Positions 1 to 64,000 of a DNA stretch of 64,000 nt are shown one piece after another; within the stretch, counting starts at the first letter, position 1, and the number at the start of each line of letters is the position of its first letter. Under the pieces are notes generated by a model. That model was not told where the DNA came from. It saw only the letters and a program-made list of their open reading frames with translations, and ran no database searches. Source of the stretch: an uncultured Hyphomicrobiales bacterium. Lineage in GTDB: Bacteria; Bacteroidota; Ignavibacteria; Kapaibacteriales; UBA2268. The stretch spans positions 7,219 through 71,218 of the forward strand of contig CAYYIP010000007.1 in the NCBI GenBank assembly GCA_964472015.1. The letters are read 5' to 3'. The translations under genes were made by a program, and so were the position numbers.

Positions 1-1
1 A

Positions 2-1165
2 AACTCCATTGTTCAAGGTTTACAGACAAGTTTACTTTGGGGTCCAATGCTCAACAAATACAATATCAAAATTCACTTTGCACATCGTACTTTTAAATGG
101 AGTAACGAAGCTCGGGGAAATGCAGCAGTTTATTGTGTGATAGTTGGCTTTGCCAACTACGATACTAATAACAAAAGCATTTTTGAATATGAAGACATTA
201 AAGGAGAAGCACACGAAATACAGGTAAAGAACATAAATCCTTACTTAGTTGATGCTAAAGACATTTTAGTAGAAAGAAGACAGAAAGCAATTTCAAAGGT
301 ACCTGAAATGTATTTTGGTAATATGCCAGCCGATGGTGGCGAATTACTATTTACAACTGAAGAAAAAAATGAATTTGTAGCAAAAGAACCAAATGCAGAA
401 AAGTTTATTAAAAAGTTTATTGGTGCTGATGATTTTATAAATAATAAGGAACGATGGTGTTTGTGGTTACAAGACATAAATCCAACAGAATTAAAATCTC
501 TAAAATTAGTTTTAGATAGAGTTCAAAAAGTTAAAGCGATTCGTGAAAAATCTTCTAGACCACATCTTGCACAAATACCACATTTATTTGCTCAAATTAC
601 ACAACCCAAAGATGTTGATTACATTTTGATTCCAAGAGTATCATCTGAAAACAGAAAATATATACCAATGGGTCTTTTTGATAAAAACTCGATTGTAAGT
701 GATACTTGTATGTTTATTCCCAACGGAAATAAATATCATTTTGGCGTTCTTATGTCGGCAATGCATATGGCTTGGGTAAAGTACACTTGTGGAAGACTTA
801 AAAGTGATTATCGATATTCAAAAGATATAGTTTACAATAATTATCCTTGGCCTGATAATCCAACCGAAAAGCAAATAATTGCAATTGAAACAGCAGCCCA
901 AAAGGTTTTAGATGTTCGCTTGCAATTTCCAAACAGTAGCCTTGCTGATCTTTACGATCCTTTGACAATGCCATCTGAATTGGTAAAAGCACACAACGAA
1001 CTCGACAAAGCTGTTGATTTGGCTTATAGACCACAAGCATTTACAAGTGAAGCTAATAGAATGGAATTTTTATTTGGGCTTTACGAAAAATATACAGCGA
1101 ATTTATTTATAAAAGTAAAGCCGAAAAAGATAAAAAAACTGAACACTAAAAACAAAGAAAATTAG
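2..1165 (+). CDS. C-terminal part (5'-partial, runs off the window start) of an MmeI-family type IIL/IIG restriction-modification enzyme or DNA methyltransferase, covering the target-recognition and C-terminal domains
   Basis: The frame is open from base 2 with no upstream stop. The translation (..GNMPADGGELLFTTEEK.., ERWCLWLQDINPTELKSL, VLDRVQKVKAIREKSSRPH) matches my memory of the MmeI TRD and C-terminal domain conserved blocks. The N-terminal endonuclease and methyltransferase motifs lie upstream of the window. Confidence 0.55.
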   Translation, partial: NSIVQGLQTSLLWGPMLNKYNIKIHFAHRTFKWSNEARGNAAVYCVIVGFANYDTNNKSIFEYEDIKGEAHEIQVKNINPYLVDAKDILVERRQKAISKVPEMYFGNMPADGGELLFTTEEKNEFVAKEPNAEKFIKKFIGADDFINNKERWCLWLQDINPTELKSLKLVLDRVQKVKAIREKSSRPHLAQIPHLFAQITQPKDVDYILIPRVSSENRKYIPMGLFDKNSIVSDTCMFIPNGNKYHFGVLMSAMHMAWVKYTCGRLKSDYRYSKDIVYNNYPWPDNPTEKQIIAIETAAQKVLDVRLQFPNSSLADLYDPLTMPSELVKAHNELDKAVDLAYRPQAFTSEANRMEFLFGLYEKYTANLFIKVKPKKIKKLNTKNKEN

Positions 1166-1267
1166 GCAGTAACACGCAGTATTGTTAATTGCTGGTGCAG
1201 TAATAATATTGTCTGAACTATAATTTTTTTTGATTTGTGGGATTTATGTGTTTTTGAGATGTTTTTT

Positions 1268-1341
1268 ATTCCCCTTCAAATTGAATGTTGGGGCGTATTG
1301 CTATACGTCCTTATTGTCCTCGACGGGGTAGTTATAAAAAA
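1268..1341. repeat. 74-bp direct repeat, copy A, REP-like; contains the hairpin cgtat-tgct-atacg, extendable to gggcgtat/atacgtcc
   Basis: Identical to 2224-2297 except for one C/T difference (1321 vs 2277). Read directly from the sequence: attccccttcaaattgaatgttggggcgtattgctatacgtccttattgtcct(c/t)gacggggtagttataaaaaa. Confidence 0.9.
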
Positions 1342-1620
1342 TAGTATTATTTTTATTTTAAGATAATACTAATCTTTTTTTTCGTATGTTCTTATTTTGT
1401 TTTGAGATAATGTTTCTATTTTTTCAAAATGATTTCAAAGATTAATTTTTTTTTGTTTATATTTGAAATAACAATTTAACTATAAAATTAAAACTAAATA
1501 CTAAGCACTAAAAACTGCATTTTATCTTGCATTGAAATTTGATAAATGGAGATGCGATGTTTATATTAATAAATTTAATGCTAATTTTATTACCACTTTT
1601 AAAATAATGATACATATATT

Positions 1621-2037
1621 ATGGCAAAAAACAAAAGTATAATGGTTGAAGGCAGGGAAATATCGGTTATTATTGAAAAAGAACAAGAATATATTTCGTT
1701 GACGGATATGCTAAAAGCTAAGGACGGTGATTTTTTTATTTCCGATTGGCTTCGTAATCGAAATACGGTTGAATATCTTGGCATTTGGGAGTCGATTTAT
1801 AACCCAAATTTTAATTATGGCGAATTTGCCATAATTAAAAGTCAAGCAGGTTTGAATAGTTACAAACTTAGCGTAAAAGAATGGGTTGATAAGACTAAGG
1901 CAATAGGACTAAAGGCAGCTGCAGGTAGATATGGTGGGACGTATGGCCACCCCGACATCGCTTTTGAATTTGGAATGTGGATTAGTCCACAATTCAAAAT
2001 TTATCTTGTGAAAGACTTCTACAACTCAACAAAGTAG
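1621..2037 (+). CDS. KilA-N domain protein
   Basis: 138 aa. ISLTDMLKAKDGDFFISDWLRNRNTVEYLGIWESIYNPNF matches the KilA-N (APSES-like) consensus found in phage and Bacteroides KilA-N proteins. G+C is higher than in flanking DNA. Confidence 0.7.
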   Translation: MAKNKSIMVEGREISVIIEKEQEYISLTDMLKAKDGDFFISDWLRNRNTVEYLGIWESIYNPNFNYGEFAIIKSQAGLNSYKLSVKEWVDKTKAIGLKAAAGRYGGTYGHPDIAFEFGMWISPQFKIYLVKDFYNSTK

Positions 2038-2223
2038 CTATTACACAGATGAAATCACTACTTGCAAGTAACACAATGAAAAAATTGAAATAAAAAAACA
2101 ACGAACCGCTAACATATGCTATATGCGATGGCGATTCAGTGGTTAATGAATATTTTAATCTGTTTGATTTTGACTTTACATAAAGTTAATTTCAAACAGT
2201 TTTTGTCTGAGCTGGGATTTAAA

Positions 2224-2297
2224 ATTCCCCTTCAAATTGAATGTTGGGGCGTATTGCTATACGTCCTTATTGTCCTTGACGGGGTAGTTATAAAAAA
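2224..2297. repeat. 74-bp direct repeat, copy B, REP-like
   Basis: Second copy of the 1268-1341 repeat. The two copies bracket the KilA-N gene. Confidence 0.9.
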
Positions 2298-2377
2298 AAA
2301 TTTAACTACTACATTTGGGGCAAATAGTTATTCAAAATGGTATGTTTCAACACATTTTTTTTATGTTTTTCTTTAAT

Positions 2378-3607
2378 TTATTTTATTTTTTCCTCAAAAG
2401 GTAATTCAATAGCAAATGTAGTTCCTTTTTTTAAGTTAGATTCTTTAACATAAATTTTTCCATTATGGTATTCTTCTATAATTCTTTTAACAAGATTTAA
2501 TCCAATTCCCCAACCTCTTTTTTTTGTTGTGAACCCAGGATCAAAAATTTGAAATTTCATTTTTTTCGTCATTCCTTTTCCGGTGTCTTTAACTAGAATT
2601 AATATTTTTTTATTACTAATTTCTTGTGTAGATATTTCTATATTTCCAACTTTTCCTTCCATAGCTTCCGCTGCATTTTTTATTAAGTTTTCAAATACCC
2701 AAGTCATTAACATAGGATTAGCAAATATTTTAGTTCTTCCAGTAAAACTTCTGTTAATTGTAACTTTTTTTGAAATGTGTGGTAAGCGTTTTTCATAATA
2801 ATTAGCAACTTCTTCAATAATATTATCAATATTTATATTCTTTTTATCTGGCTTAGAACCTATTTTAGAAAATCTAATAGCAATAGTATTTAATCTATTT
2901 AAATCGTTTTCAATTTCATTAGTAGTTATATTTATCATTTCTTTATCATCTTTATTATTCCTTAATATTTCTAACCATGCTAGTAAACTTGATAATGGTG
3001 TTCCTAATTGATGCGCTGTTTCTCTTGCCATCCCTATCCATATTTTAGATTGTTCATTATTTCTTATTGAAGCAAGTGCAAAATATCCAAATCCAACAAT
3101 AGTAGATATTAATATTATTGATACAAAAGGAAATAGCTTTAATACTTCTACTAAATTCGAGTGAGAATAATAAAATTTGCTAATAACATTCCCAGAATTA
3201 TCATAAACCAATATAGGTTTATAATTTTTTTCCATTTTTTTTATAAGCTTTAATAAATAAGCACGTTGTTTTTCAATCGTTTTATATTTTTCTACATCAG
3301 TATTAAGAGTATATAAAGAGTAATCTTGTAAAGGTTCACCTTCTAAATCAGTTGTTATTATAGGAAAAACAATTGATGGAGTTATGCTTTCTAAAAAGAA
3401 AAACATATTCTCATAATTACTTGCATTAGGTGATAAATAATATCTATATATTTCAACATATGATTGCATTATAGATTTTTCTCTTTCAATTAACTGCTTT
3501 ATCAATATATTTGAATAAAATATAATTCCTATAAATACACTCGACATTGCAATTAATAGAGTAATTTTTATTGTAAGATTAAATATAGGTGTTGTTCTAA
3601 AAGACAT
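2378..3607 (-). CDS. Sensor histidine kinase with two N-terminal TM segments plus HisKA and HATPase_c domains
   Basis: H-box AHQLGTPLSSLLAWLEIL; N-box NLIKNAAEAM; G-boxes DTGKGM and GFTTK..GWGIGL. Confidence 0.85.
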   Translation of the reverse strand: MSFRTTPIFNLTIKITLLIAMSSVFIGIIFYSNILIKQLIEREKSIMQSYVEIYRYYLSPNASNYENMFFFLESITPSIVFPIITTDLEGEPLQDYSLYTLNTDVEKYKTIEKQRAYLLKLIKKMEKNYKPILVYDNSGNVISKFYYSHSNLVEVLKLFPFVSIILISTIVGFGYFALASIRNNEQSKIWIGMARETAHQLGTPLSSLLAWLEILRNNKDDKEMINITTNEIENDLNRLNTIAIRFSKIGSKPDKKNINIDNIIEEVANYYEKRLPHISKKVTINRSFTGRTKIFANPMLMTWVFENLIKNAAEAMEGKVGNIEISTQEISNKKILILVKDTGKGMTKKMKFQIFDPGFTTKKRGWGIGLNLVKRIIEEYHNGKIYVKESNLKKGTTFAIELPFEEKIK

Positions 3608-3778
3608 AAAAAAATAATAATAATTTATTCAAAAAATATAAGTATATTTAAACATAATAAAAATATTATAAAATTTTAATATTTTAATAATATTATAATA
3701 TAATTATAATTTTAAAAATACTAAATTAAAATATATTTTTATATATTATATTGTATTAATAACTAATTTAGCATAAAA

Positions 3779-6646
3779 ATGTTTTTTCATAAGTTATATA
3801 TTTTTATATTATTATTTATATTTCATTTCTGTTTTTTTTCTCAAAATTTATTTTCAGATGAAGGAAAAGGATGTGAATTTATATTTTCTATTCCACCAGT
3901 ATATGAAGAACAATCAAATGGTAATTTTGTAACAATTTGTGCTATAGCTTTAGAAGATTGTGAAATATCAGTTGAAGTTCAATCTTTATATTTTAATAAA
4001 AAACGAGTAAAGAAAAACGAGACTGTATTTTTTCAAATAGATGCTTCTTTTGGCCAAGTATCTAATTGGACTTCTGAAAGTAAACATAGTGCTCCTTCTA
4101 TTTCGGGTATATATAAAAATAGTGCTATAACAGTAAATTCTAGTAATTATATTTTATGTTATGTATTATGTCAATACTATTGGACTGGAGATGGTTTTGT
4201 AGCTTTCCCAACTTCAGTTCTTGGGAATAAATATATAGTATCTTCTTATTCTGATATGGGCAGTTATTATGGACATTATTATCCATCTGAACTTACAATA
4301 AGCGGAATATTTGATAATACAAATGTAGAATTTATTGTTGGCGGAAACTCAGCAACAAATATTCAATTTCAAGATTCTACTTATTATTTAGGAGATACAA
4401 TTTTAATATCTTTAAATAAAAAAGATGTTTGTTTATTAATGTCAGGTGGAATTTTAAAAGAATATCCTGATTTATCAGGTAGTAGAATTAATTCAAATTA
4501 TCCTATCGCAGTTAATTCAGGTAATGTATGTGCAAATATTCCAGTTAAAAGTCCTAGTTGTGATTATATAGTAACTATGGATTATCCTACATATATGTGG
4601 ACAAATAAATATTTAATACCTCCTATAAGTAGACGTAAATTTAGTCAAATAGTAAGAATATATGCAAAAGAAGATTCTACAATAATATATCATAATTATG
4701 TACCAATAGATACTCTTTTTAATAGTTATGTGCAAAATGAAGGATGGTGTGAAATAAGATTAAATGGAATGAAAGAGCCAAAACCAACTGTAATTTCAAG
4801 TAATAATCCTATTTATGTTATTTTTTATTATCCAAGTTGGACAGAAGATTCTACGATGTTTAGTGATCCTTTTATGATGCCTATTGTTCCTTTAGATATG
4901 TTTAATAAAAATTTAATATTTTCAACTCCTAAAAAGACTACTGTAAGTTCATTTGATTCAAATTTTATAAATATTGTTTATAAGTCAAATAATAGAGATA
5001 CCCTATCATTATCTTATTTTAATTTTCAATATGTTAATGATATGCAAGAATTTGAAGAAATATCTTTGGATGATTTAGAAATAGTTTCAAGTGGTCCTTT
5101 CCCTTTTGAAAATGGTAGTAATGATAGATATTATTATTTATTGATTAAATTACCTAAAATAGGGCAATATTATATATCGTCAAAAAAATTATTTGCCTGT
5201 TATTTATTTGGATGTTCTGATTTTACTTCTTTTGGTTTCCCGACTTATCCTATAGATATTTTTTTTAATGATGAAGATATTGAAGCACCAACTATGTTGG
5301 CAGATATTAATTGTGATGGTTCTGTTTTTAATGGAATTGTGAAAGATTTACCAGAAAAAAAATTAGGACGTTCTAATTTAAATAGTATAGTTTTTATTGA
5401 AGATGAAAGTAATAATGTTGAGTTTTCTTATTCACCTTTTACTCCCGGGATATCCTATGAAACTTATTGGAATTTAAATGTAATAGATATAAAATATGAT
5501 GCAACTGCAACTGTTAAAGTTTCTGATGTTGCAGAGAATGAGGAAACATTTGTTTTTAATTATTATGGATTAAAAGGAATTAACTTATTGCCTGTTAGAG
5601 ATTCTATTTGTTTAGATTATTATGCTACAGATTCTTTAATATTTGATTTGTATAATCCTAAGGATACTTCTTTTAATATAAATATATATCTAAATACTAC
5701 GTCAGAAAACTTAAGAATAAAATCTAAAAGAGATATAGAATTAAAACCCAAATCGTCAGAACGAATTGTTTTTGAAACTAAATTTGTAGATAATCCTGAT
5801 ACTCTTTTTCTTGTTTTAGAAAAATGTGATAACCAAGATACTATATGGTTGCCTATTAAATATAAATTGATACATTATCCAGTAAATGTTATATTAAAAA
5901 CAAATAAGAAAATTTATTCAATTGGCGATACTATTTATTGTAATTTAATTTTAAATACTAATGCTAATAAAGAAGATTTAAGTAAGATTAATTCAATAGA
6001 TGTAGAATTTAATATTTGTAATGTATTTGCTAATATTAATGAAAATAATTTTATATATCTTCCTACAGAAAATTTTACATTAAAAAATGTTATTATAGAA
6101 CGTTCTTCAGAAGAATTAAATACTAAATTAAATTTTACTATTTTTTCGTCTGATGGGATTTTTAAAAATATACAAAATAATAAATCTCTACTTTGTAATA
6201 TAAAATTATTATTAGTCTTACCTAATAATTCTTCTAATTATTATGGTGAATATTTTTCTATAAAGCCTGAGTTTTATTATTTAAATTTAAAGCCGAATAT
6301 TACATCTAATTTTTTCCCTTGTGTAAGTTTTAATTCTTTAAGTCAAGATATAAAAATTGATCCTATATGTGCCGATAATTTAAGATTACTAAATGTAACA
6401 GATCATTTATTTGATGTTAAATATGAAGATAATAATATATTATATTCAATAGGATTAGATGGTTATATAGAAATAAAAATATATAATTCTATTGCTAATA
6501 TTGTATATAATAAAGGTCTAGAATATAAACGAGCTGGCGTTTATAACCTAAATATTAAAGAATTAAATTTAGTAAATGGATTATATTTTTTTGAATTGAA
6601 TATGAATGGAGTTTATAGAAAATTTATAAATTTTATTAAACTATAA
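3779..6646 (+). CDS. Large secreted protein of unknown function with a T9SS C-terminal sorting domain
   Basis: N-terminal signal peptide. The C-terminus (..NGLYFFELNMNGVYRKFINFIKL) has the T9SS CTD pattern. Confidence 0.7.
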   Translation: MFFHKLYIFILLFIFHFCFFSQNLFSDEGKGCEFIFSIPPVYEEQSNGNFVTICAIALEDCEISVEVQSLYFNKKRVKKNETVFFQIDASFGQVSNWTSESKHSAPSISGIYKNSAITVNSSNYILCYVLCQYYWTGDGFVAFPTSVLGNKYIVSSYSDMGSYYGHYYPSELTISGIFDNTNVEFIVGGNSATNIQFQDSTYYLGDTILISLNKKDVCLLMSGGILKEYPDLSGSRINSNYPIAVNSGNVCANIPVKSPSCDYIVTMDYPTYMWTNKYLIPPISRRKFSQIVRIYAKEDSTIIYHNYVPIDTLFNSYVQNEGWCEIRLNGMKEPKPTVISSNNPIYVIFYYPSWTEDSTMFSDPFMMPIVPLDMFNKNLIFSTPKKTTVSSFDSNFINIVYKSNNRDTLSLSYFNFQYVNDMQEFEEISLDDLEIVSSGPFPFENGSNDRYYYLLIKLPKIGQYYISSKKLFACYLFGCSDFTSFGFPTYPIDIFFNDEDIEAPTMLADINCDGSVFNGIVKDLPEKKLGRSNLNSIVFIEDESNNVEFSYSPFTPGISYETYWNLNVIDIKYDATATVKVSDVAENEETFVFNYYGLKGINLLPVRDSICLDYYATDSLIFDLYNPKDTSFNINIYLNTTSENLRIKSKRDIELKPKSSERIVFETKFVDNPDTLFLVLEKCDNQDTIWLPIKYKLIHYPVNVILKTNKKIYSIGDTIYCNLILNTNANKEDLSKINSIDVEFNICNVFANINENNFIYLPTENFTLKNVIIERSSEELNTKLNFTIFSSDGIFKNIQNNKSLLCNIKLLLVLPNNSSNYYGEYFSIKPEFYYLNLKPNITSNFFPCVSFNSLSQDIKIDPICADNLRLLNVTDHLFDVKYEDNNILYSIGLDGYIEIKIYNSIANIVYNKGLEYKRAGVYNLNIKELNLVNGLYFFELNMNGVYRKFINFIKL

Positions 6647-6739
6647 TAATCTTTTTGTATAATATTTTTTGCTAAAAATTTTTAATTTATAGGATAATTA
6701 GTTATATTTAAATCTTATTAATTATGATGTATAATTAAA

Positions 6740-7981
6740 ATGTTTAAAATATTTATTATAGAAAAGACTTGTTTTTTATTAAAGAATATATTGATTCCTT
6801 TTTTTATAATAATTTTTTTATATTTTCAGTTATTTTTTCAATTATATTGTCAAACAAAGAATGTTGTAGATCCGTCTTTAACATTAGAACCAAATAATTT
6901 TGTTATAAAAATTGAAGTTGAGACGAGTTTAATTGCTAAATTTCCTTTTGTTAATGCGATATTTTTTGAAAGAAATAGCAGTAAGTTGCCTAATTATTTG
7001 TTATTAGAAACATTAACTAAAGATGAATATTTTAATAAAAACATTATAGATAAGAATAAATATATATTTTCTTATATAAAAAATATTTTAATTGATAATC
7101 CTAATACAGAAATTGTATTGGAAGGATCAAGTTCAGGGGAAAATATAGAAGAAAATGCAGAAAACTTACCTTATTTAAGGGCTAAAACGGTAAAAGATGC
7201 AATTGTTAAATTAGGGATAGATAGTAGTAAAGTAAGTATAAGAGAAAATAATGCTAAAAAAATATATTCAAATAATAATTATATAGAAGGTCAAGAAGAA
7301 AATCAAAGAGTTAATATTTATTTTAATAATATAAAGGTTGTCTCAAATTATATTCGTACAATAGATTTTGCTAAATTATTTTGTGAAAAAGAATATAAAG
7401 TAAGAATATTAAATACAAATAGAGAAGGTGTTTTATATTCGTGGTTAGCTGATAGTTCAATAATTGTTCAACCTAATATAGAATTTAAGACATATAAATT
7501 TTATATAAATGCTATTTTGGATAATTCTAAGTTTATTAATGGAGTTTTAGATAGTGTTTTAATTGATGAAACAATTTTGAGTTTAGGAAGTAATGATATA
7601 AGTTTTGTAGATACTATAAATTTAAAGAATGTAAAACAAAAAGTAATCAAAACAAATTATAATAATTTTAAACAAATAATTTTATTTGATTATAATTGTT
7701 ATAAATTATCTGAAAAAGCAAAAATGGATATATATCAATTATTGGATGAAATCCCTGCTAATTGTAGATTAAAAATATATGGAACGACTGATAATATTGG
7801 TAGTAAACAATATAATAAGTTATTAGCATTAAATCGTGCAAAAGAGATTAGAAATTATATAAATAGTTTAAAAAATGATTTAGTTATTGAGGTAGGTATA
7901 AATGATAATGATAAATTTCCAAATTCAACCCAATATGGTCGTTTTTTGAATAGAAATGCAATTATAAATATTGTTTTATAA
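6740..7981 (+). CDS. OmpA-family protein with two OmpA_C-like domains
   Basis: Motif YGTTDNIGSKQYNKLLALNRAKEIRNYI fits the TDxxGxxxYNxxLSxxRA peptidoglycan-binding signature. A degenerate copy lies upstream (LEGSSSGEN..LPYLRAKTVKDAI). N-terminal hydrophobic segment. Confidence 0.6.
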   Translation: MFKIFIIEKTCFLLKNILIPFFIIIFLYFQLFFQLYCQTKNVVDPSLTLEPNNFVIKIEVETSLIAKFPFVNAIFFERNSSKLPNYLLLETLTKDEYFNKNIIDKNKYIFSYIKNILIDNPNTEIVLEGSSSGENIEENAENLPYLRAKTVKDAIVKLGIDSSKVSIRENNAKKIYSNNNYIEGQEENQRVNIYFNNIKVVSNYIRTIDFAKLFCEKEYKVRILNTNREGVLYSWLADSSIIVQPNIEFKTYKFYINAILDNSKFINGVLDSVLIDETILSLGSNDISFVDTINLKNVKQKVIKTNYNNFKQIILFDYNCYKLSEKAKMDIYQLLDEIPANCRLKIYGTTDNIGSKQYNKLLALNRAKEIRNYINSLKNDLVIEVGINDNDKFPNSTQYGRFLNRNAIINIVL

Positions 7982-8069
7982 TTTTTTTATTTATGAATTA
8001 TAATATTAAAAATATAAATATACAAAATAGTAAAAATAAAAATCTAAATTTAATAAAAGAGGTAAAATT

Positions 8070-9881
8070 ATGAAATTTTACAAATTAATAGCATTAATTA
8101 TTTGTTTTATAATATTATCAAGTAATATATCTGCTCAAGTTTATGAAGTTGAGCCTAATGTTGCTAATTGTGAATGTGGTTCTTTAACTATGACTGAAAA
8201 ACAAAAAATTATTAATTTTATTAATAAGATAAGAAAGCATCATAAACTTGGTGAAATTGTTTGGTCAAATAAGCATGATAAACGTGTTCAAAGTGCTGCA
8301 TTAAGTATGTTAGCAACAGGTATTATCTCTCATAGTCCAGTTTCTGGGAAATGCTCGAGTGCAGATTCTGATTCAGGACGTGCAAGTTCAAATTTATCTA
8401 TTAAGTCGTCTACTGTTAATGATGGTTTTGGTTCAATAGAACACATTATTGGTTGGTTAAAAGACAATCATAGTCAAACGCAGCCTCATTCGGTTGGTCA
8501 TAGACGATTAATTATTAATCCATTTTTATCAGCTACTTGTTTAGGTAAAGCTGAAGGCACACATCCTACTAATACTGGTTGGTATTTAGGAACAGCTGCT
8601 TTATGGGGTATAAATACTGATGTAATGGCGCCGTCTACTTGTGCAAATGATTTTGTTGCCTATCCTTATGAAAATTATCCTATTGATTGGGTAGATAAAA
8701 CATTCTATTTAAGTTTCTCACCATTAGCAGATCCATCTTGGTGGTGGGGTGGTAAGAACAAAGTTGCTTTTGATAATGCAGTTATTACTATGACTACTGA
8801 AAGTGGGCAAGCAGTCCAAGTATCAGATAAAGCATATGATTATGATGCATGGGGATGTTTTATAAATAATTTATCGTGGAAAGTAGTGGGTGGTCTAAAA
8901 GATGAAGTTAAGTATTTTGTTAAAATTAGTAATGTTATAGTAAATGGTTCTACACGTGAATATTCATATTGGTTTAAACTTACTAATCAAGATGACGATC
9001 CTGTAGCTGTAGCACCAGAGCTTATTTTGCCTGTGAATGGTGAACAAAATATTGATTTAACTAATCCTGTTTGTTTTAGATGGAAACGGGGACAAAATCT
9101 TACTAAGTATGAATTACAATTATCATATAGTAAAGATTTCACTTATATTTTTGATAATTTTGAGACTTCAGATACAAATATGTATGTTTCAACATTAGTT
9201 AGTGGACAACAATTCTATTGGCGAGTAGCAGGATTTCCTAGTGGTAGTGATACTCCACTGTATTCTAGTGTATGGAGTTTTACAACAAAAGCAGAAGTAA
9301 TAGATCCGCCTTTAATTTTAAATCCAAAAAATAATGCTGTAAATGTTTATCAACGAGAAGTATATAGGTGGACTAATATTAATTCTGCGATTCATTATAG
9401 GATTCAAATTTCTGAAAATGAAACAAATAAAATTGTTGTTGATGAAAGTGAAATTGTTGATACAACTTATTATTTAACAGCAGAACAAGCACTAGAAAAA
9501 AATACATCTTATAGTTGTCGTGTGAGTGCTAATTTATCTAATGGTACTGCAACTGCTTGGTCAGATATTGTGAAATTTACAACAGGAGATAATTATACAT
9601 CTATAAATGAACCGGAACAGCTTGTTTCTTCTATTATTTATCCAAATCCAACAAGAATGTCTTTTGCTGTATCAATGACTTTGGAATCTCCTGCAAATAA
9701 TTTGACTATTAGTATTACAGATGTTAACGGTAGGATTATCAAGAAAGAAAATTATGGTTATGTTACTGCTGGTAATCTAACTTATTATTTTAATACTGGT
9801 AAATTAAGTAATGGTATTTATAATATTATTTTAACTATTGATGGTAAATCAAAAGTTGAAAAATTAGTTATTTATAATTAA
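8070..9881 (+). CDS. Secreted CAP/SCP-like domain protein with Ig/FN3-like repeats and a T9SS C-terminal sorting domain
   Basis: Signal peptide; block GHRRLIINPFLSATCLG; C-terminus IYPNPTRMSFAVSM..LSNGIYNIILTIDGKSKVEKLVIYN (Por_Secre_tail). Confidence 0.65.
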   Translation: MKFYKLIALIICFIILSSNISAQVYEVEPNVANCECGSLTMTEKQKIINFINKIRKHHKLGEIVWSNKHDKRVQSAALSMLATGIISHSPVSGKCSSADSDSGRASSNLSIKSSTVNDGFGSIEHIIGWLKDNHSQTQPHSVGHRRLIINPFLSATCLGKAEGTHPTNTGWYLGTAALWGINTDVMAPSTCANDFVAYPYENYPIDWVDKTFYLSFSPLADPSWWWGGKNKVAFDNAVITMTTESGQAVQVSDKAYDYDAWGCFINNLSWKVVGGLKDEVKYFVKISNVIVNGSTREYSYWFKLTNQDDDPVAVAPELILPVNGEQNIDLTNPVCFRWKRGQNLTKYELQLSYSKDFTYIFDNFETSDTNMYVSTLVSGQQFYWRVAGFPSGSDTPLYSSVWSFTTKAEVIDPPLILNPKNNAVNVYQREVYRWTNINSAIHYRIQISENETNKIVVDESEIVDTTYYLTAEQALEKNTSYSCRVSANLSNGTATAWSDIVKFTTGDNYTSINEPEQLVSSIIYPNPTRMSFAVSMTLESPANNLTISITDVNGRIIKKENYGYVTAGNLTYYFNTGKLSNGIYNIILTIDGKSKVEKLVIYN

Positions 9882-9965
9882 TAAATTTTTATTTACTAGT
9901 TTTATTTAATATAAAAAGTAGAGGTATAGGAATTTTCTTATATCTCTATTTTATTTATTTTAATT

Positions 9966-10574
9966 TTGACGATGAATATTAATAATTTTGATTTATTAGT
10001 ACTTGGATTAGGAAATCCTGAAAGTAAATATTTAAATACGAGACATAATATAGGATGGAATTGTGTTATAAATTTAATAAAAAAATATGCTAAAGAAATT
10101 TACATAATAAAGAATATTGCAAAATATGCAACATTTAAAATAAAGAATAAAAGAATTCTTGCAGCAGTTCCTTTAACTTATATGAATTTAAGTGGAATAG
10201 CAGCAAAAAAATTATGTAGTAAATTTCAAATATCTTATGATAAGTTATTAGTTATTGTTGATGAATATAATTTCCCCGTTGGAAAAATTCATATAAAACA
10301 AGGTGGAAATTCAGGTGGTCATAATGGAATTGCTTCTATAATAGAAGAAATAGAAACAAATGAATTTTATAAATTAAGATGTGGAATAGGTCATAATTTT
10401 TCTTCGGGAGAATTAATAGATTATGTATTATCTGATTTTAATAAAGACGAAGAAAAAGAAGTTGATTTTATGATTGAAAAAGTTATAAAAGCAATAGAGT
10501 ATTTTGTTATGTTTGAAAGCGGGCGTGCTATGTCTGAGATTAATTCAGGGAATTTATTTATGCCTCAATTATAA
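9966..10574 (+). CDS. pth: Peptidyl-tRNA hydrolase
   Basis: LLVLGLGNPESKYLNTRHNIGW and LSDFNKDE blocks; about 200 aa. Confidence 0.85.
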   Translation: MTMNINNFDLLVLGLGNPESKYLNTRHNIGWNCVINLIKKYAKEIYIIKNIAKYATFKIKNKRILAAVPLTYMNLSGIAAKKLCSKFQISYDKLLVIVDEYNFPVGKIHIKQGGNSGGHNGIASIIEEIETNEFYKLRCGIGHNFSSGELIDYVLSDFNKDEEKEVDFMIEKVIKAIEYFVMFESGRAMSEINSGNLFMPQL

Positions 10575-10664
10575 TATAATAATTTAAAATAATTTTGTTT
10601 TTTTATAAAAAATTATTATTTTTGTATTCGTTATTTTAGTAATAAATGGAATTAAAGAGAAAAA

Positions 10665-10931
10665 ATGGCGCATCATGCATCGGCTCTAAAAAGAATTAGA
10701 CAGAGCAGAAAAAGGAAGCTTTATAATAGAGCAAATAAGAAATTATTAAGAATTGCAATTAAAAATGTTCGTGCAGCAAAAACTTACGAAGAAGGTATCG
10801 AATTATTAAATAAAATGTATAGTGTAGCAGATAGAGTAGCTGCAAAAGGTGTTATACATAAAAATAATGCTGCAAATAAAAAATCCTCTTTAAATGCGTT
10901 TGTAAAACGTTTAGAAAAAAAAGCAGAATAA
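10665..10931 (+). CDS. rpsT: 30S ribosomal protein S20
   Basis: MAHHASALKRIRQSRKRKLYNRANKK..; 88 aa, basic. Confidence 0.9.
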   Translation: MAHHASALKRIRQSRKRKLYNRANKKLLRIAIKNVRAAKTYEEGIELLNKMYSVADRVAAKGVIHKNNAANKKSSLNAFVKRLEKKAE

Positions 10932-10985
10932 TATATAATACATAAAAATAATCTAATAAATAAAAATATATATATTAGAATATAA

Positions 10986-11059
10986 GCACCCGTAGCTCAA
11001 TTGGATAGAGTATCTGACTACGGATCAGAAGGTTATGGGTTCGACTCCCTTCGGGTGTG
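10986..11059 (+). tRNA. tRNA-Arg, anticodon ACG
   Basis: Manual cloverleaf. Acceptor gcacccg/cgggtgt (G1-U72); D arm gctc-aattggata-gagt; anticodon stem tctga/tcaga with loop cTACGga; T arm atggg-ttcgact-ccctt; 74 nt; no encoded CCA. Confidence 0.85.
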
Positions 11060-11119
11060 CGTTTTTAATACTCTGTATAATATGTGATAATTTATATAAA
11101 ATAAAAGTATATTAAATAT

Positions 11120-11152
11120 AAAGAACTTGTTTCTATACAAGTTCTTTTTTGT
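11120..11152 (+). terminator. Rho-independent terminator downstream of tRNA-Arg(ACG)
   Basis: Stem aagaacttgt/acaagttctt (10 bp), loop ttctat, then a tttt-g-tttt run. Confidence 0.7.
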
Positions 11153-11228
11153 TTTATTTATTTATAAATTATGAATCGAGTTACAAAATATTATTTCTAT
11201 TGTTTAAATAAAATTATATAAGAATAGA

Positions 11229-11439
11229 AAAAATCTGCATAATTCATCTGTTCTAAAAAGAATTAGACAGAGTAGAAAAAGGAAGCTTTATAATAGAGCG
11301 AATAAGAGAAATTATTAAAAATTGCAATTAATTTATTAAAAATTACAATTAATTTATTAAGAATTACAATTAAATAGTATTCGTGCAGCAAATAGAGTAG
11401 CTGCAAAAGGTGTTATACATAAAAATAATCTAATATATA
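11229..11439 (+). pseudogene. Decayed tandem duplicate of rpsT
   Basis: Near-identical to the rpsT 5' region (ctaaaaagaattagacagag.agaaaaaggaagctttataatagagc.aataaga) but with no start codon, an inserted triplicated 21-bp motif (aattgcaattaatttattaaa..) and two internal deletions. The 3' deletion lies between direct repeats cataaaaataat. Confidence 0.8.
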
Positions 11440-11464
11440 TATATTAGATTATATGCATCCGTAG

Positions 11465-11538
11465 CTCAATTGGATAGAGCATCTGACTTCGGATCAGAGG
11501 GTTGGGGGTTCGAGCCCCTCCGGGTGTGCTATATTTTT
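11465..11538 (+). tRNA. tRNA-Arg, anticodon TCG (UCG)
   Basis: Paralogue of the 10986 tRNA: the same acceptor and D arm apart from 2-3 substitutions, anticodon loop cTTCGga, and a G-richer T arm ggggg-ttcgagc-ccctc; 74 nt. Confidence 0.8.
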
Positions 11539-11834
11539 AAAGAATATCAATATTTACTTATCATCAATCCTGTTCTATTTATCAAAAAACATATAAAAAT
11601 TAATTTTACTATATTTTTTTAATTTTTTTTTATTTTTATATTGTATATTTGTATTTGGATAAGAAATTATAAAAAAGAATTAAATTAAATAATTATACTA
11701 ATATGTTATCTTAAAATATTAAGAAGAATTAATGTATTAAAAGATATTAAAAGATATTAAAAGGAAGTTAAATTTTATTTTACATTAATATATTTTTATT
11801 ATTTTTAGCTTTGTTATAAATTTATTTAAGCATT

Positions 11835-12632
11835 ATGTTGTTATCGAAATTAGTTAAAATTATAATAAAAAATTCAATAATTTATTTTGTATTATTTTTA
11901 TATTTATTTTTATATGAAACTAATGCACAAGGTTTTCAATGGCAATATTCGGCACGTTTGCCTGTTGAAATTCCTAAATTTTATTATGGTATTAATTTTA
12001 ATTATGGTATTGTTAGTTCAAATGGTAGTTTTAATTTTTCAGAAGATGGTATAATATGCCCTAGTTTTAAGAATGGTACAGGAGGAGTTTTATCTTTTGG
12101 ATTAAATGGTGAATATTGGGATAATAATCAAATTGCTTATGTTTTTTCTGTTAATTATTTAAAATATAATATATTTTGTAGTTTTATTGACTATGTACCG
12201 ATATCTAATACTGTAACAGCATCGTATGAAGATAAACTAAAACTAGATTTTTCTAATATATTATTAAAAGCTGGATTAAAATATAGAATTTTAAATTCTC
12301 ATTTTCATATTGGAGCAGGAATTGATTTTGGCGCTGCTTTTAATAGTACTTTTGCAGTAACAGAAAAAATTATCGGGCCGGATAATATGCCACCTTTTTC
12401 TACTAATCCTCCTTCTTATGAACGTGATATTATAAATGGAAATTTCGATAAACTAAATATATTTGTTTTTTATCCTAGTATTAGTATTGGGTATGACTTG
12501 CAAATTGGTCGTGGGAAATATATAACACCAACTATGTCTTTATATATCCCTCTTTTTGATTTTACTAAGAATGATAATGTTAAAAATTTATTATTATTAT
12601 TTGGAATAAAATCAAGTTTTAATTTTTTATAA
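11835..12632 (+). CDS. Putative outer-membrane beta-barrel protein, possibly PorP/SprF-like
   Basis: Signal peptide ending ..ETNAQG; alternating amphipathic beta-strand-like segments; C-terminal ..SSFNFL (terminal aromatic). Family assignment is uncertain. Confidence 0.4.
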   Translation: MLLSKLVKIIIKNSIIYFVLFLYLFLYETNAQGFQWQYSARLPVEIPKFYYGINFNYGIVSSNGSFNFSEDGIICPSFKNGTGGVLSFGLNGEYWDNNQIAYVFSVNYLKYNIFCSFIDYVPISNTVTASYEDKLKLDFSNILLKAGLKYRILNSHFHIGAGIDFGAAFNSTFAVTEKIIGPDNMPPFSTNPPSYERDIINGNFDKLNIFVFYPSISIGYDLQIGRGKYITPTMSLYIPLFDFTKNDNVKNLLLLFGIKSSFNFL

Positions 12633-12672
12633 ATAATATTTATTATTTATACTTATCTATATTTTTAATTAT

Positions 12673-15600
12673 CTACCTCATAATAATTAAGTTTTTTGTT
12701 TTAATAATATTAGAGTTATTTATAATTTTTATATTATAACTTCCATTACTTAAATAACTAACAGGGAAATTTATTTCATTGTTACCTTTTGTTAATTGCA
12801 CGTCTTGTGTAAGTACTAATTTACCTATTGTATTAAATAATTTTATTGTTACTTTTGTACTAGTGTCAGAGATAAATTTTATTTTTAATTCGTCTTTGAA
12901 TATAATTTCATTAATAATAGTTTCTATGTGATAATTATTAATTTTATTATATACATTAGTGTTACCACAATATCCATATATATTAAATTTACCTTCTTCT
13001 TGCGTTATTTCGCATATTTTATCTGTTAATATATCAAAATTTTTAAAACGTATGGGTGTTTCGTTTGGATATGATAAAAGTGCTATTCCATGAATTTCTA
13101 AAAATTTATTTCTATTGTTTAATATCGTTTGTGCAATATTGCTATTTATACTACCTTTTATACCATCATTAATAGAAAAATTAAATTCTATTTCTTCTTT
13201 TATGTTATTATATATTATATATAATTTTTCAGGATAGAATAGTAAATTATCCATATCTATTGTGAAATCTATAGCTTGTGCATTTATCTCTGATGATACA
13301 GTATCAGTAATAAAAGCGCTAATTATTGCTGTGTTTCCTGGTATAGCTTTTGTTGTATCAAATTTTATTGGTATTATATATTTCTCTATAGGTACAGTTG
13401 CACTTAATGTAATGCTATCATTAACATTACAACTACGTTCAATATTTAATAATATTTTTCCATCATATATATTAGTTTCTGGGCCCGAGAATGAAATATA
13501 AATTTTTTCAGAACTATTTTTTTGTATTAATAAAGGTAGAATTACATTACTTGTAAAGTATATATTTGGTTGAATATTAAAAGTTGTTAAATATACATCA
13601 AATAAAGAAGAATTTGTTATTTCAACTTCCATTGTTTTTTGATGGTTTTTCCATACTTCACCGAAATTTATTATTTTATCAGATATAGTAATTTTTATTG
13701 AATCTGTTATTGAATATAATGTAACATCAAAACTTTTTGGACATACTTTATTTTTTAATATTAATTTAGTTGTATTATAATTTGGTAGATCTATAACTTT
13801 TGAAGGTGTAAAAATTATATCTAATAACTCTTTTGAAAGTGGTTTTATGATAATGGTATCTTTATTAAATTCATAATAATCAGGAATATCAGACGAGGCT
13901 ATAAATAAAGTGTCTTCTAGTGTTCCATTATTTATTATTTCTAAATGTTTTATTATAGCTGAATCACAGTTTTCTGATATATCAAAATTTATACTTTTTT
14001 CATTTATTATTGTATTACTTTTTCTAAATTCATTTTGAAAATAAATAGTATCAAATCTTGTTTCTTGTGTATTGTCATTAAGCATTTCAAATATAATAGA
14101 ATTATTAAAGTTTCCTTCTTTATCATCTATATTATTATATGAAACAATAATTCTTATTTTTTCTACTTGATTTATTTTTAGTGGTAAATTCGGGCACTCT
14201 AATATATTATATTCCGGTTCATTTTTTGTAAAGTTTAATGAAACAAATGTATAAGGCTGAGTATTAGTAACATAAATTGTATCATAAATTATACTATTTT
14301 CACAAGTTGTATAATGTGAAAATGTATGTACGGGATCACCTTTTATGTCTGTGTATTCCAAATTATTGTTAACAAAATCAATTAGAATTGGAATATTTAA
14401 AGTATCAGTGCATTCACTTTTTAAATAAACTAATATGTTTCCTTTATAAGTAAATTCAGTATCTGAAATAGCTTGAAAAGATAAAACTTTTTTACCACTT
14501 GGTGATAAATAAATTGGAAATGTATTTAATAATTCTATCTTAGCATTTTGTACATTTGGTTCTATTATAGCAGAATCTATTCTAATAGTTTGTACAGAAT
14601 TAGAAGTTAAAGTTATATTATATTCTTTAAGTATATTGATATTTAATAAATCATTTATTTCCTTAGGTTCAATAGTTACATCATTTGTTACTCCTTGTCC
14701 ATTTAATACTAATTTAAGAGTATCATTACAAGGTGTTAAAGTTACAATAATTGTATCTTTAAATAATCCTACTTTATATGGTGTAAAACTAATAATATAG
14801 TTTGATTTTTGAGCAGGATCAAGATATTTAGGTGCCTGTTTTACATCAAATCCTTTTAATACATCTTGTTCTATTATATTGGTTAAATCAAATTTTTGAT
14901 TACCTAAATTTTCTATTTCTTTCATTAATGTTATTGAATTTCCTACGCATATATATCCAAAATTAAATTCCAAGATATTATTATTTAATTTATTCTTTTT
15001 AAATATTGCATTAAATTTTATTCTTTTAGGTGCTTCCGAGGTTATTCTTTTTGTATCATTACTTGTTATTAATAATTCACCACTTAATGTATCTAAGTCA
15101 TTTGAATATAAATATAATAATAGTGTATCAGTTGACTTAGGTTTAATAGTAGTAGGTAATGATTTATTATTTGATAGTCCTAGTATTTTTACTTGTCTAT
15201 TTAAAGTTATTGGATTTAATTCATTACTATCTTGTATACTAACTTTGTATACTTCTAAATCATATGTTCCAATATTTTCAATAGGAATTTTTATTGTTGT
15301 ATCATTTTTACAAATAATGTTTATATTATATTCTTTTTTTACATTTATAATAGGTGAGACACCATTTACTTTTAATACAATTGTTTTTGTTTCATTACAG
15401 GGCGAGAATGTAAAAGTATAAGTTACATACGCTATTCCTGTATCACGAGGTGATATTTTAAATTCCATTTTATTGTTTGTATCATTTGGATGTACTGTAA
15501 ATGGAATTTTCGTACTAGCAGAAATATTAGTGAAATCAAGATTATTTGTACTACATTTATATCCTATTATAGTGTCACCAGATTCTGAAAACCATTTTAA

Positions 15601-17055
15601 TGTTCTATAACTATTTGTTTTTACAAACACATCTCCAAAATCAATTGTATCTTGATCTGCATATGTAGTAAATTCTTTTAATGCTCCTTTATAGTATATA
15701 GTATCTATATGTGTTATTTGTTCATCGTACGGATGTAATTTTATAATAATAGAAAAATAATGTTCTCCAACTTCTTTTGGAGCATATTTTACAATTATCT
15801 TTGTTTCATTACATGCAGGTACAGGAAAATATAAATAATCGGGCTTTATTATTGAGTAAAATTCATTATTTTCTAAAATTGATATATCTAATGTTGAACT
15901 TTCAAAATTCATATTTTTGACAGTTACTGTATCATATACTGTTGCAATAGTACAACTATCTCCAAAATCTACAGTATCTTTATTTACTAACATCTTAGAT
16001 GAATTATTGAGTTTATAAATATTATCACCTACAACCCATCCAAAATCTGGGCCAATAAAAAACATATCATCTAGATTATCGTAATCTTCTATGCCACAGT
16101 TTTTTAATTTCCAAGTTATACCGCTATCATTTGTATGATAAATTCCTTTATTTGTGCCACAAACCCAGCCTTCAGAACTACTAAGTAAGAAAGCACCATA
16201 CATAGGATAATGTGTAGTATAATTTCTCCAAGTAGGATATGGATGGTCTATATTAATAGAAAAACGCATACCACCATCTTGTGCTCCACCTGCACAATCG
16301 TTTCCTGAGTAAGGGACCAATATTGAATTATTATAATGAGTTATTTCTTCTTGCCATGATAAAATGTTGCTTGTTTGAGATAATATATTCCAAGTATCAC
16401 CAAAATTTGTTGTTTTCCAAATTAATCCACTACTTGATGCATAACCAATACCACTAGAATATACAATAATATCTGTTAGACCAGAATAATAATTTGTGCT
16501 TCCATTTAATGGAATAAATGATAATGAGTTTGGAGTCCAAGTTGCTCCGCCATCTGTTGTTCGCCATATAATTCTATTATTTTTTATAGAATGCGTATCT
16601 GCAGGTAAACAACCACCGCCTGCTACAAAGATTGTATCACGGTTTAGCATAAAACAACCCCAAATGTCTATATCGCCATTATAAACTAAATTATTTATAT
16701 AAGTTATTGAAGTCCAAGTTGCACCACCATCGGTTGATTTGAAAATACCATCGGGTCCTGAACAGAATCCATATTCTGTATCTATAAAATGTACACTTTC
16801 TAGGAACCAGCCGGGTAATGTACTAACATTCCAAGTTGCACCACCGTCAGTAGTTCTTGCTACACGTCCTAAATAATCACTATAACTTCGACCACATATC
16901 CATCCATTTGTAGGATTTAAAAAATAAACATCTAACCATTGTACTAAATTAGCAGACGATGGTAGATTTTTTACTTTTTCCCAATATTTAGCATTTAAAG
17001 GAATGTTGCAAATCCATATTATAAAAAGAATTATAAATAGTATTTGTTTTTTCAT
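12673..17055 (-). CDS. Giant (1460 aa) secreted BNR/Asp-box repeat beta-propeller protein with Ig-like repeats and a T9SS C-terminal sorting domain
   Basis: Signal peptide. Six SxDxGxTW-type motifs (TTDGGATW x3, STDGGATW, TTNFGDTW, TNDSGITW) near the N-terminus. C-terminus ..SNGSYNIKIINNSNIIKTKNLIIMR matches the T9SS CTD. Confidence 0.75.
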   Translation of the reverse strand: MKKQILFIILFIIWICNIPLNAKYWEKVKNLPSSANLVQWLDVYFLNPTNGWICGRSYSDYLGRVARTTDGGATWNVSTLPGWFLESVHFIDTEYGFCSGPDGIFKSTDGGATWTSITYINNLVYNGDIDIWGCFMLNRDTIFVAGGGCLPADTHSIKNNRIIWRTTDGGATWTPNSLSFIPLNGSTNYYSGLTDIIVYSSGIGYASSSGLIWKTTNFGDTWNILSQTSNILSWQEEITHYNNSILVPYSGNDCAGGAQDGGMRFSINIDHPYPTWRNYTTHYPMYGAFLLSSSEGWVCGTNKGIYHTNDSGITWKLKNCGIEDYDNLDDMFFIGPDFGWVVGDNIYKLNNSSKMLVNKDTVDFGDSCTIATVYDTVTVKNMNFESSTLDISILENNEFYSIIKPDYLYFPVPACNETKIIVKYAPKEVGEHYFSIIIKLHPYDEQITHIDTIYYKGALKEFTTYADQDTIDFGDVFVKTNSYRTLKWFSESGDTIIGYKCSTNNLDFTNISASTKIPFTVHPNDTNNKMEFKISPRDTGIAYVTYTFTFSPCNETKTIVLKVNGVSPIINVKKEYNINIICKNDTTIKIPIENIGTYDLEVYKVSIQDSNELNPITLNRQVKILGLSNNKSLPTTIKPKSTDTLLLYLYSNDLDTLSGELLITSNDTKRITSEAPKRIKFNAIFKKNKLNNNILEFNFGYICVGNSITLMKEIENLGNQKFDLTNIIEQDVLKGFDVKQAPKYLDPAQKSNYIISFTPYKVGLFKDTIIVTLTPCNDTLKLVLNGQGVTNDVTIEPKEINDLLNINILKEYNITLTSNSVQTIRIDSAIIEPNVQNAKIELLNTFPIYLSPSGKKVLSFQAISDTEFTYKGNILVYLKSECTDTLNIPILIDFVNNNLEYTDIKGDPVHTFSHYTTCENSIIYDTIYVTNTQPYTFVSLNFTKNEPEYNILECPNLPLKINQVEKIRIIVSYNNIDDKEGNFNNSIIFEMLNDNTQETRFDTIYFQNEFRKSNTIINEKSINFDISENCDSAIIKHLEIINNGTLEDTLFIASSDIPDYYEFNKDTIIIKPLSKELLDIIFTPSKVIDLPNYNTTKLILKNKVCPKSFDVTLYSITDSIKITISDKIINFGEVWKNHQKTMEVEITNSSLFDVYLTTFNIQPNIYFTSNVILPLLIQKNSSEKIYISFSGPETNIYDGKILLNIERSCNVNDSITLSATVPIEKYIIPIKFDTTKAIPGNTAIISAFITDTVSSEINAQAIDFTIDMDNLLFYPEKLYIIYNNIKEEIEFNFSINDGIKGSINSNIAQTILNNRNKFLEIHGIALLSYPNETPIRFKNFDILTDKICEITQEEGKFNIYGYCGNTNVYNKINNYHIETIINEIIFKDELKIKFISDTSTKVTIKLFNTIGKLVLTQDVQLTKGNNEINFPVSYLSNGSYNIKIINNSNIIKTKNLIIMR

Positions 17056-17252
17056 ATTTATTTCTCTTTTTATTTTTATTAATTAAAATTAGATGAGACT
17101 ATATAAAATTATATAAAAAATATTATAAAAAATTATATTTATTAAAATAATTAAAATAATTTCTCTCTTAATATAAGAATATTTTTTATAATAATTATTA
17201 ATATTAATATATTTTTTTAATTTTTATTAATTTTTTATTATGTGGCAATAAA

Positions 17253-18071
17253 TTATAGAGTTATAAATTCGGGTGTATCAACTGCAAATCCAAGGAATTT
17301 ATGAGCTAATTCATAGAATTGATTTGGAATATCAGTTACATAAAATTTTATATTATATTTTATAGCAAATTCTTGTCGTTCGGGCTTTAATAATTTATTT
17401 TCTGCTAATAACCGTAAAGCAGTTACTGCAGCTTGTTCGCCTGTATCTATTTGAATAACATTAGGCATAATTTCTAGGAAGTTACGAGTAAGTAGGGGAT
17501 AATGAGTACATCCTAAAATAATAGTATCTACATTTTCATTAATAAGTTTTTGTAAGTAATCTTTTACTATTAATTTTGTAGCTGGATGTTCAAGCATTCC
17601 TTCTTCAACTAGTGGTACAAGCAATGGACATTCTTGTGATATTACCTTAATAGAATTTTTATTTGTTATTTGATTTATAGTATTTAAATACGCATTACTT
17701 GCAATAGTAGCACGTGTTCCTATTATTCCAATTTTATTATTTTTTGTACTATGCAAAGCAGCTTTTGCAGCGGGATATATCATACCTATTACAGGTATTC
17801 CTTTTGCAATATTTTTAACTGTTTCTAGTGCAACTGCTGATACGGTATTGCAAGCAACTACTATTAATTTTACATTTTTATCAATAAGGAAATTAGTACA
17901 TTCTTTTGCATATTGTTGCAAAGTATTATTAGATTTATTTCCATAAGGTACTCGGCCGGTATCTCCAAGATATATGTAATTTTCAAAAGGAAGAAATCTA
18001 ATTAACTGCTTTAATACACTTAATCCACCTATTCCGGAGTCAAATACTCCTATTGCGCCATCAACTAACAT
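17253..18071 (-). CDS. murI: Glutamate racemase
   Basis: VFDSGIGGLSV, ACNTVSAVALE and GCTHYPLL motifs. Confidence 0.9.
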   Translation of the reverse strand: MLVDGAIGVFDSGIGGLSVLKQLIRFLPFENYIYLGDTGRVPYGNKSNNTLQQYAKECTNFLIDKNVKLIVVACNTVSAVALETVKNIAKGIPVIGMIYPAAKAALHSTKNNKIGIIGTRATIASNAYLNTINQITNKNSIKVISQECPLLVPLVEEGMLEHPATKLIVKDYLQKLINENVDTIILGCTHYPLLTRNFLEIMPNVIQIDTGEQAAVTALRLLAENKLLKPERQEFAIKYNIKFYVTDIPNQFYELAHKFLGFAVDTPEFITL

Positions 18072-18200
18072 AAATACAAAATAATATCAAAAAAAAATAA
18101 TATACAAAAATAAAACTAAAAAAGATTTACAATATAAAAAAATATATTATAAATCTTTTTATTAAATTAACTGAAACTGAATAAATTAATTAAAAGAATA

Positions 18201-18803
18201 TTATTCTTTTCCACTTTCATCTTGGTTTTCTGCTGATGTATCATCTGCAGCCTTACCTTTTGGATTATTTACAGAACAAATAAGTGAATCCATTGGTAAA
18301 GAGTATTCAATTCCTTCAAGGTTAAGGTCATTCAAATAAATAGCATGTCCTATATCAAGTTTTGATATATCTATTTGAATAGAACTTATAAGATATTTTG
18401 GGAGACAAGTTATTTTAAATTTATGGAATACTTGCTGAAATCTTCCACCTTTTCTAACACCAATTGGTTGCTCTCCAATAAATTCTACTGGTATACTAAT
18501 AGTTACTTTTCTATCTTCTACAATACCTAATAAATCAAAATGAGTAATTTTATCTGTAACGGGATCAAATTTTACTTCTTTTAGTAAACATTTTTCTTGT
18601 TGCCCTTCGATATCCAAATTAACAAGTTTGATATTAGATGTATAAACTATTGGTTTTAAATCTTTAAGATTAGCTGAAATATTTATTCCTTTATTATTTT
18701 TTGAATAAAAAACACCTGGAACTTTATTTTCATTACGTAGTCGCTTGGATATTTGCTTACCTACTTCTCTTTTAGTAACTTTTAAATTAACTTCTTGTAA
18801 CAT
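18201..18803 (-). CDS. rplY: 50S ribosomal protein L25 (general stress protein Ctc form)
   Basis: Length, composition, a conserved N-terminal block and an acidic C-terminal tail; adjacent to prs, the usual arrangement. Confidence 0.75.
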   Translation of the reverse strand: MLQEVNLKVTKREVGKQISKRLRNENKVPGVFYSKNNKGINISANLKDLKPIVYTSNIKLVNLDIEGQQEKCLLKEVKFDPVTDKITHFDLLGIVEDRKVTISIPVEFIGEQPIGVRKGGRFQQVFHKFKITCLPKYLISSIQIDISKLDIGHAIYLNDLNLEGIEYSLPMDSLICSVNNPKGKAADDTSAENQDESGKE

Positions 18804-18823
18804 TTTATTTAATTTCCTATTTA

Positions 18824-19762
18824 TTATCTTGCTATATCAAATAAAGAACTAATAGATCGATTGTCATAAGTACGTAAAATAGCTTCGCCTATTAATTCAC
18901 CTATTGAAATAACTTCTATTTTTTTTATATTTCTTTTTAGAGGTATTGTATCAGTTATGAATAATTTATCTATACCATAAGAATTTTCTATTAATTCTAG
19001 TGCTTTTCCTGAAAAAACAGGATGTACAATAGTACCATAAATTTGTTTAGCGCCTTTATCTTTTAGAGCTTCAGCACACTTAACAAATGTAGTACCTGTA
19101 TCTATCATATCATCTACAATTAAAACATTTTTATTTTCTACTTCACCAATAATTGTTGATATTTCAGCTAAATTATGTGCTGGTCGTCTTTTATCTACTA
19201 AAACAAGCGAACCATTTAATTTTTCAGAATAAGATCTTGCTGTTTTAAGACCTCCGACATCTGGCGAAGCAACTGCTAAAGGTTGTAATTGTAATTTTTG
19301 TAATTTTTTATAAATTACAGGCGCTGCATATAAATGATCTACAGGGATATCAAAATATCCTTGTATTTGTGAAGAATGTAAGTCTACAACTAACACTCTA
19401 TCAGCACCTGCATTAACTAATAAATTAGCTACAAGTTTTGCTGTTAATGAAACGCGAGGCTGATCTTTTCTATCTTGACGTGCATATCCAAAATATGGAA
19501 TTACAGCTGTTACACGTTTTGCTGATGCACGTTTTGCCGCATCTATTAACATTAATAATTCCATTATGTTATCAGAAGGTGCTGTTGTAGATTGAATAAT
19601 AAAAAGATCTACCCCTCTAATATTTTCTTCATATTTAACCCAGATTTCTCCATCGCTAAAATTTCTTATGGAGGTAAGAGTTAAGGGCATTCCTAAATAG
19701 TTTGCAATTTTTTCTGCTAATTGGATATTAGAACGCCCCGAAGCAATTTTTAAATCTTGCAT
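18824..19762 (-). CDS. prs: Ribose-phosphate pyrophosphokinase
   Basis: IFSGSANxxLA-like N-terminus (IASGRSNIQLAEKIANYLG) and PRPP-binding loop VLIVDDMIDTGTT. Confidence 0.9.
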   Translation of the reverse strand: MQDLKIASGRSNIQLAEKIANYLGMPLTLTSIRNFSDGEIWVKYEENIRGVDLFIIQSTTAPSDNIMELLMLIDAAKRASAKRVTAVIPYFGYARQDRKDQPRVSLTAKLVANLLVNAGADRVLVVDLHSSQIQGYFDIPVDHLYAAPVIYKKLQKLQLQPLAVASPDVGGLKTARSYSEKLNGSLVLVDKRRPAHNLAEISTIIGEVENKNVLIVDDMIDTGTTFVKCAEALKDKGAKQIYGTIVHPVFSGKALELIENSYGIDKLFITDTIPLKRNIKKIEVISIGELIGEAILRTYDNRSISSLFDIAR

Positions 19763-19809
19763 TGGAATTATATATTGTAATTAATTAGTAAATAATACTA
19801 GAAAAAAAG

Positions 19810-19882
19810 CTGAGGCGGTAGGGATCGAACCTACGAAATGCCGGACCCAAAACCCGGTGCCTTACCACTTGGCTACACCTCA
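19810..19882 (-). tRNA. tRNA-Gln, anticodon TTG
   Basis: Reverse-complement cloverleaf: tgaggtg-ta-gcc-aagtggtaa-ggc-a-ccggg-tTTTGgg-tccgg-catt-tcgtagg-ttcgatc-cctac-cgcctca-g. The U1-A72 pair and overall sequence closely resemble E. coli tRNA-Gln. Confidence 0.8.
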
Positions 19883-20276
19883 GTATGTACTTGTTTTATA
19901 TTTTATTTGTTGATTATGATCATTGATTATAAAAAATCAATTTTTGATTATCATCAAACAAAGATATACAAACTTAATACTTTTTAAATTTATATACAAA
20001 AAAAATTTTATTTTTTGTCTTAATGTTTTGAAAAATAAAAAAAGAGGAATTATTATTATAGAGTTATTTAATATAATTTAATTTTTAATAACAATTTACT
20101 TTTATTATTTATTTATTATTATCTTTGTATTTTTGATTGTTTACTTAAATCATAAAAATAATAAAAAATAATATTAATATATAAAATAATATAAATATAT
20201 AAATATTATGTATAATAAAATAAGTTTTTAAAAATAAAATTATATTTAATGTATTAACTAAATAAAAAGGTATTTT

Positions 20277-21911
20277 ATGAAGAAGGATTTTAAATATCAA
20301 GCACCTTTTCCTATTGAAAGAGACAATACGGAATATGAACTTTTAACAAAAGATTTTGTTTCTATTAAGAATATGGATGAACAAGAAATTTTGGTGGTAA
20401 AACCAGAAGGGTTAACTTTTTTGTCTAATATTGCAATGAAGAATTGTGCTTTCTTTTTAAGGACAGAACATCAACAACAAGTTGCAGAGATATTAACGGA
20501 TCCAGAAGCGTCTGATAATGATAAATTTGTTGCGCTCACGATGCTTCTTAATGCAGATATTTCGGCTAAAGGTATATTACCATTTTGTCAAGATACTGGG
20601 ACGGCTACTATTGTTGCTAAAAAAGGTGATAATGTATGGACTGGAGGTGGGGATGAAGAAGCTATTTCAAAAGGAGTTTATAAAACTTATACAGAAGAGA
20701 ATTTAAGATATTCTCAAAATGTACCTATTAGTATGTATGAAGAGGTTAATACTGGTACAAATCTTCCGGCTCAAATAGATATTCAAGCAGTTGATGGAAA
20801 CGAATATAGTTTTTTATTTATTGCCAAAGGAGGTGGTTCATCTAATAAGACTTATTTATTTCAAGAATCTAAAGCTTTATTAACTCCTTCTGTCCTTGAA
20901 AAATTTTTAGTAGAGAAGATGAAGACATTAGGTACTGCTGCTTGTCCTCCTTATCATATTGCTTTTGTTATTGGCGGTACTTCTGCTGATGCTTGTATAA
21001 AGACTGCAAAATTAGCATCTGCTAAGTATTATGATGAATTACCAAAAACAGGGAATGAATTAGGACGTGCTTTTCGTGATGTTGAATTAGAGGAGAAAAT
21101 ATTAAAAGAGGCACAAAATTCTGGGTTAGGTGCACAATTTGGTGGTAAATATTTTGCTCATGATATTAGAATTATTAGATTGCCTAGACATGGTGCTTCC
21201 TGTTTTGTTGGTATGGCTGTTTCGTGTTCTGCTGATAGGAATGTGAAAGCTAAAATAAACAAAGATGGTATTTGGATTGAAAAGCTTGAGAAAAATCCGG
21301 CAAGATTTATTCCGAAAGAGTTTTTAATCGAGAAAGAGGATGAAGGTGTAAAAATTGATTTAAATCAACCTATGAAAGATATATTAAATGAATTAAGTAA
21401 ATATCCTGTTGCTACACGGTTATCACTATCTGGTACTATTGTTGTAGGACGTGATATTGCGCATGCTAAGTTGAAAGAAAAAATTGATAAGGGTGAAGGA
21501 TTACCTCAATATATAAAAGATCATCCTATTTATTATGCAGGTCCTGCAAAAACACCATTAGGAAAAGCATCAGGATCTTTTGGTCCTACTACTGCAGGTA
21601 GAATGGATGCATATGTTGACTTGTTTCAAAAAAATGGGGGAAGTATGATTATGATTGCGAAAGGTAATAGGAGCCAACAAGTTACAGATGCTTGTAAAAA
21701 ATACGGTGGTTTTTATTTAGGTTCTATTGGCGGACCTGCAGCTATTCTTGCAGAAAATAATATAACTAAAGTTGAATGTATTGAATATCCTGAACTTGGG
21801 ATGGAAGCTATTTGGAAAATTGAAGTTGTTGATTTCCCTGCTTTTATTCTTGTGGATGATAAAGGTAATGATTTTTTTAAACAAATAAAACCTCTTGATT
21901 GTAAGTGTTAA
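20277..21911 (+). CDS. Class I (Fe-S dependent) fumarate hydratase, single-chain alpha+beta form
   Basis: 544 aa; CQDTGTA motif and overall FumA / L(+)-tartrate dehydratase-like blocks. Confidence 0.8.
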
Positions 21912-21970
21912 ATTATTTAATTAAAAAAATTAATCCCTGTTAAATATATATTTTAAGTATAATTAAAAAT

Positions 21971-22019
21971 AGAGACAAGTTTATATTTCATATAATTATT
22001 TACATATAAACTCGTCTCT
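21971..22019. promoter_or_regulatory. Long imperfect inverted repeat in the fumarate hydratase - ferredoxin intergenic region (16-bp arms, 17-nt spacer)
   Basis: agagacaagtttatat ... atataaactcgtctct, with one mismatch. Confidence 0.4.
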
Positions 22020-22212
22020 ATATAATGTATGTAATTAAATTAAGAAAATAAATAAAATAACTTTTTTGTTTTAATACATTTTTTTTGTAATTTAGTATAC
22101 ATTTAATTGCAATATCTAAATACAATGCAAAATTAGATAGAGAGTTTAAGTTTTTGCAATTAAGATATAATTAATTATTTAATATTTTTATTTCTTTAGG
22201 AGATAATAAAAA

Positions 22213-22404
22213 ATGGCTTATAAAGTTACTGACGAATGCATTAGTTGTGGTGCTTGTATTCCTGAATGCCCTGTAGGTGCTATTAGTGAAGGTGAAGAGC
22301 ATACAGAAATTGATCCATCAAAATGTGTTGAATGTAAAGGATATTTTGATGAATCACAGTGTTCGGCCACTTGTCCAGTAAGTGCTATTGTTAAAGCAGA
22401 ATAA
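22213..22404 (+). CDS. Ferredoxin (small 2-cluster Fe-S protein)
   Basis: CISCGACIPECP and CVECKGY..QCSATCP cysteine motifs; 63 aa. Confidence 0.85.
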   Translation: MAYKVTDECISCGACIPECPVGAISEGEEHTEIDPSKCVECKGYFDESQCSATCPVSAIVKAE

Positions 22405-22551
22405 ACTGCATGGATTAATTTTATAAAAATTATTTTAATAGGATGACTCTAAAAGGGTTATCCTTTTATTTTTTATATAAAGTAATACTCTATATTACAT
22501 AGAATTAAATTATATATTATATAATTTTTTATTATAAGTTTAAGTTATATT

Positions 22552-23664
22552 ATGAAACAAATATTTTTTAGATTAATTATTTTAGTAGTAATATTTTTTT
22601 CTATTGAAAGCTTTGCTTTGTCGCAATGTGATTCTAAATGTGGAGATTGTAATAATTCAACTTGTAATACACAATCGGATACTTCTAATATTAATTCTAA
22701 TATTAATGATATTAAAAATGATATTAAAAATAATGAGAGTAAAAATGAAAGTAATGAGATTTTGGAAGTAGATGAATTTGAAGAGTTTGAAGAATTTGAA
22801 GAGAGTGATACAGGAAGTGTTTCAACTATTGAAATTAAACATAGATTAAAATTTCCATTTTTTACGTTAATATTTACATTAATTGCAGGAATATTTGTTA
22901 GGCATAAAATATTACGTAATTATAGAAAAGTGTTTTTATTTTTTACACTTATATTTTTTGGATTTAGTGGTTATTATGCGGGACCATGTATTTGTCCAGT
23001 TGGGAATTTTCAAAACTTAGTAATTTTTGATGGTAATATAATAAATTATTTATTATATACTGCTTCTATATTAATACTTATACCACTCACATATTTTTTT
23101 GGGAAAGTATGGTGTGGTTGGGTATGCCATTTAGGTGGTCTACAAGAATTTTTATATACAAAAAATAAAATTAAGATATTAAAAGGTGAGAAAGCTCAAA
23201 AGATAATGAAGATAACCAGGATAATTTTAGTTCTTGTAATATTAATTCATGCAGCGGTTAATCAAGATAGGACTTTTTGTAATATAGATCCTTTTAAGGC
23301 TATTTTTTCTTTTGAGTTTGAAAGCACGCTTGTAATAGTTCTTAGTATTGTGATTATTTTATTATCTTTATTTATTTATCGTCCATTTTGCCGTTCTGTT
23401 TGTCCAATAGGAATATTGTTAGGATTAGTATCAAAAATTCCGTTTGCTTATAAAGTTAGATATATAGAGAATGCAGAGCATATAAGTTGTTGTAAGACTT
23501 GTGTAAATATGTGTTTTATGCAGGCAATTACAGAAGATGAAAATAATGCAAAAAATACAATAGATACAAAAAAGAAAATAGATGATTTTAATTGTATAAC
23601 CTGTGGGGAATGCTTTTCTAAATGTACAACAAAAGGTATTAAATTAACAAGTGAAAATAAATGA
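22552..23664 (+). CDS. Integral-membrane 4Fe-4S binding protein (NapH/MauN/CcoG-like polyferredoxin) with a Cys-rich, acidic low-complexity N-terminal region
   Basis: WCGWVCHLGG and FCRSVCPIG motifs in TM helices; C-terminal CCKTCVNMC and CITCGECFSKC; N-terminal CDSKCGDCNNSTC and EVDEFEEFEEFEESD. Confidence 0.6.
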   Translation: MKQIFFRLIILVVIFFSIESFALSQCDSKCGDCNNSTCNTQSDTSNINSNINDIKNDIKNNESKNESNEILEVDEFEEFEEFEESDTGSVSTIEIKHRLKFPFFTLIFTLIAGIFVRHKILRNYRKVFLFFTLIFFGFSGYYAGPCICPVGNFQNLVIFDGNIINYLLYTASILILIPLTYFFGKVWCGWVCHLGGLQEFLYTKNKIKILKGEKAQKIMKITRIILVLVILIHAAVNQDRTFCNIDPFKAIFSFEFESTLVIVLSIVIILLSLFIYRPFCRSVCPIGILLGLVSKIPFAYKVRYIENAEHISCCKTCVNMCFMQAITEDENNAKNTIDTKKKIDDFNCITCGECFSKCTTKGIKLTSENK

Positions 23665-25142
23665 TTAGAGATAAAATTAAAAATCTTGCCAGTGATACAT
23701 TGACTTATGGAATATTTCAAACATTAGGACGTTTTTTGTCCTTTATGTTAACTCCTTTATATTCTAATTATTTGACAAAAGCAGATAATGGAATTGTTGC
23801 TTATTTATTTGCGATTATAGCATTAGTTGTATATATTTATTCTTTTGGGATGGAAGCTTCTTTTTTTCGTTTCTTTGAAGCAGGAAATGAAAAAAACAAT
23901 AGAAAAGTTTTTTCAACTTCTTTTTTTACTATCGTCTTAGTTAGTTTATTTTTTACAGTACTAATATTAATATTTTCGGCACCATTATCTGAATCTATTA
24001 TCGGTGATTTTGAAAATGCTCATTTGATATTACAAATAGCTGCTTTAATTCCTTTTTTTGATATGCTAATGGTTATTCCTTATGGTAAATTGCGTATGCA
24101 ACATAGGGTAAAACAATTTGCTATAACTAGATTTTGTATTATTTTGCTTGCAGTAATCTTAAATATTATATTTTTGATGTATACAGAATTAGGAACATTA
24201 GGCGTATTTGCTGCGCAGCTTATAGCATCAGTTTGTGGTGCTTGTATTTTCTTACCTGAAGTTATTAAAACATTAGACTTAAGTTTTGATAAAGTGCTTT
24301 TTAAGAATATGTTAAAATTTGGGTTTCCTACAATCCCAGCTAGTTTATCTACAGTTGCAATGCAGATGTTAGACAGACCTATTATGAAAATATTTATCAG
24401 TGATGAAAAAATTGGACTTTATCAAATTAATGCTAAGTTAGCAATTCCTATGATGTTAATGGTTACTATTTTTGATTATTCTTGGCGACCTTTTTATCTT
24501 TCTCATTATAAAGACGAAGATGCACCTGTTCTTTTCGGACGTGTTTTGACATATTTTACATTGCTTTGTGCCGGTATATTTTTAACAGCATCTTTATTTA
24601 TAGAAAATATAGTTCGTATTCCTTTATGGGGGGGGAAATTTTTTATCCATCCTGCTTATTGGGAAGCTATGTATATAGTTCCTATATTATTATTTGGATA
24701 TTTTTTATCCGGTGTTACCAATATTTTTTCTGCTGTTTTTCATATAGAAAAAAAGACAAAATATCTTCCTCTTGCTATTTCTATTGCTGCAATAGTTAGT
24801 ATTGTATTGAATTTTATTTTAATTCCAAAATTTGGATTTATAGGAGCGGCAATTGCTCTTGTTATTGCTTATTTTTCAGGTGCTGCTTTAATGAAATTTT
24901 ATCAATCAAAAGTTAAATTCAAAGTAAATTACGAATGGCATAGAATATTATTAATATTTGTTGCAACTATAATAATTTTTGTTGTTGGTAGTTATATTAA
25001 ATGCTTGTTTAATATATATGTATCCTTTATTTTGAAGTTTTTATTAATGGGAGTTTTTATACTTTTATTAAGAATTTTAGGATTTTTTACTAAAAGTGAA
25101 TTACAATTTTTGAAAAATTTTATTAGAGTAGTTAAAAAGTAG
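23661..25142 (+). CDS. Polysaccharide biosynthesis / oligosaccharide flippase family protein (Wzx/PST-type, about 12-14 TM)
   Basis: 493 aa, highly hydrophobic and multi-TM. ATGA overlap with the upstream gene. Confidence 0.55.
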   Translation: MIRDKIKNLASDTLTYGIFQTLGRFLSFMLTPLYSNYLTKADNGIVAYLFAIIALVVYIYSFGMEASFFRFFEAGNEKNNRKVFSTSFFTIVLVSLFFTVLILIFSAPLSESIIGDFENAHLILQIAALIPFFDMLMVIPYGKLRMQHRVKQFAITRFCIILLAVILNIIFLMYTELGTLGVFAAQLIASVCGACIFLPEVIKTLDLSFDKVLFKNMLKFGFPTIPASLSTVAMQMLDRPIMKIFISDEKIGLYQINAKLAIPMMLMVTIFDYSWRPFYLSHYKDEDAPVLFGRVLTYFTLLCAGIFLTASLFIENIVRIPLWGGKFFIHPAYWEAMYIVPILLFGYFLSGVTNIFSAVFHIEKKTKYLPLAISIAAIVSIVLNFILIPKFGFIGAAIALVIAYFSGAALMKFYQSKVKFKVNYEWHRILLIFVATIIIFVVGSYIKCLFNIYVSFILKFLLMGVFILLLRILGFFTKSELQFLKNFIRVVKK

Positions 25143-25192
25143 TTGTTATAAATTGAGTTTTATAAAGATATTAATTTGGAACTAATAAATTT

Positions 25193-25714
25193 TTAATATG
25201 CTGAGTCATCTTTCCATAAAGATAATTTCCAAGCTGACGAAGTATCCGGTCGTTTCAAATAAAGGTTGGCTTTTCCATATATTCTTACTATATCAGATGT
25301 TGAAAATATTATTGAAAGATTAAAACTACGTGTAATATATAATTTCAGACTATCACCTGATTGAGAGATTATATCATTCCATATTAAATCTAAATTTTGT
25401 GCAGCCATAAATAATCTATATGTTGAATGTAGGTCTTCTTTACGACTCCAACTTACGTCTATTCCTGCATCATAATTTCTATATGAAAATATAAAATCAT
25501 CATCAAGTAAATTACTATATGTGATTGTATCTTTAAAATTATAAGAATATTGAAAATTTTTAAAAAATCCATCTATTGTTTTTGGGTCTCCTAATAAATT
25601 ATTATATGAATTATCAAGAGTTATTGCAGGTGCGAAAGGATTTACACAAGAATTATGTATTAGTATTATCAATATAAATATAAAACATTTTAATAGTTTT
25701 TTATACATAATCAA
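25193..25714 (-). CDS. Hypothetical lipoprotein
   Basis: Signal peptide with a lipobox-like ..IHNSC. Confidence 0.45.
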   Translation of the reverse strand: MIMYKKLLKCFIFILIILIHNSCVNPFAPAITLDNSYNNLLGDPKTIDGFFKNFQYSYNFKDTITYSNLLDDDFIFSYRNYDAGIDVSWSRKEDLHSTYRLFMAAQNLDLIWNDIISQSGDSLKLYITRSFNLSIIFSTSDIVRIYGKANLYLKRPDTSSAWKLSLWKDDSAY

Positions 25715-25898
25715 TTTGATTTTTAATTTTAAATATACATATATTATTATTTTTAATAATATAATACTTAGTATAAAAAATAACTATGTTAATATAGAAA
25801 TATAATAGATATTATATATATAATAAAATAATATTATCTAATTTTAAAGTTAGATAATATTAATTTATTATTTAAAGTCTCATTTTTTAATACAAAAA

Positions 25899-26447
25899 TT
25901 AGGTAATAGATTCTATTTTTTCTATTTTATCAATCCCGTCAGATGGACATTTTTGATGTATTTTATATGATGCTGATAAAGTAGTAATAGGAACCGCTAA
26001 CAATCTTTCTTTAGCTATTAAGCAATTACAAACTCTACATATTCCATAAGTTTTGTTTTCTATGCGTACTAATGCTTCATTTAACTTTTGTATATATTCA
26101 GTTATTCTTTGAACTTGTGCATAAGTTTTTTCTTTTTCTAAAGCTTCTGAGCCTTGTTCACCCATATGATCAGAATATACCATTGTATCTTCAATAGATG
26201 TGTTTTTTGTTAAGTCGTATAATCGTTCTTTTAACATTCTAAGTTCATCTATTGCTTCTATCTTATTCATTTCTATTACAGAACGAAAAGTAGTAAGATC
26301 TTTATCAGAATAACGTAAGAATTTATTACTTTTAGCTTCTGAAGTTTCACCAACATCTTGATCTTTTAGTTCATGATCAATTGGCATAAGAATTTGTGGT
26401 TCTATATTCTTTACTTTTTTAGTCTTCTTCGAGGTCTTTGCTGGCAT
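25899..26447 (-). CDS. DksA/TraR-family C4-type zinc-finger protein with an extended N-terminal coiled-coil region
   Basis: C-terminal YGICRVCNCLIAKERLLAVPITTL...HQKC resembles the DksA/TraR finger (YG.C..C...I...RL.A.P). Confidence 0.55.
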   Translation of the reverse strand: MPAKTSKKTKKVKNIEPQILMPIDHELKDQDVGETSEAKSNKFLRYSDKDLTTFRSVIEMNKIEAIDELRMLKERLYDLTKNTSIEDTMVYSDHMGEQGSEALEKEKTYAQVQRITEYIQKLNEALVRIENKTYGICRVCNCLIAKERLLAVPITTLSASYKIHQKCPSDGIDKIEKIESIT

Positions 26448-26926
26448 AATTCTTTTCTCCTTTGTTTAAATTATAATTAAAGTTATTTTAATTTTTAATT
26501 ATAGTAATTAATTTTTATTGTAAATCTTTAATATCTAAACTTTTAAAATACAAAAAAATTATGAAATAATTGCAAAATAAATATTATATTTTTATAAAAG
26601 TTAATATTAAAATAATTAATAGAATTATTAATACTAACCTTTTATATATATAAAATTATTTACAATAGTACAATATAGTTTATTTTAATGTATTAATATT
26701 TTAAATACAATATACTATTTTTATATATAATTTTACTTATTCTTGTTAATTATTATTTAAAATAATTTTAAATATAAATATTTTTTATATAAAAATATAA
26801 TTTTATTTTTATTATCTTTGTTATATTTAAATATTCTATAAATTTATATATTCTATAAGTTTATATATTCTATATAGGTTATGATGATAAGTATTACAAT
26901 AAGATTATATTTTTAAGGAGTTTTTT

Positions 26927-28234
26927 ATGAGTTTTTTTAAAAAATTAAAAGAAAAAATAGGTGAAAAAGCTATAGAAAAAGATTATGATGTAAATAAAAG
27001 TTTAGATAATAAAGAGTCGGAAGTATTAAATCCTCAAAACTATTCAATTCAAGATGAAGAAACACAAACAGTTTCAGAAACAAGTGAAGATTTTCAAGAA
27101 AACATAGTTGAAAATATAAACTCAAATGTTATTGATATTGAAAACGAAACATCTGTTGAATTAGACGAAGTTTCGTATGCAGAAAATTATCAAGTTAATC
27201 GTAGTGAAAATGAAAAAAAGTCTTTTTTTAAAAAGTTCTTTGATAAAACAACAGATGCAGTAAAAACTACATTTGGTTATGAAAAAATCAAAGAAGGATT
27301 AACAAAAACAAGGAAGAATTTTTCTGATAATTTACGTAAGGTTCTTGGTGTAGGTAAGAAAATAGATTCGGGTTTACTTGATAATATAGAAGAGCTTTTA
27401 ATAACGTCTGATATTGGCGTTGATACTACTGAGCAAATTATTAATTCTTTGAAAAATAGAATAAAAAAGGAAAATTTTGAAAATTCTGAAGATTTATATA
27501 AAATATTAAAAGAAGAAATTAGTAAAATACTTATTACGTCATCTTCTGCAAAGAATGACAGTCTTTATGAAATAGATGTTGATAAAAAGCCTTATGTTAT
27601 TTTAGTTATTGGAGTTAATGGTGTTGGTAAGACAACAACGATAGGTAAATTAGCTTATAATTATAAAAATGCGGGGAAAAATGTAATTATTGGGGCATCT
27701 GATACTTTTAGAGCTGCTGCAAATGAACAATTAGAAATATGGGCTGATCGTGCTGGCGTAGATATTGTTCGCCAACAGTCAGGGGCGGATCCTGCAGCAG
27801 TTGCTTATGATACACTAAAATCTGCTCAGGCAAAGAACAAGGATGTAGTAATTATTGATACTGCAGGGCGTTTACATAATAAAACTCATTTAATGTCGGA
27901 ATTAGATAAGATATCGAGAGTATTAAAAAAACTTAAAGAAACTGCGCCGGATGAAGTATATTTAATTTTAGATGCAACAACAGGACAAAATGCTATATTT
28001 CAGGCGAAAGAATTTGAAAAAGTTGCACCAATCACAGGAATTATTTTAACTAAATTAGATGGAACTGCAAAAGGTGGTGTTGTTATTCCTATTGCAAATG
28101 AATTAAAAATCCCTGTTAGATATGTAGGAGTTGGTGAAAAAATTGATGATTTACAAGTTTTTTCTGCTCAAAATTTTGTAGATGCTTTATTTGAATCTTC
28201 TGAAGAAAAAATAGAAACGGATAATATTAATTAA
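26927..28234 (+). CDS. ftsY: Signal recognition particle receptor FtsY
   Basis: Acidic N-domain; GVNGVGKTTTIGKLA (P-loop), DTAGR, TKLDGTAKGG. Confidence 0.9.
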   Translation: MSFFKKLKEKIGEKAIEKDYDVNKSLDNKESEVLNPQNYSIQDEETQTVSETSEDFQENIVENINSNVIDIENETSVELDEVSYAENYQVNRSENEKKSFFKKFFDKTTDAVKTTFGYEKIKEGLTKTRKNFSDNLRKVLGVGKKIDSGLLDNIEELLITSDIGVDTTEQIINSLKNRIKKENFENSEDLYKILKEEISKILITSSSAKNDSLYEIDVDKKPYVILVIGVNGVGKTTTIGKLAYNYKNAGKNVIIGASDTFRAAANEQLEIWADRAGVDIVRQQSGADPAAVAYDTLKSAQAKNKDVVIIDTAGRLHNKTHLMSELDKISRVLKKLKETAPDEVYLILDATTGQNAIFQAKEFEKVAPITGIILTKLDGTAKGGVVIPIANELKIPVRYVGVGEKIDDLQVFSAQNFVDALFESSEEKIETDNIN

Positions 28235-28349
28235 CAATTAACTAATTATATATTTTAATAATTTTAAATAAAAAAGTATTATATAATAACTGATAATATA
28301 ATAAATAATATAATAATTTATATTTAACTGTCACAAATATAAAGTATAT

Positions 28350-29513
28350 ATGAAAGAAGCTCAAGATTTTAATGTACAAAATAACAAAGGACATATAGAC
28401 TGGATTATTTTTATTCCAGTTGTTGGATTAATGTTGTTTTCATTAGTTTTTGTTTATAGTGCTAGTGCACCTTTCTCTGCAGCAAAATATCAGGATGTTG
28501 GGAAAATATTTTTTGACCATTTAATAAGAGTTATTTTAGGATTAATAACGTTACTTATTTTTTCAAAAATAGATTATCATGTTTATAAAAAAGCAGCAAG
28601 ACCTATATTTTATTTTGGATTAATACTATTAGTTGCAGTTTTATTTACGGAAGAAGTAAATGGAGCAAAGAGATGGTTGAATTTTAAAATAATTAGTATT
28701 CAACCTGTTGAATTTATGAAATTTGCTATGATTATATATTTTTCTCATTTATTAGTAGAGAAGCAAAAAGTAATAAAAGATTTTCAAGATGGTTTTTTGC
28801 CTTTTATTATTTGGACAGTAATTATTTGTGTTTTAATTGCCCTTCAGCCAAATTTCTCAAATTTGATTTTAATATTTGTTATTTCTTTGGCTATGATGTT
28901 TATAGGTAATGTTAATTTATTATATTTAATACTTGTTAGTTTTATTGGAAGTATTCTAGTTGGAATATATGCAGTTTCTGCTCAATACAGGGTAAATAGA
29001 CTTATGTCTTTTTTTGATAGTGACTTATCGCCATCTGTAATAGGTTATCAATCGCAACAAGCTTTAATTGCTTTGGGAAATGGGGGGTTTTTTGGACTTG
29101 GACCGGGACAGAGTAAACAGAATCATTTATTTTTGCCTGAATCTCATGTAGATTTTATATTTTCAATAATTGGGGAAGAATATGGGTTTATAGGATTATT
29201 TATTATAGTTGTGATATTTGCAGTAATATTGTGGCGGAGTATGTTAATTGCAAAAAAAGCACCTGATAATTTTGGATATTTTCTTGCTATTGGGATAGTA
29301 ATTACTTTAGCAGTTTACTTTGTTGTTAATGCAGCGGTTAATACTGCTTTATTACCAACAACGGGGATTCCGCTTCCTTTTATAAGTTATGGAGGAACGG
29401 CTATATTAATTTATTCTGCGGTTGCTGGTATTTTACTTAATATATCGTCGCAAGCAAATATATATCCAATTGAAAGTAATGTTAGTAAATTGAAATCTGA
29501 AAAAAATATATAA
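28350..29513 (+). CDS. SEDS-family peptidoglycan glycosyltransferase (FtsW/RodA)
   Basis: About 10 TM; blocks of the FtsW/RodA/SpoVE family (PESHTDFIFS, YGFIG). Confidence 0.75.
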   Translation: MKEAQDFNVQNNKGHIDWIIFIPVVGLMLFSLVFVYSASAPFSAAKYQDVGKIFFDHLIRVILGLITLLIFSKIDYHVYKKAARPIFYFGLILLVAVLFTEEVNGAKRWLNFKIISIQPVEFMKFAMIIYFSHLLVEKQKVIKDFQDGFLPFIIWTVIICVLIALQPNFSNLILIFVISLAMMFIGNVNLLYLILVSFIGSILVGIYAVSAQYRVNRLMSFFDSDLSPSVIGYQSQQALIALGNGGFFGLGPGQSKQNHLFLPESHVDFIFSIIGEEYGFIGLFIIVVIFAVILWRSMLIAKKAPDNFGYFLAIGIVITLAVYFVVNAAVNTALLPTTGIPLPFISYGGTAILIYSAVAGILLNISSQANIYPIESNVSKLKSEKNI

Positions 29514-29543
29514 AAATCTTAAGAAATAAAAAGGAGATTTATA

Positions 29544-29807
29544 ATGACTAGAATAATGAATATATTACTTATTTGTTTATTAATAATTGTTGCAGTTTGG
29601 AGTATATATACACAAAAATGGTTAATTTTAATTAGTAATTTGTGTATTGTATCGGGTGTTCTTATTGATAGTAAAACTACTAAATTATTAATGAAAGAGA
29701 ATACTAATATAGACAAAATAAAAAAAATCAAAAAAATACCTATGTACCTATATTTTATAGGAGCTATTGCTTTAATAATTTATGGAATTACTACATTTAT
29801 GAATTAA
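29544..29807 (+). CDS. Small hypothetical membrane protein
   Basis: Three hydrophobic segments and a good RBS-like context (aaaggagattt). It is also overlapped by an antisense ORF (29519..29731, -), hence the low confidence. Confidence 0.35.
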   Translation: MTRIMNILLICLLIIVAVWSIYTQKWLILISNLCIVSGVLIDSKTTKLLMKENTNIDKIKKIKKIPMYLYFIGAIALIIYGITTFMN

Positions 29808-29880
29808 TAATATTTTATTTAATTTTTTATATAGAATTTTTATATAGAATAATATAATAAATATAAAAGTAAATGTTTTT

Positions 29881-31206
29881 TTATTGTATTAAGGTTGCGT
29901 TAACTGTATAATTGTTATTATTGCTATTTATACTATTTAATTGTATCTTATAAAAATCATTATTTAAGCTTTTGTTATATTTTAATATAATTGGTATATA
30001 GTTTTCTGTATGTCCTATTATTATATATTTTTCTTTTTCTATATTAGATTTTTCTGGTAATAAAGTTAAAATATTATTTAAATTTTTTTCATAATATTGT
30101 TTTGTTTTTTGCTTTGATATTTTTAGCAATTCATTAATTCTATATTTTTTTGTTATATTATCTACTTGTCCGAGCATAGTATAGGCTTCTGTATTATCTC
30201 TTTTTGAAAAAGAGAAGCAATGTAAATAAGTTATATTTAATGAATTTATAAAATTATAAGTTTCTTCAAATAAATTGTTATTTTCTGTTGGGAAACCGAT
30301 TATTACATCAAGTCCTATAGATGCATTAGGCATATAAGAATTAATCAACTCTATATATTTTCTAAACTTATCTGTGTTATATCGTCTACGCATCTTTTTT
30401 AATATTTCGTCGCATCCACTTTGTAATGGAATATGAAAATGAGGGCATATATTTTTTGAATTAATTATAATATCTAACAATTCATTTGTAATAATATGTG
30501 GTTCAATAGAAGATATTCTAAATCTCAATGATAATTCTAATTTTGAGATTAGTTTTAATATATCATAAAAATTTTTATTATTATAATTATAGTCACTAAG
30601 ATTTATACCTGTTAATACAATTTCTTTAAATCCAGAATTATATATTTCTTTTATTTGTGGAAGGATATTATCAAAGTTTATGCTACGTGAATTTCCTCTT
30701 GCTAGTGGTATAGTACAATATGAACATTTATAATTACATCCATCTTGTAATTTTATAATAGCTCTTGTTCGCGATTCACTATCGCCAGAATATGCATAAT
30801 CAAATTTATTAACGATTGGAGACACAAATATCTTACTATTGTATTTATTATTTAAGATATTTTTATTTTGTATTTTTTCTTGAATTATTTGTGCAATATT
30901 AAATTTTTCATTGATTCCAAATACCGCATCAGCTTCTGTATTTTTTATTATTTCCTCCGGGTTAAGTTGTGCGTAGCATCCGAGGACACCAATAAAAGAA
31001 TTTGGATTAATTTTTCTAACTCGTCTGATTAACTTTCTTGAATCGGCAGCTGCCTTATTTGTTACACTACAAGTGTTAATTAATACAATATCTGAATCTT
31101 CTATTTTATCATTAATTATATAGTTTAAATTTTTAAAAATTTCTTTTAGACGAGATAATTCTACAAAATTGACTTTGCAACCTATATTTATAAAATGTAT
31201 TTTCAT
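29881..31206 (-). CDS. Radical SAM methylthiotransferase of the MiaB/RimO/MtaB family, most like MtaB
   Basis: N-terminal MTTase domain (INTCSVTNKAAADSR) and radical-SAM motif CNYKCSYCTIP. Confidence 0.8.
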   Translation of the reverse strand: MKIHFINIGCKVNFVELSRLKEIFKNLNYIINDKIEDSDIVLINTCSVTNKAAADSRKLIRRVRKINPNSFIGVLGCYAQLNPEEIIKNTEADAVFGINEKFNIAQIIQEKIQNKNILNNKYNSKIFVSPIVNKFDYAYSGDSESRTRAIIKLQDGCNYKCSYCTIPLARGNSRSINFDNILPQIKEIYNSGFKEIVLTGINLSDYNYNNKNFYDILKLISKLELSLRFRISSIEPHIITNELLDIIINSKNICPHFHIPLQSGCDEILKKMRRRYNTDKFRKYIELINSYMPNASIGLDVIIGFPTENNNLFEETYNFINSLNITYLHCFSFSKRDNTEAYTMLGQVDNITKKYRINELLKISKQKTKQYYEKNLNNILTLLPEKSNIEKEKYIIIGHTENYIPIILKYNKSLNNDFYKIQLNSINSNNNNYTVNATLIQ

Positions 31207-31410
31207 TCTTTTTTATTTTTATTATAATTTCATTATACAAAAATATAATTTTTGTATAAATTATCTAAATTAATTCTTTTTTATTTTTTGGCTTGATATT
31301 TGCTTATAATACATAAAACAATTAGATTTATAACATAAAATATATATTTAATTAATCTAAAATATATATTAATAATCCTATTTAATTATTTATTTAATAT
31401 AGTAAATAGC

Positions 31411-31785
31411 ATGGATAATACAAGACTTACAGAAGATAAAAATTATATATTTCAAGATGAATTATTTCAAGACATAATTAATTTTAATGAATTGCTTTTA
31501 AATAATGAACCAAAATCATTTGTTGCAAGAGTAAAAAGCAATAAATATAATTCTTTTAATATACAAGAAAATGATATTATTGTAATAAATGTTGCAAAAA
31601 AATTAAGAAATGGGAATTTGGTACTTATAAGATTATATGACGAACTTATTATAAAGAAATATGTAATAATTGATAACGAAGAGTACTTTTCTGATATTGA
31701 TGGAATATTTATGCCTATAGGGATTAAAAATATTATTAACTATGAAATTATAGGTATAATTTCACAATCGATACATAATTTTTAA
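31411..31785 (+). CDS. LexA/UmuD-like S24 peptidase-fold protein without an HTH; the catalytic Ser is possibly lost
   Basis: FVARVKSNKY..ENDIIVINVAKKLRNGNLVLIRLYDELIIKKY aligns with the LexA C-domain F.RV.G.SM..GDL..V....VRNG.VVVAR.DDE.TVKRL. The Lys is retained but the GMSM Ser position is not obvious. Confidence 0.4.
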   Translation: MDNTRLTEDKNYIFQDELFQDIINFNELLLNNEPKSFVARVKSNKYNSFNIQENDIIVINVAKKLRNGNLVLIRLYDELIIKKYVIIDNEEYFSDIDGIFMPIGIKNIINYEIIGIISQSIHNF

Positions 31786-31816
31786 TATTTTTACAGTTAT
31801 TAATATTAAAGTTTAT

Positions 31817-32425
31817 ATGTCTAAAAATATAGATTATTATTATTCAATACAAGATATACAGAGAGCTGAAATTAAAATTAAATCTTCTAAGTTTATTGCT
31901 ACTTCTGCACCAGTTTTTAATGTTGATGAAGCGGTTAATTTTTTGAATAAAATAAGAGCAGAATTTTTTGATGCTACACATAATTGTTTTGCTTATAGAA
32001 TTGGTTGGGATGGTAATACTTTTAGGGCAGTAGATGCGGGTGAACCGAATGGTTCTGCGGGTAAACCTATACTTTTTGCTATACAAAAATATGATATATC
32101 GGATGTTATTGTTATAGTTACTAGATATTTTGGAGGTACTAAACTTGGTGTTGGGGGACTAGTTAGAGCATATTCAGCAGCAACCGAAGCAGTACTAGAA
32201 AAATGTGAAAAAAAAATAATAAATCGTACATTACCAATTACTATAAATTGTCGTTATGAAGATATATCCATTGTTAAACGTATAGTTGATGATTTGGCTA
32301 TTTCTTTTAATGAAGAATATTCTGATTCCGTTGAAATTATTGCTAATATTCCAATCTCAAAAGTAGATTTTTTTATTTCGTCTATTCAAACTGCCACTAA
32401 TGCTAAAGCTAAAATTTATTATTAA
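31817..32425 (+). CDS. YigZ/IMPACT family protein (UPF0029)
   Basis: HNCFAYRIG, DAGEPNGSAGKPIL and VTRYFGGTKLGVGGLVRAY blocks. Confidence 0.8.
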   Translation: MSKNIDYYYSIQDIQRAEIKIKSSKFIATSAPVFNVDEAVNFLNKIRAEFFDATHNCFAYRIGWDGNTFRAVDAGEPNGSAGKPILFAIQKYDISDVIVIVTRYFGGTKLGVGGLVRAYSAATEAVLEKCEKKIINRTLPITINCRYEDISIVKRIVDDLAISFNEEYSDSVEIIANIPISKVDFFISSIQTATNAKAKIYY

Positions 32426-32616
32426 ATTATTAATTTATTAATAAAATATAAATATACAAACTATATTGTATATAAATTTATTTTGTTTAATTAAAAATAA
32501 AATTATATTTTTGTAATTATTTGTATTTTTATATTTAAAATGCTTAAAATATAAAAATATAATATTAAAATTTATATATAAGAATAATACTTTTCTGTGT
32601 TTTTGGGGGAATAAAA

Positions 32617-33396
32617 GTGTATAAAGACACAAAATATTATGAAAATGTAAAAGAAATTAATTTTAAGATTCCTTTTGATAGAAATACCACTATTGGGTTT
32701 TGTATAGGTACACCTATTGTTTTAATACTAATATATTTATTAGTATTTTTTGAGAATATAGAAGTTGAAGTTAGAGCTATAAAATATAACATAGTACCTA
32801 TTGCTGTATTAAATTTTGGTCGAGGAGATGGAACAGGAATGAGTAAAGGAAATTTAAGTGCAGAAGGAATTGCTCATAAAGGAAATGCCCCGCAATCAAG
32901 TTTACATGATGCAGAAACTGCTGCTAATACAAAAATTGCTAAAACGGATGCAGAAACAGATATATCTATAAGTAGTAATTTAAAATCGGTTAGTGATGTT
33001 GCCGGTGATGAAAATAGTGATAATAATATGGGGAATAGCAATAGGAATGTTGGTACAAAAGATGGTTCGGAATCGGGGACAGGACTTGGAACAAGAGGAT
33101 TTGGTCGAGGATTAGGTGAAGGTTTTGGAGATATAGAGTGGGGCGGCGGTGGAAATAGATTTGTGCTTGTAAAGAAGCCACCTAAATATCCAAAAGGAGT
33201 AAATACTTCCGGAACTATAAAAATAAAATTTAGAGTTAGAAAAGATGGTACTATATCTTCAATGGTACCTTTACAAAAAGCTGATCCTGCACTGGAAAGA
33301 GCAGCAATGGATGCTTTAAGACAATGGCGATTTAATCCGATTAATGAAGATATAGAAATGGAAGGTATAATTCCTTTTAATTTTAGATTGAGATAA
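32617..33396 (+). CDS. TonB-family energy transducer (N-terminal TM, Gly/Ser-rich spacer, TonB C-terminal domain)
   Basis: N-terminal TM; C-terminal KIKFRVRKDGTI...ALRQWRFNP. Confidence 0.7.
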   Translation: MYKDTKYYENVKEINFKIPFDRNTTIGFCIGTPIVLILIYLLVFFENIEVEVRAIKYNIVPIAVLNFGRGDGTGMSKGNLSAEGIAHKGNAPQSSLHDAETAANTKIAKTDAETDISISSNLKSVSDVAGDENSDNNMGNSNRNVGTKDGSESGTGLGTRGFGRGLGEGFGDIEWGGGGNRFVLVKKPPKYPKGVNTSGTIKIKFRVRKDGTISSMVPLQKADPALERAAMDALRQWRFNPINEDIEMEGIIPFNFRLR

Positions 33397-33413
33397 ATGT
33401 AAATATTTAATAA

Positions 33414-33450
33414 AAAAGTTACTCTTTTGAGTAACTTTTTTTATTTTTTA
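33414..33450 (+). terminator. Rho-independent terminator after the TonB-like gene
   Basis: aaaagttactc-tttt-gagtaactttt followed by a T-run. Confidence 0.75.
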
Positions 33451-33583
33451 AAACAAAGTAATATAATAAAAGTAGTATAATAATGGAAGTTATAAAATAA
33501 TTTATTATTTTTGAAAAACTATTTTTAATAATATTTTTAATATTTATTTAACAAATTAATATTATTTTATTTAAATTTATTTA

Positions 33584-36500
33584 TTGATTATGTTGATTAA
33601 TATGCAAACTATGAAAAAAAATATATATATATTATTGATATTAAACTTATTTATTATCTTTATAGTAGATAATTGTTTTGCTCAAAAAGAGACTTATAAT
33701 TGGTATTTTGGTAATAATGCAGGTATTAGTTTTTTAACTGATGATTTAGAGCCTGTTTTTTTATCAGGTTCTAAAATGGAGCAAATGGAAGGAGTATCAA
33801 CAATTTCAGATAAAAATGGTAATTTATTATTTTATTCTGATGGTGTTTATGTATGGAATCGGCAACATTCTTATATTTCATATGGTGGCGGATTAAAAGG
33901 TAATTATTCATCTTCACGTTCTGTTATTATTATTCCTAGACCACGTTCGAATCGTTATTATTATGTTTTTACTATTGATGCTTTTGAGCGAAGCCTTGGC
34001 ATATCTTCAGATACTAATGGTTTACGTTATTCTGTAATTGATGTTTTAGGAGATAAATATGGTGCTATTATTCCTGATAAATATAATATAAAATTGTTAG
34101 ATGGTGCGGTTGAAAAAATGATAACAATTAATCACGCAAACAAAATAGATGTATGGTTAGTTACTTATAATCGTAAAAATAATAGTTTTTATACATATTT
34201 GATTAATAGGAATGGAATAAATACGCCTAAAATTACTAAGTTAAATGAATTAGATAGTATAAGTTTGTTAGATGCAGTTTTTAATTTAGAATATGATTTT
34301 GAACATAAAAAATTAATTAATTGTTCGAGAGCATCTTATTCTTTTGAGGTATATGATTTTGATAATTTAACGGGTGAAATAGATGTTGCTAATTCATTAA
34401 AAATTCCGTCTTTTATTCCGCATCCCAATTCTGGTGAAGATTCAACTCAATTTTTTATTCCTTATAGTGCTGCAATTTCAGCAGATGGTACAAAATTATA
34501 TGCCAGTTGTTATCGTAAAAGTATTTTACAATACGATATAAGTTCTAAAAATATTGAAGAGATATGTAAAACTAGGTGTGTTATTGCTGATTCGTTAAAT
34601 GGTGATGGTTCTTTTGGGTCTATAAGAAAAGGACCTAATGGTAAAATATACATTACTTGTGATACAAGTGAGTATTTATCAGTAATAAATTTTCCTAATA
34701 AATTAGGAAAGGAATGTAATTTTGTTAAAAAGGCTATATTTTTAGAGGGAGGATGTTGTAGATTAGGGTTACCTATTATGATGAATTATGATGTACCGCC
34801 ATGTGATTTCTCAGGTTATGCGGGTGATGATAAAATTGTATGCACTGGAGAAGAATTAAAAATAGGAGATGTTGCCGATACAACAAATTTAAAATTTGAA
34901 TGGACACCGCAAATGTTTTTAGATAATCCATATATCTTAAATCCTGTTTGTCGACCTCTAGAAACTATAACTTATGTATTAAAAATAACAGATACGGAAT
35001 TAGATTGTTTTGATTTTGATACAGTAACTATTACGGTTATAGAAGCACCAAAAATATTGAATGCAGAAGATGTTCATACTTGTAAGAATAATTCTATTAT
35101 GATAGGGAATAGTAACAATAGTGATGAATATATTTATCAATGGGAACCAGAACTTTATTTAGATGATTTTAATGCTAAAACGCCTATTTGTAAGCCAGAA
35201 ACTGAAATGACTTATATTTTGACTGTTACTAATGAATTTGGTTGTAAAAGTTATGATACGGTAAGAGTTTTCTTAAAACCTTTATCTGATATTAATATAA
35301 CAGGTGACTCTTATATTTGTGAAGGTGATTCTACGACATTAAGACTGAAAGGTGATTTTATTTCTTGTGAATGGAATACTGGTGAAACGACTAATTCTAT
35401 TGTTGTAAAAAAAACAGGTGTTTATTCTGCAGAAGTTGTTGATAGGAATGGATGCACAGGAGATATATATTTTGAAGTTAAATATTTTGTTTCAGATTCT
35501 ATAAAAATAATTGCGCCAAAAACTATTTGTGAAAATACATATACTAATATTTACGTAGAGGATGTATTTGAAAGTTATTTATGGAGTACAGGAGAAACTA
35601 CATCAAGTATTGATGTTAATAAGAGTGGAAAATACTGGGTAATAGGAGTTAATGAAAATGGTTGCAAGTCTTATGATACGGTAGATATTTTATCTTATGA
35701 ATTAAATTATACTTTATACGATGAAGCTATAAATTTATATTCTTGTCTCTATAATAGTACTTCGCAAGAATTTTATATACAAAATGAAGGCGAAGAAGCT
35801 ATTACTGTAAGTTCTATAAAGTTACTTATTAATGATACAAAAAATAATATTGATATTGTAACTACAAATACTTTACCTGAAAATATAGAAGATAGGTTTT
35901 ATTTTAATATAAATCTAGTTGGACTAGAAGTTGGGAATTATTATGATACAGTATTAGTAGAGGTTTCTTATCCTTGTCAAATGCTAATAAAGATCCCAAT
36001 AAATATAATTATTAATGAGGAATATTTAAGTGTATCATCAAAAGATATAATTATAAGACCGGGGCAAAATATAATTATTCCTATATATACACTGTATCAT
36101 AATGTAAATTCTTATTTGCCTGATACAGCAATATTTTTATATGATTTTTTCTACGATAATGAACTTTTAAAAATAAAAAGTGTAAAAAATGCAAATATTA
36201 TTTTTGATGATTATAATAGTGGTATTTTACATTTATCAAAGAATACATTACAAATAAAACAAGGTGATACTATATTTATAGAAGCATTTACTTCTTTAGG
36301 AACGTCTGAGGAGTTTAATTTAAAAGATGTATTTTCTTTTAGAGTATTTTTAAAGCCACCAGTAGATGTTGATACTAAATATTATTGTATAGATACTTGC
36401 AGTAGTATTCATTCAATCAATATTGATGGATGTATGGTTAGTTTAGAAAAGTTTAAATTATTAAACAATACAGTATTAAAAATAAATAATGTTATAGATA

Positions 36501-36727
36501 ATACTATAAAATGTAATATTTCAACTCAAGAAATAGGAGAGTTAAATGTTGAATTGTGTGGTTTAGCAGGAAATATTATAGATAAAAAAGTATGGATGAG
36601 AAAGGAAGATAATTTTGAAAGTAAGGAAATTATCTTTAATATAGAAAATTATGTTAATGGTATATATTTTATAATTTTAAGAACAAATAATAATTATTTT
36701 TCAGAAAAATTTATTATATTTAAGTAA
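33584..36727 (+). CDS. Large (1047 aa) secreted protein of unknown function with a T9SS C-terminal sorting domain
   Basis: Signal peptide. Repeated Cys-containing about 90-aa modules (..WTPQ..LDNPYILNPVCRP.., ..WEPELYLDDFNAKTPICKP..). C-terminus ..NGIYFIILRTNNNYFSEKFIIFK. Confidence 0.7.
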   Translation: MIMLINMQTMKKNIYILLILNLFIIFIVDNCFAQKETYNWYFGNNAGISFLTDDLEPVFLSGSKMEQMEGVSTISDKNGNLLFYSDGVYVWNRQHSYISYGGGLKGNYSSSRSVIIIPRPRSNRYYYVFTIDAFERSLGISSDTNGLRYSVIDVLGDKYGAIIPDKYNIKLLDGAVEKMITINHANKIDVWLVTYNRKNNSFYTYLINRNGINTPKITKLNELDSISLLDAVFNLEYDFEHKKLINCSRASYSFEVYDFDNLTGEIDVANSLKIPSFIPHPNSGEDSTQFFIPYSAAISADGTKLYASCYRKSILQYDISSKNIEEICKTRCVIADSLNGDGSFGSIRKGPNGKIYITCDTSEYLSVINFPNKLGKECNFVKKAIFLEGGCCRLGLPIMMNYDVPPCDFSGYAGDDKIVCTGEELKIGDVADTTNLKFEWTPQMFLDNPYILNPVCRPLETITYVLKITDTELDCFDFDTVTITVIEAPKILNAEDVHTCKNNSIMIGNSNNSDEYIYQWEPELYLDDFNAKTPICKPETEMTYILTVTNEFGCKSYDTVRVFLKPLSDINITGDSYICEGDSTTLRLKGDFISCEWNTGETTNSIVVKKTGVYSAEVVDRNGCTGDIYFEVKYFVSDSIKIIAPKTICENTYTNIYVEDVFESYLWSTGETTSSIDVNKSGKYWVIGVNENGCKSYDTVDILSYELNYTLYDEAINLYSCLYNSTSQEFYIQNEGEEAITVSSIKLLINDTKNNIDIVTTNTLPENIEDRFYFNINLVGLEVGNYYDTVLVEVSYPCQMLIKIPINIIINEEYLSVSSKDIIIRPGQNIIIPIYTLYHNVNSYLPDTAIFLYDFFYDNELLKIKSVKNANIIFDDYNSGILHLSKNTLQIKQGDTIFIEAFTSLGTSEEFNLKDVFSFRVFLKPPVDVDTKYYCIDTCSSIHSINIDGCMVSLEKFKLLNNTVLKINNVIDNTIKCNISTQEIGELNVELCGLAGNIIDKKVWMRKEDNFESKEIIFNIENYVNGIYFIILRTNNNYFSEKFIIFK

Positions 36728-36758
36728 ATTTATTATTTATATTATTTTGTTATAGACT

Positions 36759-37280
36759 ATGAATTTTGAACAAATTTCACCTTTTGAATTAAATAATAAC
36801 TTTTTTAAAGCCTTGAACAATGATTGGGCATTATTATGTTCAGGCAATCCAGTCTCAGAAAAAGAATGTAACATTATGACTATAAGTTGGGGTGGAATAG
36901 GAATATTATGGAATAAACCTATTGCTATTTGTTATGTGCGACCGCAACGTTATACTTTTGAATTTATTGAAAAAACAGGACATTTTTCAATAAACTTTTT
37001 TGAAAGTGAGAAATATAGAAACGAATTAAATTTATGTGGTACAAAATCGGGACGAGATGTAAATAAATTTTTAGAAACTAGTTTCAAGCTAAAGAAATAT
37101 AATGAAGAATATGTGGGGATAGAAGAGGCTAAATTGATATTAAATTGTAAAGTTTTGTATGCTGATTTTCTTAAGGAAACTAATTTTTTAGACAAAGAAG
37201 TAATAAAAAGTTTTTATCCTAAAAAAGATTTCCATAAATTTTTTATTGGTGAAATAAATAATATTCTACAAGCTAAGTAA
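36759..37280 (+). CDS. Flavin reductase-like domain protein
   Basis: NIMTISWGG..ICYVRPQRYTFEFIEKTGHFSINF matches the flavin reductase-like FMN-binding fold. Confidence 0.65.
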   Translation: MNFEQISPFELNNNFFKALNNDWALLCSGNPVSEKECNIMTISWGGIGILWNKPIAICYVRPQRYTFEFIEKTGHFSINFFESEKYRNELNLCGTKSGRDVNKFLETSFKLKKYNEEYVGIEEAKLILNCKVLYADFLKETNFLDKEVIKSFYPKKDFHKFFIGEINNILQAK

Positions 37281-37289
37281 TTATAAAGT

Positions 37290-37952
37290 ATGAAAAATAG
37301 ACAAACAGAATTTACAATAGAATTACAAAATTATGTATATGAAAATTTTAATGCAGAAGATAAATTATTAAAAGATATTGCTAATAATTGTTGGGAAGAA
37401 GCACAGATTCCACAGATAAATATAACGGGATATCAAGCCCAATTTTTGCAATTTATTATAAAAGCTATAGATGCAAAAAATATTTTGGAAATTGGGACGT
37501 TAGCAGGATATTCGGCAATTGTAATGGCACGTGCTGCTTCAGAAGACGCTAAAGTTTTAACTATTGAAAAAGAGAAAAAATATGCTGATTATGCAAGAAA
37601 TAATATTATAAAAGCAGGACTGGAGAATAAAATAAAGATTATTGTTGAAAACGCACATAGTTTTATAAAAAAATTTGCACCTAATGAACTTTTAGATCTT
37701 ATTTTTCTTGATGCAGATAAATCTGCATATTTTAAATATATAAATGCTTTAACGCCATATCTTAGAAAAGGTGGTATTGTTATTGCTGATAATGCATTTG
37801 CGTTTGGATTTTTATTAGATACTGCACCTGAAAGAAATCCGGAAGAAGTACGTTCTATGATAAACTTTCATAAACATTTACTTGAACGTAAAGATTATTT
37901 TACGACTATAGTACCTATTGGAGATGGTATTTTATTAAGTATTAAAATTTAA
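37290..37952 (+). CDS. Class I SAM-dependent O-methyltransferase (family 3, caffeoyl-CoA OMT-like)
   Basis: ILEIGTLAGYSAI, DLIFLDADK and GGIVIADN motifs. Confidence 0.8.
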   Translation: MKNRQTEFTIELQNYVYENFNAEDKLLKDIANNCWEEAQIPQINITGYQAQFLQFIIKAIDAKNILEIGTLAGYSAIVMARAASEDAKVLTIEKEKKYADYARNNIIKAGLENKIKIIVENAHSFIKKFAPNELLDLIFLDADKSAYFKYINALTPYLRKGGIVIADNAFAFGFLLDTAPERNPEEVRSMINFHKHLLERKDYFTTIVPIGDGILLSIKI

Positions 37953-38050
37953 TATTTCTATTATTTAAATATAGAAAATTTATTGTATTTGTTATATTTG
38001 TTGTAAGTTAATTATAAGATTAATATTTAAGTCTAAATGAATAATATAGT

Positions 38051-38815
38051 ATGAAGCCGCTAACAGAAATTGTAAAATTTAAATGTACTTTAATTGCATC
38101 ACATAGAGGGGATAATAGATTAGGACCTGAAAACACAATTATTGCTTTTAAAGAAGCAATAGAAAATGGTGTTGATATGATAGAGATGGATATACAGTTT
38201 ACAAAAGATAAAAAAATTATTGTTTTTCATAATGATGAAATAGAACTCGGTGATAAAATTTATAAGATAATTGATTTAAATTATGAAGATATAAAAAAAT
38301 ATAAAATATACTATAATTTGGAAGATGGGACGAAAACTTATACTAATATACCGTTATTATATGAAGTTTTTGATAATTTTAAAGATAAAGTTTATTTTAT
38401 TACTGAGATTAAAAATAATTTTGATGATGATAACATTGAAAGTATAAATAACTTATGTAATTTTATTATTAAAAATAATCTTCAAAAAGAGCTTGTTATA
38501 ACTTCTTTCGATATAAAAAATCTTTTATTTATAAAAAATAAATATCCTTTATTATTAACTGCTGTTATTTACGAACCTAATAGTAATATATTACCTAGTA
38601 AATATAAAAAACAATTAAATTGTAACGCTTTTATTTGTGATATAAATGAACTAACAGAAAAATTTGTTTTAGATGCTAATAAGAATAATATATTTATTGG
38701 TGTGTATGGTGCAAATACAAAAGAATTAATTAAAAAAGCAATAAATTATAATGTAAGATTTATTGGCACAGATTGTATAGATTTATTAAAAAATATTTTA
38801 AATGAAATTAAATAA
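38051..38815 (+). CDS. Glycerophosphodiester phosphodiesterase
   Basis: IASHRGDNRLGPENTIIAF..GVDMIEMDIQFTKDKKIIVFHND (GDPD HR(G) and E-D motifs). Confidence 0.8.
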   Translation: MKPLTEIVKFKCTLIASHRGDNRLGPENTIIAFKEAIENGVDMIEMDIQFTKDKKIIVFHNDEIELGDKIYKIIDLNYEDIKKYKIYYNLEDGTKTYTNIPLLYEVFDNFKDKVYFITEIKNNFDDDNIESINNLCNFIIKNNLQKELVITSFDIKNLLFIKNKYPLLLTAVIYEPNSNILPSKYKKQLNCNAFICDINELTEKFVLDANKNNIFIGVYGANTKELIKKAINYNVRFIGTDCIDLLKNILNEIK

Positions 38816-38889
38816 AATATTGTTTATTTAGAAAAAAATTGTATTGTTAATATTATAATAATAAAATTTGTAAAGTATAATAAAAATTA

Positions 38890-40467
38890 ATGTTAAAAAA
38901 ACAAGCAAAAGAAAAAGCAATAGAAGTAGCCTTGTGGGAAACAGCAAATAAATTGCGTGGAAGTGTTGAACCTTCGGAATATAAGCACGTGGTATTGGCG
39001 TTGATTTTTTTGAAGTTTGTGAACGATAAATTTGAGGAGCAACGACAAAAACTAATTAATTGTGGCAAAGAGAAATACATTGAAAACTCGGACTTTTACA
39101 ATAAGGACAAAGTCTTTTTTCTAAAAGAAGAGACCCGTTGGAAATATATTGTTAGTAAAGCTCGCCAAAACGATATTGCGTTGATAATTGATTCCGCTTT
39201 ACACACTATAGAAAAAGACAATAAAGTTCTGAAAGGTGCATTGCCTGATAACTATTTTTCACGTCTTGGACTTGATACCTCTAAATTAGCTGCTCTTATC
39301 AGCGAAATAGATAGCATATATATACTCAAGGACAAAGAGCAAGATGTTATTGGACGTATTTACGAGTATTTTCTGAGTAAGTTTGCCATTGCTGAAGGAA
39401 AAGGGAAAGGTGAGTTTTACACGCCCAAAAGCATTGTAAATTTAATTGCCGAGCTGATAGAGCCTTACAAAGGTTTTATTTATGATCCATGTTGCGGTTC
39501 GGGCGGAATGTTTGTGCAGTCTATCAAGTTTATTGAAGCACACCACGGCAATCAAAAAGAGGTTTCCATTTACGGACAGGAATATACGAACACAACGTAT
39601 AAATTGGCGAAAATGAATCTTGCCATTCGAGGCATTTCTGCTAATTTAGGCGAAAAAGCCGCTAACACTTTTAGCAACGATTTACATAAAGATTTAAAAG
39701 CCGATTTTATTATGGCAAATCCTCCTTTCAACCAAAAAGATTGGCGAGCAGAAAACGAACTTTTAGACGATCCTCGCTGGAAAGGTTACGAAGTACCACC
39801 CAAAAGCAACGCTAATTATGGTTGGATACTTCACATGGCATCTAAGCTTTCGGGAAATGGTGTAGCAGGATTTCTTTTAGCAAACGGAGCATCGAGCGGT
39901 GGCGGTGATGAGTATAAAATACGTAAACAGTTGATTGAAAATGATTTGGTTGAAGCTATCTTGATTTTACCACGAAATATGTTTTACACAACCGATATAA
40001 GCGTAACTCTTTGGATATTGAATAAAAACAAAAAAGAATACGTAAGGGCGTATGGCGATATACCTCAACGAAATTACCGAAATCGACAAAAAGAAATTCT
40101 TTTTATGGATTTGCGGGAAATGGGCGAGCCGTTTGAGAAAAAGTACATACAATTCTCTGAAAAAGATATTAGGAAAATAGCTGATAATTATCATAACTGG
40201 CAATGTACGGGTGAATTGAATTCGCCATATCAAGATATTCCAGAATTCTGCTATTCCGCAGGTATAGAAGAAATTAGAGAGAAAGATTATTCGCTTGTAC
40301 CGAGCAGATACATAGAATTTGTAAATCGTGATGAACAGATTGATTTTGACGAAAAAATGAAAACTTTACAGCAGGAAATTGGTAAATTATTACAAGAAGA
40401 AAAAAAATCGCGAGAAGAATTGTTAGCTGTTTTTAAAAATTTAGGTTATAAAATTGAGTTAAAATGA
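38890..40467 (+). CDS. hsdM: Type I restriction-modification system methyltransferase subunit
   Basis: HsdM N-terminal domain (LWETANKLRG); SAM motif DPCCGSGGMF; catalytic NPPF (IMANPPFNQKDW). G+C is clearly above the genome background. Confidence 0.9.
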   Translation: MLKKQAKEKAIEVALWETANKLRGSVEPSEYKHVVLALIFLKFVNDKFEEQRQKLINCGKEKYIENSDFYNKDKVFFLKEETRWKYIVSKARQNDIALIIDSALHTIEKDNKVLKGALPDNYFSRLGLDTSKLAALISEIDSIYILKDKEQDVIGRIYEYFLSKFAIAEGKGKGEFYTPKSIVNLIAELIEPYKGFIYDPCCGSGGMFVQSIKFIEAHHGNQKEVSIYGQEYTNTTYKLAKMNLAIRGISANLGEKAANTFSNDLHKDLKADFIMANPPFNQKDWRAENELLDDPRWKGYEVPPKSNANYGWILHMASKLSGNGVAGFLLANGASSGGGDEYKIRKQLIENDLVEAILILPRNMFYTTDISVTLWILNKNKKEYVRAYGDIPQRNYRNRQKEILFMDLREMGEPFEKKYIQFSEKDIRKIADNYHNWQCTGELNSPYQDIPEFCYSAGIEEIREKDYSLVPSRYIEFVNRDEQIDFDEKMKTLQQEIGKLLQEEKKSREELLAVFKNLGYKIELK

Positions 40468-42440
40468 ACGAAAAGCAAATAAATCCTTTTGAATTAGATG
40501 ATGAGTATGTTATATACTCACTCATAAACGAAGAATTTTTACCGGAAGAGTACCATGAACTTGAATATAAATCCGGTAAAGATGGATTTCCAAAAGAGAT
40601 TTGGAAAACATATTCAGCCTTTGCCAACACAAATTCTGGTATTATTATCATTGGTATAAAAGAGAAAAGAGGTGTTTTTCTAATTGAGGGATTGACAGAA
40701 GAACAAATTTCAAATTATAAAAAGCATTTTTGGGACAGCTGCAACAATCCGAATACCGTTAGTGTCAATCTTTTGAGTAACGAAGATATAAAAGTAATTG
40801 AGACAAATTCAAAAAAACTGTTAGTTATTCGAGTTCCTTTCGCTCATCGTACCAAAAGACCGGTTTTTCTTACACGAAATCCATTTGGAAACACGTACAA
40901 ACGCAACTACGAAGGCGACTACAGATGTACTGATGACGAAGTAAGAAGAATGTTAGCTGAAGGCGGCACAGAACTTAAAAGAGATAACTTGCTTTTAGAA
41001 AATTTCACGATAGACGATTTAGATCCTGTTAGTATTCGTCAGTTTCGTCAATTGTTTTCATCTACAAGACCGGGGCACCCTTGGCTTGCTTTAGAAGATA
41101 AAGACTTACTAAAGAAACTCGGAGCTTATCGCATTGACCGAAAAACTGGACAAGAAGGAATTACGCTTGCTGGGCTGTTAATGTTTGGCAAAGGAGACAG
41201 CATACGAGAACAAGATGCTTTACCTGATTACTTTCCTGATTTTAGAGAGCGTTTGTCAATAGATGAAAAAGTGCGATGGACAGATCGTATTTATCCCGAC
41301 GGAACTTGGGAAAGTAATTTACTTCAATTTTATTTGAAAGTATTGCCCAAATTATCATCTACATTACCTAAACCATTTCGCTTAGATAAAGATGAACGTG
41401 TTGATGAAACACCTGCTCATATTGCGTTGCGTGAAGCTTTTGTAAATACATTGGTGCATACTGATTATTTGTTAAGTGGTAACATTATCATTGAACTTGA
41501 TACCGAACAATTTGTATTTTCAAATCCCGGTACATTACTCGTTTCTTTGGAACAATATTATGCGGGAGGAGTGAGTGAGTGCCGTAATCCTGCATTACAA
41601 CAAATGTTTATGCTGATTGGTCGTGCTGAAAAAGCTGGTAGTGGAGTGGACAAAATTATGTCAGGCTGGCAAGATTCTCATTGGCGAAAGCCTTTTCTTG
41701 TGTTAGAAAACCGACCTGATAAAGTTAAACTCACTTTACCTATGTTTAGCGTGTTGCCTGAACAAGTACTAAACGAGTTAAATACTATTTATGGCGATGT
41801 GAGTCATTTTAGTTCCGACGAACTAACTGCACTTTCTTTCTGTCTGATAGAGGGTTCAATTTCCAACCACCGCTTGCAATATGTGTTAAATATGCACAGT
41901 TCAGACATTACGAAAATGCTTAAAAAATTGTGTGTGGGTGATTATTTAGAAGCTGAAAATTATGGTCGCTGGACTACTTATAAAATTAAACATAAGGTTG
42001 CAAGCTCAGGCGGAAAGGTTGACACCTCAGGCGAAAAGGTTGCAAGCTCCGATAGAAAGGTTGCAACCTCAGGCGAAAAGGTTGCAAGCTCTGGTGGAAA
42101 CCTTGCAAGCTCTGGTGGAAACCTTGCAAGCTCTGGTGGAAACCTTGCAAGCTCTGGTGGAAACCTTGCAAGCTCAGGCGGAAACCTTGCAAGCTTAACT
42201 GAACTTCCTAAAAGGATAAGTATAGAAAAAATGGAAGATATAATTATGCGAATTTGTAAGGATAATTACGTTAAAAAAGAAGACCTTGCAACATTATTGA
42301 ACCGTTCAGAAAATTATATAAGAAATGAAATTTTACCTAAAATGATAAAAGAGAAAAAAATAGAGAAAAAATATCCGTTTACGCTTAATCATCCTGAACA
42401 AGCTTATAAAACTACAGAGGAATATGCAGAAAAACTATAA
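40464..42440 (+). CDS. COG2865-type Schlafen-like ATP-binding protein / putative transcriptional regulator (AlbA_2 + HATPase_c_4-like + C-terminal HTH), inserted between hsdM and hsdS
   Basis: N-terminal ELEYKSG..IWKTYSAFANTNSGIIIIGIKEKRG matches AlbA_2. TLVHTDYLLSGNIIIELDTEQFVFSNPGTL matches HATPase_c_4. ATGA overlap with hsdM. An internal 7-aa repeat region sits ahead of the C-terminal domain. Confidence 0.75.
   Translation: MNEKQINPFELDDEYVIYSLINEEFLPEEYHELEYKSGKDGFPKEIWKTYSAFANTNSGIIIIGIKEKRGVFLIEGLTEEQISNYKKHFWDSCNNPNTVSVNLLSNEDIKVIETNSKKLLVIRVPFAHRTKRPVFLTRNPFGNTYKRNYEGDYRCTDDEVRRMLAEGGTELKRDNLLLENFTIDDLDPVSIRQFRQLFSSTRPGHPWLALEDKDLLKKLGAYRIDRKTGQEGITLAGLLMFGKGDSIREQDALPDYFPDFRERLSIDEKVRWTDRIYPDGTWESNLLQFYLKVLPKLSSTLPKPFRLDKDERVDETPAHIALREAFVNTLVHTDYLLSGNIIIELDTEQFVFSNPGTLLVSLEQYYAGGVSECRNPALQQMFMLIGRAEKAGSGVDKIMSGWQDSHWRKPFLVLENRPDKVKLTLPMFSVLPEQVLNELNTIYGDVSHFSSDELTALSFCLIEGSISNHRLQYVLNMHSSDITKMLKKLCVGDYLEAENYGRWTTYKIKHKVASSGGKVDTSGEKVASSDRKVATSGEKVASSGGNLASSGGNLASSGGNLASSGGNLASSGGNLASLTELPKRISIEKMEDIIMRICKDNYVKKEDLATLLNRSENYIRNEILPKMIKEKKIEKKYPFTLNHPEQAYKTTEEYAEKL
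41994..42196 (+). repeat. In-frame 21-bp tandem repeat (about 9.7 units), with 4 consecutive perfect copies of aaccttgcaagctctggtgga
   Basis: Units read directly from the sequence (aaggttgcaagctcaggcgga ... aaccttgcaagctctggtgga x4 ...). They encode KVASSGG / NLASSGG heptads. The repeat creates spurious ORFs in other frames and on the opposite strand. Confidence 0.9.
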
Positions 42441-43551
42441 GCGATTAGGCGATTATATACAAGAATTCAATGTCCGTAACACAGATTTAGCTATTACCAA
42501 TCTTTTAGGTGTGAGTATAGAAAAAACTTTTATACCATCCGTAGCAAATCTTAATGGCGTGGATTTATCTGTATATAAAATATTGAAAAAAGACCAGCTA
42601 GCTTGTAATTTAATGATCGTAGAGCGTGATAAAAAACTTCCTGTAGATTTGTATAGAGAAGAAAAACCAGCTATAGTTTCTTCTGCATATTATGTTTTTG
42701 AGCCAAAAAACAAAGAAGAATTATTACCTGAATATTTAATGATGTGGCTTTTTCGACCTGAAAGTGATAGGTATTTTGGTTTTATTAGTGGCGGAGATGT
42801 AAGAGGTGGAATTACTTGGGAGACATTTTGCAGTCTTCCAATTAAAGTCCCAAAAATTGAAAAACAACGAGAAATCGTAAAAGAATACAAAACAGTAGAG
42901 AGACGCATACAGATAAACGAAGAGCTCTGCAAAAAATTAGAAGAAACAGCACAAGCGCTATATAGAAAATATTTTGTAGAAGATATAGACCCAGAAAATT
43001 TACCGGAAGGGTGGAGATGGGGAAAGTTAGAGGAGGTTGCTAAGATTACAATGGGACAATCACCAGTGGGAGAAAGTTATAACACTGATGGAATTGGAGA
43101 AATATTTTATCAAGGTAGAAGCGATTTTGGAATGCGATTTCCCACAATTAGAATGTTTACAAATGAGCCTACCAAAATGGCTAAAAAAGATGATATTTTA
43201 TTAAGTGTTAGAGCACCTGTTGGGGACATAAATATTGCACCACACAATTGCTGTATTGGTAGAGGATTAGCAAGCATAAGAAACAAGAAAAAACAGAAGT
43301 CTTATATGTTTTATCTAACAAAAAATTTAGATACAATTTTTAATATAGCAGACGGAGCTGGAACAATCTTTGGAAGTATTAATAGAGATACACTTTTGAA
43401 TATTGACGTAATAATTCCTAATGAAGAAGTTATTCAATTATTTGAAAAAAAAGTTTCAACAATTGATAAGCTGTATGAATATAATGATATAGAAACGCAA
43501 AAGCTAAAAGAATTACTATCTTTGTTGTTGGCAAAGATGGGGAGAGAATAA
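42424..43551 (+). CDS. hsdS: Type I restriction-modification system specificity subunit
   Basis: Two target-recognition domains separated by, and ending in, the conserved HsdS helical regions (..EELCKKLEETAQALYRKYF.. and ..QKLKELLSLLLAKM). Overlaps the upstream gene by 17 nt. Confidence 0.8.
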   Translation: MQKNYKRLGDYIQEFNVRNTDLAITNLLGVSIEKTFIPSVANLNGVDLSVYKILKKDQLACNLMIVERDKKLPVDLYREEKPAIVSSAYYVFEPKNKEELLPEYLMMWLFRPESDRYFGFISGGDVRGGITWETFCSLPIKVPKIEKQREIVKEYKTVERRIQINEELCKKLEETAQALYRKYFVEDIDPENLPEGWRWGKLEEVAKITMGQSPVGESYNTDGIGEIFYQGRSDFGMRFPTIRMFTNEPTKMAKKDDILLSVRAPVGDINIAPHNCCIGRGLASIRNKKKQKSYMFYLTKNLDTIFNIADGAGTIFGSINRDTLLNIDVIIPNEEVIQLFEKKVSTIDKLYEYNDIETQKLKELLSLLLAKMGRE

Positions 43552-43557
43552 GAAGAT

Positions 43558-44076
43558 ATGAATTTTATTTTAAGATTTTTTTTTACAATTAGCGCTGTAT
43601 CTTTTTTTGTTGTTGTTTATTTAGTACAAAATAAGATAAATCCATTTGATGAGGTTCTTGGAAAATATGCGTGGTTAATTTATATAGTGTACGTACTTTT
43701 TCCATTTATACTGACTTGTATATCACTGCGAATTTGTAAATTATTAGCCAGAAACTCGATTAAAAAAATACAATCAATAGAACCATCGAATAATGATTTC
43801 CTTGCCACCTATCTTGCGTTCTTTTTTGTTGCATTAAGTATTAAAGGAACAATTACTTTTTGGATAGTATTTGGAATGACGGTTCTTTTTACTTTTGTTT
43901 CAAGAGTATCATACTTTAATCCGGTTCTTTTAGTATTTGGTTACAATTTTTATTATATAGTTACAGGGGAGAATGTAAAGATTATGTTAATTAGCAAACA
44001 AAAATTAAAAGCTCCGAATAATTTTGATCATAAAGATGTAGGACGCATCAATGATTATACATTTATAGATATTTAA
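43558..44076 (+). CDS. Hypothetical integral membrane protein (4-5 TM, 172 aa) inside the type I R-M locus
   Basis: Hydrophobic helices FFTISAVSFFVVVYLV, WLIYIVYVLFPFILTCISL, YLAFFFVALSI, FWIVFGMTVLFTFV and PVLLVFGYNFYYIV. No recognisable motif. Starts 7 nt after the hsdS stop. Confidence 0.6.
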   Translation: MNFILRFFFTISAVSFFVVVYLVQNKINPFDEVLGKYAWLIYIVYVLFPFILTCISLRICKLLARNSIKKIQSIEPSNNDFLATYLAFFFVALSIKGTITFWIVFGMTVLFTFVSRVSYFNPVLLVFGYNFYYIVTGENVKIMLISKQKLKAPNNFDHKDVGRINDYTFIDI

Positions 44077-44079
44077 AAT

Positions 44080-44889
44080 ATGGCAGAATTAATAGTAAAA
44101 TACAAATCTGAATACAAAAATGTATTGAAACAAGAAGACAATATTATTGAAAATATTGATCTAACTAATGTAGAACAAATAGATTTTACAACAAGCTATA
44201 AGCTTGAAGATAATGAATGGTTTAAAATTACTGATTTTAGCAATCAAGACTATGTTGTTGAAATATGTAATGAAAATTTCAGTACTGCAAGTCTCGTGCA
44301 AATAGTTAACAAGGAGTATGAAGATATTAAAGAAATAGTTATTTTGCAGAACGAGCAGATGCATTTCCAAAGGGTTACTCCTTCTTATTATGTAAATAAG
44401 AAAACTTTTTTAGACTATTCAGGAAGTCCCAAAGTAGTAGAACACAGAAAACAGATCGAGATAAAAAAAGAATCTGATGCTGTATATTTGTTAGAAACTG
44501 ACACATTGTTATTTAAAGATATATCTAAAATAAAACCTATTTTTAAAGGAATAGAGATGTTGCATCGAGAAGCAACACAAGAGGAAGTTAACACATTTAT
44601 GGAATATGATTTCATTTCAACGTTAAATTTTGACTCTAAACGTGTAGGTGTTCAAAATCGAAAAAGAATAGCTGATATTGGGGTAAAATATGCTAATCTT
44701 TCAAGCGAGAAACAAAAAGGACTAATAACTTATGCAAAAGAGAAATCAGGAATTGATATAGAGGATGGCAAATTTCTAATTAGAAATGATAACGATTTGA
44801 AAAACTTGCTTTACGCAATGGATCAACGTTATTATTATGCTGATATATATGAAGAAAATAGAATTGCTAACTCCATTCGTATTGTGTAA
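44080..44889 (+). CDS. Hypothetical soluble protein (269 aa), translationally coupled to the membrane protein
   Basis: Starts 4 nt after the upstream stop. No catalytic motif that I can recognise. Charged, Lys/Glu-rich. Confidence 0.55.
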   Translation: MAELIVKYKSEYKNVLKQEDNIIENIDLTNVEQIDFTTSYKLEDNEWFKITDFSNQDYVVEICNENFSTASLVQIVNKEYEDIKEIVILQNEQMHFQRVTPSYYVNKKTFLDYSGSPKVVEHRKQIEIKKESDAVYLLETDTLLFKDISKIKPIFKGIEMLHREATQEEVNTFMEYDFISTLNFDSKRVGVQNRKRIADIGVKYANLSSEKQKGLITYAKEKSGIDIEDGKFLIRNDNDLKNLLYAMDQRYYYADIYEENRIANSIRIV

Positions 44890-44960
44890 CGGGTTATTTA
44901 GCAAGTTCATATTATAAAGTAAAATACGGATTTATGAATTATTTTTAAATTAATATTTAA

Positions 44961-45926
44961 ATGATCAATTTTCATGCACATAATCGCAAAAGTATTCGTC
45001 TAAAAGGATACGATTATTCGCAAGAAGGATTGTATTTTATAACGATTTGTTGTCAAGATAAAATTTGTAGGTTTGGACATATTGAAAACGACGAAATGAT
45101 ATGTAACCAATATGGAATTGTGGCATATAATGAATGGATAAAAACGTCACAAATACGTTCCAATATTACGTTGCACGAATTTGTTGTAATGCCCAATCAT
45201 ATCCACGGTATTATTGAAATAAATCGCGATGCGGAATTATATTCCCAAAACCGTGGTTGCGAATTGCGTTCGCCAAATTGTAGTGGCGAATTGTATTCGC
45301 CCGTTCCAAAGGGCGTATTCGATACGCCCCAACAGCCCGATTTCGATACGTCCGTTCGTGGTTGCGAATTTTATTCGCCAAATTGTAGTGGCGAATTGTA
45401 TTCGCCCATTCCAAAGGGGGTATTCAATACGCCCCAACAGCCCGATTTTGATTTGTCCGTTCGTGGTTGCGAATTGCGTTCGCAAAATTGTGGTTGCGAA
45501 TTGCATTCGCCAAATTGTAGTGGCGAATTGTATTCGCCCATTCCAAAGGGGGTATCCGATACGCCCCAACAGCCCGATTTCGATACGTCCGTTCGTGGTT
45601 GCGAATTGCGTTCGCAAAATTGTAGTGGCGAATTGTATTCGCCCGTTCCAAAGGGGGTATTCGATACGCCCCAACAGATTGATTTCGATACGTCCCGATT
45701 GCGATCACCGTCGCAAACGGTTGGTGCCATCGTTCGCGGATACAAATCGGCGGTTACAAAACAATTGAATGCGTTGGGAATGACCGAAAAATTATGGCAA
45801 CGCAATTATTACGAACATATTATACGCAATGAACAATCATATATACATATTTCTGAATATATTCGCAACAATCCCATACAATGGATAAACGATAGATTTT
45901 ATGATTATGAAATTTACAGAAAATGA
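44961..45926 (+). mobile_element. IS200-like REP-associated tyrosine transposase (RAYT) whose ORF carries an in-frame insertion of a REP array
   Basis: N-terminal part with HuH motif VVMPNHIHGII. C-terminal part with the RAYT Tyr motif LWQRNYYEHIIRNEQSY. Together these make about 165 aa, the normal RAYT size. They are separated by about 150 aa encoded by palindromic repeats. Confidence 0.7.
45252..45700. repeat. Four tandem about 105-bp units (unit 3 carries a 27-bp internal duplication), each holding three REP-like hairpins (gcgaa-ttgcg-ttcgc; ggcgaa-ttgta-ttcgcc; gggcgtat-tcg-atacgccc)
   Basis: Direct reading: cgtggttgcgaattgcgttcgccaaattgtagtggcgaattgtattcgcccgttccaaagggcgtattcgatacgccccaacagcccgatttcgatacgtccgtt repeated 4 times with point differences. 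Open in several frames on both strands. Confidence 0.9.
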
Positions 45927-48900
45927 ATTAGAAAAGGCATTTATCAAATTATTAGAGCAAGAGGGCTATACGCATAGTGCAGGTGCTTCGGTATCACGTT
46001 CCTCAATGAACGAGGTGCTGATAAAAGAAGATTTGCGTAGGTTTTTGCATTCGCACTATAAGGCAGATGAGCTGACGGGAAACGAGGTAAATTTCATTAT
46101 CCAGCAACTTAACTCGCTTCCTGCCAGCGATTTATATGAAAGTAATAAACGGTTTATGCAGATGCTTTCAGACGGTTTTATTCTGAAAAGAGATGACCAC
46201 AAGCAGAAAGATCTTTACATTGAGCTTATCAACTATAGATTTTTGAAAAAAAATCTACATCTTAAAACAGAAAAATATACTTCTATAGTTGCGGAAAATA
46301 ATGACGACAATAACATCTACAGATTTGTAACTCAATTGGAAATCGTAGGGAATGAAAAACGTATTCCCGATGGAATTGTTTATGTAAACGGTTTACCATT
46401 AGTGGTTTTTGAATTTAAGACTCCCGTTAAAGAAGAGGTTACTATTTATGATGCTTACAAGCAACTTACGGTGCGTTATCGTCGCGATATTCCCGAACTT
46501 TTCAAGTACAACGCTTTTTGTGTTATCAGTGACGGCGTAAACAGCAAAGCAGGTTCATTGTTTGCCTCTTACGAGTTTTATTACGCATGGAGAAGAATAG
46601 CAAGTTTAGCAAAAGATGTTGACGGAATTGATAGTATGTTTACCCTAATTAAAGGAGTTTTCGACAAAAACCGTTTTCGAGACATACTTCGTAATTTTAT
46701 CTTTTTCCCCGATACAGAAAAAAATGAAAGTAAAATCGTTTGTCGTTATCCTCAATATTACGCTGCCCGTGCTTTGTTCGAAAATATCAAGCAAGCTCAA
46801 AAACCTCACGGCAACGGAAAAGGCGGAACCTATTTCGGAGCAACTGGCAGTGGCAAGAGCTTCACGATGCTTTACCTTACACGTTTGCTGATGAAAAGCG
46901 AACATTTTGCTAGTCCAACTATCGTACTTATTACAGATCGTACCGATTTAGACGATCAGCTCTCTGCACAATTTGTAAATGCCAAGAGATTTATAAGTGA
47001 TGATACAGTGCAAAGCGTTGAAAATCGTGCTGATTTACGCGAGAAGCTACAAGGCAGACAGAGCGGAGGTGTTTTTCTTACTACTATACAGAAATTTACT
47101 GAAGATACGGAATTGCTTACCGAACGCAATAATGTGATTTGTATTTCAGATGAAGCACATCGCACACAAACAAATCTCGATCAAAAAATCCGTATTACCG
47201 AACAAGGAGTTACTAAATCATTTGGCTTTGCTAAATATCTGCACGATTCTTTGCCTAATGCTACTTACGTTGGTTTTACTGGAACACCTATAGATGCTAC
47301 ATTAGATGTTTTCGGTCCGGTGGTAGATTCCTACACAATGACCGAATCAGTTAAAGATGAAATTACTGTGCGTATCGTTTACGAAGGCAGAGCTGCTAAA
47401 GTAGCTTTAGATAACAGTAAATTAGAGGAGATTGAACGTTACTACGAAGCAGCTGCGGAAGCTGGAGCTAACGAATATCAAATTGAGCAAAGCAAAAAAG
47501 AGACTGCTAAAATGAATGCTATTCTTGGCGACCCGAAACGTTTACAAAGTGTTGCCGAAGATTTTGTAGAACATTACGAAAAACGTGTTTCGGAAAAAGC
47601 AACGCTGAAAGGTAAAGCTATGTTTGTTTGTAGCAACAGAGAAATAGCTTATGATCTGTTTAAGCGTATTATTACACTTCGTCCCGAATGGAATGAAATA
47701 CGTGCAGCAGAAGAAGGAGCAGAACTTTCCGATAAGGATAAAAGGGAATTAAAACCTATAGAGCGAATAAAAATGGTAATGACACGGTCAAAAGACGACG
47801 AAAAAGAACTTTGGGATTTGTTAGGGACAAAGGAATATAGAAAAGAGCTTGACAGACAATTCAAAAATGAAAAATCTAACTTTAAAATAGCTATCGTGGT
47901 TGATATGTGGCTCACAGGATTCGACGTGCCTTTTTTGGATACAATTTATATAGACAAACCAATACAACAACATAATCTAATACAAACTATTTCGCGAGTA
48001 AATCGTCGAGTGGAAGGAAAAGATAAAGGGCTTGTGGTTGATTATATCGGCATAAAGAACAAGATGAATTTGGCACTTGCTCAATACGATAAAATTGAAG
48101 GTGATAACTTTGAAGATATTTCTCAATCACTTGTGATAATGCGAGAGCATTTGGATTCGTTGAAACATTTGATGCATACGTTCGACGATACAAAGTATTT
48201 TAAAGGTTCAAATTTAGAACAACTAAATACACTTAATTTGGCTGCTGAATTTGTACAACAAACCAAAGAAACTGAAAGCCGATTTATGGGACTAACAAAA
48301 CGTTTGAAAGCTGCTTATGATATTTGTGTGGGAAGCGAACAAATAACACAGAAAGATCGAGATTATGTACATTTTTATATAGCTATTCGTTCCATTGTTT
48401 TTAAACTGACTAAAGGCGATATTCCCGATGTGGTACAAATGAATAACCGAGTACGTCAGATGATTGAAGAAGCTTTACAAAGTGACGGTGTTGAGGAAAT
48501 ATTAAAAATTGGCGATGAAACTAAAAGTGAACAAGATTTGTTTGATGAAAAGTATTTGGCAAAAATCAATAAGATAAAGCTACCTAATACGAAAATTAAA
48601 CTCTTGCAGAAGCTCTTAGCAAAAGCTATCGGGCAACTGCGAAAAATTAATCGCATAAAAGGAATTGACTTTAGCCATCGAATGCAAAAGTTAGTGGATC
48701 AATACAACGACCGTTCAGTAAACGATATTTTGCGAAGCGAGGTATATGAAGAGATGGCTGAAAAACTTACCGCTATGATTTGGGATGTACACGAAGAATT
48801 TTATGCCGGCGAAAAGTTGGGAATTGATTTTGAAGAAAAAGCCTTTTACGATATTCTAAAAGAATTGTGTGTGAAATACGATTTTAAATATCCCGACGAC

Positions 48901-49110
48901 AAAATGATAAAGTTGGCTAAAAAAGTCAAAGAGCTAGTTGATTTTATAGCCAGTTATCCCGATTGGAATAAGCAAGAGAATATAAAATCAGAGTTGAAAG
49001 CTGGATTAATTGTGTTGCTTGATGAATACAATTATCCGCCTGTTGAACGAGATGAAGTTTATGTAGAAATTTTTGAACAAGCGGAGAATTTTAAGAAAAA
49101 TAGAGAATAA
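45901..49110 (+). CDS. hsdR: Type I restriction-modification system endonuclease subunit
   Basis: HsdR N-terminal domain (MKFTENELEKAFIKLLEQEGY); SF2 helicase motifs including Walker A GATGSGKS and DEAH (ICISDEAHRTQ); 1069 aa. Overlaps the RAYT 3' end by 26 nt. Confidence 0.9.
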   Translation: MIMKFTENELEKAFIKLLEQEGYTHSAGASVSRSSMNEVLIKEDLRRFLHSHYKADELTGNEVNFIIQQLNSLPASDLYESNKRFMQMLSDGFILKRDDHKQKDLYIELINYRFLKKNLHLKTEKYTSIVAENNDDNNIYRFVTQLEIVGNEKRIPDGIVYVNGLPLVVFEFKTPVKEEVTIYDAYKQLTVRYRRDIPELFKYNAFCVISDGVNSKAGSLFASYEFYYAWRRIASLAKDVDGIDSMFTLIKGVFDKNRFRDILRNFIFFPDTEKNESKIVCRYPQYYAARALFENIKQAQKPHGNGKGGTYFGATGSGKSFTMLYLTRLLMKSEHFASPTIVLITDRTDLDDQLSAQFVNAKRFISDDTVQSVENRADLREKLQGRQSGGVFLTTIQKFTEDTELLTERNNVICISDEAHRTQTNLDQKIRITEQGVTKSFGFAKYLHDSLPNATYVGFTGTPIDATLDVFGPVVDSYTMTESVKDEITVRIVYEGRAAKVALDNSKLEEIERYYEAAAEAGANEYQIEQSKKETAKMNAILGDPKRLQSVAEDFVEHYEKRVSEKATLKGKAMFVCSNREIAYDLFKRIITLRPEWNEIRAAEEGAELSDKDKRELKPIERIKMVMTRSKDDEKELWDLLGTKEYRKELDRQFKNEKSNFKIAIVVDMWLTGFDVPFLDTIYIDKPIQQHNLIQTISRVNRRVEGKDKGLVVDYIGIKNKMNLALAQYDKIEGDNFEDISQSLVIMREHLDSLKHLMHTFDDTKYFKGSNLEQLNTLNLAAEFVQQTKETESRFMGLTKRLKAAYDICVGSEQITQKDRDYVHFYIAIRSIVFKLTKGDIPDVVQMNNRVRQMIEEALQSDGVEEILKIGDETKSEQDLFDEKYLAKINKIKLPNTKIKLLQKLLAKAIGQLRKINRIKGIDFSHRMQKLVDQYNDRSVNDILRSEVYEEMAEKLTAMIWDVHEEFYAGEKLGIDFEEKAFYDILKELCVKYDFKYPDDKMIKLAKKVKELVDFIASYPDWNKQENIKSELKAGLIVLLDEYNYPPVERDEVYVEIFEQAENFKKNRE

Positions 49111-49465
49111 GGCTTTTTATATATATTCATCGAACAAGTTTTATATTATCGATTTTTGAAACACTAAAACTCATCGAATTTGCAAAAAAGATTGGGATAA
49201 TAAAAAGAGTAGAAAGAGAAATAACAGAATAAATTAACAATATATATTTTTTATAGTTTTTGACGATTTAATTAAATTACTTTTTAATTTATAAATATTA
49301 AGTCGTCTTTTTTTATATTATATTTGGCTAAGAATTAAGTTATAAAAATACTTCTGATTATATTTATTAATTTTAAAATATATTAAATAATTAAAATAAT
49401 TAAAAATATAGTTTTTTTTTGTATTTTAGTATTTTTATTAAAGGTTAAAATTAGGATAATATAAT

Positions 49466-50917
49466 ATGTCAGTACGAGTTAGATTTGCACCTTCTCCTAC
49501 AGGTTACTTACACATTGGTGGACTTAGAACAGCTTTATATAATTATCTTTTTGCAAAACATCATAATGGGAAATGTATTTTAAGAATAGAAGATACTGAT
49601 AGAACAAGATTTGTAGAAAATGCTCAGGAAAATTTAATATCTTCTTTACGATGGGCAGGTATAGAATTTGATGAAAGTCCTGAAATAGGTGGTGAATATG
49701 GTCCTTATATACAATCTGAACGATTTGATTTATATAAAAAATATGCTTTTCAACTTATAGAAAATGGTTCAGCGTATTATGCTTTTGATACAAGTGACGA
49801 ATTAGATTCTATGCGAGATCGTCAACAAAAAGCAGGTATTGTTCCTAAATATGATAGGACAACTATGCGTAATGAATTTACTCTTGGTAAAGAAGAAACA
49901 AAAAAAATGATAGAAAATGGTGTTTCTTATGTTATACGTCTAAAAGTTCCTATAACCGAAAATATAAAATTTGTCGATATAATTAGGGGAGAAGTTATTG
50001 TAAATGGTCACGATATAGATGACCAAATTTTACTTAAATCAGATGGTTTCCCAACATATCATCTTGCTAATGTTGTCGATGACCATTTAATGGGAATAAC
50101 TCATGTTATTCGCGGAGAAGAATGGTTACCGTCAACTCCTAAACACGTAATACTTTATAAATCATTTGGATGGGATAGTCCTACTTTTGCTCATCTTCCA
50201 CTCTTGTTGAATAAAGATAAAACTAAATTAAGTAAAAGGCAAGGTAGTGTAGCAGTTGAAGATTTTATTGAACAAGGATATTTCAAAGAAGCCTTTGTAA
50301 ATTTTGTAGCATTACTTGGATGGAATCCTACTGCCGATAGAGAAATATTTTCTATGCAAGAATTAATTCAACATTTTAATTTAGAAAAAGTAAATAAAAG
50401 TGGTGCCGTTTTTGATATTAAAAAGTTAGAATGGGTTAATTCTCAATATTTAAAAATATTACCATTGGATTATATGGCTGATATTTTGATACCTGAATTA
50501 AAAAAATATAATTTTAATAATATAGATAAAGATTATGTTATACAAGTTATTAATTTATTAAAAGAACGTATTACTTTCTTAAACCAAATTCCTATTTTTG
50601 GTAATTATATGTTTGAAAAACCAAAAGAATTTGAACAAGATTATTTACAAAAACATTGGAAAGAAAATACTTTTGAAATAATGTTACCGCTTATTAATCT
50701 TTTGAAAAGTATTAAAAATTGGCGACACGATGATATGTATAACGTAACAAAACAGTATGTAGAAGAAAATGAGTTAAAACTTAAAGATGTTATACATCCT
50801 TTAAGATTAATGATAACAGGTAAATCAGTTGGTGCAGGTATGTTTGAAACTATGGAAGTTTTAGGAAAAGAACAGTGTATTGAACGTATTGATTCTTTTA
50901 TAGATACTTATAAATAA
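49466..50917 (+). CDS. gltX: Glutamyl-tRNA synthetase
   Basis: RFAPSPTGYLHIGGLRTAL (HIGH region) and KLSKR (KMSKS variant). Confidence 0.9.
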   Translation: MSVRVRFAPSPTGYLHIGGLRTALYNYLFAKHHNGKCILRIEDTDRTRFVENAQENLISSLRWAGIEFDESPEIGGEYGPYIQSERFDLYKKYAFQLIENGSAYYAFDTSDELDSMRDRQQKAGIVPKYDRTTMRNEFTLGKEETKKMIENGVSYVIRLKVPITENIKFVDIIRGEVIVNGHDIDDQILLKSDGFPTYHLANVVDDHLMGITHVIRGEEWLPSTPKHVILYKSFGWDSPTFAHLPLLLNKDKTKLSKRQGSVAVEDFIEQGYFKEAFVNFVALLGWNPTADREIFSMQELIQHFNLEKVNKSGAVFDIKKLEWVNSQYLKILPLDYMADILIPELKKYNFNNIDKDYVIQVINLLKERITFLNQIPIFGNYMFEKPKEFEQDYLQKHWKENTFEIMLPLINLLKSIKNWRHDDMYNVTKQYVEENELKLKDVIHPLRLMITGKSVGAGMFETMEVLGKEQCIERIDSFIDTYK

Positions 50918-51089
50918 TTATTTATTATATATACTTGAATTAAATAAATTCTTTATAAATCAAAATTATATTATTTATAAATATTATAATAATATATTTA
51001 CATTATTATTGTAATTAGTATTGGGAACTTTAATTAAAGTTATATTATAATTAAAGTAATTTAAATAAAAGCATACAAATTTTAAATTA

Positions 51090-51752
51090 GTGTTTATGAT
51101 TTATAAGCGTGAAATTTTAAATCTTATAGAAAAAGGAGAAAGTAATATTGTAGAATTTAAACGACAAGGAACAACCCCGGAAAAATTATCTAAAGAAATT
51201 TGTGCTTTTTCTAATACCAAAGGTGGATATTTATTTATAGGAGTTGATGACGATAGAAAAATAATAGGTGTAAAAAACGAAAAAGCTGAACTTGATATTA
51301 TTCAACAAGCATGTTATTTTAATATTGTTCCTGTTCCTAAATATGAAGTTTCTATTTTTTCTATAAAAAAAACAATAGATATTATTGTTGTATATATTCC
51401 TCAAAGTTTAAATAAGCCACATAAAATAAAGTTATTTGATACAATAAACAATAAATTTTATTGGCGTGCTTATATTAGGAATAAAGATGAATCGGTTCTT
51501 GCTAGTAGAGAAATGACCAATTTGATGGCTTATATTTCTAAAGATGAACCTATGACGAATATTACTATTGGTAAAACCGAACGAATTCTTTTTGAATATC
51601 TTTCGATAAATAAAAAAATTAATATTCAAGAATTTTCAAAAATTGCAAATATTTCACGAAGACGAGCGGAGCGTATTTTAATTCAATTAGTCAAATTGGG
51701 TTTAATTATGATACATACAGATTTGCAACAAGATTATTTTACTGCTATCTAG
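51090..51752 (+). CDS. AlbA_2 (Schlafen-like) domain protein with a C-terminal HTH; putative transcriptional regulator
   Basis: IVEFKRQGTTPEKLSKEICAFSNTKGGYLFIGVDDDRKIIGV fits AlbA_2. C-terminal NIQEFSKIANISRRRAERILIQLVKLGLI is HTH-like. Confidence 0.6.
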   Translation: MFMIYKREILNLIEKGESNIVEFKRQGTTPEKLSKEICAFSNTKGGYLFIGVDDDRKIIGVKNEKAELDIIQQACYFNIVPVPKYEVSIFSIKKTIDIIVVYIPQSLNKPHKIKLFDTINNKFYWRAYIRNKDESVLASREMTNLMAYISKDEPMTNITIGKTERILFEYLSINKKINIQEFSKIANISRRRAERILIQLVKLGLIMIHTDLQQDYFTAI

Positions 51753-51799
51753 TGTCTTCGTTTTAAGTAAATGTTTATTTAAAAATATTATAAACAAAA

Positions 51800-52930
51800 A
51801 TGTTATATTTTTTAGCACATTGGATTGAATTAGTATTTTCACCTCCTGGGTTTGGAATTTTTCAATATATTACAGTACGAGCTGCCTCAGCTGCTATTAC
51901 TGCTTTAATAATTAGTTTTATTTTTGGACCATTTATAATAAAAAAATTAAAGAACCATCAAATTGGTGAACAAAATAAAATAGAACTCACAGGCGTAGGT
52001 AATCATCATTTAAAATCAGGCACGCCAACTATGGGTGGATTGATAATTTTATTGGCAGTACTTTTGCCTACAATATTATGGGCTAACATGTCAAATTGGT
52101 ATGTATTATTAGTACTTATAACTACTTTATTTCTAGGACTTGTTGGTTTTTTAGATGATTATTTAAAAGTTGTAAAAAAATATCAAAAAGGATTGATAGG
52201 ACGTTATAAGATAGTTGGACAGGTTTTTATTGGTATTGTTTTAGGTGGAGTTATTTATTTTTTCCCCGAGTTATTTGGTAAAAATTTTGAATTATTTAAT
52301 ACTTTAACAACGGTACCATTTTCAAAAAATTTAAATTTTGATTTTGGTTTATTATATATTCCTGTTGTTATTTTTATTCTGACTGCAACATCTAATGCAG
52401 TAAATTTAACAGATGGGCTAGATGGGTTAGCAATAGGAACCGTGGGGATCGTTGCGTTAGCACTTGCTTTAATTTGTTATGTTACCGGGAATGTAGGCTT
52501 TGCTAAATATTTAAATATAGTATACTTAAATGGTGCAGGAGAACTTACTATTTTTGCTGCTGCATTAGTAGGTGCATCTTTAGGATTTTTATGGTATAAT
52601 GCTTATCCCGCACAAGTATTTATGGGTGATACGGGTTCGCTTGCATTAGGAGGTGCTATTGGCGCATTATGCATATTAGTTAAAAAAGAATTTTTATTAC
52701 CTATTTTAGGATGTGTTTTTTTTCTAGAAGCTTTATCAGTTATTATACAGGTAACTTATTTTAAATATACAAAAAAGAAAAATGGCGAAGGACGTAGAAT
52801 TTTTCTTATTGCACCAATTCATCATCATTTTGAAAAAAGAGGTGTGCACGAATCTAAAATTGTTATTAGATATTATATAATTGCAATTATTGTTGCTATT
52901 ATATCACTTGCGACTTTCAAAGTCAGATAA
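51800..52930 (+). CDS. mraY: Phospho-N-acetylmuramoyl-pentapeptide transferase
   Basis: MraY N-terminus (GFGIFQYITVRAASAAITALIISF), GTPTMGG, NAVNLTDGLDGLA and VFMGDTGSLALG motifs. Confidence 0.9.
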   Translation: MLYFLAHWIELVFSPPGFGIFQYITVRAASAAITALIISFIFGPFIIKKLKNHQIGEQNKIELTGVGNHHLKSGTPTMGGLIILLAVLLPTILWANMSNWYVLLVLITTLFLGLVGFLDDYLKVVKKYQKGLIGRYKIVGQVFIGIVLGGVIYFFPELFGKNFELFNTLTTVPFSKNLNFDFGLLYIPVVIFILTATSNAVNLTDGLDGLAIGTVGIVALALALICYVTGNVGFAKYLNIVYLNGAGELTIFAAALVGASLGFLWYNAYPAQVFMGDTGSLALGGAIGALCILVKKEFLLPILGCVFFLEALSVIIQVTYFKYTKKKNGEGRRIFLIAPIHHHFEKRGVHESKIVIRYYIIAIIVAIISLATFKVR

Positions 52931-52951
52931 AGTATGAATTTGATAAAAAAA

Positions 52952-52986
52952 AGAGTAATCAAATTAATTATGATTACTCTTTTTTG
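52952..52986. terminator. Bidirectional rho-independent terminator between the convergent mraY and M24 peptidase genes
   Basis: agagtaatca-(aattaatta)-tgattactct followed by ttttttg, with an A-run on the other side. Confidence 0.7.
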
Positions 52987-53032
52987 TTTTATTTAAGTTA
53001 CATAAAAATATATGTTATGTAAGTTATTATAT

Positions 53033-54220
53033 TTATAGATTTAATATTGGAATAACTTTTTCTTGTTGTTCTCCAGAAACTTCAACATTTCCTTCATCAG
53101 TTACGAATATGTTTATTTCAGTTCTATATCCTAATTTTCTTTCAGGCATATATATCCCCGGTTCTATAGAAAAACAAGTACCTGGAATAATAATTCTTTC
53201 GTCTTTTGTTTCTAGATTATCTATATGACATCCATTCCCGTGTACTTCTTCACCTATATTATGTCCTGTTCTATGAATAAAATATTCTCCATAACCTGCA
53301 TTTGTTAGTACATTACGGCATGCGTCATCTACTTCCCATCCATAAACCGGCTGTTTTTTTGCATAACGTTCTTTTACAAGTTCTAATGCAGCATTACGTC
53401 CAGCACGTGCTATTTGGAATATATCTTCTATTTCTTTTGGTACATTTTCACCTATGTATCCCATCCAAGTAATATCATAATATATTGCCCCAGGCTTATT
53501 TTTTTTAGCCCATAAGTCTATAAGTACTAAATCGCCATTTTTCATTTTTGTAGCATTTTCTTTTGTAGGCTCAAAATGAGGGTCAGCGGCATGTTCATTT
53601 ACTGCTACAATAGGTCCATCTTCACATACCATATTATGTTGCTTGTATAATTCTAACATAAATTCATAAATTTCATACTCGGTTGGTGGATCATTTGCTT
53701 TCATTCGTCTTGCAATTTCTTTGAAAGCAGAATCTTTTATGAATTGCATACTTTTACCTGCTTCGCAATGACTGTTATAATCTTCCATAGTAAGATGAGA
53801 TTCAAACATACTAACTAAATTAGCACTTGAAACTATTTCAACTCCAAAACTACGAATTAAATCTATTGTACCTCCATCTACAATAGATACATATGGTATT
53901 GCATTATTAGGGGAGTATTGCATAGCTATTTTTTTTGCACCATTTAGGATGTTTTTCAAAAGATTATGCTGCTGTTGCCAAGGCAAGTAAATATTTTTTT
54001 TGCCCGGTAAATGGTCGCAACGCCATGATTCTATACTATGAACTAATTTCTCAGGTTCACCTTTAGCTGGAATATAATAAAACCATCTGCGAGACGCAAA
54101 ACGTGATGTATTCATATTTAATATTCTTGCTGCTATTGCATCTCTATTATGAAAATCATAAAATAACCAACCATCTATTCCTATTTTTTGTAATTCTTTT
54201 TGAATTGCTTGTAAATTCAT
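53033..54220 (-). CDS. M24-family metallopeptidase (Xaa-Pro aminopeptidase / prolidase-like)
   Basis: Pita-bread fold metal-ligand blocks (DLVLIDLWA, HRTGHNIGEEVHGNG, and the E residues in FSIEPGIY..E). Confidence 0.8.
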   Translation of the reverse strand: MNLQAIQKELQKIGIDGWLFYDFHNRDAIAARILNMNTSRFASRRWFYYIPAKGEPEKLVHSIESWRCDHLPGKKNIYLPWQQQHNLLKNILNGAKKIAMQYSPNNAIPYVSIVDGGTIDLIRSFGVEIVSSANLVSMFESHLTMEDYNSHCEAGKSMQFIKDSAFKEIARRMKANDPPTEYEIYEFMLELYKQHNMVCEDGPIVAVNEHAADPHFEPTKENATKMKNGDLVLIDLWAKKNKPGAIYYDITWMGYIGENVPKEIEDIFQIARAGRNAALELVKERYAKKQPVYGWEVDDACRNVLTNAGYGEYFIHRTGHNIGEEVHGNGCHIDNLETKDERIIIPGTCFSIEPGIYMPERKLGYRTEINIFVTDEGNVEVSGEQQEKVIPILNL

Positions 54221-54618
54221 ATTTATCCTCTTATTTGTATTTTATATTAATTTATTTATTTGACTTAGTTATTTATATTAATAGTATTTATAAAATTAAT
54301 AATATTTTATAAAATTATTAAAACAAATCAAATAAAAATACACAAAAAAAATGATATAAACAAAAAGATATAAATAAAAATATATAAACAAATACTGTAA
54401 GTTATGTATATTTTATTTTTTTTTATATATATTTTTTGTATTATTGTAGTTTATAAAATTTACAATATTTTATATTTTTCTATAATACAAGTAACAAAAA
54501 ACTAAAAATAAGATATTTAAACTAAACGATTTTTTATTTTTATTTTAGAGGTTTTTATATTTATAATAATTTTTTATATAGTTATATAGTTTAATTATTT
54601 ATATAAATTTTAAATTTA

Positions 54619-55815
54619 ATGGAATCAATAAAAAATATATATAAAATTGGATATGGGCCTTCTAGTAGTCATACTATGGGTCCGACTAAAGCAGCTGAAA
54701 TTTTTAAATCAAAAAATCCTACTGCTAATTCTTTTAGGATAACTCTTTATGGTAGCTTAGCAGCAACAGGGAAAGGACATTTAACAGATATTGCTATAAA
54801 ATCTACATTAGGACCTAAAAAATGTGAATTTATTTGGAAGCCAAACGAAGTATTACCTGCCCATACAAATGGAATGAAATTTGAGGCTATTGATGCTATG
54901 GGAATAGTCAAATCAAATTGGATAGTTTATAGTATTGGAGGAGGCGAAATAATGAGTGATGAATTATTGCCAGATAAAAAGTATATTTATACTATGTATA
55001 AACTGAGTGATATAATGGAATGGAGTAATAAAACAGGTAAAAGTTTTTGGGAATATGTACTTGAAACAGAGGAAAGTGATATATTTGATTATTTGAACGA
55101 AGTTTGGAAAACAATGTGTCGTACTATAATAAATGGACTTGAAGCAGAAGGAGTTATTCCTGGTGGTTTAGGATTACAACGTAAAGCAAATTCATATTAT
55201 ATAAAAGGAGGTGGATATAAAGAATCATTAAAAAGTCGTGCTTTATTATTTGCATATGCTCTTGCAACAGCAGAAGAAAATGCTTGTGGTGGAATAGTGG
55301 TTACAGCACCAACTTGTGGCTCCGCAGGTGTACTACCTGCAGTTTTATATTATATTTATGAAAAACATAATTTTTCTGATAAAAGTATATTACGAGCCTT
55401 AGCAACTGCGGGATTATTTGGGAATATTATAAAGAAAAATGCTTCTATTTCAGGTGCAGTAGTAGGATGTCAAGGTGAAATAGGTAGCGCTTGTGCAATG
55501 GCATCAGCTGCAGCTAACCAACTATTTGGAGGGAGTATTGCTCAAATAGAATATGCAGCAGAAATGGGATTAGAACATCATCTGGGATTAACTTGTGATC
55601 CAGTTTGTGGACTTGTACAAATCCCTTGTATTGAGAGATGTTCTTTTGCAGCTGCACGTGCTTTTAATTGTAATATGTATTCTATGCTTTCTGATGGTAT
55701 ACATAGAGTACATTTTGATAAAGTTGTAGAAGTTATGAAGCAAACCGGGAAAGATCTTCCAAGTTTATATAAAGAAACATCACAAGGTGGTTTAGCTGCA
55801 AAAGTTATTGTATAA
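54619..55815 (+). CDS. sdaA: L-serine ammonia-lyase (iron-sulfur dependent L-serine dehydratase)
   Basis: N-terminal GYGPSSSHTMGP block, internal CGG..TAPTCGSAG cysteine block and GEIGSACAMA. Confidence 0.75.
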   Translation: MESIKNIYKIGYGPSSSHTMGPTKAAEIFKSKNPTANSFRITLYGSLAATGKGHLTDIAIKSTLGPKKCEFIWKPNEVLPAHTNGMKFEAIDAMGIVKSNWIVYSIGGGEIMSDELLPDKKYIYTMYKLSDIMEWSNKTGKSFWEYVLETEESDIFDYLNEVWKTMCRTIINGLEAEGVIPGGLGLQRKANSYYIKGGGYKESLKSRALLFAYALATAEENACGGIVVTAPTCGSAGVLPAVLYYIYEKHNFSDKSILRALATAGLFGNIIKKNASISGAVVGCQGEIGSACAMASAAANQLFGGSIAQIEYAAEMGLEHHLGLTCDPVCGLVQIPCIERCSFAAARAFNCNMYSMLSDGIHRVHFDKVVEVMKQTGKDLPSLYKETSQGGLAAKVIV

Positions 55816-55919
55816 TATTAAAGTTTATAACTATAAACATTAAATTATAAGAATTAATTAAAATATTAAAATTTTAAATTAGAAGATTTTAAAAATAAAA
55901 ATATAATAAATACTATATT

Positions 55920-56912
55920 ATGATGAATATGAATTTAAATAGGGTAAATAATATATTTAGTAACATAAAAGGTCAAAAAGTAGCAGTTGTGGGCGATGTT
56001 ATGTTAGATAGATACTTTTGGGGGAATGTTTCTAGAGTATCGCCAGAAGCTCCCGTTCCAGTTGTTGATATTGAAAGTGAAACTTTTCATCTCGGTGGCG
56101 CTGCTAATGTTGCAAAAAACTTGTGTTCATTAAAAATAACACCTATTTTATGTGGATTACTTGGGAACGATGAGCCTGCTGAAATTTTTATTAATCAATG
56201 TAATAAATGTGGTATACTTGCTGATGGACTTTTTGTAGAGAACGAGAGAGTTACGACTGTAAAAACTCGTGTTATTGGTAATAATCAACAAATAGTTAGA
56301 CTGGATAGAGAAGTTAGATGTATAATATCAAAAGAAGGTGAAAACTTTATTTTGAATAAAGTAAAAAGTATTGAAGGCCTAGCAGGAATTATTTTTGAAG
56401 ATTATGATAAAGGGACTATTAGTGATACACTAATTAAAAATATTACTAATTTTGCTAATAAAAATAATATACCAGTTTTTGTTGATCCTAAGTTTGATAA
56501 TTTTAATAAGTATAAAAATGTTACTTTATTTAAACCTAATAAAAAGGAAACAATGCAGGGGTTAGGAATTCAATTAAATTCTTATGAAGATATAAAGTAT
56601 GCGGGGAATAAATTATTAGAAAAACTGAAAGCTGAATATATATTAATTACTTTAGGTTCGGCGGGAATGGTACTTTTTGAAAAAAATGGTGATATTACTA
56701 AGATACCTACTGTTGCAAAAAAAATTGCTGATGTTTCAGGGGCCGGTGATACTGCTATTGCTACTTTTGCAACAATGTTAATATCAGGTGCAACTTGTAA
56801 AGAAGCAGCTATATTAGCAAATTTTGCTTCGGGATATGTTTGTGAAAAACCGGGTATTGTTGCTATAAATCAAGAACAACTATTGAAAGCAGCATCTATA
56901 ATGAAGATATAA
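55920..56912 (+). CDS. D-glycero-beta-D-manno-heptose-7-phosphate kinase (RfaE domain I; PfkB-family sugar kinase)
   Basis: VAVVGDVMLDRY, HLGGAANVA and C-terminal GAGDT.. blocks; 330 aa, kinase domain only. Confidence 0.7.
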   Translation: MMNMNLNRVNNIFSNIKGQKVAVVGDVMLDRYFWGNVSRVSPEAPVPVVDIESETFHLGGAANVAKNLCSLKITPILCGLLGNDEPAEIFINQCNKCGILADGLFVENERVTTVKTRVIGNNQQIVRLDREVRCIISKEGENFILNKVKSIEGLAGIIFEDYDKGTISDTLIKNITNFANKNNIPVFVDPKFDNFNKYKNVTLFKPNKKETMQGLGIQLNSYEDIKYAGNKLLEKLKAEYILITLGSAGMVLFEKNGDITKIPTVAKKIADVSGAGDTAIATFATMLISGATCKEAAILANFASGYVCEKPGIVAINQEQLLKAASIMKI

Positions 56913-57021
56913 TTTTTTTATAATTTTTATTTTTTTTTTATAAAAATTTGGAATTAATGAAAAAAGGTCGTAAATTTGTGTTTATTAATTATTTATATTA
57001 ATATAATATAAACTTGAAAAT

Positions 57022-57093
57022 GGTCCTATAGACTAACGGTTAGGTCACCAGCCTTTCACGCTGGCAGTAGGGGTTCAAATCCCCTTAGGATCA
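57022..57093 (+). tRNA. tRNA-Glu, anticodon TTC
   Basis: ggtccta-ta-gact-aacggtta-ggtc-a-ccagc-cTTTCac-gctgg-cagt-agggg-ttcaaat-cccct-taggatc-a; 72 nt; resembles E. coli tRNA-Glu. Confidence 0.8.
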
Positions 57094-58089
57094 CAAAAAT
57101 ATTAAAAAATGCTTCCAATACTCTTTTTATTTTCATATCTAAAAGGTAAATCACTTTAATTTCTCAATAATATAAATATAATAAGTATATAAAATAATAT
57201 AGTATATAAATATATATATATCAAAATATAAATATGTTCTTTTGAAGTATTATATTTTATTATTAATTTTTTTTATTATTATTTTTCATTATTTTAAATT
57301 AAAATAATGTTGTTATAAACTCATATTTATATGATTTTTTATTATGATTTATTATAGTATTAATTAATTATATTATTGTTATTAGAAATGTCAGTATGTA
57401 GTTAAATAAGTTATTAATAAAGTAAATTTTTGACTACAAATTTAATAATTATATATGAATAAAGTAATAATAAATAAAAATTAACAAAAGTTGGTTTTTT
57501 GTTGTCTTTATTATATTGCGTTTATTATATTTAAATTGTATTAAGGTATATTAAAATTATAGTAATACTGTAAAATTATTCATTGTTTTATTTTTTTGGC
57601 AAATTTTTTGATAGTAATAATAACTTGTATAGAAATAATAATAACTTGAATTATATTAATTTGTAATGCAATATTTATGATAAATTAAATTAAGTTTTGT
57701 TAATTATATCTTTATATCATAAAAAAATATAATCTAAGTATGTATGTTATCAAAATATAATATTAAAATAGTAACAAAAGATACACATATTTTTTATTAT
57801 AGTATATCAAATTATAAATATTACTTATTTTTACATTCTTTTTACAAAAATTTATTTTGTAATATCAAAAAAAATGTATATTTTGCAATTTAAATTTATA
57901 TATTTATAATTTATTATTTTTTATTTTTTATTTTGTAGTAGCAAATACTCTATTATAGTATGGAGTTTTTTATTTAAATAAAAAAATAAAAAAAGTAAAT
58001 TATTATATATAATTTTAAGTTTAATATAAAATGTTAAGTTATTGAAAAGTAAATTAAAATTTTTAAATAAAATAAATTATAGGTTTTTT

Positions 58090-61000
58090 ATGAATACTCA
58101 ATTAAAAACACCAAAGTTCTTTAAACTATTGTATTTTGTATGTTTAGTAATATTTGGTTTTTTAGGGAAGCCATTATTAGCGCAAAATGACAATGGTATA
58201 ATGGACCCTAATTATCAAATAACTGTAAGTAATGAAACTTATACAGAGCTTACTTCATATACACAATTGTATGGTACAGCAGATGATGGATATAGTAGAA
58301 TATATGTTCCATTTGCATTTAAATGGGATACAACAGTTTATCCAGCAAACTTTCTTTTAGCTGTTTCGCCTAATGGATGGGTTGGGTTTCCAGGTTATTA
58401 TTTTTATGATAGTTATGAATCTGGTTCTATTTCTAGTAATAATCCATTAACATATTCAAGTACTCCAACAACTGGGTTTGTTAAAACTATACACTTTTTA
58501 ACAGGTGATAATTATGTTAGAACCAGTTTAAGATATGCTACTTTAGGGTCAGCCCCTAATCGCAGATTTGTTGTTCAATGGCAAGGTTTTTCTCCAATAT
58601 CTTATTCTAGTAATCTCTCTAATTTTCAACTAATTTTATATGAGAATGGTGGTGCAGATGCAGGGAAAATGAGAATGCATTGGGGGACTTGTAATCCTTA
58701 TACTCAAAATAATTCTAATGTTTGTTGTTTAATTGGTGGTAGAATGGAGAGATATATTAACATACAACCTCAAGCTTCAGGGTTAACATTCTATAAAGGT
58801 AATTCAACAAATACTTATGTTACTAATGCTACAATTGGATATTTATTTTCAAATGGAAAATGTATAGATTATGAATTGGATTTGTTACCAACGTTGGTTG
58901 CAGTTTATCCTACTAATGGTAGTACTTTTATTGGTAATACAGTAATGGATCCTTCACAACGACCGGGTGTAACTGTAAAAAGAAGCAATGCGTCGATACC
59001 TAAGCCAATAATGAAATATGAGATATTTAATGCAGATGGTGATATTGTTTATACAACGAATAATATTGCTATTGATGTAGTAGGTACACAACGTTATAAT
59101 ATTACATCAGCAACTGGTTCAAGAGCTAATTCTGATGGTACTTTTAACTTAACAGGCGCTCCGGGTGGATGGTATACTGTTAGAGTAACATTTGATAATA
59201 CAGAAACAGTAGAAACAAGGACTTCATCATTTTTTGTAGATAATAAATGTGCAACGTATATAAGAAGTTATCCGGCTCCAGGAACACTACTAACAAGTGG
59301 AGTTGCAGTGCCAGTAGAGGAGAGACCTTCGGTAGTTATTACAAAAGAATGGCCAGTACCAATAGCACCAAATCCATTAGTAAAATATAAAATTCTTAAT
59401 GATAGAGGTGAAGCAGTATATACTGCTTTATCAAATTCAGGGTTGTCAGAATTTGAAGTAAATGTTTTTGGTGTAAATCAAAGATATTATTTTTCTAATG
59501 CTGTGGGTCCATTCGCTGGTATAAGTGGTAATTTGGATTTAACAAATGCACCTCCGGGTACTTATACAATAGTAGTGGAATTTGATGACAAAGTAAATCC
59601 AAAAGTAGAGATTCCAACAACACAGTTTTATATAATTAGAACTTATGATCTTATTTTGAAAGATATTATAGTTCCAAGAGGCTGGTTATCTACTGATACT
59701 ATATCAGCAGATAAATATAGATATTCATATGGAGCACAATTCCCTGTAGAATTTGAAGTATATAATGGTGGTGGTGTTCAAATAGATTCTTTTAAAGTAG
59801 ATGTAGATATTTATAATTCAAGTAATACATTAGTAACTGAATTTACTAATGCATTTTCTTTAAGAAATAATCCATTATTAAAAACAGAATCACGTATTTA
59901 TACAACTGCAACTCAAATAAATTCTAGTACATTAGGAGTTGGTTTATATAAAATAGTATGTACAGTTACACCTTTGGTACCGTCACAAGATGAAGATTTA
60001 GCTAATAATGTGTTCCCACGTGCTAATAGTACTAGATATTTTGAAATAGCTCAGCCTATAGATGTTGCTATAAATAAAACTATGGCAGTGCCTGGTAGTA
60101 ATACATACAGATATCCATTCTATCCGACTATAGAAATAACAAATCTAGGAACTGAAGATTTAAGTGGTTCTATGGCAAATATAGAAATAAAGCATAATGG
60201 TAAAGTGGTTTACACTGGGGTGGTAATGTTACAAAATATTACTTTCAATACTCCATCAAAAATAAAATTCCCAGAAATCTTTATGCCTGAAGAAATTGGT
60301 AAATATGAAGTAACGTTAACATTAGATTTACACGGTTTACCAAAAGTTGAAACATTTGTTTTTGTAGTTGGCGATGGTCTTAAAGGTACTTATACAATAG
60401 GAGCAGCAGGTACATATAAAACATTTAATGAAGCTGTTGAAATGTTGTATTTAAGAGGTGTAGGTGGCAATGTTGTATTTGAATTATTAGATGAAGAATA
60501 TGTATTAGGACATAATTCTGCATTACCAGAATTCCGTTCAAAAATAGTAGGTGTTGGCCCTAATGCTACCATTACATTTAGGCCAAGTCAACTTAGAATG
60601 CTATCTTTTACTCCAATAAGAATGGTGTTAGAATCAACAGATGGTTATGGTATTAGATTTGGTCAAGCATTAGAAACAGGTGATTATAAGGTACCAGCAG
60701 TTAACATTATTACAGATTTAGATCTAAGACGTGAATTTGCTACCTCAGAAGGTTATATTACTTTTGATGGCGGTCCAAGAAAAAATATAAAATTTGTTAT
60801 GTATCAACCTGATAATATAAAATTTAGCGCTCCTATTTATATGGGTGAGGGATCAAAAAATATTACAATAACAAATTGTCGTATAACTGGTAATAATTAT
60901 AATAGTAGTGAATTACCAACAGTACAATATACAAATGAAGCTTTAGGATTTGAATTTGATAATGATATTTTTGTTAATAAATTTGATTTTTATGATACAT

Positions 61001-63999
61001 TAACTTATAGTACAGGTATACTAATAAGAAATAAACCATATAAAAATAATTTAATAGGTATAGCTGATTATAAAGTTGATACAGTTGCTACTTCTAATAT
61101 AACAATAGATGGAAATATAATAGAAGGATTTGGTTATGGTATAGTATCTATTGGTATGGGACCTATATATCAATTAAACAGTGGGAATGTTGAAATTATA
61201 TATAACCGTAATAATAAGTTTACTAATAACTATATTACAAAAATTGCAAAAGCAGGTATATTCTTAGGTTTTGAAGATGGAGCTGTTATTAGTGGTAACC
61301 GTATAGATTCAATAGGTGGATTAAAAAAACTAAATGAAGAAATATATGGTATTAAACTTGGTGGTAATTATCGTTATGATAATTGCTTCGGATATCATAA
61401 TATTAATGTAACAGTTAGCGAAAATGAAATAAGTAATATACAATCTAATTTATTTTCTTATGGTATAAAAATTGAACAACATAAATTAAATATAGGTTAT
61501 AATAGTATAGGTTATTCATTCCCATCAGAAGATAATGATGTATTTAAAGTATATAATAATGTAATTAATAAATTAACAACAACAAAAAATGCTTCTAACT
61601 GTAAAGTTGGTATTGCTGTAAGTACAACAAGAAAAGTAGTAGATGATATAGAACTTGATTATGAAGGTCCTATTTATAATAATGGTAATTTAGAAGTATA
61701 TGCTTTATATCCTTTTGAAGAAAGTTTTAAGGTAACTAATTCTTTAATAAATAATAATACAATTAGTATATCAGAAGGAGAATACGATTTAAATAATAAT
61801 GGTAGAATGATTGGTATCTTAGTTCAAGATGTTGATTACTTTGAAATATTAAATAATGCTATTAGTATTGAAGGTGTTGCTAATTCTTTGAGAGAAAATT
61901 CTGCTGTTGCATTACAAGGATTAAATCCAAAGAAATTACGTTCAAGATTAAATCATAATGCTTATTACGTAACTCCTCTGGGATTAGATTTTAATTCAAG
62001 TTATGTTAGATTATATGAAATGGATGAAGTAGGTCGTTTCTTAGAAGATGGTGGTTATCCTAATGAATATATGAAATTAACACAATGGATAGGTTGGACA
62101 GGTGAAGATGTTAATTCAATATCTGGTTTTGATTTTAAACGCGATATGCAAGAACAAGATGTTTTATTAAATGGAATAAAACTTTATAATGTATGGCGTA
62201 TGAAAGAAAAGAAACATATTACAAGAAATTCTCAACTAAATAACAGAGCTGAATTAATTACTTATATACAAAAAGACTTAACAGGTGCTTCAAGAATTAA
62301 TTTAGATCAAAATCCTGATATAGGAGCTTTTGAATTTGATAGCGAAGTATATTTAACTGATATGGAAGTTAAAATGATTACTGCACCTGCTGCTTATTGT
62401 GATTATAGAGGACGTTTTGCAGATGCTGAATATGTAATGGTAGGTGGTTCTGCAGTAGATGTAAAAGCACTTATAAGAAATAATGGTTATGTTGTTGTTC
62501 CTAATCATCCTATAAGATGTGAAATTTATAAAAATCCTAATTATACAGTTCCGGTTAAGGATACAACAGTTAGGATAACGCTTGCACCAGGTGAAGAACG
62601 TGAAGTTGTATTTTTCTCGTCAATGGAAGAAAGTAACTTAAGATTTGAGCCCGAACCTTTCAATGGTGAAATGCCTGATAAAGAATGGTTTATGACAATG
62701 CGTACAAATGTAACGCCTTTATATTACATAAAAGTTACTGCTGATCCTAATCACGTAACTGATGAATATCGTCCAAACGATGCTATGAGTAAATATGTAA
62801 GATTTTATGTGCCTTCTAATTCAATAGATAAATTGTATTTGATTATTTCGGCTGAAAATACAACAGCTGATTTATCAGAAAATAATTTACCTAATTTAAA
62901 TGCAGATATTATTGCTGGTAAATTAAATTATGATACACTTTTAGCTGCTTTCAATAATTTGAAATATTTTGTTGCAACTACTGAACAGAAAGCAAGACAT
63001 ATTGATATTATGGATAGAAATGGATGGGAACAACGTTCTATTGATTATACAGTACAACGTTATAATAAAGGAAAAGGATTATATGAACCTGTATATAATA
63101 ATTTATTCTGGGCAGATGGTGATGATAAAGAATTAACTTATTGGGAAAAACAATCTTTAATAGATTTTGAAAATGCAGGTGTTTATAACTATAAGAAAAA
63201 TATAGTAATAGCTTCACAAGAAATTTCTAGAGAAAATTTAGCAGGTGTAAATGCATTTAATACAGAATTGAATTTTGATATTTTACGTTCAAAATCTAAG
63301 GGTGATGGTTTCCTTGGTGATGAATTTGTATTAGCTGATCCTCCTGCTTACAAAATCAAGGGATTTTATCAAGCTCATAATATTGTATTAGATATAAAAC
63401 CTACAAAATATGTTCCTGATAATGGACCAGAGCCAGGTATATTTGCTAAGATAGATACTATATTAGGACAAAATTATGTTGGATATTATTATTACAATCC
63501 TAATGATATAGATGCAGATAAAGATATTGAAAATAAAATGAGTTTAATTTCTAATAAAAAATTAAATAATAATAATATCTATGGTGCATTTGATTGGAGA
63601 CATTTAGGAAATGCAACTGCTTTTGTTGCTGGGGTGCTAGATGATATTGGTGATGATTTAGTTGTGCCAGTTGAATTAGTAAGCTTTAATGCTAATAATA
63701 TAGGTAGAAAAGTTATGTTGGATTGGCGTACTGCTTCTGAAATTAATACTAATTGTTTTGAAATAGAAAGAGCTAATGTATTAAATAATGGTGCAGGATA
63801 TGGTATATTCAATAATATAACAACAATTAAAGCAGCTGGCAATAGCAATACTACATTAGATTATAACTATACTGATAGAAATGTTATATACGGTGAAAGT
63901 TATGCTTATAGATTGAAAGTAACTGATATTGATGGTACTTATTCTTATTCAGGAATAAGAGAAGTTACTATTGAAAATGCAAACGGTCTAAGGATAAAC
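58090..63999 (+). CDS. Giant secreted protein (over 1970 aa, 3'-partial) with beta-helix-like and Ig-like repeat regions. It probably ends in a T9SS C-terminal sorting domain, but that would lie beyond the window and was not seen.
   Basis: ATG at 58090. Signal peptide MNTQLKTPKFFKLLYFVCLVIFGFLGKPLLAQ. I translated frame 1 by eye and found no stop through to the window end. The supplied ORF track lists no + strand ORF after 56912, consistent with an ORF lacking an in-window stop. NxxxGxxxxG-type parallel beta-helix-like segments (ITIDGNIIEGFGYGIVSIG, AVISGNRIDSIGG). Confidence 0.7.
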   Translation, partial: MNTQLKTPKFFKLLYFVCLVIFGFLGKPLLAQNDNGIMDPNYQITVSNETYTELTSYTQLYGTADDGYSRIYVPFAFKWDTTVYPANFLLAVSPNGWVGFPGYYFYDSYESGSISSNNPLTYSSTPTTGFVKTIHFLTGDNYVRTSLRYATLGSAPNRRFVVQWQGFSPISYSSNLSNFQLILYENGGADAGKMRMHWGTCNPYTQNNSNVCCLIGGRMERYINIQPQASGLTFYKGNSTNTYVTNATIGYLFSNGKCIDYELDLLPTLVAVYPTNGSTFIGNTVMDPSQRPGVTVKRSNASIPKPIMKYEIFNADGDIVYTTNNIAIDVVGTQRYNITSATGSRANSDGTFNLTGAPGGWYTVRVTFDNTETVETRTSSFFVDNKCATYIRSYPAPGTLLTSGVAVPVEERPSVVITKEWPVPIAPNPLVKYKILNDRGEAVYTALSNSGLSEFEVNVFGVNQRYYFSNAVGPFAGISGNLDLTNAPPGTYTIVVEFDDKVNPKVEIPTTQFYIIRTYDLILKDIIVPRGWLSTDTISADKYRYSYGAQFPVEFEVYNGGGVQIDSFKVDVDIYNSSNTLVTEFTNAFSLRNNPLLKTESRIYTTATQINSSTLGVGLYKIVCTVTPLVPSQDEDLANNVFPRANSTRYFEIAQPIDVAINKTMAVPGSNTYRYPFYPTIEITNLGTEDLSGSMANIEIKHNGKVVYTGVVMLQNITFNTPSKIKFPEIFMPEEIGKYEVTLTLDLHGLPKVETFVFVVGDGLKGTYTIGAAGTYKTFNEAVEMLYLRGVGGNVVFELLDEEYVLGHNSALPEFRSKIVGVGPNATITFRPSQLRMLSFTPIRMVLESTDGYGIRFGQALETGDYKVPAVNIITDLDLRREFATSEGYITFDGGPRKNIKFVMYQPDNIKFSAPIYMGEGSKNITITNCRITGNNYNSSELPTVQYTNEALGFEFDNDIFVNKFDFYDTLTYSTGILIRNKPYKNNLIGIADYKVDTVATSNITIDGNIIEGFGYGIVSIGMGPIYQLNSGNVEIIYNRNNKFTNNYITKIAKAGIFLGFEDGAVISGNRIDSIGGLKKLNEEIYGIKLGGNYRYDNCFGYHNINVTVSENEISNIQSNLFSYGIKIEQHKLNIGYNSIGYSFPSEDNDVFKVYNNVINKLTTTKNASNCKVGIAVSTTRKVVDDIELDYEGPIYNNGNLEVYALYPFEESFKVTNSLINNNTISISEGEYDLNNNGRMIGILVQDVDYFEILNNAISIEGVANSLRENSAVALQGLNPKKLRSRLNHNAYYVTPLGLDFNSSYVRLYEMDEVGRFLEDGGYPNEYMKLTQWIGWTGEDVNSISGFDFKRDMQEQDVLLNGIKLYNVWRMKEKKHITRNSQLNNRAELITYIQKDLTGASRINLDQNPDIGAFEFDSEVYLTDMEVKMITAPAAYCDYRGRFADAEYVMVGGSAVDVKALIRNNGYVVVPNHPIRCEIYKNPNYTVPVKDTTVRITLAPGEEREVVFFSSMEESNLRFEPEPFNGEMPDKEWFMTMRTNVTPLYYIKVTADPNHVTDEYRPNDAMSKYVRFYVPSNSIDKLYLIISAENTTADLSENNLPNLNADIIAGKLNYDTLLAAFNNLKYFVATTEQKARHIDIMDRNGWEQRSIDYTVQRYNKGKGLYEPVYNNLFWADGDDKELTYWEKQSLIDFENAGVYNYKKNIVIASQEISRENLAGVNAFNTELNFDILRSKSKGDGFLGDEFVLADPPAYKIKGFYQAHNIVLDIKPTKYVPDNGPEPGIFAKIDTILGQNYVGYYYYNPNDIDADKDIENKMSLISNKKLNNNNIYGAFDWRHLGNATAFVAGVLDDIGDDLVVPVELVSFNANNIGRKVMLDWRTASEINTNCFEIERANVLNNGAGYGIFNNITTIKAAGNSNTTLDYNYTDRNVIYGESYAYRLKVTDIDGTYSYSGIREVTIENANGLRIN

Positions 64000-64000
64000 G

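Follow-up and report, generated by a model that had tools for sequence, protein, structure and literature searches.

Two nearly identical 74-nt direct repeats bracket a decayed KilA-N gene between a foreign MmeI-family R-M gene and a native histidine kinase gene near the left end of the 64-kb stretch of DNA analysed here (the window), and the reading of this pair which we prefer, if tentatively, is that of a scar left by one recent local insertion with long target duplication. Within each repeat lies the relic of a REP of the kind associated with RAYT group 4, and a RAYT gene of that group is present in the same window.

Copy 1 of the repeat (positions 1268–1341, plus strand) lies 102 nt past the MmeI stop codon; copy 2 (2224–2297, plus strand) follows the KilA-N remnant (plus strand) and faces the 3′ end of the kinase gene (minus strand), with 80 nt separating it from the kinase stop codon. 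A repeat search of the window yielded 73/74 identical positions at a start-to-start spacing of 956, which confirms the two copies and the one mismatch reported for these positions in the initial annotation; the sole mismatch is C1321 versus T2277. The edges of the 74-mer are sharp, because no significant similarity links the flanks of one copy to those of the other (equal scores are reached by 31/500 and 32/500 shuffles), and the spacer segments have no match in the rest of the 64-kb window. In an ENA contig from another assembly (L126), copy 1 carries G1316A together with C1321 as in the window strain; across strains, the divergence between copies amounts to at most 1–2/74 nt, which is of the same order as the strain-level divergence of the locus (0.5%), and the duplication is therefore recent. 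If one copy and the insert are taken out, a tidy convergent spacer of 256 nt with a single mid-spacer hairpin is what is left. Direct repeats of 74 bp permit deletion or amplification of the KilA-N segment through homologous recombination, and it is owing to them that short-read assemblies break at the locus.

The layout of the window is confirmed by independent assemblies. The contig just mentioned corresponds to window positions 289–2070 at 99.5% identity and a second one (L127) to positions 1335–2106; from the kinase side, three Logan contigs (k=31) and ENA contig L142 all end inside copy 2, either 30 nt (k=31) or 54 nt (k=55, a value inferred from the contig end point) within it as counted from position 2297. 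These ends lie k−1 bases inside copy 2 and therefore reflect a branch of the assembly graph at the right edge of the repeat; the break points in the assemblies of other samples imply that the second copy carries the T variant there as well. An empty site, that is, MmeI and kinase genes separated by one 74-mer, was sought in five related metagenome assemblies, none of which spans one; all five fit an arrangement with two copies, and the repeat is where each of them breaks.

To the left of copy 1, the 3′ part of an MmeI-family type IIG/IIL R-M gene occupies positions 2–1165 (plus strand; 28–37% G+C). The gene had been described as truncated, which is an effect of the window edge: its frame is open as early as base 2 and corresponds to positions 544–910 of a 912-position type IIG profile, so that it is merely cut by the edge. 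By composition the gene is foreign; coding sequences of the host have 21–28% G+C and its spacers 6–20%, the first 2.3 kb of the window are richer, and copy 2 sits at the border of foreign and native composition. The 74-mer is absent downstream of the closest MmeI homologs (L003–L005, 82–85% identity). To the right of copy 2, the native histidine kinase gene (2378–3607, minus strand) is convergent with KilA-N and forms the right border of the G+C-richer islet. Further right of the kinase, genes with a Por secretion tail are encoded, which we take as a pointer to Bacteroidota. That the region might be a defence hotspot, as had been proposed, is borne out insofar as the type IIG R-M gene adjoins a PADLOC PDC-S22 candidate.

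This candidate is the remnant of a KilA-N / PADLOC PDC-S22 gene (1621–2037, plus strand), a 138-aa ORF matching Pfam KilA-N at 2e-23; it is the only ORF of at least 100 aa between the repeats, and no integrase or transposase gene is present there. In comparison with a 271-aa homolog, residues 1–133 are encoded in frame +1 and residues 243–269 in frame +3 (at 2010–2090); about 109 codons have therefore been deleted and a frameshift was introduced, with the deletion joint near 2010–2019. The out-of-frame C-terminal tail, ERLLQLNKVAITQMKSLLASNTMKKLK followed by a stop (2010–2093, plus strand), was recognised by tblastn as residues 243–269 of the full-length homolog. Against the PDC-S22 profile, the window copy covers positions 1–136 of 281 (3e-62), short of a full-length match, and the full-length homolog positions 2–275 (1.6e-132). 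The gene is indeed richer in G+C than its surroundings, as the initial annotation had it (31–38% versus 19% in the spacer before it and 21–28% in the host genes after it). Between Bacteroidota genera, members of the PDC-S22/KilA-N family share 80–90% identity, and 7 viral contigs carry homologs. At none of the homologous loci compared (the 7 viral contigs, L138, L141, L152) do long direct repeats flank the gene, and flanking repeats are thus no general property of KilA-N.

DNA homology with other KilA-N loci is mainly restricted to the coding part between the ATG and the deletion joint, with two further blocks in the flanks. The upstream spacer (1342–1620, plus strand) is AT-rich (19% G+C) and contains a 19-nt block (1451–1469, TTTGTTTATATTTG...) which is common to the region upstream of the KilA-N homolog in L152 and which we liken to a Bacteroidota promoter box. 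Directly 3′ of the KilA-N stop lies a conserved motif of about 65 nt (2090–2160, plus strand; AAAAAAACAACGAACCGCTAACA...), which adjoins the KilA-N genes in L152–L157 as well, there upstream, and is located 2.5 kb downstream in L138; the matches comprise window positions 2090–2123 with L152 and 2092–2114 with L138. Judged from such shared sequence, the segment between the repeats behaves as a KilA-N module.

The repeat itself is highly structured. In copy 2, a nested hairpin (2227–2284, plus strand) consists of an outer stem, CCCCTTCAA / TTGACGGGG, around the REP hairpin; the outer stem has 9 bp, is not REP sequence, and is weakened by the C at 1321 in the corresponding hairpin of copy 1 (1271–1328, plus strand). 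RNA fold energies are −23.4 kcal/mol for copy 2 (z = −3.1) and −20.3 kcal/mol for copy 1 (z = −2.5), and the plus strand of the 74-mer folds better than the minus strand. The 74-mer overhangs the outer stem asymmetrically (3 nt left, 13 nt right), in which it differs from MITE-type terminal inverted repeats; no tRNA, tmRNA or Rfam family was matched at the repeats. The REP core, GTTG-GGGCGTAT-TGCT-ATACGTCC-TTAT, is located at 1287–1314 in copy 1 and, identical, at 2243–2270 in copy 2 (plus strand in both cases) and represents a degenerate "double-foot" REP; the hairpin GGGGCGTAT-TGCT-ATACGTCC that had been claimed for each copy is found in both. From the family consensus, GTAG-GGGCGTAT-TGCA-ATACGCCC-CTAC, the core departs at five positions, all of them changes to T (from A once in a foot and once in the loop, and from C at three positions) and all of them common to both copies; because every decay mutation is shared, one copy of the 74-mer was derived from the other after the REP had decayed. 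One stem position is now G-T, where a G-U pair preserves the pairing in RNA of the plus strand alone. The inner hairpin and the T-rich tail of copy 2 give a terminator-like score on the plus strand; the copies are probably at most transcript-end hairpins for MmeI and KilA-N, copy 2 possibly also for the convergent kinase gene.

The RAYT gene of the window (44961–45926, plus strand) belongs to TnpAREP subclass 2.4 / RAYT group 4, with the motifs NHIH, WQ and YIRNNP. Its ORF is intact, HuH and Tyr motifs included, and the protein matches Pfam Y1_Tnp and NCBIfam REP_Tyr_transpos, the latter at 1.7e-17 for the whole protein and 8.9e-20 without the insert, both scores falling below the curated cut-off. 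The insert is an in-frame array of REP-containing units (45234–45695, plus strand) with four REP palindromes between the HuH and Tyr motifs, each GGGCGTAT-TCG-ATACGCCC (45311–45329, 45416–45434, 45548–45566, 45653–45671). RAYT and REPs are found within defence islands, which at the RAYT gene comprise type I R-M with Kiwa. On the minus strand, the 74-mer reads AAGGaCGTAT-agca-ATACGCCCCAACA and the RAYT unit AAGGgCGTAT-tcg-ATACGCCCCAACA; they align with a score of 32, whereas shuffles score 15.9 ± 2.3 and none of 500 reaches 32. The RAYT unit is the best non-self match of the 74-mer in the window and the only relative of the core there. The GTTG foot is present in the 74-mer and in all four RAYT-internal units, and accounts for 3/276 feet in the family sample; because so rare a foot is shared with all four units, the REP kinship is real and specific, and the resemblance to the RAYT palindrome some 44 kb away, which the initial annotation had pointed out, is substantiated.

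The kinship extends to a widespread family. To members of this family the 74-mer core aligns at 86–89% over 27–30 nt; the family consensus is a perfect palindrome, GTAGGGGCGTATTGCAATACGCCCCTAC, and the loci are otherwise unrelated in their flanks. A palindrome of the form GGGGCGTAT-N3-4-ATACGCCCC occurs in at least 120 stretches of species-representative genomes from many phyla; among the matches listed are Salinibacteraceae, Planctomycetes, Cyanobacteria, Chloroflexi, Nitrospirota, Omnitrophota and Ignavibacteria as well as Kuenenbacteria and Falkowbacteria (candidate phyla radiation), Bacteroidales, Moraxella, and other groups. In several of these loci the palindrome resides within a RAYT gene, with one half of the catalytic core on either side of it. 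TnpAREP subclass 2.4, equivalent to RAYT group 4, has been described as having "double foot" REPs (GT[AG]G at the 5′ side, C[TC]AC at the 3′ side), genes with in-frame REP insertions, and proteins with the motifs NH[IFV]H, WQ and YIxNNP (Quentin et al. 2018, PMC6006769). All of these traits are present in the RAYT of the window, so that a cognate RAYT is encoded in the same genome, and the core of the 74-mer has the hairpin of the subclass, the G-C-rich base of its stem matching the family palindrome; its feet, GTTG and (minus strand) ATAA, are not those of the published double foot.

The likeness to REPs is limited to part of the 74-mer, about 28 nt in extent. Beside the core, the two arms of 22 nt match neither the flanks of the RAYT units (not significant) nor other family members. 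When the 21-nt hairpin core was searched for with up to 3 mismatches in the 64 kb, only the two sites were found (0 expected from shuffles), and there is no third copy of the 74-mer in the 64 kb either. The exact 24-mer core had 0 matches in species-representative genomes (>185,000) and in JGI metagenomes; mismatch-tolerant blastn with a 90-nt region against plasmids and phages returned chance-level matches only. A chimeric query of the three open frames against 5.8 billion protein clusters retrieved only the 86-aa ORF of the window that runs over copy 2, and other proteins of the source contig are present in that collection. Exact-word and ORF-based searches such as these are blind to diverged or uncalled copies, and 64 kb is the part of the genome that is directly readable. 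A literature search with the REP sequence string gave no match.

Extragenic canonical REPs are likewise absent from the 64-kb window, as are dispersed extragenic REP copies other than the 74-mer locus. The perfect G+C-rich hairpins of the window are confined to the RAYT gene, barring one in the MmeI coding sequence, and this stretch is therefore not REP-rich. The initial annotation had envisaged a genome-wide REP family mobilised by the RAYT; this is not supported, given a REP-like part of about 28/74 nt, the lack of a third copy in 64 kb, and collections (genomes, metagenomes, plasmids, phages, protein clusters) in which the census encountered no further copies. At the 120 family loci listed, other long direct repeats that contain REPs are confined to two cases, a tandem duplication in a cyanobacterium (L035) and an array in Ignavibacteriaceae (L048), and no gene is bracketed in either.

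Direct repeats around R-M genes have been grouped into three classes, those due to site-specific recombination, those due to long target duplication, and those due to chance insertion between repeated sequences; in the second, inserted R-M and related genes are flanked by unique direct repeats (examples of 46–47 bp, threshold >30 bp) in the absence of mobility genes (Furuta et al. 2010, PMC2853133). It is this class which fits the locus best, because the repeats are unique, near-identical and longer than 30 bp, mobility genes are lacking, a short foreign insert of defence type lies in an R-M locus, and copy 2 is at the composition border. At 74 bp and 73/74 identity, the repeats are well above the length threshold and unique in the window and in the collections searched, with indirect support for uniqueness genome-wide; the neighbours within the window are the MmeI and histidine kinase genes, none of them a mobility gene. 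The earlier description of a cassette inserted with duplication is a reasonable one, with the reservation that no empty site was found to go with it.

From this we infer the following order of events. A horizontally acquired MmeI-type R-M gene would have carried a single hairpin module in its 3′ flank, beside the host kinase gene; the module would have been an old, mutated RAYT group 4 "double-foot" REP nested in a second, 9-bp stem, which probably served as transcript end for the convergent genes. A KilA-N (PDC-S22) module, about 0.88 kb long with its promoter, its coding sequence and the 3′ motif, would then have been inserted, whereby the 74 bp of target were duplicated; the roughly 109 internal KilA-N codons may have been lost before or after insertion. 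As the 74-mer is G+C-rich and structured, and in this unlike an arbitrary target, the process could instead have been site- or structure-specific; beyond the window edge, upstream of MmeI, there may also be a further copy or an integrase gene.

It is also conceivable, if unlikely, that the 74-mers are attL/attR-type junctions, the recombinase acting in trans or having been lost, and that the KilA-N segment is an integrase-less, CIME-like remnant, while the MmeI gene would possibly belong to a neighbouring island with another att copy further upstream (tandem accretion). Foreign DNA between direct repeats of tens of bp, with copy 2 at the composition border, speaks for such a scenario; KilA-N proteins typically come from phages or integrative elements, with homologs on the 7 viral contigs, the visible decay of the gene is consistent with a remnant, and repeats at R-M genes have three recognised origins, site-specific recombination among them (PMC2853133). 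On the other hand, no recombinase gene is encoded in 1–12 kb (the readable flank), no piece of a tRNA or tmRNA is found in the repeat, and a remnant of 0.88 kb with both ends 99% intact would be unusual. Of about the same, rather low probability is a scenario in which the RAYT at 44.9 kb mobilised the 74-mer as a low-copy unit resembling a REPIN or MITE, either in two independent landings or by cutting and rejoining two REPs on single-stranded DNA and so inserting a REP-bearing circle with KilA-N. The core does belong to the REPs of RAYT group 4, with the rare GTTG foot in common with the RAYT-internal REPs, the frame of the RAYT is intact with HuH and Tyr motifs, and the 74-mer is a strong hairpin; moreover, TnpAREP of E. 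coli reportedly cuts and rejoins REPs in vitro (work attributed to Ton-Hoang et al. 2012). REP transposition nevertheless does not explain the pair, since the identity of the copies runs 22 nt beyond the core on each side, through sequence that is not REP. Only about 28/74 nt are REP-like, there is a single REP where a REPIN needs two inverted ones, and the asymmetric overhang (3 nt left, 13 nt right) is unlike that of terminal inverted repeats; mutations away from the consensus affect both REP feet as well as one pair of the stem. Furthermore, two copies 956 bp apart and none elsewhere, neither in 64 kb nor in the collections searched, in a window devoid of extragenic canonical REPs, are not what independent hops would be expected to leave.

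Less probable still is that the whole block, from MmeI through 74-mer and KilA-N to the second 74-mer, was inherited from a donor where such a module is common behind genes, or that copy 2 arose by gene conversion or template switching independently of the arrival of KilA-N. MmeI and KilA-N are similar in their foreign composition, REPs are typically located after genes and between convergent genes (PMC3733652), and the classes recognised for R-M repeats include chance insertion between existing ones (PMC2853133). Against this, no donor of the 74-mer was found among >185,000 species genomes with the exact core, none of the closest MmeI homologs (82–85% identity) is followed by it, and the copies, at 99% identity, stand in contrast to the REP core and KilA-N, which are both strongly decayed. 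A further scenario, which we consider very improbable, is that hairpins of the RAYT group 4 REPs are sites of gene capture, where the HUH nuclease RAYT would cut and join a resident REP foot and a REP on a single-stranded circle and thereby set a defence gene between direct repeats, comparable to integron attC. If so, this would help to explain the presence of RAYT and REPs in defence islands (type I R-M with Kiwa; MmeI with PDC-S22).

Should insertion with long target duplication, the reading preferred here, be correct, the locus would be a case in which a defence candidate other than an R-M system was carried into an R-M locus by long target duplication, in a low-G+C Bacteroidota genome. A poorly understood mode of defence-gene mobility would thereby be extended beyond R-M systems, and structured REP relics might be preferred entry points for it. 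RAYT with internal REPs, the REP family, and long direct repeats around defence genes are already known; what is new, modestly, is a decayed subclass 2.4 REP within a unique 74-nt module duplicated around a PDC-S22 remnant. The evidence to date is that of a single decayed locus and reveals no new mechanism.

With the systems known so far, the locus shares some features and lacks others. As in integron cassettes, a single promoter-proximal gene is followed by an imperfect palindrome within the range of 57–141 nt, in one orientation; however, identity with attC was rejected, as the boxes RYYYAAC and GTTRRRY are absent from the ends of the 74-mers on both strands and there is neither IntI nor any integrase ORF nearby, and the two palindromes are identical rather than cassette-specific. 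CIMEs, said to be integrase-less, att-flanked remnants of integrative elements (a description attributed to Pavlovic et al. 2004), resemble the locus in that a short foreign segment lies between direct repeats without a recombinase of its own, but no cognate integrase or partner element is visible at the KilA-N locus and the 74-mer is no known att target. REPINs (Bertels & Rainey 2011) and the BIMEs of E. coli are also intergenic REP hairpin units downstream of genes, linked to a single-copy RAYT; REPINs, however, comprise two inverted REPs which fold, across a short spacer, into one long hairpin, and occur in tens to hundreds of copies, while here there is one REP per unit and there are two units, so that the 74-mer is not a REPIN. 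Compared with the REPs of subclass 2.4, the inner 28 nt of the 74-mer are 86–89% identical to GTAGGGGCGTATTGCAATACGCCCCTAC, but the feet are GTTG and ATAA instead of GTAG, the stem has one G-T mismatch, and around the core there are 44 nt of unrelated sequence that was duplicated along with it, the whole being present in two copies at one locus.

A further counterpart are the long target duplications of R-M systems (Nobusato et al. 2000; Furuta et al. 2010, PMC2853133), which also feature near-identical, unique repeats of tens of bp around a short foreign insert of defence type, without mobility genes and in an R-M locus. Such duplications are defined by way of the empty site, whereas the 74-mer locus is known from its occupied layout alone; and what sets it apart from them is the nature of both partners, the insert being a KilA-N/PDC-S22 remnant and the target a structured hairpin derived from a REP.

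Within the coding sequence of the KilA-N remnant (window 1621-2037, plus strand), which is a PADLOC PDC-S22 candidate defence gene, positions 1809-1840 form a 32-nt near-perfect palindrome, TTTTAATTATGGCGAATTTGCCATAATTAAAA, which codes for NFNYGEFAIIKS. The corresponding segment is 90-97% self-complementary in all homolog loci examined (L131-L138, L141, and L152), and on the minus strand it is terminator-like by score; being conserved in a coding region, it may act as a binding or regulatory site. A second, imperfect palindrome of 46 nt (window 2157-2202), A+T-rich and reading CTGTTTGA...TCAAACAG followed by TTTTTG, lies shortly upstream of copy 2 of the 74-nt direct repeat (2224-2297) and may serve as the terminator of the KilA-N module itself.

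KilA-N genes are also adjoined, in three unrelated contexts, by a conserved motif of approximately 65 nt, AAAAAAACAACGAACCGCTAACA[C/T]ATG..., the relative position of which varies: in the window (2090-2160) it is located immediately 3′ of the gene, in L152-L157 (L152: 506-570) 128 nt 5′ of it, and in the KilA-N homolog locus L138 (3098-3126) 2.5 kb 3′ of it. Rfam gave no match for the motif, and clear attC boxes are absent from it; an 18-mer of it occurs on its own in nine viral contigs, where the flanks are mostly unrelated. L152-L157, which are contigs from Logan, ENA, and JGI, carry an independently truncated KilA-N of 130 aa that was found again in at least six samples. Its neighbors there are an acetyltransferase fragment, an HTH gene, and an lnu(H)-like lincosamide nucleotidyltransferase gene, the last being 81% identical to Empedobacter plasmid genes; with such neighbors, the KilA-N family is placed within a resistance-gene cluster of the Flavobacteriales.

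Many close homologs of the MmeI-family restriction-modification gene (3′ part at window 2-1165) appear among the proteins P0001-P0120 as ORF calls roughly 430 or 620 aa long, also on long contigs. In L004 (869-3630) the homolog is encoded in two ORFs meeting at position 1759, an N-terminal/helicase part of 296 aa and a methyltransferase-TRD-C part of 623 aa; the short ORFs may represent the enzyme in a split or frameshifted form. Toward the other end of the window, no ORFs of at least 80 aa are listed between tRNA-Glu (57022-57094) and approximately 63.5 kb, and the stretch 57100-63500 is either one very long ORF leaving the window end or a long non-coding stretch.

The 28-nt REP palindrome GTAGGGGCGTATTGCAATACGCCCCTAC is nearly identical, base for base, between very distant phyla. 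It was found in at least 120 loci from genome contigs (L006-L125) and is mostly solitary, the fetched locus lacking a RAYT (REP-associated transposase) gene in 112 of 120 among the matches listed; translation of it yields spurious peptides such as GRMQYAPT. Such identity at the DNA level across phyla implies either frequent horizontal spread or strong constraint by the cognate enzyme. An Ignavibacteriaceae contig (L048, 14-5090) contains the palindrome 12 times in two arrays with tandem units of about 130 and 260 nt, which resembles a REP array that is not part of a RAYT gene.

The RAYT of the window (44961-45926, plus strand) is part of a composite defence island inside a type I restriction-modification operon (38890-49110): hsdM (38890-40467) is followed by a Schlafen/AlbA_2 ATPase gene (40464-42440), hsdS (42424-43551), and the Kiwa genes kwaA (43558-44076) and kwaB (44080-44889), and the RAYT is located between kwaB and hsdR (45901-49110), which overlaps its end by 26 nt. 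Within the RAYT, positions 45234-45695 comprise four repeat units, all in frame and either 105 or 132 nt long, every one composed of three different palindromes (GCGAATTGCGTTCGC, GGCGAATTGTATTCGCC, and GGGCGTATTCGATACGCCC); jointly, the units lengthen the protein by approximately 140 residues, located between its HuH and Tyr motifs. In-gene repeats agree with what has been published for TnpAREP subclass 2.4, although the length of the array in the window RAYT is unusual.

What the first reader, a model, noticed from the sequence alone, without database searches (positions are those of the whole stretch)
10650..11540. Tandem duplication of the rpsT + tRNA-Arg unit: the second rpsT copy is a decaying pseudogene and its tRNA has switched anticodon ACG to UCG
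The 11229-11439 stretch reproduces the rpsT 5' region almost base-for-base. It has lost the start codon, gained a triplicated 21-bp insert and suffered two deletions. One deletion lies exactly between cataaaaataat direct repeats, the signature of slippage-mediated deletion. The downstream tRNAs (10986-11059 and 11465-11538) share acceptor and D arms but differ at anticodon position 34 (A to T) and in the T arm. This looks like neofunctionalisation of a duplicated tRNA-Arg(ACG) into tRNA-Arg(UCG), caught alongside the remnant of the co-duplicated protein gene. It is a neat snapshot of how a new isoacceptor arises.
Basis: seen in the sequence. Interest (0 to 1): 0.65.

Follow-up and report, generated by a model that had tools for sequence, protein, structure and literature searches.

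The report
Duplicated rpsT remnant beside two tRNA-Arg genes
An uncultured low-GC bacterium carries a decayed second copy of its ribosomal protein S20 gene in front of a second arginine tRNA gene, but that tRNA looks older than the duplication, so it is an ordinary if instructive gene-family rearrangement and not a freshly born tRNA.

Summary
rpsT (10665-10931) and tRNA-Arg(ACG) (10986-11060) are followed by a terminator. Independent metagenome assemblies show the same layout, so it is not an assembly artefact.

The rpsT pseudogene reading is supported. A sister species has the same locus with two intact rpsT genes and no second tRNA.

The claim that the UCG tRNA arose here by A34-to-T mutation of the duplicated ACG gene is only partly supported.
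- **For it:** the 5' flank is clearly paralogous right up to the tRNA.
- **Against it, flank:** there is no 3'-flank or terminator homology.
- **Against it, differences:** the nine differences cluster in the tRNA core, strengthen pairing and run AT-to-GC. The pseudogene drifts the other way.
- **Against it, ancestry:** the UCG tRNA keeps four ancestral states that the local ACG lineage had lost before the duplication. Parsimony costs 9 steps beside the neighbour and 4-5 on deep branches.

The best reading is a mosaic: a duplicated flank joined to an older UCG-type core by recombination or gene conversion (about 0.5). An in-situ switch stays possible (about 0.33). ACG-to-UCG gain after duplication is already published. 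Interest is low to moderate.

The parts
9966..10574 (+). pth (peptidyl-tRNA hydrolase), the conserved upstream neighbour of rpsT
   Evidence: A 202-aa ORF. The same gene on the matching contigs carries PF01195. The sister species has the same synteny.
10590..10624 (+). Putative promoter region P1 of rpsT, with TAnnTTTG motifs at 10590-10597 and 10617-10624
   Evidence: Motif hits are, but the motif is not enriched in the window (123 found against 128 expected), so this is weak evidence. The region is orthologous to the sister's rpsT1 upstream region (score 70 against 31.5 +/- 5.4). Promoter function is inferred from the known Bacteroidetes -7 consensus (my own knowledge).
10665..10931 (+). Intact rpsT (ribosomal protein bS20, 88 aa)
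   Evidence: ORF. PF01649 is on record for the identical protein in 14 contigs. Homologues are listed.
10932..10985 (+). rpsT-tRNA spacer, 54 nt. It holds a second copy of the 15-mer ATACATAAAAATAAT (10938-10952) and an imperfect AU hairpin.
   Evidence: hairpin -5.5 kcal/mol, z = -3.7. Relatives where both genes are seen have 7-17 nt here (L091 17, L107 13, L037 15, L097 and L100 7), except L096 with 137 nt.
10986..11060 (+). tRNA-Arg(ACG), the rpsT-linked lineage. It has G1.U72, G10.U25 and a U50.U64 mismatch.
   Evidence: It is identical in L107 and differs by 1 nt in the sister species. rpsT followed by tRNA-Arg(ACG) is conserved in L014, L037, L091, L094, L096, L097-L102, L104, L105 and L107.
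11120..11153 (+). Intrinsic terminator of the rpsT-tRNA(ACG) unit
   Evidence: It is the only terminator-like site in 10400-11900. Folding gives -12.2 kcal/mol, z = -5.8. It is orthologous to the hairpin after tRNA1 in the sister species (36 against 15.1 +/- 2.5). Single-copy relatives also have a terminator directly after the tRNA.
11154..11227 (+). Region upstream of the remnant, possibly a decayed copy of the rpsT promoter
   Evidence: It is not significantly similar to P1 or to the sister's rpsT2 upstream region. It has no TAnnTTTG motif. The sister's rpsT2 upstream region is a recognisable paralogue of P1 (44 against 27.5 +/- 5.0, 2 of 500 shuffles).
11228..11429 (+). rpsT pseudogene remnant. 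ATG has become ATC, there is a 1-nt indel, two extra 21-bp units, a 51-bp internal deletion, and truncation after the codons for VIHKNN by an 84-bp deletion.
   Evidence: Its differences from copy 1 are biased GC-to-AT, 10 against 3.
11312..11373 (+). 21-bp tandem array (three units) derived from rpsT codons; its copy number varies between strains
   Evidence: TRF result. L007 has one unit fewer. L010 lacks 42 nt here, though that contig's end is unreliable.
11425..11454 (+). Pre-tRNA spacer of copy 2, with a perfect AU palindrome (11425-11452)
   Evidence: Inverted repeat I18. The hairpin folds at -9.8 kcal/mol, z = -3.8. It is 38/39 identical to the copy-1 spacer apart from an 8-nt indel.
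11455..11529 (+). tRNA-Arg(UCG). The cloverleaf is intact and more stable than tRNA1. The first 25 nt and the last 9 nt match tRNA1 except for U4, while the core (linear 26-66) differs at 8 of 41 positions.
   Evidence: -26.3 against -21.9 kcal/mol. It is invariant in L001-L003 and L007. The core clustering gives p = 0.002.
11530..11834 (+). AT-rich 3' flank with no homology to the 3' flank of tRNA1 and no terminator. It contains a 10-bp VNTR at 11716-11763.
   Evidence: (score 30 against a shuffle mean of 36.3).
11835..12632 (+). Downstream 265-aa gene with no Pfam hit, a synteny anchor shared with the sister species
   Evidence: In more distant relatives its homologue follows a T9SS-tail protein and no tRNA precedes it.

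Best explanation
The locus is a two-unit array in an uncultured, 27%-GC bacterium of the FCB group (Ignavibacteria/Kapabacteria-like).

**Unit 1** is the native operon: promoter, rpsT, tRNA-Arg(ACG), terminator. This order is conserved through the clade.

**Unit 2** began as a duplicate of rpsT. The duplication is shared with, or paralleled in, the sister species, where both rpsT copies are intact and under purifying selection. In the window's species the second rpsT has become a pseudogene. It lost its start codon, underwent slippage expansion of a 21-bp unit, and suffered two deletions between short direct repeats.

**The tRNA at the end of unit 2** is a functional tRNA-Arg(UCG). It supplies CGG (and CGA) decoding, which the inosine-bearing ACG tRNA cannot give. 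I infer that this gene is a mosaic.
- Its 5' flank and first ~25 nt are paralogous to unit 1.
- Its core (D-stem closing pair, anticodon, position 44, T arm) and its 3' flank descend from a UCG-type tRNA older than the rpsT duplication.
- The two parts were joined by homologous recombination or gene conversion through the ~25-nt 5' stretch that all NCG arginine tRNAs share.

**Shown:** the anatomy, paralogy of the 5' flank, absence of 3' homology, pseudogene status, structural integrity of tRNA2, population polymorphism, and the state of the relatives.

**Inferred:** the recombinational origin of the core, expression of tRNA2, and its decoding role.
For: - **Anatomy and significance of the repeats:**
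- **Real in nature:** independent assemblies show the same layout.
- **Native unit:** rpsT, tRNA(ACG), terminator in relatives.
- **Sister species:** rpsT1, tRNA(ACG), terminator, then an intact rpsT2 and no tRNA. The two copies differ at 9 synonymous and 1 non-synonymous codon.
- **3' side:** no 3'-flank homology and no second terminator.
- **Clustering:** mismatches cluster in the tRNA core, 8/41 against 4/120 in the rest of the tRNA plus the 86 nt upstream (p = 0.002).
- **Direction of change:** opposite to the pseudogene (p = 0.017). Every stem change keeps or improves pairing.
- **Age of the ACG sequence:** the neighbour's ACG sequence was already fixed before the duplication. It is identical in L107 and 1 nt off in the sister.
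- **Ancestral states:** tRNA2 carries C25, G49, G50 and C65, as seen in deeper ACG relatives and in most UCG tRNAs. Parsimony gives +9 steps beside the neighbour and +4 to +5 on deep branches.
- **A common body type:** UCG tRNAs with the same D and anticodon arms, mostly with the same T arm, occur in contigs of 26-71% GC. ACG/UCG pairs that share acceptor stems but differ in T arms occur in other genomes, for example L212.
- **Need for a CGG decoder:** CGG codons are present but rare, 9 of 14,229. I34 cannot read CGG, and low-GC bacteria tend to use UCG rather than CCG for it (PMC4041420).
Against: - **No source gene seen.** No pre-existing tRNA-Arg(UCG) was found in any relative. The rpsT loci and gene-265 loci of relatives contain none. 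Whole genomes could not be scanned.
- **Adjacency or ectopic conversion is needed.** The mosaic model needs either a resident UCG gene right downstream of the array in the ancestor, or an ectopic conversion. In the metagenome sample only about 4 of ~119 UCG loci had an ACG gene nearby. An ectopic conversion would have only ~10 nt of 3' homology to work with.
- **The sister species lacks the tRNA.** It shows no remnant of it either.
- **Weak signal outside the pattern.** Outside the 28 positions fixed by my search pattern, tRNA2 is about equally distant from its neighbour (7/47), relatives' ACG tRNAs (6/47) and unrelated UCG tRNAs (5-7/47).
- **Selection could mimic reversal.** Stem-strengthening changes could in principle be driven by selection after an anticodon switch.
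- **Published precedent for the rival.** ACG-to-UCG switches after duplication have been inferred before, supported by upstream-flank similarity just as seen here (PMC4041420).
- **No promoter found for tRNA2**.
Confidence: 0.5

Rival explanations
1. One reading: in-situ birth. The whole unit rpsT-spacer-tRNA(ACG) was duplicated, and the second tRNA acquired A34-to-U. It then changed at eight more positions (4, 25, 44, 49, 50, 59, 60, 65) under selection for a stable UCG decoder. Meanwhile rpsT2 decayed and the second terminator was deleted. The sister species lost the second tRNA.
For: - The 5' flank is homologous right up to the tRNA.
- The first 25 and last 9 nt are identical to tRNA1 except for C4U.
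- The local acceptor stem is shared, including A3-U70 and G1.U72.
- Published cases of ACG-to-UCG gain by duplication or HGT plus anticodon mutation exist, and UCG replaces CCG at low GC (PMC4041420).
- L130 shows an ACG/UCG pair in one contig differing at only 3 positions, including 34 and 44. Switching with tuning of position 44 therefore does occur.
- A44 to G/C accompanies U34 in several pairs.
- No resident UCG gene was seen in relatives.
Against: - It needs nine substitutions from a sequence that stayed unchanged, or changed by 1 nt, over a longer time span.
- Four of the nine are exact reversals to ancestral states, giving +9 against +4 to +5 parsimony steps.
- Six of nine run against the genome's AT mutation bias, which is visible in the adjacent pseudogene.
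- The weak stems of tRNA1 have been tolerated in three lineages, so strong selection to repair them only in the copy is ad hoc.
- It needs a separate, precise loss of the second terminator at the tRNA's 3' edge.
Confidence: 0.33
2. Independent placement. tRNA-Arg(UCG) is simply an old resident gene downstream of the rpsT operon. An rpsT copy happened to land in front of it. The spacer similarity is secondary homogenisation by gene conversion between the two tRNA 5' regions, and no ACG copy was ever duplicated.
For: - The sister's duplicate comprises promoter and rpsT only, with no tRNA.
- The spacer is the most similar segment, 38/39, which fits recent conversion.
- Strain L008 has a copy-1 spacer lacking 10 nt, closer to the copy-2 form, so the spacers are still changing.
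- Clusters with ACG and UCG side by side exist elsewhere: L118 and L212.
Against: - No relative shows a UCG gene downstream of rpsT-tRNA(ACG).
- The copy-1 spacer keeps 8 extra nucleotides that extend its similarity to rpsT coding sequence. It is therefore not simply copied from today's copy 2.
- This model overlaps heavily with the best explanation and differs only in whether an ACG copy ever existed at that spot.
Confidence: 0.12
3. Assembly artefact: the tandem structure arose from mis-joined reads of two strains or from repeat mis-assembly.
For: One contig (L234) is a collapsed form that joins rpsT copy 1 to the copy-2 remnant and tRNA(UCG). Assemblers, or cells, therefore do recombine these repeats.
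Against: Eight contigs from separate samples and assemblers carry the same two-unit order at 99.2-99.3% identity. The copies differ by about 10% and by indels, which repeat collapse or strain mixing would not produce. The sister species has an analogous two-unit locus on a 98.7-kb contig.
Confidence: 0.02

Closest known systems
Gain of an auxiliary tRNA by gene duplication followed by anticodon mutation (Wald & Margalit 2014, Nucleic Acids Res, PMC4041420, scenario iii). The paper infers ACG-Arg to TCG-Arg twice.
   Same: Both involve the same isoacceptor pair (ACG and UCG) and a low-GC setting in which UCG rather than CCG covers CGG. In both, flank similarity lies mainly upstream of the new gene, and the amino-acid identity is unchanged.
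   Different: Here the new tRNA is not the closest relative of its neighbour. Its core carries ancestral states that the neighbour's lineage had already lost, the 3' flank is unrelated, and a co-duplicated protein-gene remnant is preserved. The data fit a recombinant gene at least as well as a point-mutated duplicate.
Birth of a tRNA gene copy by large tandem duplications in Pseudomonas fluorescens SBW25 (Ayan et al. 2020, eLife, PMC7661048)
   Same: A tandem duplication carries a tRNA gene together with neighbouring genes, as a route to change the tRNA gene set.
   Different: Those duplications are 45-290 kb, arose in the laboratory, keep the anticodon and raise dosage. This one is about 0.5 kb, natural and old enough to have decayed, and its two tRNAs have different anticodons.
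Anticodon switching between arginine isoacceptors in experimental evolution of yeast (Yona et al. 2013, eLife, PMC3868979)
   Same: It is the same principle. Position 34 is not an ArgRS identity element, so a change there re-targets an arginine tRNA without mischarging.
   Different: That case is a eukaryote, the change is UCU to CCU, a single substitution was observed directly, and the bodies stay identical. Here there are nine differences and the direction is uncertain.
Concerted evolution and gene conversion between bacterial paralogues such as tRNA, rRNA and tuf genes (general knowledge, not tested against a specific paper here)
   Same: Identity is patchy. Flanks and gene ends are 96-100% identical while a functionally distinct core stays diverged. 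The sister's two rpsT copies are identical over their central ~160 nt.
   Different: No donor locus has been identified. The 3' homology (~10 nt) is short for classical RecA-dependent conversion.

Membership tests
tRNA (Rfam RF00005) | Cloverleaf scoring above the curated gathering score | tested here: met
   Both genes score 61.8 and 63.1 bits against a gathering score of 29. ARAGORN draws cloverleaves for both.
tRNA-Arg (ArgRS substrate) | Identity elements A20, C35 and G36 or U36. Position 34 is not an identity element (established for E. coli ArgRS; my own knowledge). | tested here: met
   Both genes have the D loop AAUUGGAUA with A20 and the anticodons ACG or UCG. Charging itself was not tested.
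TadA substrate (A34-to-I34 tRNA-Arg) | A34 in the loop context U33-A34-C35-G36 | tested here: met
   tRNA1 has the loop CUACGGA. tRNA2 has U34 and cannot be a substrate. No tadA gene was looked for.
Ribosomal protein bS20 (PF01649) | An intact ORF matching the family profile | tested here: met
   Copy 1 (10665-10931) encodes 88 aa, and the identical protein has PF01649 on record.
Ribosomal protein bS20 (PF01649), second copy | An intact ORF matching the family profile | tested here: not met
   In 11228-11429 the start codon ATG is ATC, there is a 1-nt indel, a 42-nt insertion, and 51-bp and 84-bp deletions. No + strand ORF of 25 aa or more remains. This copy is a pseudogene.
Tandem segmental duplication of the whole rpsT-tRNA-terminator unit | Homology across the whole unit, including both flanks of the tRNA and the terminator | tested here: not met
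   Homology covers the rpsT 5' part, a mid part, the spacer and the tRNA ends. No promoter homology is detectable (27 against 26.9), no 3'-flank homology (30 against 36.3), and there is no second terminator.
Isoacceptor born by duplication plus anticodon mutation | Flanking sequence paralogous to that of the donor gene | tested here: inconclusive
   The upstream flank is paralogous (54 against 24.6 +/- 3.9, 0 of 500 shuffles). The downstream flank is not.
Isoacceptor born by duplication plus anticodon mutation | The new tRNA is most similar to, and most parsimoniously derived from, the donor paralogue in the same genome | tested here: not met
   It is 88% identical to the neighbour against 89-93% to unrelated UCG tRNAs, though the latter figure is biased by the search pattern. 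Outside the pattern the counts are 7/47 against 5-7/47. Parsimony gives +9 steps beside the neighbour and +4 to +5 on deep branches.
Isoacceptor born by duplication plus anticodon mutation | The isoacceptor is absent from close relatives that lack the duplication | not testable with these tools
   Only the rpsT and gene-265 neighbourhoods of relatives could be fetched, and none has a UCG gene.

The most novel reading that the evidence does not exclude
The UCG gene really was born here from the duplicated ACG gene. Within the short life of the pseudogene it was then rebuilt by selection at eight further positions, against the genome's AT mutation bias. That rebuilding gave it the body most bacterial UCG arginine tRNAs share: the 10-25 pair, the 26-44 hinge and the T stem. 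This would be a natural example of a tRNA body being re-tuned to a new wobble base, with the co-duplicated pseudogene serving as an internal clock.
Probability: 0.3. Interest if true: 0.5.

Novelty: new member of a known kind. Interest (0 to 1): 0.3.

Why it matters
The locus is a well-preserved natural record of how a bacterial tRNA gene set and a ribosomal-protein gene change together. It shows one duplication with two outcomes in sister species: both rpsT copies kept in one, a pseudogene plus a UCG tRNA in the other.

It is also a caution. Flank homology plus a differing anticodon is not enough to call an anticodon switch. NCG arginine tRNAs are so conserved that recombination between isoacceptors can imitate one.

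If the in-situ reading were right, the case would add dated evidence that the tRNA body co-adapts to the wobble base. Either way the processes involved are already described: duplication, slippage deletion, anticodon switching, gene conversion. No new system or mechanism is implied.

Tried and rejected
1. **Assembly artefact.** Rejected, because eight independent contigs agree.
2. **A resident UCG gene upstream of the 265-aa gene in relatives.** Its homologues in P0105, P0108 and P0109 contexts follow a T9SS-tail protein with no tRNA, so this was uninformative.
3. **A tRNA remnant after rpsT2 in the sister species.** None was found.
4. **A second terminator or 3'-flank homology after tRNA2.** None was found.
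5. **A promoter for tRNA2.** There is no TAnnTTTG motif between 10625 and 11643. Sigma-70-like hits are no more frequent than in shuffles, and two of them are created by the 21-bp repeats, which is probably chance.
6. **Viral-contig scans for UCG tRNAs with the local acceptor stem.** The specific pattern gave zero hits. The broader pattern returned 12 contigs, at least ten of them carrying phage-like tRNA arrays unrelated to this clade.
7. **Donor of the tRNA2 T arm among the other tRNAs of the window (Glu, Gln).** No match.
8. **My first impression that tRNA2 clearly belongs to an ancient pan-bacterial UCG lineage.** I downgraded this once I allowed for the 28 positions fixed by the search pattern and read that UCG is repeatedly gained in low-GC bacteria.
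9. **A coding or antisense function for the remnant.** The only ORF is a 47-aa antisense one with a counterpart in copy 1, taken as chance.
Full report
**What is there**

The window has 27.2% G+C. Its S20 protein is closest to proteins from MAGs labelled Bacteroidetes, Ignavibacteria, Kapabacteria or FCB group.

On the + strand the order is as follows:
- pth, 9966-10574;
- rpsT, 10665-10931, 88 aa, with PF01649 on record for the identical protein;
- a 54-nt spacer;
- tRNA-Arg(ACG), 10986-11060;
- the only terminator-like hairpin of the region, 11120-11147 plus a T run;
- about 75 nt of AT-rich DNA;
- a non-coding rpsT remnant, 11228-11429;
- a 25-nt spacer;
- tRNA-Arg(UCG), 11455-11529;
- 305 nt of AT-rich DNA;
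- a 265-aa gene, 11835-12632.

ARAGORN and Rfam agree on both tRNAs.

**Checking the observation**

The remnant matches rpsT in four ungapped blocks of 85-96% identity.
- ATG has become ATC.
- A 21-bp piece of coding sequence is present three times (TRF).
- 51 bp are missing between the imperfect repeats GTGCAGCAAA and GTGTAGCAGA.
- 84 bp are missing between two exact copies of ATACATAAAAATAAT (10854-10868 and 10938-10952).
- The pre-tRNA spacers are 38/39 identical apart from an 8-nt indel. That is far above chance: 54 against 24.6 +/- 3.9, with 0 of 500 shuffles reaching it.

Eight contigs assembled independently from other samples carry the same two-unit layout at 99.2-99.3% identity. The number of 21-bp units differs between strains. 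The structure is real, and the remnant behaves as neutral DNA.

**Relatives**

rpsT followed by tRNA-Arg(ACG) is conserved across the clade. It appears in L014, L037, L091, L094, L096, L097-L102, L104, L105 and L107.
- The spacer is 7-17 nt in five of these lineages and 137 nt in L096.
- In L091, L102, L104 and L107 a terminator hairpin lies directly behind the tRNA.
- The unit is single-copy wherever the downstream sequence was long enough to judge.

The exception is the sister species, whose S20 is 86% identical (L091 on a 98.7-kb contig, and L092).
- It has the same neighbours as the window.
- Its order is rpsT1, tRNA-Arg(ACG), an orthologous terminator, a recognisable copy of the promoter region, and a second intact rpsT. 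No tRNA follows it, and no remnant of one.
- Its two rpsT copies differ at 9 synonymous codons and 1 non-synonymous codon, and are identical over the central ~160 nt.
- Both copies are therefore kept by selection, and probably homogenised by conversion.

Paralogues within each species are more alike than orthologues between species: 96% between the sister's two copies, about 90% between the window's two copies where they can be aligned, and 87% between the species. That fits either one old duplication with concerted evolution or two parallel duplications. The shared order of tRNA, terminator, second rpsT favours the former.

**Where the second tRNA came from**

The two tRNAs differ at nine positions: 4, 25, 34, 44, 49, 50, 59, 60 and 65 in canonical numbering. 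Four lines of evidence argue against a simple A34-to-T change in a fresh duplicate.

1. *The ACG sequence was already fixed.* The neighbour's ACG sequence is identical in L107, whose S20 is 76% identical, and differs by 1 nt in the sister species. That was therefore the sequence at the time of any duplication limited to these two species.
   - tRNA2 carries C25, G49, G50 and C65. These are the states seen in deeper ACG relatives and in most UCG tRNAs.
   - The neighbour, the sister and L107 share T25, A49, T50 and T65.
   - On an S20 tree, attaching tRNA2 next to its neighbour costs 9 steps. Attaching it on deep branches costs 4-5.
2. *The changes run against the mutation bias.* Six of the nine differences are AT-to-GC and one is GC-to-AT. 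The adjacent pseudogene shows 10 GC-to-AT against 3 AT-to-GC (p = 0.017).
   - All stem changes keep or improve pairing.
   - The fold is more stable, -26.3 against -21.9 kcal/mol.
3. *Identity is patchy.* It is 96-97% in the 86 nt upstream, 24/25 in the first 25 nt of the tRNA, 33/41 in the core and 9/9 at the 3' end. Beyond the 3' end there is no detectable homology and no second terminator.
4. *The sister species has the rpsT duplicate without the tRNA.*

**Limits of that argument**

A metagenome scan with the D-loop-to-anticodon-arm pattern returned 120 stretches, and every tRNA-Arg matching the pattern had a UCG anticodon. They came from contigs of 26-71% GC, and most had the tRNA2-type T arm. 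This first looked like an ancient UCG lineage. Three things weaken that reading.
- The pattern fixed 28 of the 75 positions. Outside it, tRNA2 differs from its neighbour at 7/47, from relatives' ACG tRNAs at 6/47, and from the best UCG hits at 5-7/47.
- The literature shows that I34 cannot read CGG, that low-GC bacteria tend to use UCG rather than CCG for it, that UCG is gained repeatedly, and that ACG-to-UCG anticodon mutation after duplication or transfer has been inferred twice (PMC4041420).
- One contig (L130) holds an ACG/UCG pair differing at only three positions, including 34 and 44. Position 44 tends to be A with ACG and G or C with UCG.

No UCG gene was seen in any relative's fetched locus, and whole genomes could not be scanned. 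An in-situ switch therefore remains a serious rival.

**Best reading**

The rpsT duplication and its decay are established. The UCG tRNA is intact and invariant in the population, and it is very probably functional. I read it as a mosaic.
- The duplicated 5' flank and the first ~25 nt are joined to a core and 3' flank that predate the duplication.
- The join was made through the 5' stretch that all NCG arginine tRNAs share.
- One recombination of this kind would explain three things at once: the older-looking core, the missing terminator and the absent 3' homology.
- Its cost is that a UCG gene must have lain nearby, or have acted as an ectopic donor, and none has been observed.

**How the locus probably works (inferred)**

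- rpsT and tRNA(ACG) are likely co-transcribed from a promoter at about 10590-10624 and terminated at 11120-11147.
- tRNA(ACG), after A34-to-I editing, reads CGU, CGC and CGA.
- tRNA(UCG) covers CGG, and CGA as well. Both codons are rare here: CGG is 9 and CGA 64 of 14,229 codons in 28 long ORFs.
- How tRNA2 is transcribed is unknown. No promoter-like motif stands out between the terminator and the tRNA.

**Comparison with what is known, and novelty**

Every process involved is already documented: tandem duplication of tRNA-bearing segments (PMC7661048), anticodon switching (PMC4041420, PMC3868979), slippage deletions and gene conversion. This is a new and unusually legible example, not a new kind of thing. 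Its main value is as a caution against reading flank homology plus a changed anticodon as proof of a switch.

Noticed in passing
L091 3001-3264 and 3517-3780 (also L092): The sister species keeps two intact tandem rpsT genes of 87 aa each. They differ at 9 synonymous and 1 non-synonymous codon and are identical over the central ~160 nt. Duplicated bS20 genes under purifying selection are unusual.
   Followed up: partly
L234 274-575 (JGI 3300010365, Ga0116251_10172638): This contig joins rpsT copy 1 to the copy-2 remnant inside the 47-nt repeat. The result is a 78-aa truncated S20 followed directly by tRNA-Arg(UCG), with no ACG gene. It is either an assembly collapse or a real deletion allele in the population.
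   Followed up: partly
window 11425-11452 and 10948-10983: An AU-only hairpin lies immediately 5' of each tRNA. It is a perfect 12-bp stem before tRNA2 (-9.8 kcal/mol, z = -3.8) and an imperfect one before tRNA1. It is absent from relatives whose spacers are 7-17 nt. Possibly a processing or mRNA 3'-end element.
   Followed up: partly
window 10938-10968 vs 10854-10884: The copy-1 spacer contains a ~31-nt degenerate duplicate of rpsT codons 64-74, made of the 15-mer followed by CT..AAATAAAAAT. No explanation so far accounts for how coding sequence came to lie between rpsT and its tRNA in the intact unit.
   Followed up: no
window 11716-11763; L234 780-840: A 10-bp repeat (AGATATTAAA-like) varies in copy number between strains. 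L234 has about three more units than the window.
   Followed up: no
window 10986-11060; L091 3282-3356; L107 843-917: The rpsT-linked tRNA-Arg(ACG) carries a U50.U64 mismatch, a G10.U25 pair and a G1.U72 pair. It has nevertheless been conserved unchanged, or with 1 nt changed, across three lineages. In the sister species position 64 is C, giving U50.C64.
   Followed up: partly
L130, L117, L212, window (tRNA position 44): In ACG/UCG pairs from the same contig, position 44 is A in the ACG tRNA and G or C in the UCG tRNA. L118 is an exception. This may be tuning of the 26-44 hinge to the wobble base.
   Followed up: partly
L037 3276-3350 and L014 3309-3383: Two MAG contigs of relatives end at, or within 30 nt after, the tRNA-Arg(ACG) gene. 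This hints at repeated sequence there that breaks assemblies.
   Followed up: no
L236-L247 (IMG/VR contigs): Most of these are phage-like contigs with arrays of 8-27 tRNA genes, some also with a tmRNA (tag GNYTLALAA). Their tRNA-Arg(UCG) has the same D arm and anticodon arm as the window's gene.
   Followed up: no
window 8070-9881 and 12673-17055: These are large secreted proteins. Their counterparts on matching contigs carry Por_Secre_tail (T9SS) domains, in line with an FCB-group origin. In more distant relatives the 265-aa gene's homologue sits directly behind such a protein on the same strand.
   Followed up: partly

What the first reader, a model, noticed from the sequence alone, without database searches (positions are those of the whole stretch)
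38890..49110. G+C-rich type I R-M island with hsdM and hsdS separated from hsdR by three inserted elements
The span holding hsdM, the COG2865 gene, hsdS, the two unknown genes, the RAYT and hsdR is conspicuously richer in G+C than the rest of the window. For example the RAYT REP array is full of gcgaattgcgttcgcc stretches, against the 25-30% G+C background, which suggests horizontal acquisition. The layout is M, then a Schlafen-like ATPase, then S, then a TM protein and an unknown, then a RAYT, then R. Adjacent gene pairs overlap by 4, 17 and 26 nt. It is a mosaic defence island inserted between a glycerophosphodiester phosphodiesterase gene and gltX, with no flanking tRNA or integrase.
Basis: partly seen in the sequence, partly recalled or inferred. 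Interest (0 to 1): 0.65.

Follow-up and report, generated by a model that had tools for sequence, protein, structure and literature searches.

The report
Transferred restriction island with nested defences

Summary
Window 38890-49110 has 35.0% G+C against 25.7% outside it. All seven genes have raised third-position G+C (0.19-0.37 against 0.135 ± 0.044). The 4, 17 and 26 nt overlaps are real, and no tRNA or integrase flanks the region.

Horizontal acquisition is well supported:
- The closest relative found (goat-omasum MAG, GltX 83% identical) has GDPD directly next to gltX, an empty site.
- The hsdM–SLFN–hsdS–RAYT–hsdR unit recurs at about 90% nucleotide identity in an Ignavibacteria genome between unrelated genes. 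Homology ends at window 38878 and 49155.

- The "TM protein and unknown" are KwaA and KwaB, a Kiwa defence system.
- The REP hairpins lie inside the RAYT reading frame, in frame. This is the published hallmark of TnpA_REP subclass 2.4. No dispersed REPs were found.
- Only one recent insertion is demonstrable. Kiwa, together with the second hsdS recognition domain, is absent from the nearest relatives of the operon. SLFN and RAYT co-diverge with the operon.

This Kiwa clade usually sits between hsdS and hsdR (12 of 15 loci with enough upstream flank). Embedding defence genes in type I R-M operons is a known phenomenon. I rate it a new member of a known kind, of moderate interest.

The parts
38878..49155 (+). 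Transferred unit. This is the stretch shared at about 90% nucleotide identity with the module in an Ignavibacteria genome (L023), interrupted only by hsdS recognition-domain divergence, the Kiwa block and the REP array.
   Evidence: blastn of window against L023: 38878-43017, 43488-43551, 44978-45296 and 45602-49155. The flanking genes differ (Acyl_transf_3 and AA_permease there).
38890..40467 (+). hsdM, the N6-adenine methyltransferase subunit
   Evidence: Pfam N6_Mtase 4.7e-103 and HsdM_N 1.2e-21. Motifs DPCCGSG (199) and NPPF (277) are intact. GC3 is 0.316.
40464..42440 (+). Schlafen/AlbA_2 + GHKL-type HATPase_c_4 (+ possible wHTH) protein, 658 aa. It overlaps hsdM by 4 nt and hsdS by 17 nt.
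   Evidence: Pfam SLFN_AlbA_2 4.7e-12 and HATPase_c_4 1.3e-09. A weak ArsR-type HTH lies at 460-511. The PADLOC pAgo SLFN region matches at 1.3e-14. The same gene sits between hsdM and hsdS in L020 and L023-L029.
41998..42195 (+). In-frame 21-nt (7-aa, KVASSGG/NLASSGG) tandem repeat forming a Ser/Gly-rich linker in the SLFN protein. Copy number varies.
   Evidence: TRF finds period 21 with 9.4 copies. Members of the ≥90% identity cluster are 609, 637, 658 and 679 aa long. L023 and L027 share the same context but differ by 70 aa.
42424..43551 (+). hsdS, the specificity subunit with two target-recognition domains. It is a mosaic. From about 42924 onward it resembles L018 (about 80-93% nt). TRD2 is unrelated to that of L023.
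   Evidence: Pfam Methylase_S with 2 stretches. 100-nt identity profiles against L018 and L023 are.
43558..44076 (+). kwaA, the Kiwa membrane component (172 aa, about four hydrophobic segments)
   Evidence: PADLOC KwaA 7.9e-15 over the full length. NCBIfam KwaA gives 3.6e-06 but falls below its cut-off.
44080..44889 (+). kwaB, the Kiwa DNA-binding effector (269 aa)
   Evidence: PADLOC KwaB 7.7e-16. The AF2 model has pLDDT 82, and its only significant PDB match is the KwaB crystal structure 9mtn (E 1e-6, prob 1.00). Four of 35 clade members hit Pfam PF16162 KwaB.
43552..44977 (+). Segment present here but absent from the closest relatives of the operon (L008/L009, L010-L015, L023-L028), where hsdS abuts the RAYT gene. 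It holds kwaA, kwaB, a 71-nt spacer and a replaced RAYT 5' end.
   Evidence: blastn against L008: 664-723 matches 43492-43551 and 744-3603 matches 44978-47813.
44961..45926 (+). RAYT / TnpA_REP subclass 2.4 gene (321 aa). It overlaps hsdR by 26 nt.
   Evidence: NCBIfam REP_Tyr_transpos 1.7e-17 in two stretches. Motifs NHIH (79), WQ (279) and YIRNNP (300) are present. PDB 4er8 TnpA_REP matches at 6.7e-4. Subclass signature is from PMC6006769.
45234..45695 (+). In-frame array of REP-like hairpins inside the RAYT ORF, between the HuH and Tyr motifs. It holds nine GT[AG]G-footed GCGAA…TTCGC hairpins and four GGGCGTAT…ATACGCCC hairpins, with periods 105, 27 and 132 nt.
   Evidence: TRF and repeat finder. 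The ssDNA fold has z = -5.3. The motifs are absent from the rest of the window. Array composition differs in L008 while the flanks are about 95% identical.
45901..49110 (+). hsdR, the restriction/translocase subunit (1069 aa)
   Evidence: Pfam HSDR_N, SWI2_SNF2, ResIII, T1R_D3-like and T1RH-like_C. TIGR00348 hsdR scores 458 bits, above its cut-off. Motifs D157…E170-x-K172, GSGKS (316) and DEAH (417) are present.
38816..38877 (+). Left junction: AT-rich spacer after the GDPD stop codon. It contains AAAATTTG (38863-38870), where related loci carry TAnnTTTG (a Bacteroidota-type -7 box) upstream of hsdM.
   Evidence: Sequence comparison of the hsdM upstream regions. That this is a promoter is inference.
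49156..49355 (.). Right junction: about 200 bp of AT-rich DNA of unassigned origin. It lies between the end of the shared module and the point where similarity to the empty-site spacer of L001 resumes.

Best explanation
The region is a horizontally acquired, single-strand, tightly packed defence operon inserted into the GDPD-gltX spacer of a low-G+C gut bacterium related to Kapaibacteria/Ignavibacteria (Bacteroidota).

Its backbone is a complete type I restriction-modification system. HsdM2-HsdS methylates adenines in a bipartite target. With HsdR added, unmethylated incoming DNA is translocated and cut.

Three passengers are nested in the backbone:
1. Between hsdM and hsdS lies a Schlafen(AlbA_2)-GHKL ATPase-wHTH protein. 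It is most likely a latent RNA-cleaving backup effector of the kind found embedded in BREX and R-M loci.
2. Between hsdS and the RAYT gene lies a Kiwa system. KwaA is the membrane sensor and KwaB is the DNA-binding effector that blocks phage replication and late transcription.
3. Overlapping hsdR lies a domesticated REP-associated tyrosine transposase of subclass 2.4, carrying its REP hairpins in frame inside its own gene.

History. The five-gene unit hsdM-SLFN-hsdS-RAYT-hsdR moves as one block, with ends at 38878 and 49155. The hsdS central region, TRD2 and kwaAB block was swapped in by recombination with a Kiwa-bearing relative of the same R-M family.

What is shown: gene identities, intact catalytic motifs, compositional deviation, the empty site, the same unit in another genome context, and the recurrent position of Kiwa.

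What is inferred: enzymatic activity, the role of the Schlafen protein, any cooperation between the layers, and the insertion mechanism. No integrase, target duplication or terminal repeats were found.
For: - **Composition.** (35.0% against 25.7% G+C; GC3 0.19-0.37 against 0.135).
- **Empty site.** L001 carries the homologues of window ORFs 33584-36727, 36759-37280, 37290-37952 and GDPD, followed directly by gltX with a 113-bp spacer.
- **Same unit elsewhere.** L023-L028 have hsdM-SLFN-hsdS-RAYT-hsdR with 4, 17 and 20 nt overlaps between Acyl_transf_3 and AA_permease. Identity to the window is about 90% nt, with sharp ends at 38878 and 49155.
- **Near-identical hsdR without Kiwa.** L008/L009 have HsdR 99.4% identical, with hsdS directly followed by the RAYT gene.
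- **Kiwa identity.** PADLOC KwaA 7.9e-15 and KwaB 7.7e-16. The KwaB model's only significant PDB hit is the KwaB crystal structure 9mtn.
- **Kiwa position.** L018, L020, L021 and L022 all show hsdS-kwaA-kwaB(-hsdR). In a metagenome scan, 19 of 31 loci have hsd genes beside kwaAB. Of 15 loci with at least 1.5 kb upstream, 12 have hsdM or hsdS upstream. Of 12 with at least 1.5 kb downstream, 9 have hsdR downstream.
- **Mosaic hsdS.**
- **R-M motifs intact.**
- **RAYT subclass.**
- **Schlafen architecture and embedding.**
- **Embedding in type I R-M is known.**
- **Independent assembly.** Contigs from SRR8925753 reproduce the GDPD-hsdM and kwaB-RAYT junctions.
Against: - The empty site rests on one relative that is not very close (GltX 83%, flanking proteins 54-78% identical). 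A deletion in that lineage is therefore not formally excluded.
- No insertion signature was found: no target duplication, terminal repeats or recombinase.
- About 200 bp at the right junction (49156-49355) is unexplained.
- KwaA falls below NCBIfam's curated cut-off (26.9 against 100 bits). KwaB itself does not hit Pfam PF16162. Its structural match has a modest TM-score (0.44).
- No activity, methylation motif or expression data exist.
- The Kiwa genes are lower in G+C than the R-M genes in every locus examined. The G+C dip alone therefore does not date their arrival.
- The Schlafen catalytic residues were not verified.
Confidence: 0.8

Rival explanations
1. The locus is ancestral at this position and was deleted in the lineage of the one syntenic relative. 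The higher G+C would reflect functional constraints on R-M proteins rather than foreign origin.
For: Only one relative (L001) shares the upstream synteny. GC1 of the island genes is within the upper background range.
Against: The deviation is strongest at third codon positions. The same unit occurs at about 90% nt identity between unrelated genes in another genome, with sharp homology ends. GltX reaches at most 83% protein identity among the seven relatives found. Other relatives have no hsd genes within 10 kb of gltX.
Confidence: 0.07
2. The island is an assembly or binning artefact: a foreign contig segment joined into a low-G+C MAG contig.
For: The source is a metagenome-assembled contig. 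The repeat arrays in the SLFN and RAYT genes broke another assembly at exactly these places (L016 ends in SLFN; L017 is a 1.2-kb fragment).
Against: An independent Logan assembly of SRR8925753 gives a 29.6-kb contig that runs from host genes through GDPD into hsdM and SLFN with identical proteins. Strand, GC skew and gene packing are continuous across both junctions. The reads may, however, be the same ones used for the MAG, and the hsdR-gltX junction was not independently recovered.
Confidence: 0.04
3. The RAYT gene is the active mobility engine. The whole unit would be a Y1-transposase-driven single-strand transposon, and the intragenic hairpins its recognition sites.
For: The RAYT gene is the only mobility-type gene in the unit and travels with it. 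The hairpins carry the GT[AG]G foot typical of sites cut by TnpA_REP (PMC6006769).
Against: No hairpins or GT[AG]G-footed palindromes occur at the unit's ends. The RAYT is frameshifted in L010-L015. Its nearest relatives outside this sublineage sit in housekeeping contexts. RAYTs are described as domesticated and single-copy (PMC5581495). Kiwa-bearing relatives of the operon (L018, L021) lack the RAYT yet occur in different contexts.
Confidence: 0.05
4. The embedded genes are unrelated hitch-hikers that merely exploit a permissive, co-transcribed slot. There would be no functional link between Kiwa, Schlafen and the R-M enzyme.
For: The S-R slot holds varying cargo in related loci, with extra genes between kwaB and hsdR in L030, L038, L043, L047 and L056. 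The SLFN and RAYT genes are present or absent independently. Kiwa works alone in E. coli (PMC11785009).
Against: Kiwa of this clade keeps the same position across R-M backbones diverged to 67% HsdR identity, and KwaB divergence tracks backbone divergence. Tight overlaps suggest translational coupling. A precedent for functional coupling exists for PrrC, named in the Payne et al. preprint as almost exclusively embedded in type I R-M. Its latency mechanism is my own recollection.
Confidence: 0.35

Closest known systems
Type I R-M operons with embedded defence genes: V. cholerae VPI-2 T1RM with TgvAB (PMC11411939), EcoprrI with PrrC, C. jejuni rlo genes, and 'guilt-by-embedding' (bioRxiv 10.1101/2024.01.29.577857)
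   Same: Accessory defence genes are nested between hsd genes of one co-directional cluster. The cargo in the slot before hsdR varies among related loci.
   Different: Here three different passengers sit at two slots: M|S, and S|R twice. The cargo is Kiwa, a Schlafen-GHKL protein and a RAYT, not a GmrSD-like enzyme or an anticodon nuclease. None has been tested.
Kiwa (KwaA/KwaB) of E. coli ECOR49 / O55:H7 (PMC11785009; PDB 9mtn)
   Same: A two-gene kwaA-kwaB operon. KwaA is a small protein with about four hydrophobic segments. The KwaB fold matches the solved KwaB. PADLOC family HMMs match over the full length.
   Different: KwaB is shorter (269 against about 307-315 aa) and only about 14% identical to 9mtn in the structural alignment. 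It falls outside the Pfam and NCBIfam thresholds. This clade is mostly embedded between hsdS and hsdR, whereas the published survey reports prophage, plasmid and island contexts.
TnpA_REP subclass 2.4 / RAYT group 4 (Quentin et al. 2018, PMC6006769; Bertels et al. 2017, PMC5581495)
   Same: NH[IFV]H, WQ and YIxNNP motifs. A variable insert of REP sequences lies between the HuH and Tyr motifs and keeps the reading frame. The taxonomic range includes Bacteroidota and Chlorobi.
   Different: No flanking or dispersed REPs were seen in 64 kb. The gene is captured inside an R-M operon and overlaps hsdR by 26 nt. The insert is unusually long (about 155 aa, 13 hairpins).
Schlafen RNase + minimal histidine-kinase/GHKL + wHTH proteins embedded in BREX and related loci (PMC12839542); prokaryotic Schlafens and SLFN-pAgo (bioRxiv 10.1101/2025.07.24.666596, 10.64898/2026.05.29.728809)
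   Same: The domain order is AlbA_2/Schlafen, HATPase_c_4 (GHKL), then a probable wHTH. The gene is embedded inside a methylation-based defence operon.
   Different: The host system is type I R-M rather than BREX. There is an extra variable Ser/Gly heptad linker and a C-terminal domain of about 80 aa. Nuclease residues and activity are untested.
EcoR124I (type IC) R-M enzyme, PDB 2w00 / 7bst
   Same: It is the best solved-structure relative of HsdR (E 5e-28). EcoR124II HsdM is also among the solved relatives of HsdM (E 3e-46), though the best HsdM match is 3khk (E 4e-106).
   Different: Similarity is distant and covers only HsdR residues 129-501. Family (IA-IE) assignment is not established.

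Membership tests
Type I restriction-modification system | HsdM: N6-adenine methyltransferase with HsdM_N domain and motifs I and IV | tested here: met
   N6_Mtase 4.7e-103 and HsdM_N 1.2e-21. DPCCGSG and NPPF are present. It scores below the TIGR00497 equivalog cut-off (172 against 243 bits).
Type I restriction-modification system | HsdS with two target-recognition domains separated by conserved regions | tested here: met
   Methylase_S with 2 stretches. PADLOC Specificity_I 1.1e-64. Conserved central and 3' regions are shared with relatives while the TRDs differ.
Type I restriction-modification system | HsdR: PD-(D/E)xK nuclease + SF2 translocase + C-terminal domain | tested here: met
   HSDR_N, SWI2_SNF2, ResIII, T1R_D3-like and T1RH-like_C. 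TIGR00348 scores 458 bits against a cut-off of 285. D…ExK, GSGKS and DEAH motifs are present.
Type I restriction-modification system | Bipartite m6A methylation and ATP-dependent restriction of unmodified DNA | not testable with these tools
   Needs methylome data or cloning.
Type IC subfamily (EcoR124I-like) | Close sequence relationship or subunit complementation with EcoR124I | tested here: inconclusive
   EcoR124I is the best PDB relative of HsdR, but only at E 5e-28 over residues 129-501. HsdM matches EcoR124II at 3e-46.
Kiwa defence system | KwaA: small integral membrane protein with four TM helices | tested here: met
   PADLOC KwaA 7.9e-15 (1-172 against 2-170/173). Hydrophobic segments lie at about 1-25, 36-64, 81-100 and 100-127. 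NCBIfam NF041622 scores only 26.9 bits against a cut-off of 100. The AF2 model is too poor to use.
Kiwa defence system | KwaB with DUF4868/KwaB domain | tested here: met
   PADLOC KwaB 7.7e-16. Foldseek against PDB gives the KwaB crystal structure 9mtn as the only hit with E ≤ 0.001 (E 1e-6, TM 0.44). Pfam PF16162 is not hit by this protein and is hit by 4 of 35 clade members.
Kiwa defence system | kwaA immediately followed by kwaB in one operon | tested here: met
   There is a 3-nt gap, 44076 to 44080. The same pairing occurs in all related loci.
Kiwa defence system | Protection against phage or conjugation; KwaB DNA binding | not testable with these tools
   Experimental.
RAYT / TnpA_REP subclass 2.4 | HuH motif NH[IFV]H, WQ, and Tyr motif YIxNNP | tested here: met
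   NHIH at 79, WQ at 279 and YIRNNP at 300. The signature is from PMC6006769. NF047646 gives 1.7e-17 but 63.7 bits, below its cut-off of 80 because the match is split by the insert.
RAYT / TnpA_REP subclass 2.4 | REP sequences inserted in frame between the HuH and Tyr motifs | tested here: met
   The array at 45234-45695 has periods 105, 27 and 132 nt, all multiples of 3, and the ORF stays open. The same holds for homologues of 177-332 aa.
RAYT / TnpA_REP subclass 2.4 | Cognate REPs flanking the gene and dispersed in the genome | tested here: not met
   Both hairpin motifs occur only inside the ORF in the 64-kb window, apart from one 2-mismatch look-alike inside hsdM. In all 63 loci fetched the stem motif occurs only inside RAYT ORFs. 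The whole genome was not available.
Prokaryotic Schlafen defence effector | Schlafen/AlbA_2 nuclease domain | tested here: met
   PF04326 4.7e-12, residues 29-155. ELEYK and AFAN motifs are visible. Catalytic residues were not mapped.
Prokaryotic Schlafen defence effector | Fused GHKL/minimal-kinase ATPase and wHTH (the architecture reported in BREX loci) | tested here: inconclusive
   HATPase_c_4 1.3e-09. The HTH is supported only weakly (ArsR-type E 0.032).
Classical integrase-type genomic island | tRNA/tmRNA target, integrase, flanking direct repeats | tested here: not met
   No tRNA lies within 8 kb. No integrase domain was found from 29.9 to 56.9 kb. Only low-complexity AT-rich repeats occur at the borders.

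The most novel reading that the evidence does not exclude
A distinct short-KwaB clade of Kiwa has become a dedicated resident of the hsdS-hsdR slot of one type I R-M family and works with it rather than beside it. For example, KwaB could hold entering DNA at the membrane for the R-M complex, or cover for it when anti-restriction or Gam-like proteins act. It is exchanged together with the second recognition domain of hsdS, so a change of restriction specificity and transfer of Kiwa would be one recombination event. The Schlafen-GHKL protein between hsdM and hsdS would then be a PrrC-like suicide layer guarded by the same complex.
Probability: 0.15. Interest if true: 0.65.

Novelty: new member of a known kind. 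Interest (0 to 1): 0.4.

Why it matters
The locus is a clean natural example of how layered immunity is built. A mobile type I R-M operon serves as a scaffold into which other defence modules are slotted and exchanged.

Three points are useful to specialists:
- The unit's ends can be mapped to within a few bases by comparing two genome contexts, yet no known insertion machinery is present.
- A Kiwa clade is found mostly inside R-M operons. I did not find this described in the Kiwa literature I could search, and it suggests a testable functional link.
- The hsdS recognition domain and Kiwa appear to move as one block.

None of this overturns current views. Embedding of defence genes in R-M, BREX and Hma loci is already described.

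Tried and rejected
- **PDB sequence searches for Kiwa.** Direct and profile searches with KwaA and KwaB found nothing meaningful. Only the structure-based search found KwaB.
- **KwaA structure.** The single-sequence model had pLDDT 56 and was not used.
- **Insertion scars.** Alignment of the empty-site spacer with both junctions gave no crisp breakpoints or target duplication, because the DNA is AT-rich. The repeat finder returned only low-complexity border matches.
- **Promoter and terminator scan.** Counts were no better than shuffled sequence, and the scan does not model Bacteroidota promoters.
- **Is the G+C dip at Kiwa a separate, later acquisition?** Rejected as evidence, because Kiwa genes are lower in G+C than the hsd genes in every related locus.
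- **Is the RAYT array a REP/BIME cluster next to the gene?** Rejected: it is intragenic and in frame.
- **Are RAYT relatives generally R-M-embedded?** No. P0007 and P0009 sit in housekeeping contexts.
- **Core-gene divergence against module divergence between the window and L023.** Not possible, as no shared flanking genes were found.
- **Plasmid search with KwaB.** It gave only distant hits at 31-35% identity and was not followed up.

Full report
**1. Observation**

The window is AT-rich, at 25.7% G+C outside the finding. The span 38890-49110 is 35.0% G+C. Per-kilobase values are 0.33-0.41 at 39-43 kb and 45-49 kb, dip to 0.27-0.30 at 43.5-45.1 kb, and peak at 0.50 at 45.3-45.75 kb.

The signal is strongest at third codon positions. 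Thirty-three other ORFs average GC3 0.135 (sd 0.044), while the seven island genes have 0.19-0.37 (Mann-Whitney p = 1.6e-4).

The 4, 17 and 26 nt overlaps follow from the coordinates. The nearest tRNA genes are 19 kb upstream and 8 kb downstream. No recombinase domain occurs among the ORFs scanned between 29.9 and 56.9 kb (and the L016 annotation).

**2. Host and empty site**

I scanned one genome per species with GltX. This found seven relatives, all MAGs labelled Kapaibacterium, Ignavibacteria or Bacteroidetes, from gut, termite or digester samples.

The closest is L001, a goat-omasum MAG with GltX 83% identical. It carries homologues of window ORFs 33584-36727, 36759-37280, 37290-37952 and GDPD in the same order (54-78% protein identity). 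These are followed directly by gltX after a 113-bp spacer.

None of the seven loci has hsd genes near gltX. The caveat is that only this one, not very close, relative shares the upstream synteny.

**3. The same unit in another genome**

Proteins at least 90% identical to the island's Schlafen-like protein occur in an Ignavibacteria bacterium (NLJ15257.1; contigs up to 2.56 Mb). There the order is hsdM-SLFN-hsdS-RAYT-hsdR, with overlaps of 4, 17 and 20 nt. The unit lies between an acyltransferase gene and an amino-acid permease gene (L023-L028).

Nucleotide identity to the window is about 90% over 38878-43017, 43488-43551, 44978-45296 and 45602-49155. Homology starts 12 nt before the hsdM start codon and ends 45 nt after the hsdR stop codon. 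Beyond those points the flanks are unrelated.

A discrete unit of about 8.6 kb is therefore present in two unrelated chromosomal contexts. Together with GC3 and the empty site, this makes horizontal acquisition the clear best reading. I found no target duplication, terminal inverted repeats or hairpins at the ends. The insertion mechanism is unknown. About 200 bp (49156-49355) between the unit's end and the resumption of similarity to L001 is unassigned.

**4. The two 'unknown' genes are Kiwa**

- The 172-aa protein matches PADLOC KwaA models end to end (7.9e-15). It has about four hydrophobic segments.
- The 269-aa protein matches PADLOC KwaB models (7.7e-16).
- An AlphaFold model built on 35 homologues (pLDDT 82) has a single significant PDB match, the KwaB crystal structure 9mtn (E 1e-6, probability 1.00, TM 0.44).

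The match is to a divergent clade. KwaA is below NCBIfam's cut-off. KwaB itself misses Pfam PF16162, which 4 of 35 clade members hit.

By homology with the characterised system (PMC11785009), KwaA would be the membrane sensor. KwaB would be the DNA-binding effector that stalls phage replication and late transcription.

**5. Kiwa is the differential piece, and it travels with hsdS TRD2**

Contigs with HsdR 99.4% identical to the window's (L008, L009) have hsdS followed within 4 nt by the RAYT gene. So do the approximately 90% identical loci L010-L015 and L023-L028. Relative to them the window has an extra 43552-44977: kwaA, kwaB, a 71-nt spacer and a replaced RAYT 5' end (MINFHAH… instead of MTIQH…).

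L018 lies next to relaxase and primase genes. It has hsdM-hsdS-kwaA-kwaB-(46 aa)-hsdR without the SLFN or RAYT genes, and matches the window at about 80% nt from the start of hsdS to the end of kwaB. A 100-nt identity profile shows two things:
- The window resembles L018 at 80-93% from about 42924 (the hsdS central conserved region) through TRD2 and Kiwa.
- TRD2 is unrelated to that of L023 (about 40%).

The simplest history is recombination within the conserved parts of hsdS. This is the established way type I specificities are shuffled. Here it brought in TRD2 together with kwaAB.

The G+C dip over Kiwa is not evidence of separate origin. Kiwa genes are lower in G+C than the hsd genes in L018, L020 and L021 as well.

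**6. This Kiwa clade is usually R-M-embedded**

All three close KwaB homologues whose contigs I examined lie between hsdS and hsdR, or at a contig end after hsdS. A metagenome scan with the KwaB alignment returned 31 loci at 49-66% identity:
- 19 have hsd genes beside kwaAB.
- Of 15 with at least 1.5 kb of upstream flank, 12 have hsdM or hsdS upstream on the same strand.
- Of 12 with at least 1.5 kb of downstream flank, 9 have hsdR downstream.
- Other genes often lie between kwaB and hsdR.

KwaB divergence tracks backbone divergence. KwaB is 78% identical where HsdR is 83% identical (L018), and 63% where HsdR is 67% (L021).

The Kiwa paper analysed association with mobile elements, and I found no mention of R-M embedding there. 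The 'guilt-by-embedding' preprint establishes that type I R-M systems often hold embedded defence genes, but its text does not name Kiwa. TgvAB in V. cholerae and PrrC are precedents.

**7. The Schlafen-like gene**

It has AlbA_2/Schlafen (4.7e-12) and HATPase_c_4 (1.3e-09) domains and a weak ArsR-type HTH. Its N-terminal region matches the Schlafen part of a PADLOC pAgo model.

This Schlafen + minimal kinase + wHTH architecture has been reported as a widespread embedded 'backup' RNase in BREX-type loci (PMC12839542). Prokaryotic Schlafens have been shown to defend by tRNA cleavage (bioRxiv 10.1101/2025.07.24.666596 and 10.64898/2026.05.29.728809).

In this R-M family the gene sits between hsdM and hsdS with overlapping stop and start codons. 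It co-diverges with them: 93% identity against 91% for HsdM in L023. It is absent from L018 and L021.

Its role here, a latent abortive-infection effector possibly guarded by the R-M complex as PrrC is, is inference. That PrrC comparison is from my own knowledge.

A 21-nt in-frame repeat (41998-42195) encodes a Ser/Gly heptad linker whose copy number varies. Proteins in the ≥90% identity cluster are 609, 637, 658 and 679 aa long, and differ by 70 aa within the same genomic context.

**8. The RAYT**

The protein has NHIH, WQ and YIRNNP motifs. It matches NCBIfam REP_Tyr_transpos in two pieces and E. coli TnpA_REP 4er8. These motifs are the published signature of TnpA_REP subclass 2.4, equivalent to RAYT group 4.

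The 'remarkable and unique feature' of that subclass is REP sequences inserted within the gene, between the HuH and Tyr motifs, without breaking the frame (PMC6006769). That is exactly what is here:
- The array spans 45234-45695.
- It holds nine GT[AG]G-footed GCGAA…TTCGC hairpins and four GGGCGTAT…ATACGCCC hairpins.
- Its periods of 105, 27 and 132 nt are all multiples of three.
- As single-stranded DNA it folds better than shuffles (z = -5.3).

Homologues range from 177 to 332 aa, with GE..SP and GV.DTP peptide repeats that are translated palindromes. The array differs in unit number and order between the window and L008, although the flanks are about 95% identical.

The hairpins occur nowhere else in the window, or outside RAYT ORFs in any fetched locus. 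The dispersed-REP criterion is therefore not met in the sequence available.

The RAYT is frameshifted in L010-L015. Its next-nearest relatives are in housekeeping contexts. It therefore looks like a lineage-specific captured passenger, not the engine of the island.

**9. The R-M core**

HsdM has motifs I and IV. HsdR has the D…ExK nuclease motif, Walker A and DEAH. HsdS has two recognition domains. None has internal stop codons.

The best solved relative of HsdR is EcoR124I, but only distantly (E 5e-28), so I do not assign a subfamily. All seven genes are co-directional, with gaps of at most 71 nt. Related loci carry a TAnnTTTG box upstream of hsdM, where the window has AAAATTTG. A single transcription unit is likely, but that is inferred.

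**10. Verdict**

Its anatomy needed correcting on three points: Kiwa was missed, the REPs are intragenic, and there is one recent exchange rather than three insertions.

Every component belongs to a described family, and embedding of defence genes in type I R-M operons is an established concept. I therefore class the locus as a new member of a known kind. The habitual R-M embedding of a Kiwa clade, and the joint movement of TRD2 and Kiwa, are modestly novel and testable side results.

Noticed in passing
window 47-1165 and 1621-2037: The window opens inside the C-terminal part of an MmeI-like type IIG/IIL restriction-methylase (MmeI_TRD 5.9e-78, MmeI_C), with GC3 0.228. A KilA-N domain gene follows, with GC3 0.331. 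This is a second compositionally foreign, defence-related patch.
   Followed up: partly
window 51090-51752 (+, GTG start): A stand-alone Schlafen/AlbA_2 protein (220 aa, 5e-25) lies just downstream of gltX and outside the island. Its GC3 is host-like (0.136). It has no detectable similarity to the island's Schlafen protein, and no counterpart downstream of gltX in the relatives L003-L007.
   Followed up: partly
window 40207-40227 (inside hsdM): The near-palindrome ACGGGTGAATTGAATTCGCCA resembles REP hairpin B of the RAYT array. It has 2 mismatches to GGCGAATTGTATTCGCC and is 86% complementary to 45284-45304. It could be chance or a relic REP inside hsdM.
   Followed up: no
window 41998-42195: An in-frame 21-nt tandem repeat (7-aa Ser/Gly units) in the Schlafen gene behaves as a variable-number repeat. 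Near-identical proteins are 609, 637, 658 and 679 aa long, including two lengths in the same genomic context (L023 against L027).
   Followed up: partly
window 49156-49355: About 200 bp of AT-rich non-coding DNA belongs neither to the transferred unit (ends at 49155) nor to the spacer seen at the empty site (similarity resumes at about 49356). It includes a weak 47-nt inverted repeat with 49393-49439.
   Followed up: no
L018 1-4445: The Kiwa-bearing relative of the operon lies immediately downstream of DUF5906, primase (Toprim), NikA-like and relaxase genes. It is therefore probably on a mobilisable element.
   Followed up: no
L030, L038, L043, L047, L056 (between kwaB and hsdR): Related loci carry 1.5-4.5 kb of additional genes between kwaB and hsdR, some with weak similarity to the HATPase_c_4 region of the Schlafen protein. 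The S-R slot therefore holds several cassettes.
   Followed up: no
L021 / L022: There the hsdM-hsdS-(69 aa)-kwaA-kwaB-hsdR operon sits between two large CobN/Mg-chelatase-like genes, in a host of higher G+C than the operon. This is the reverse of the compositional contrast seen in the window.
   Followed up: no
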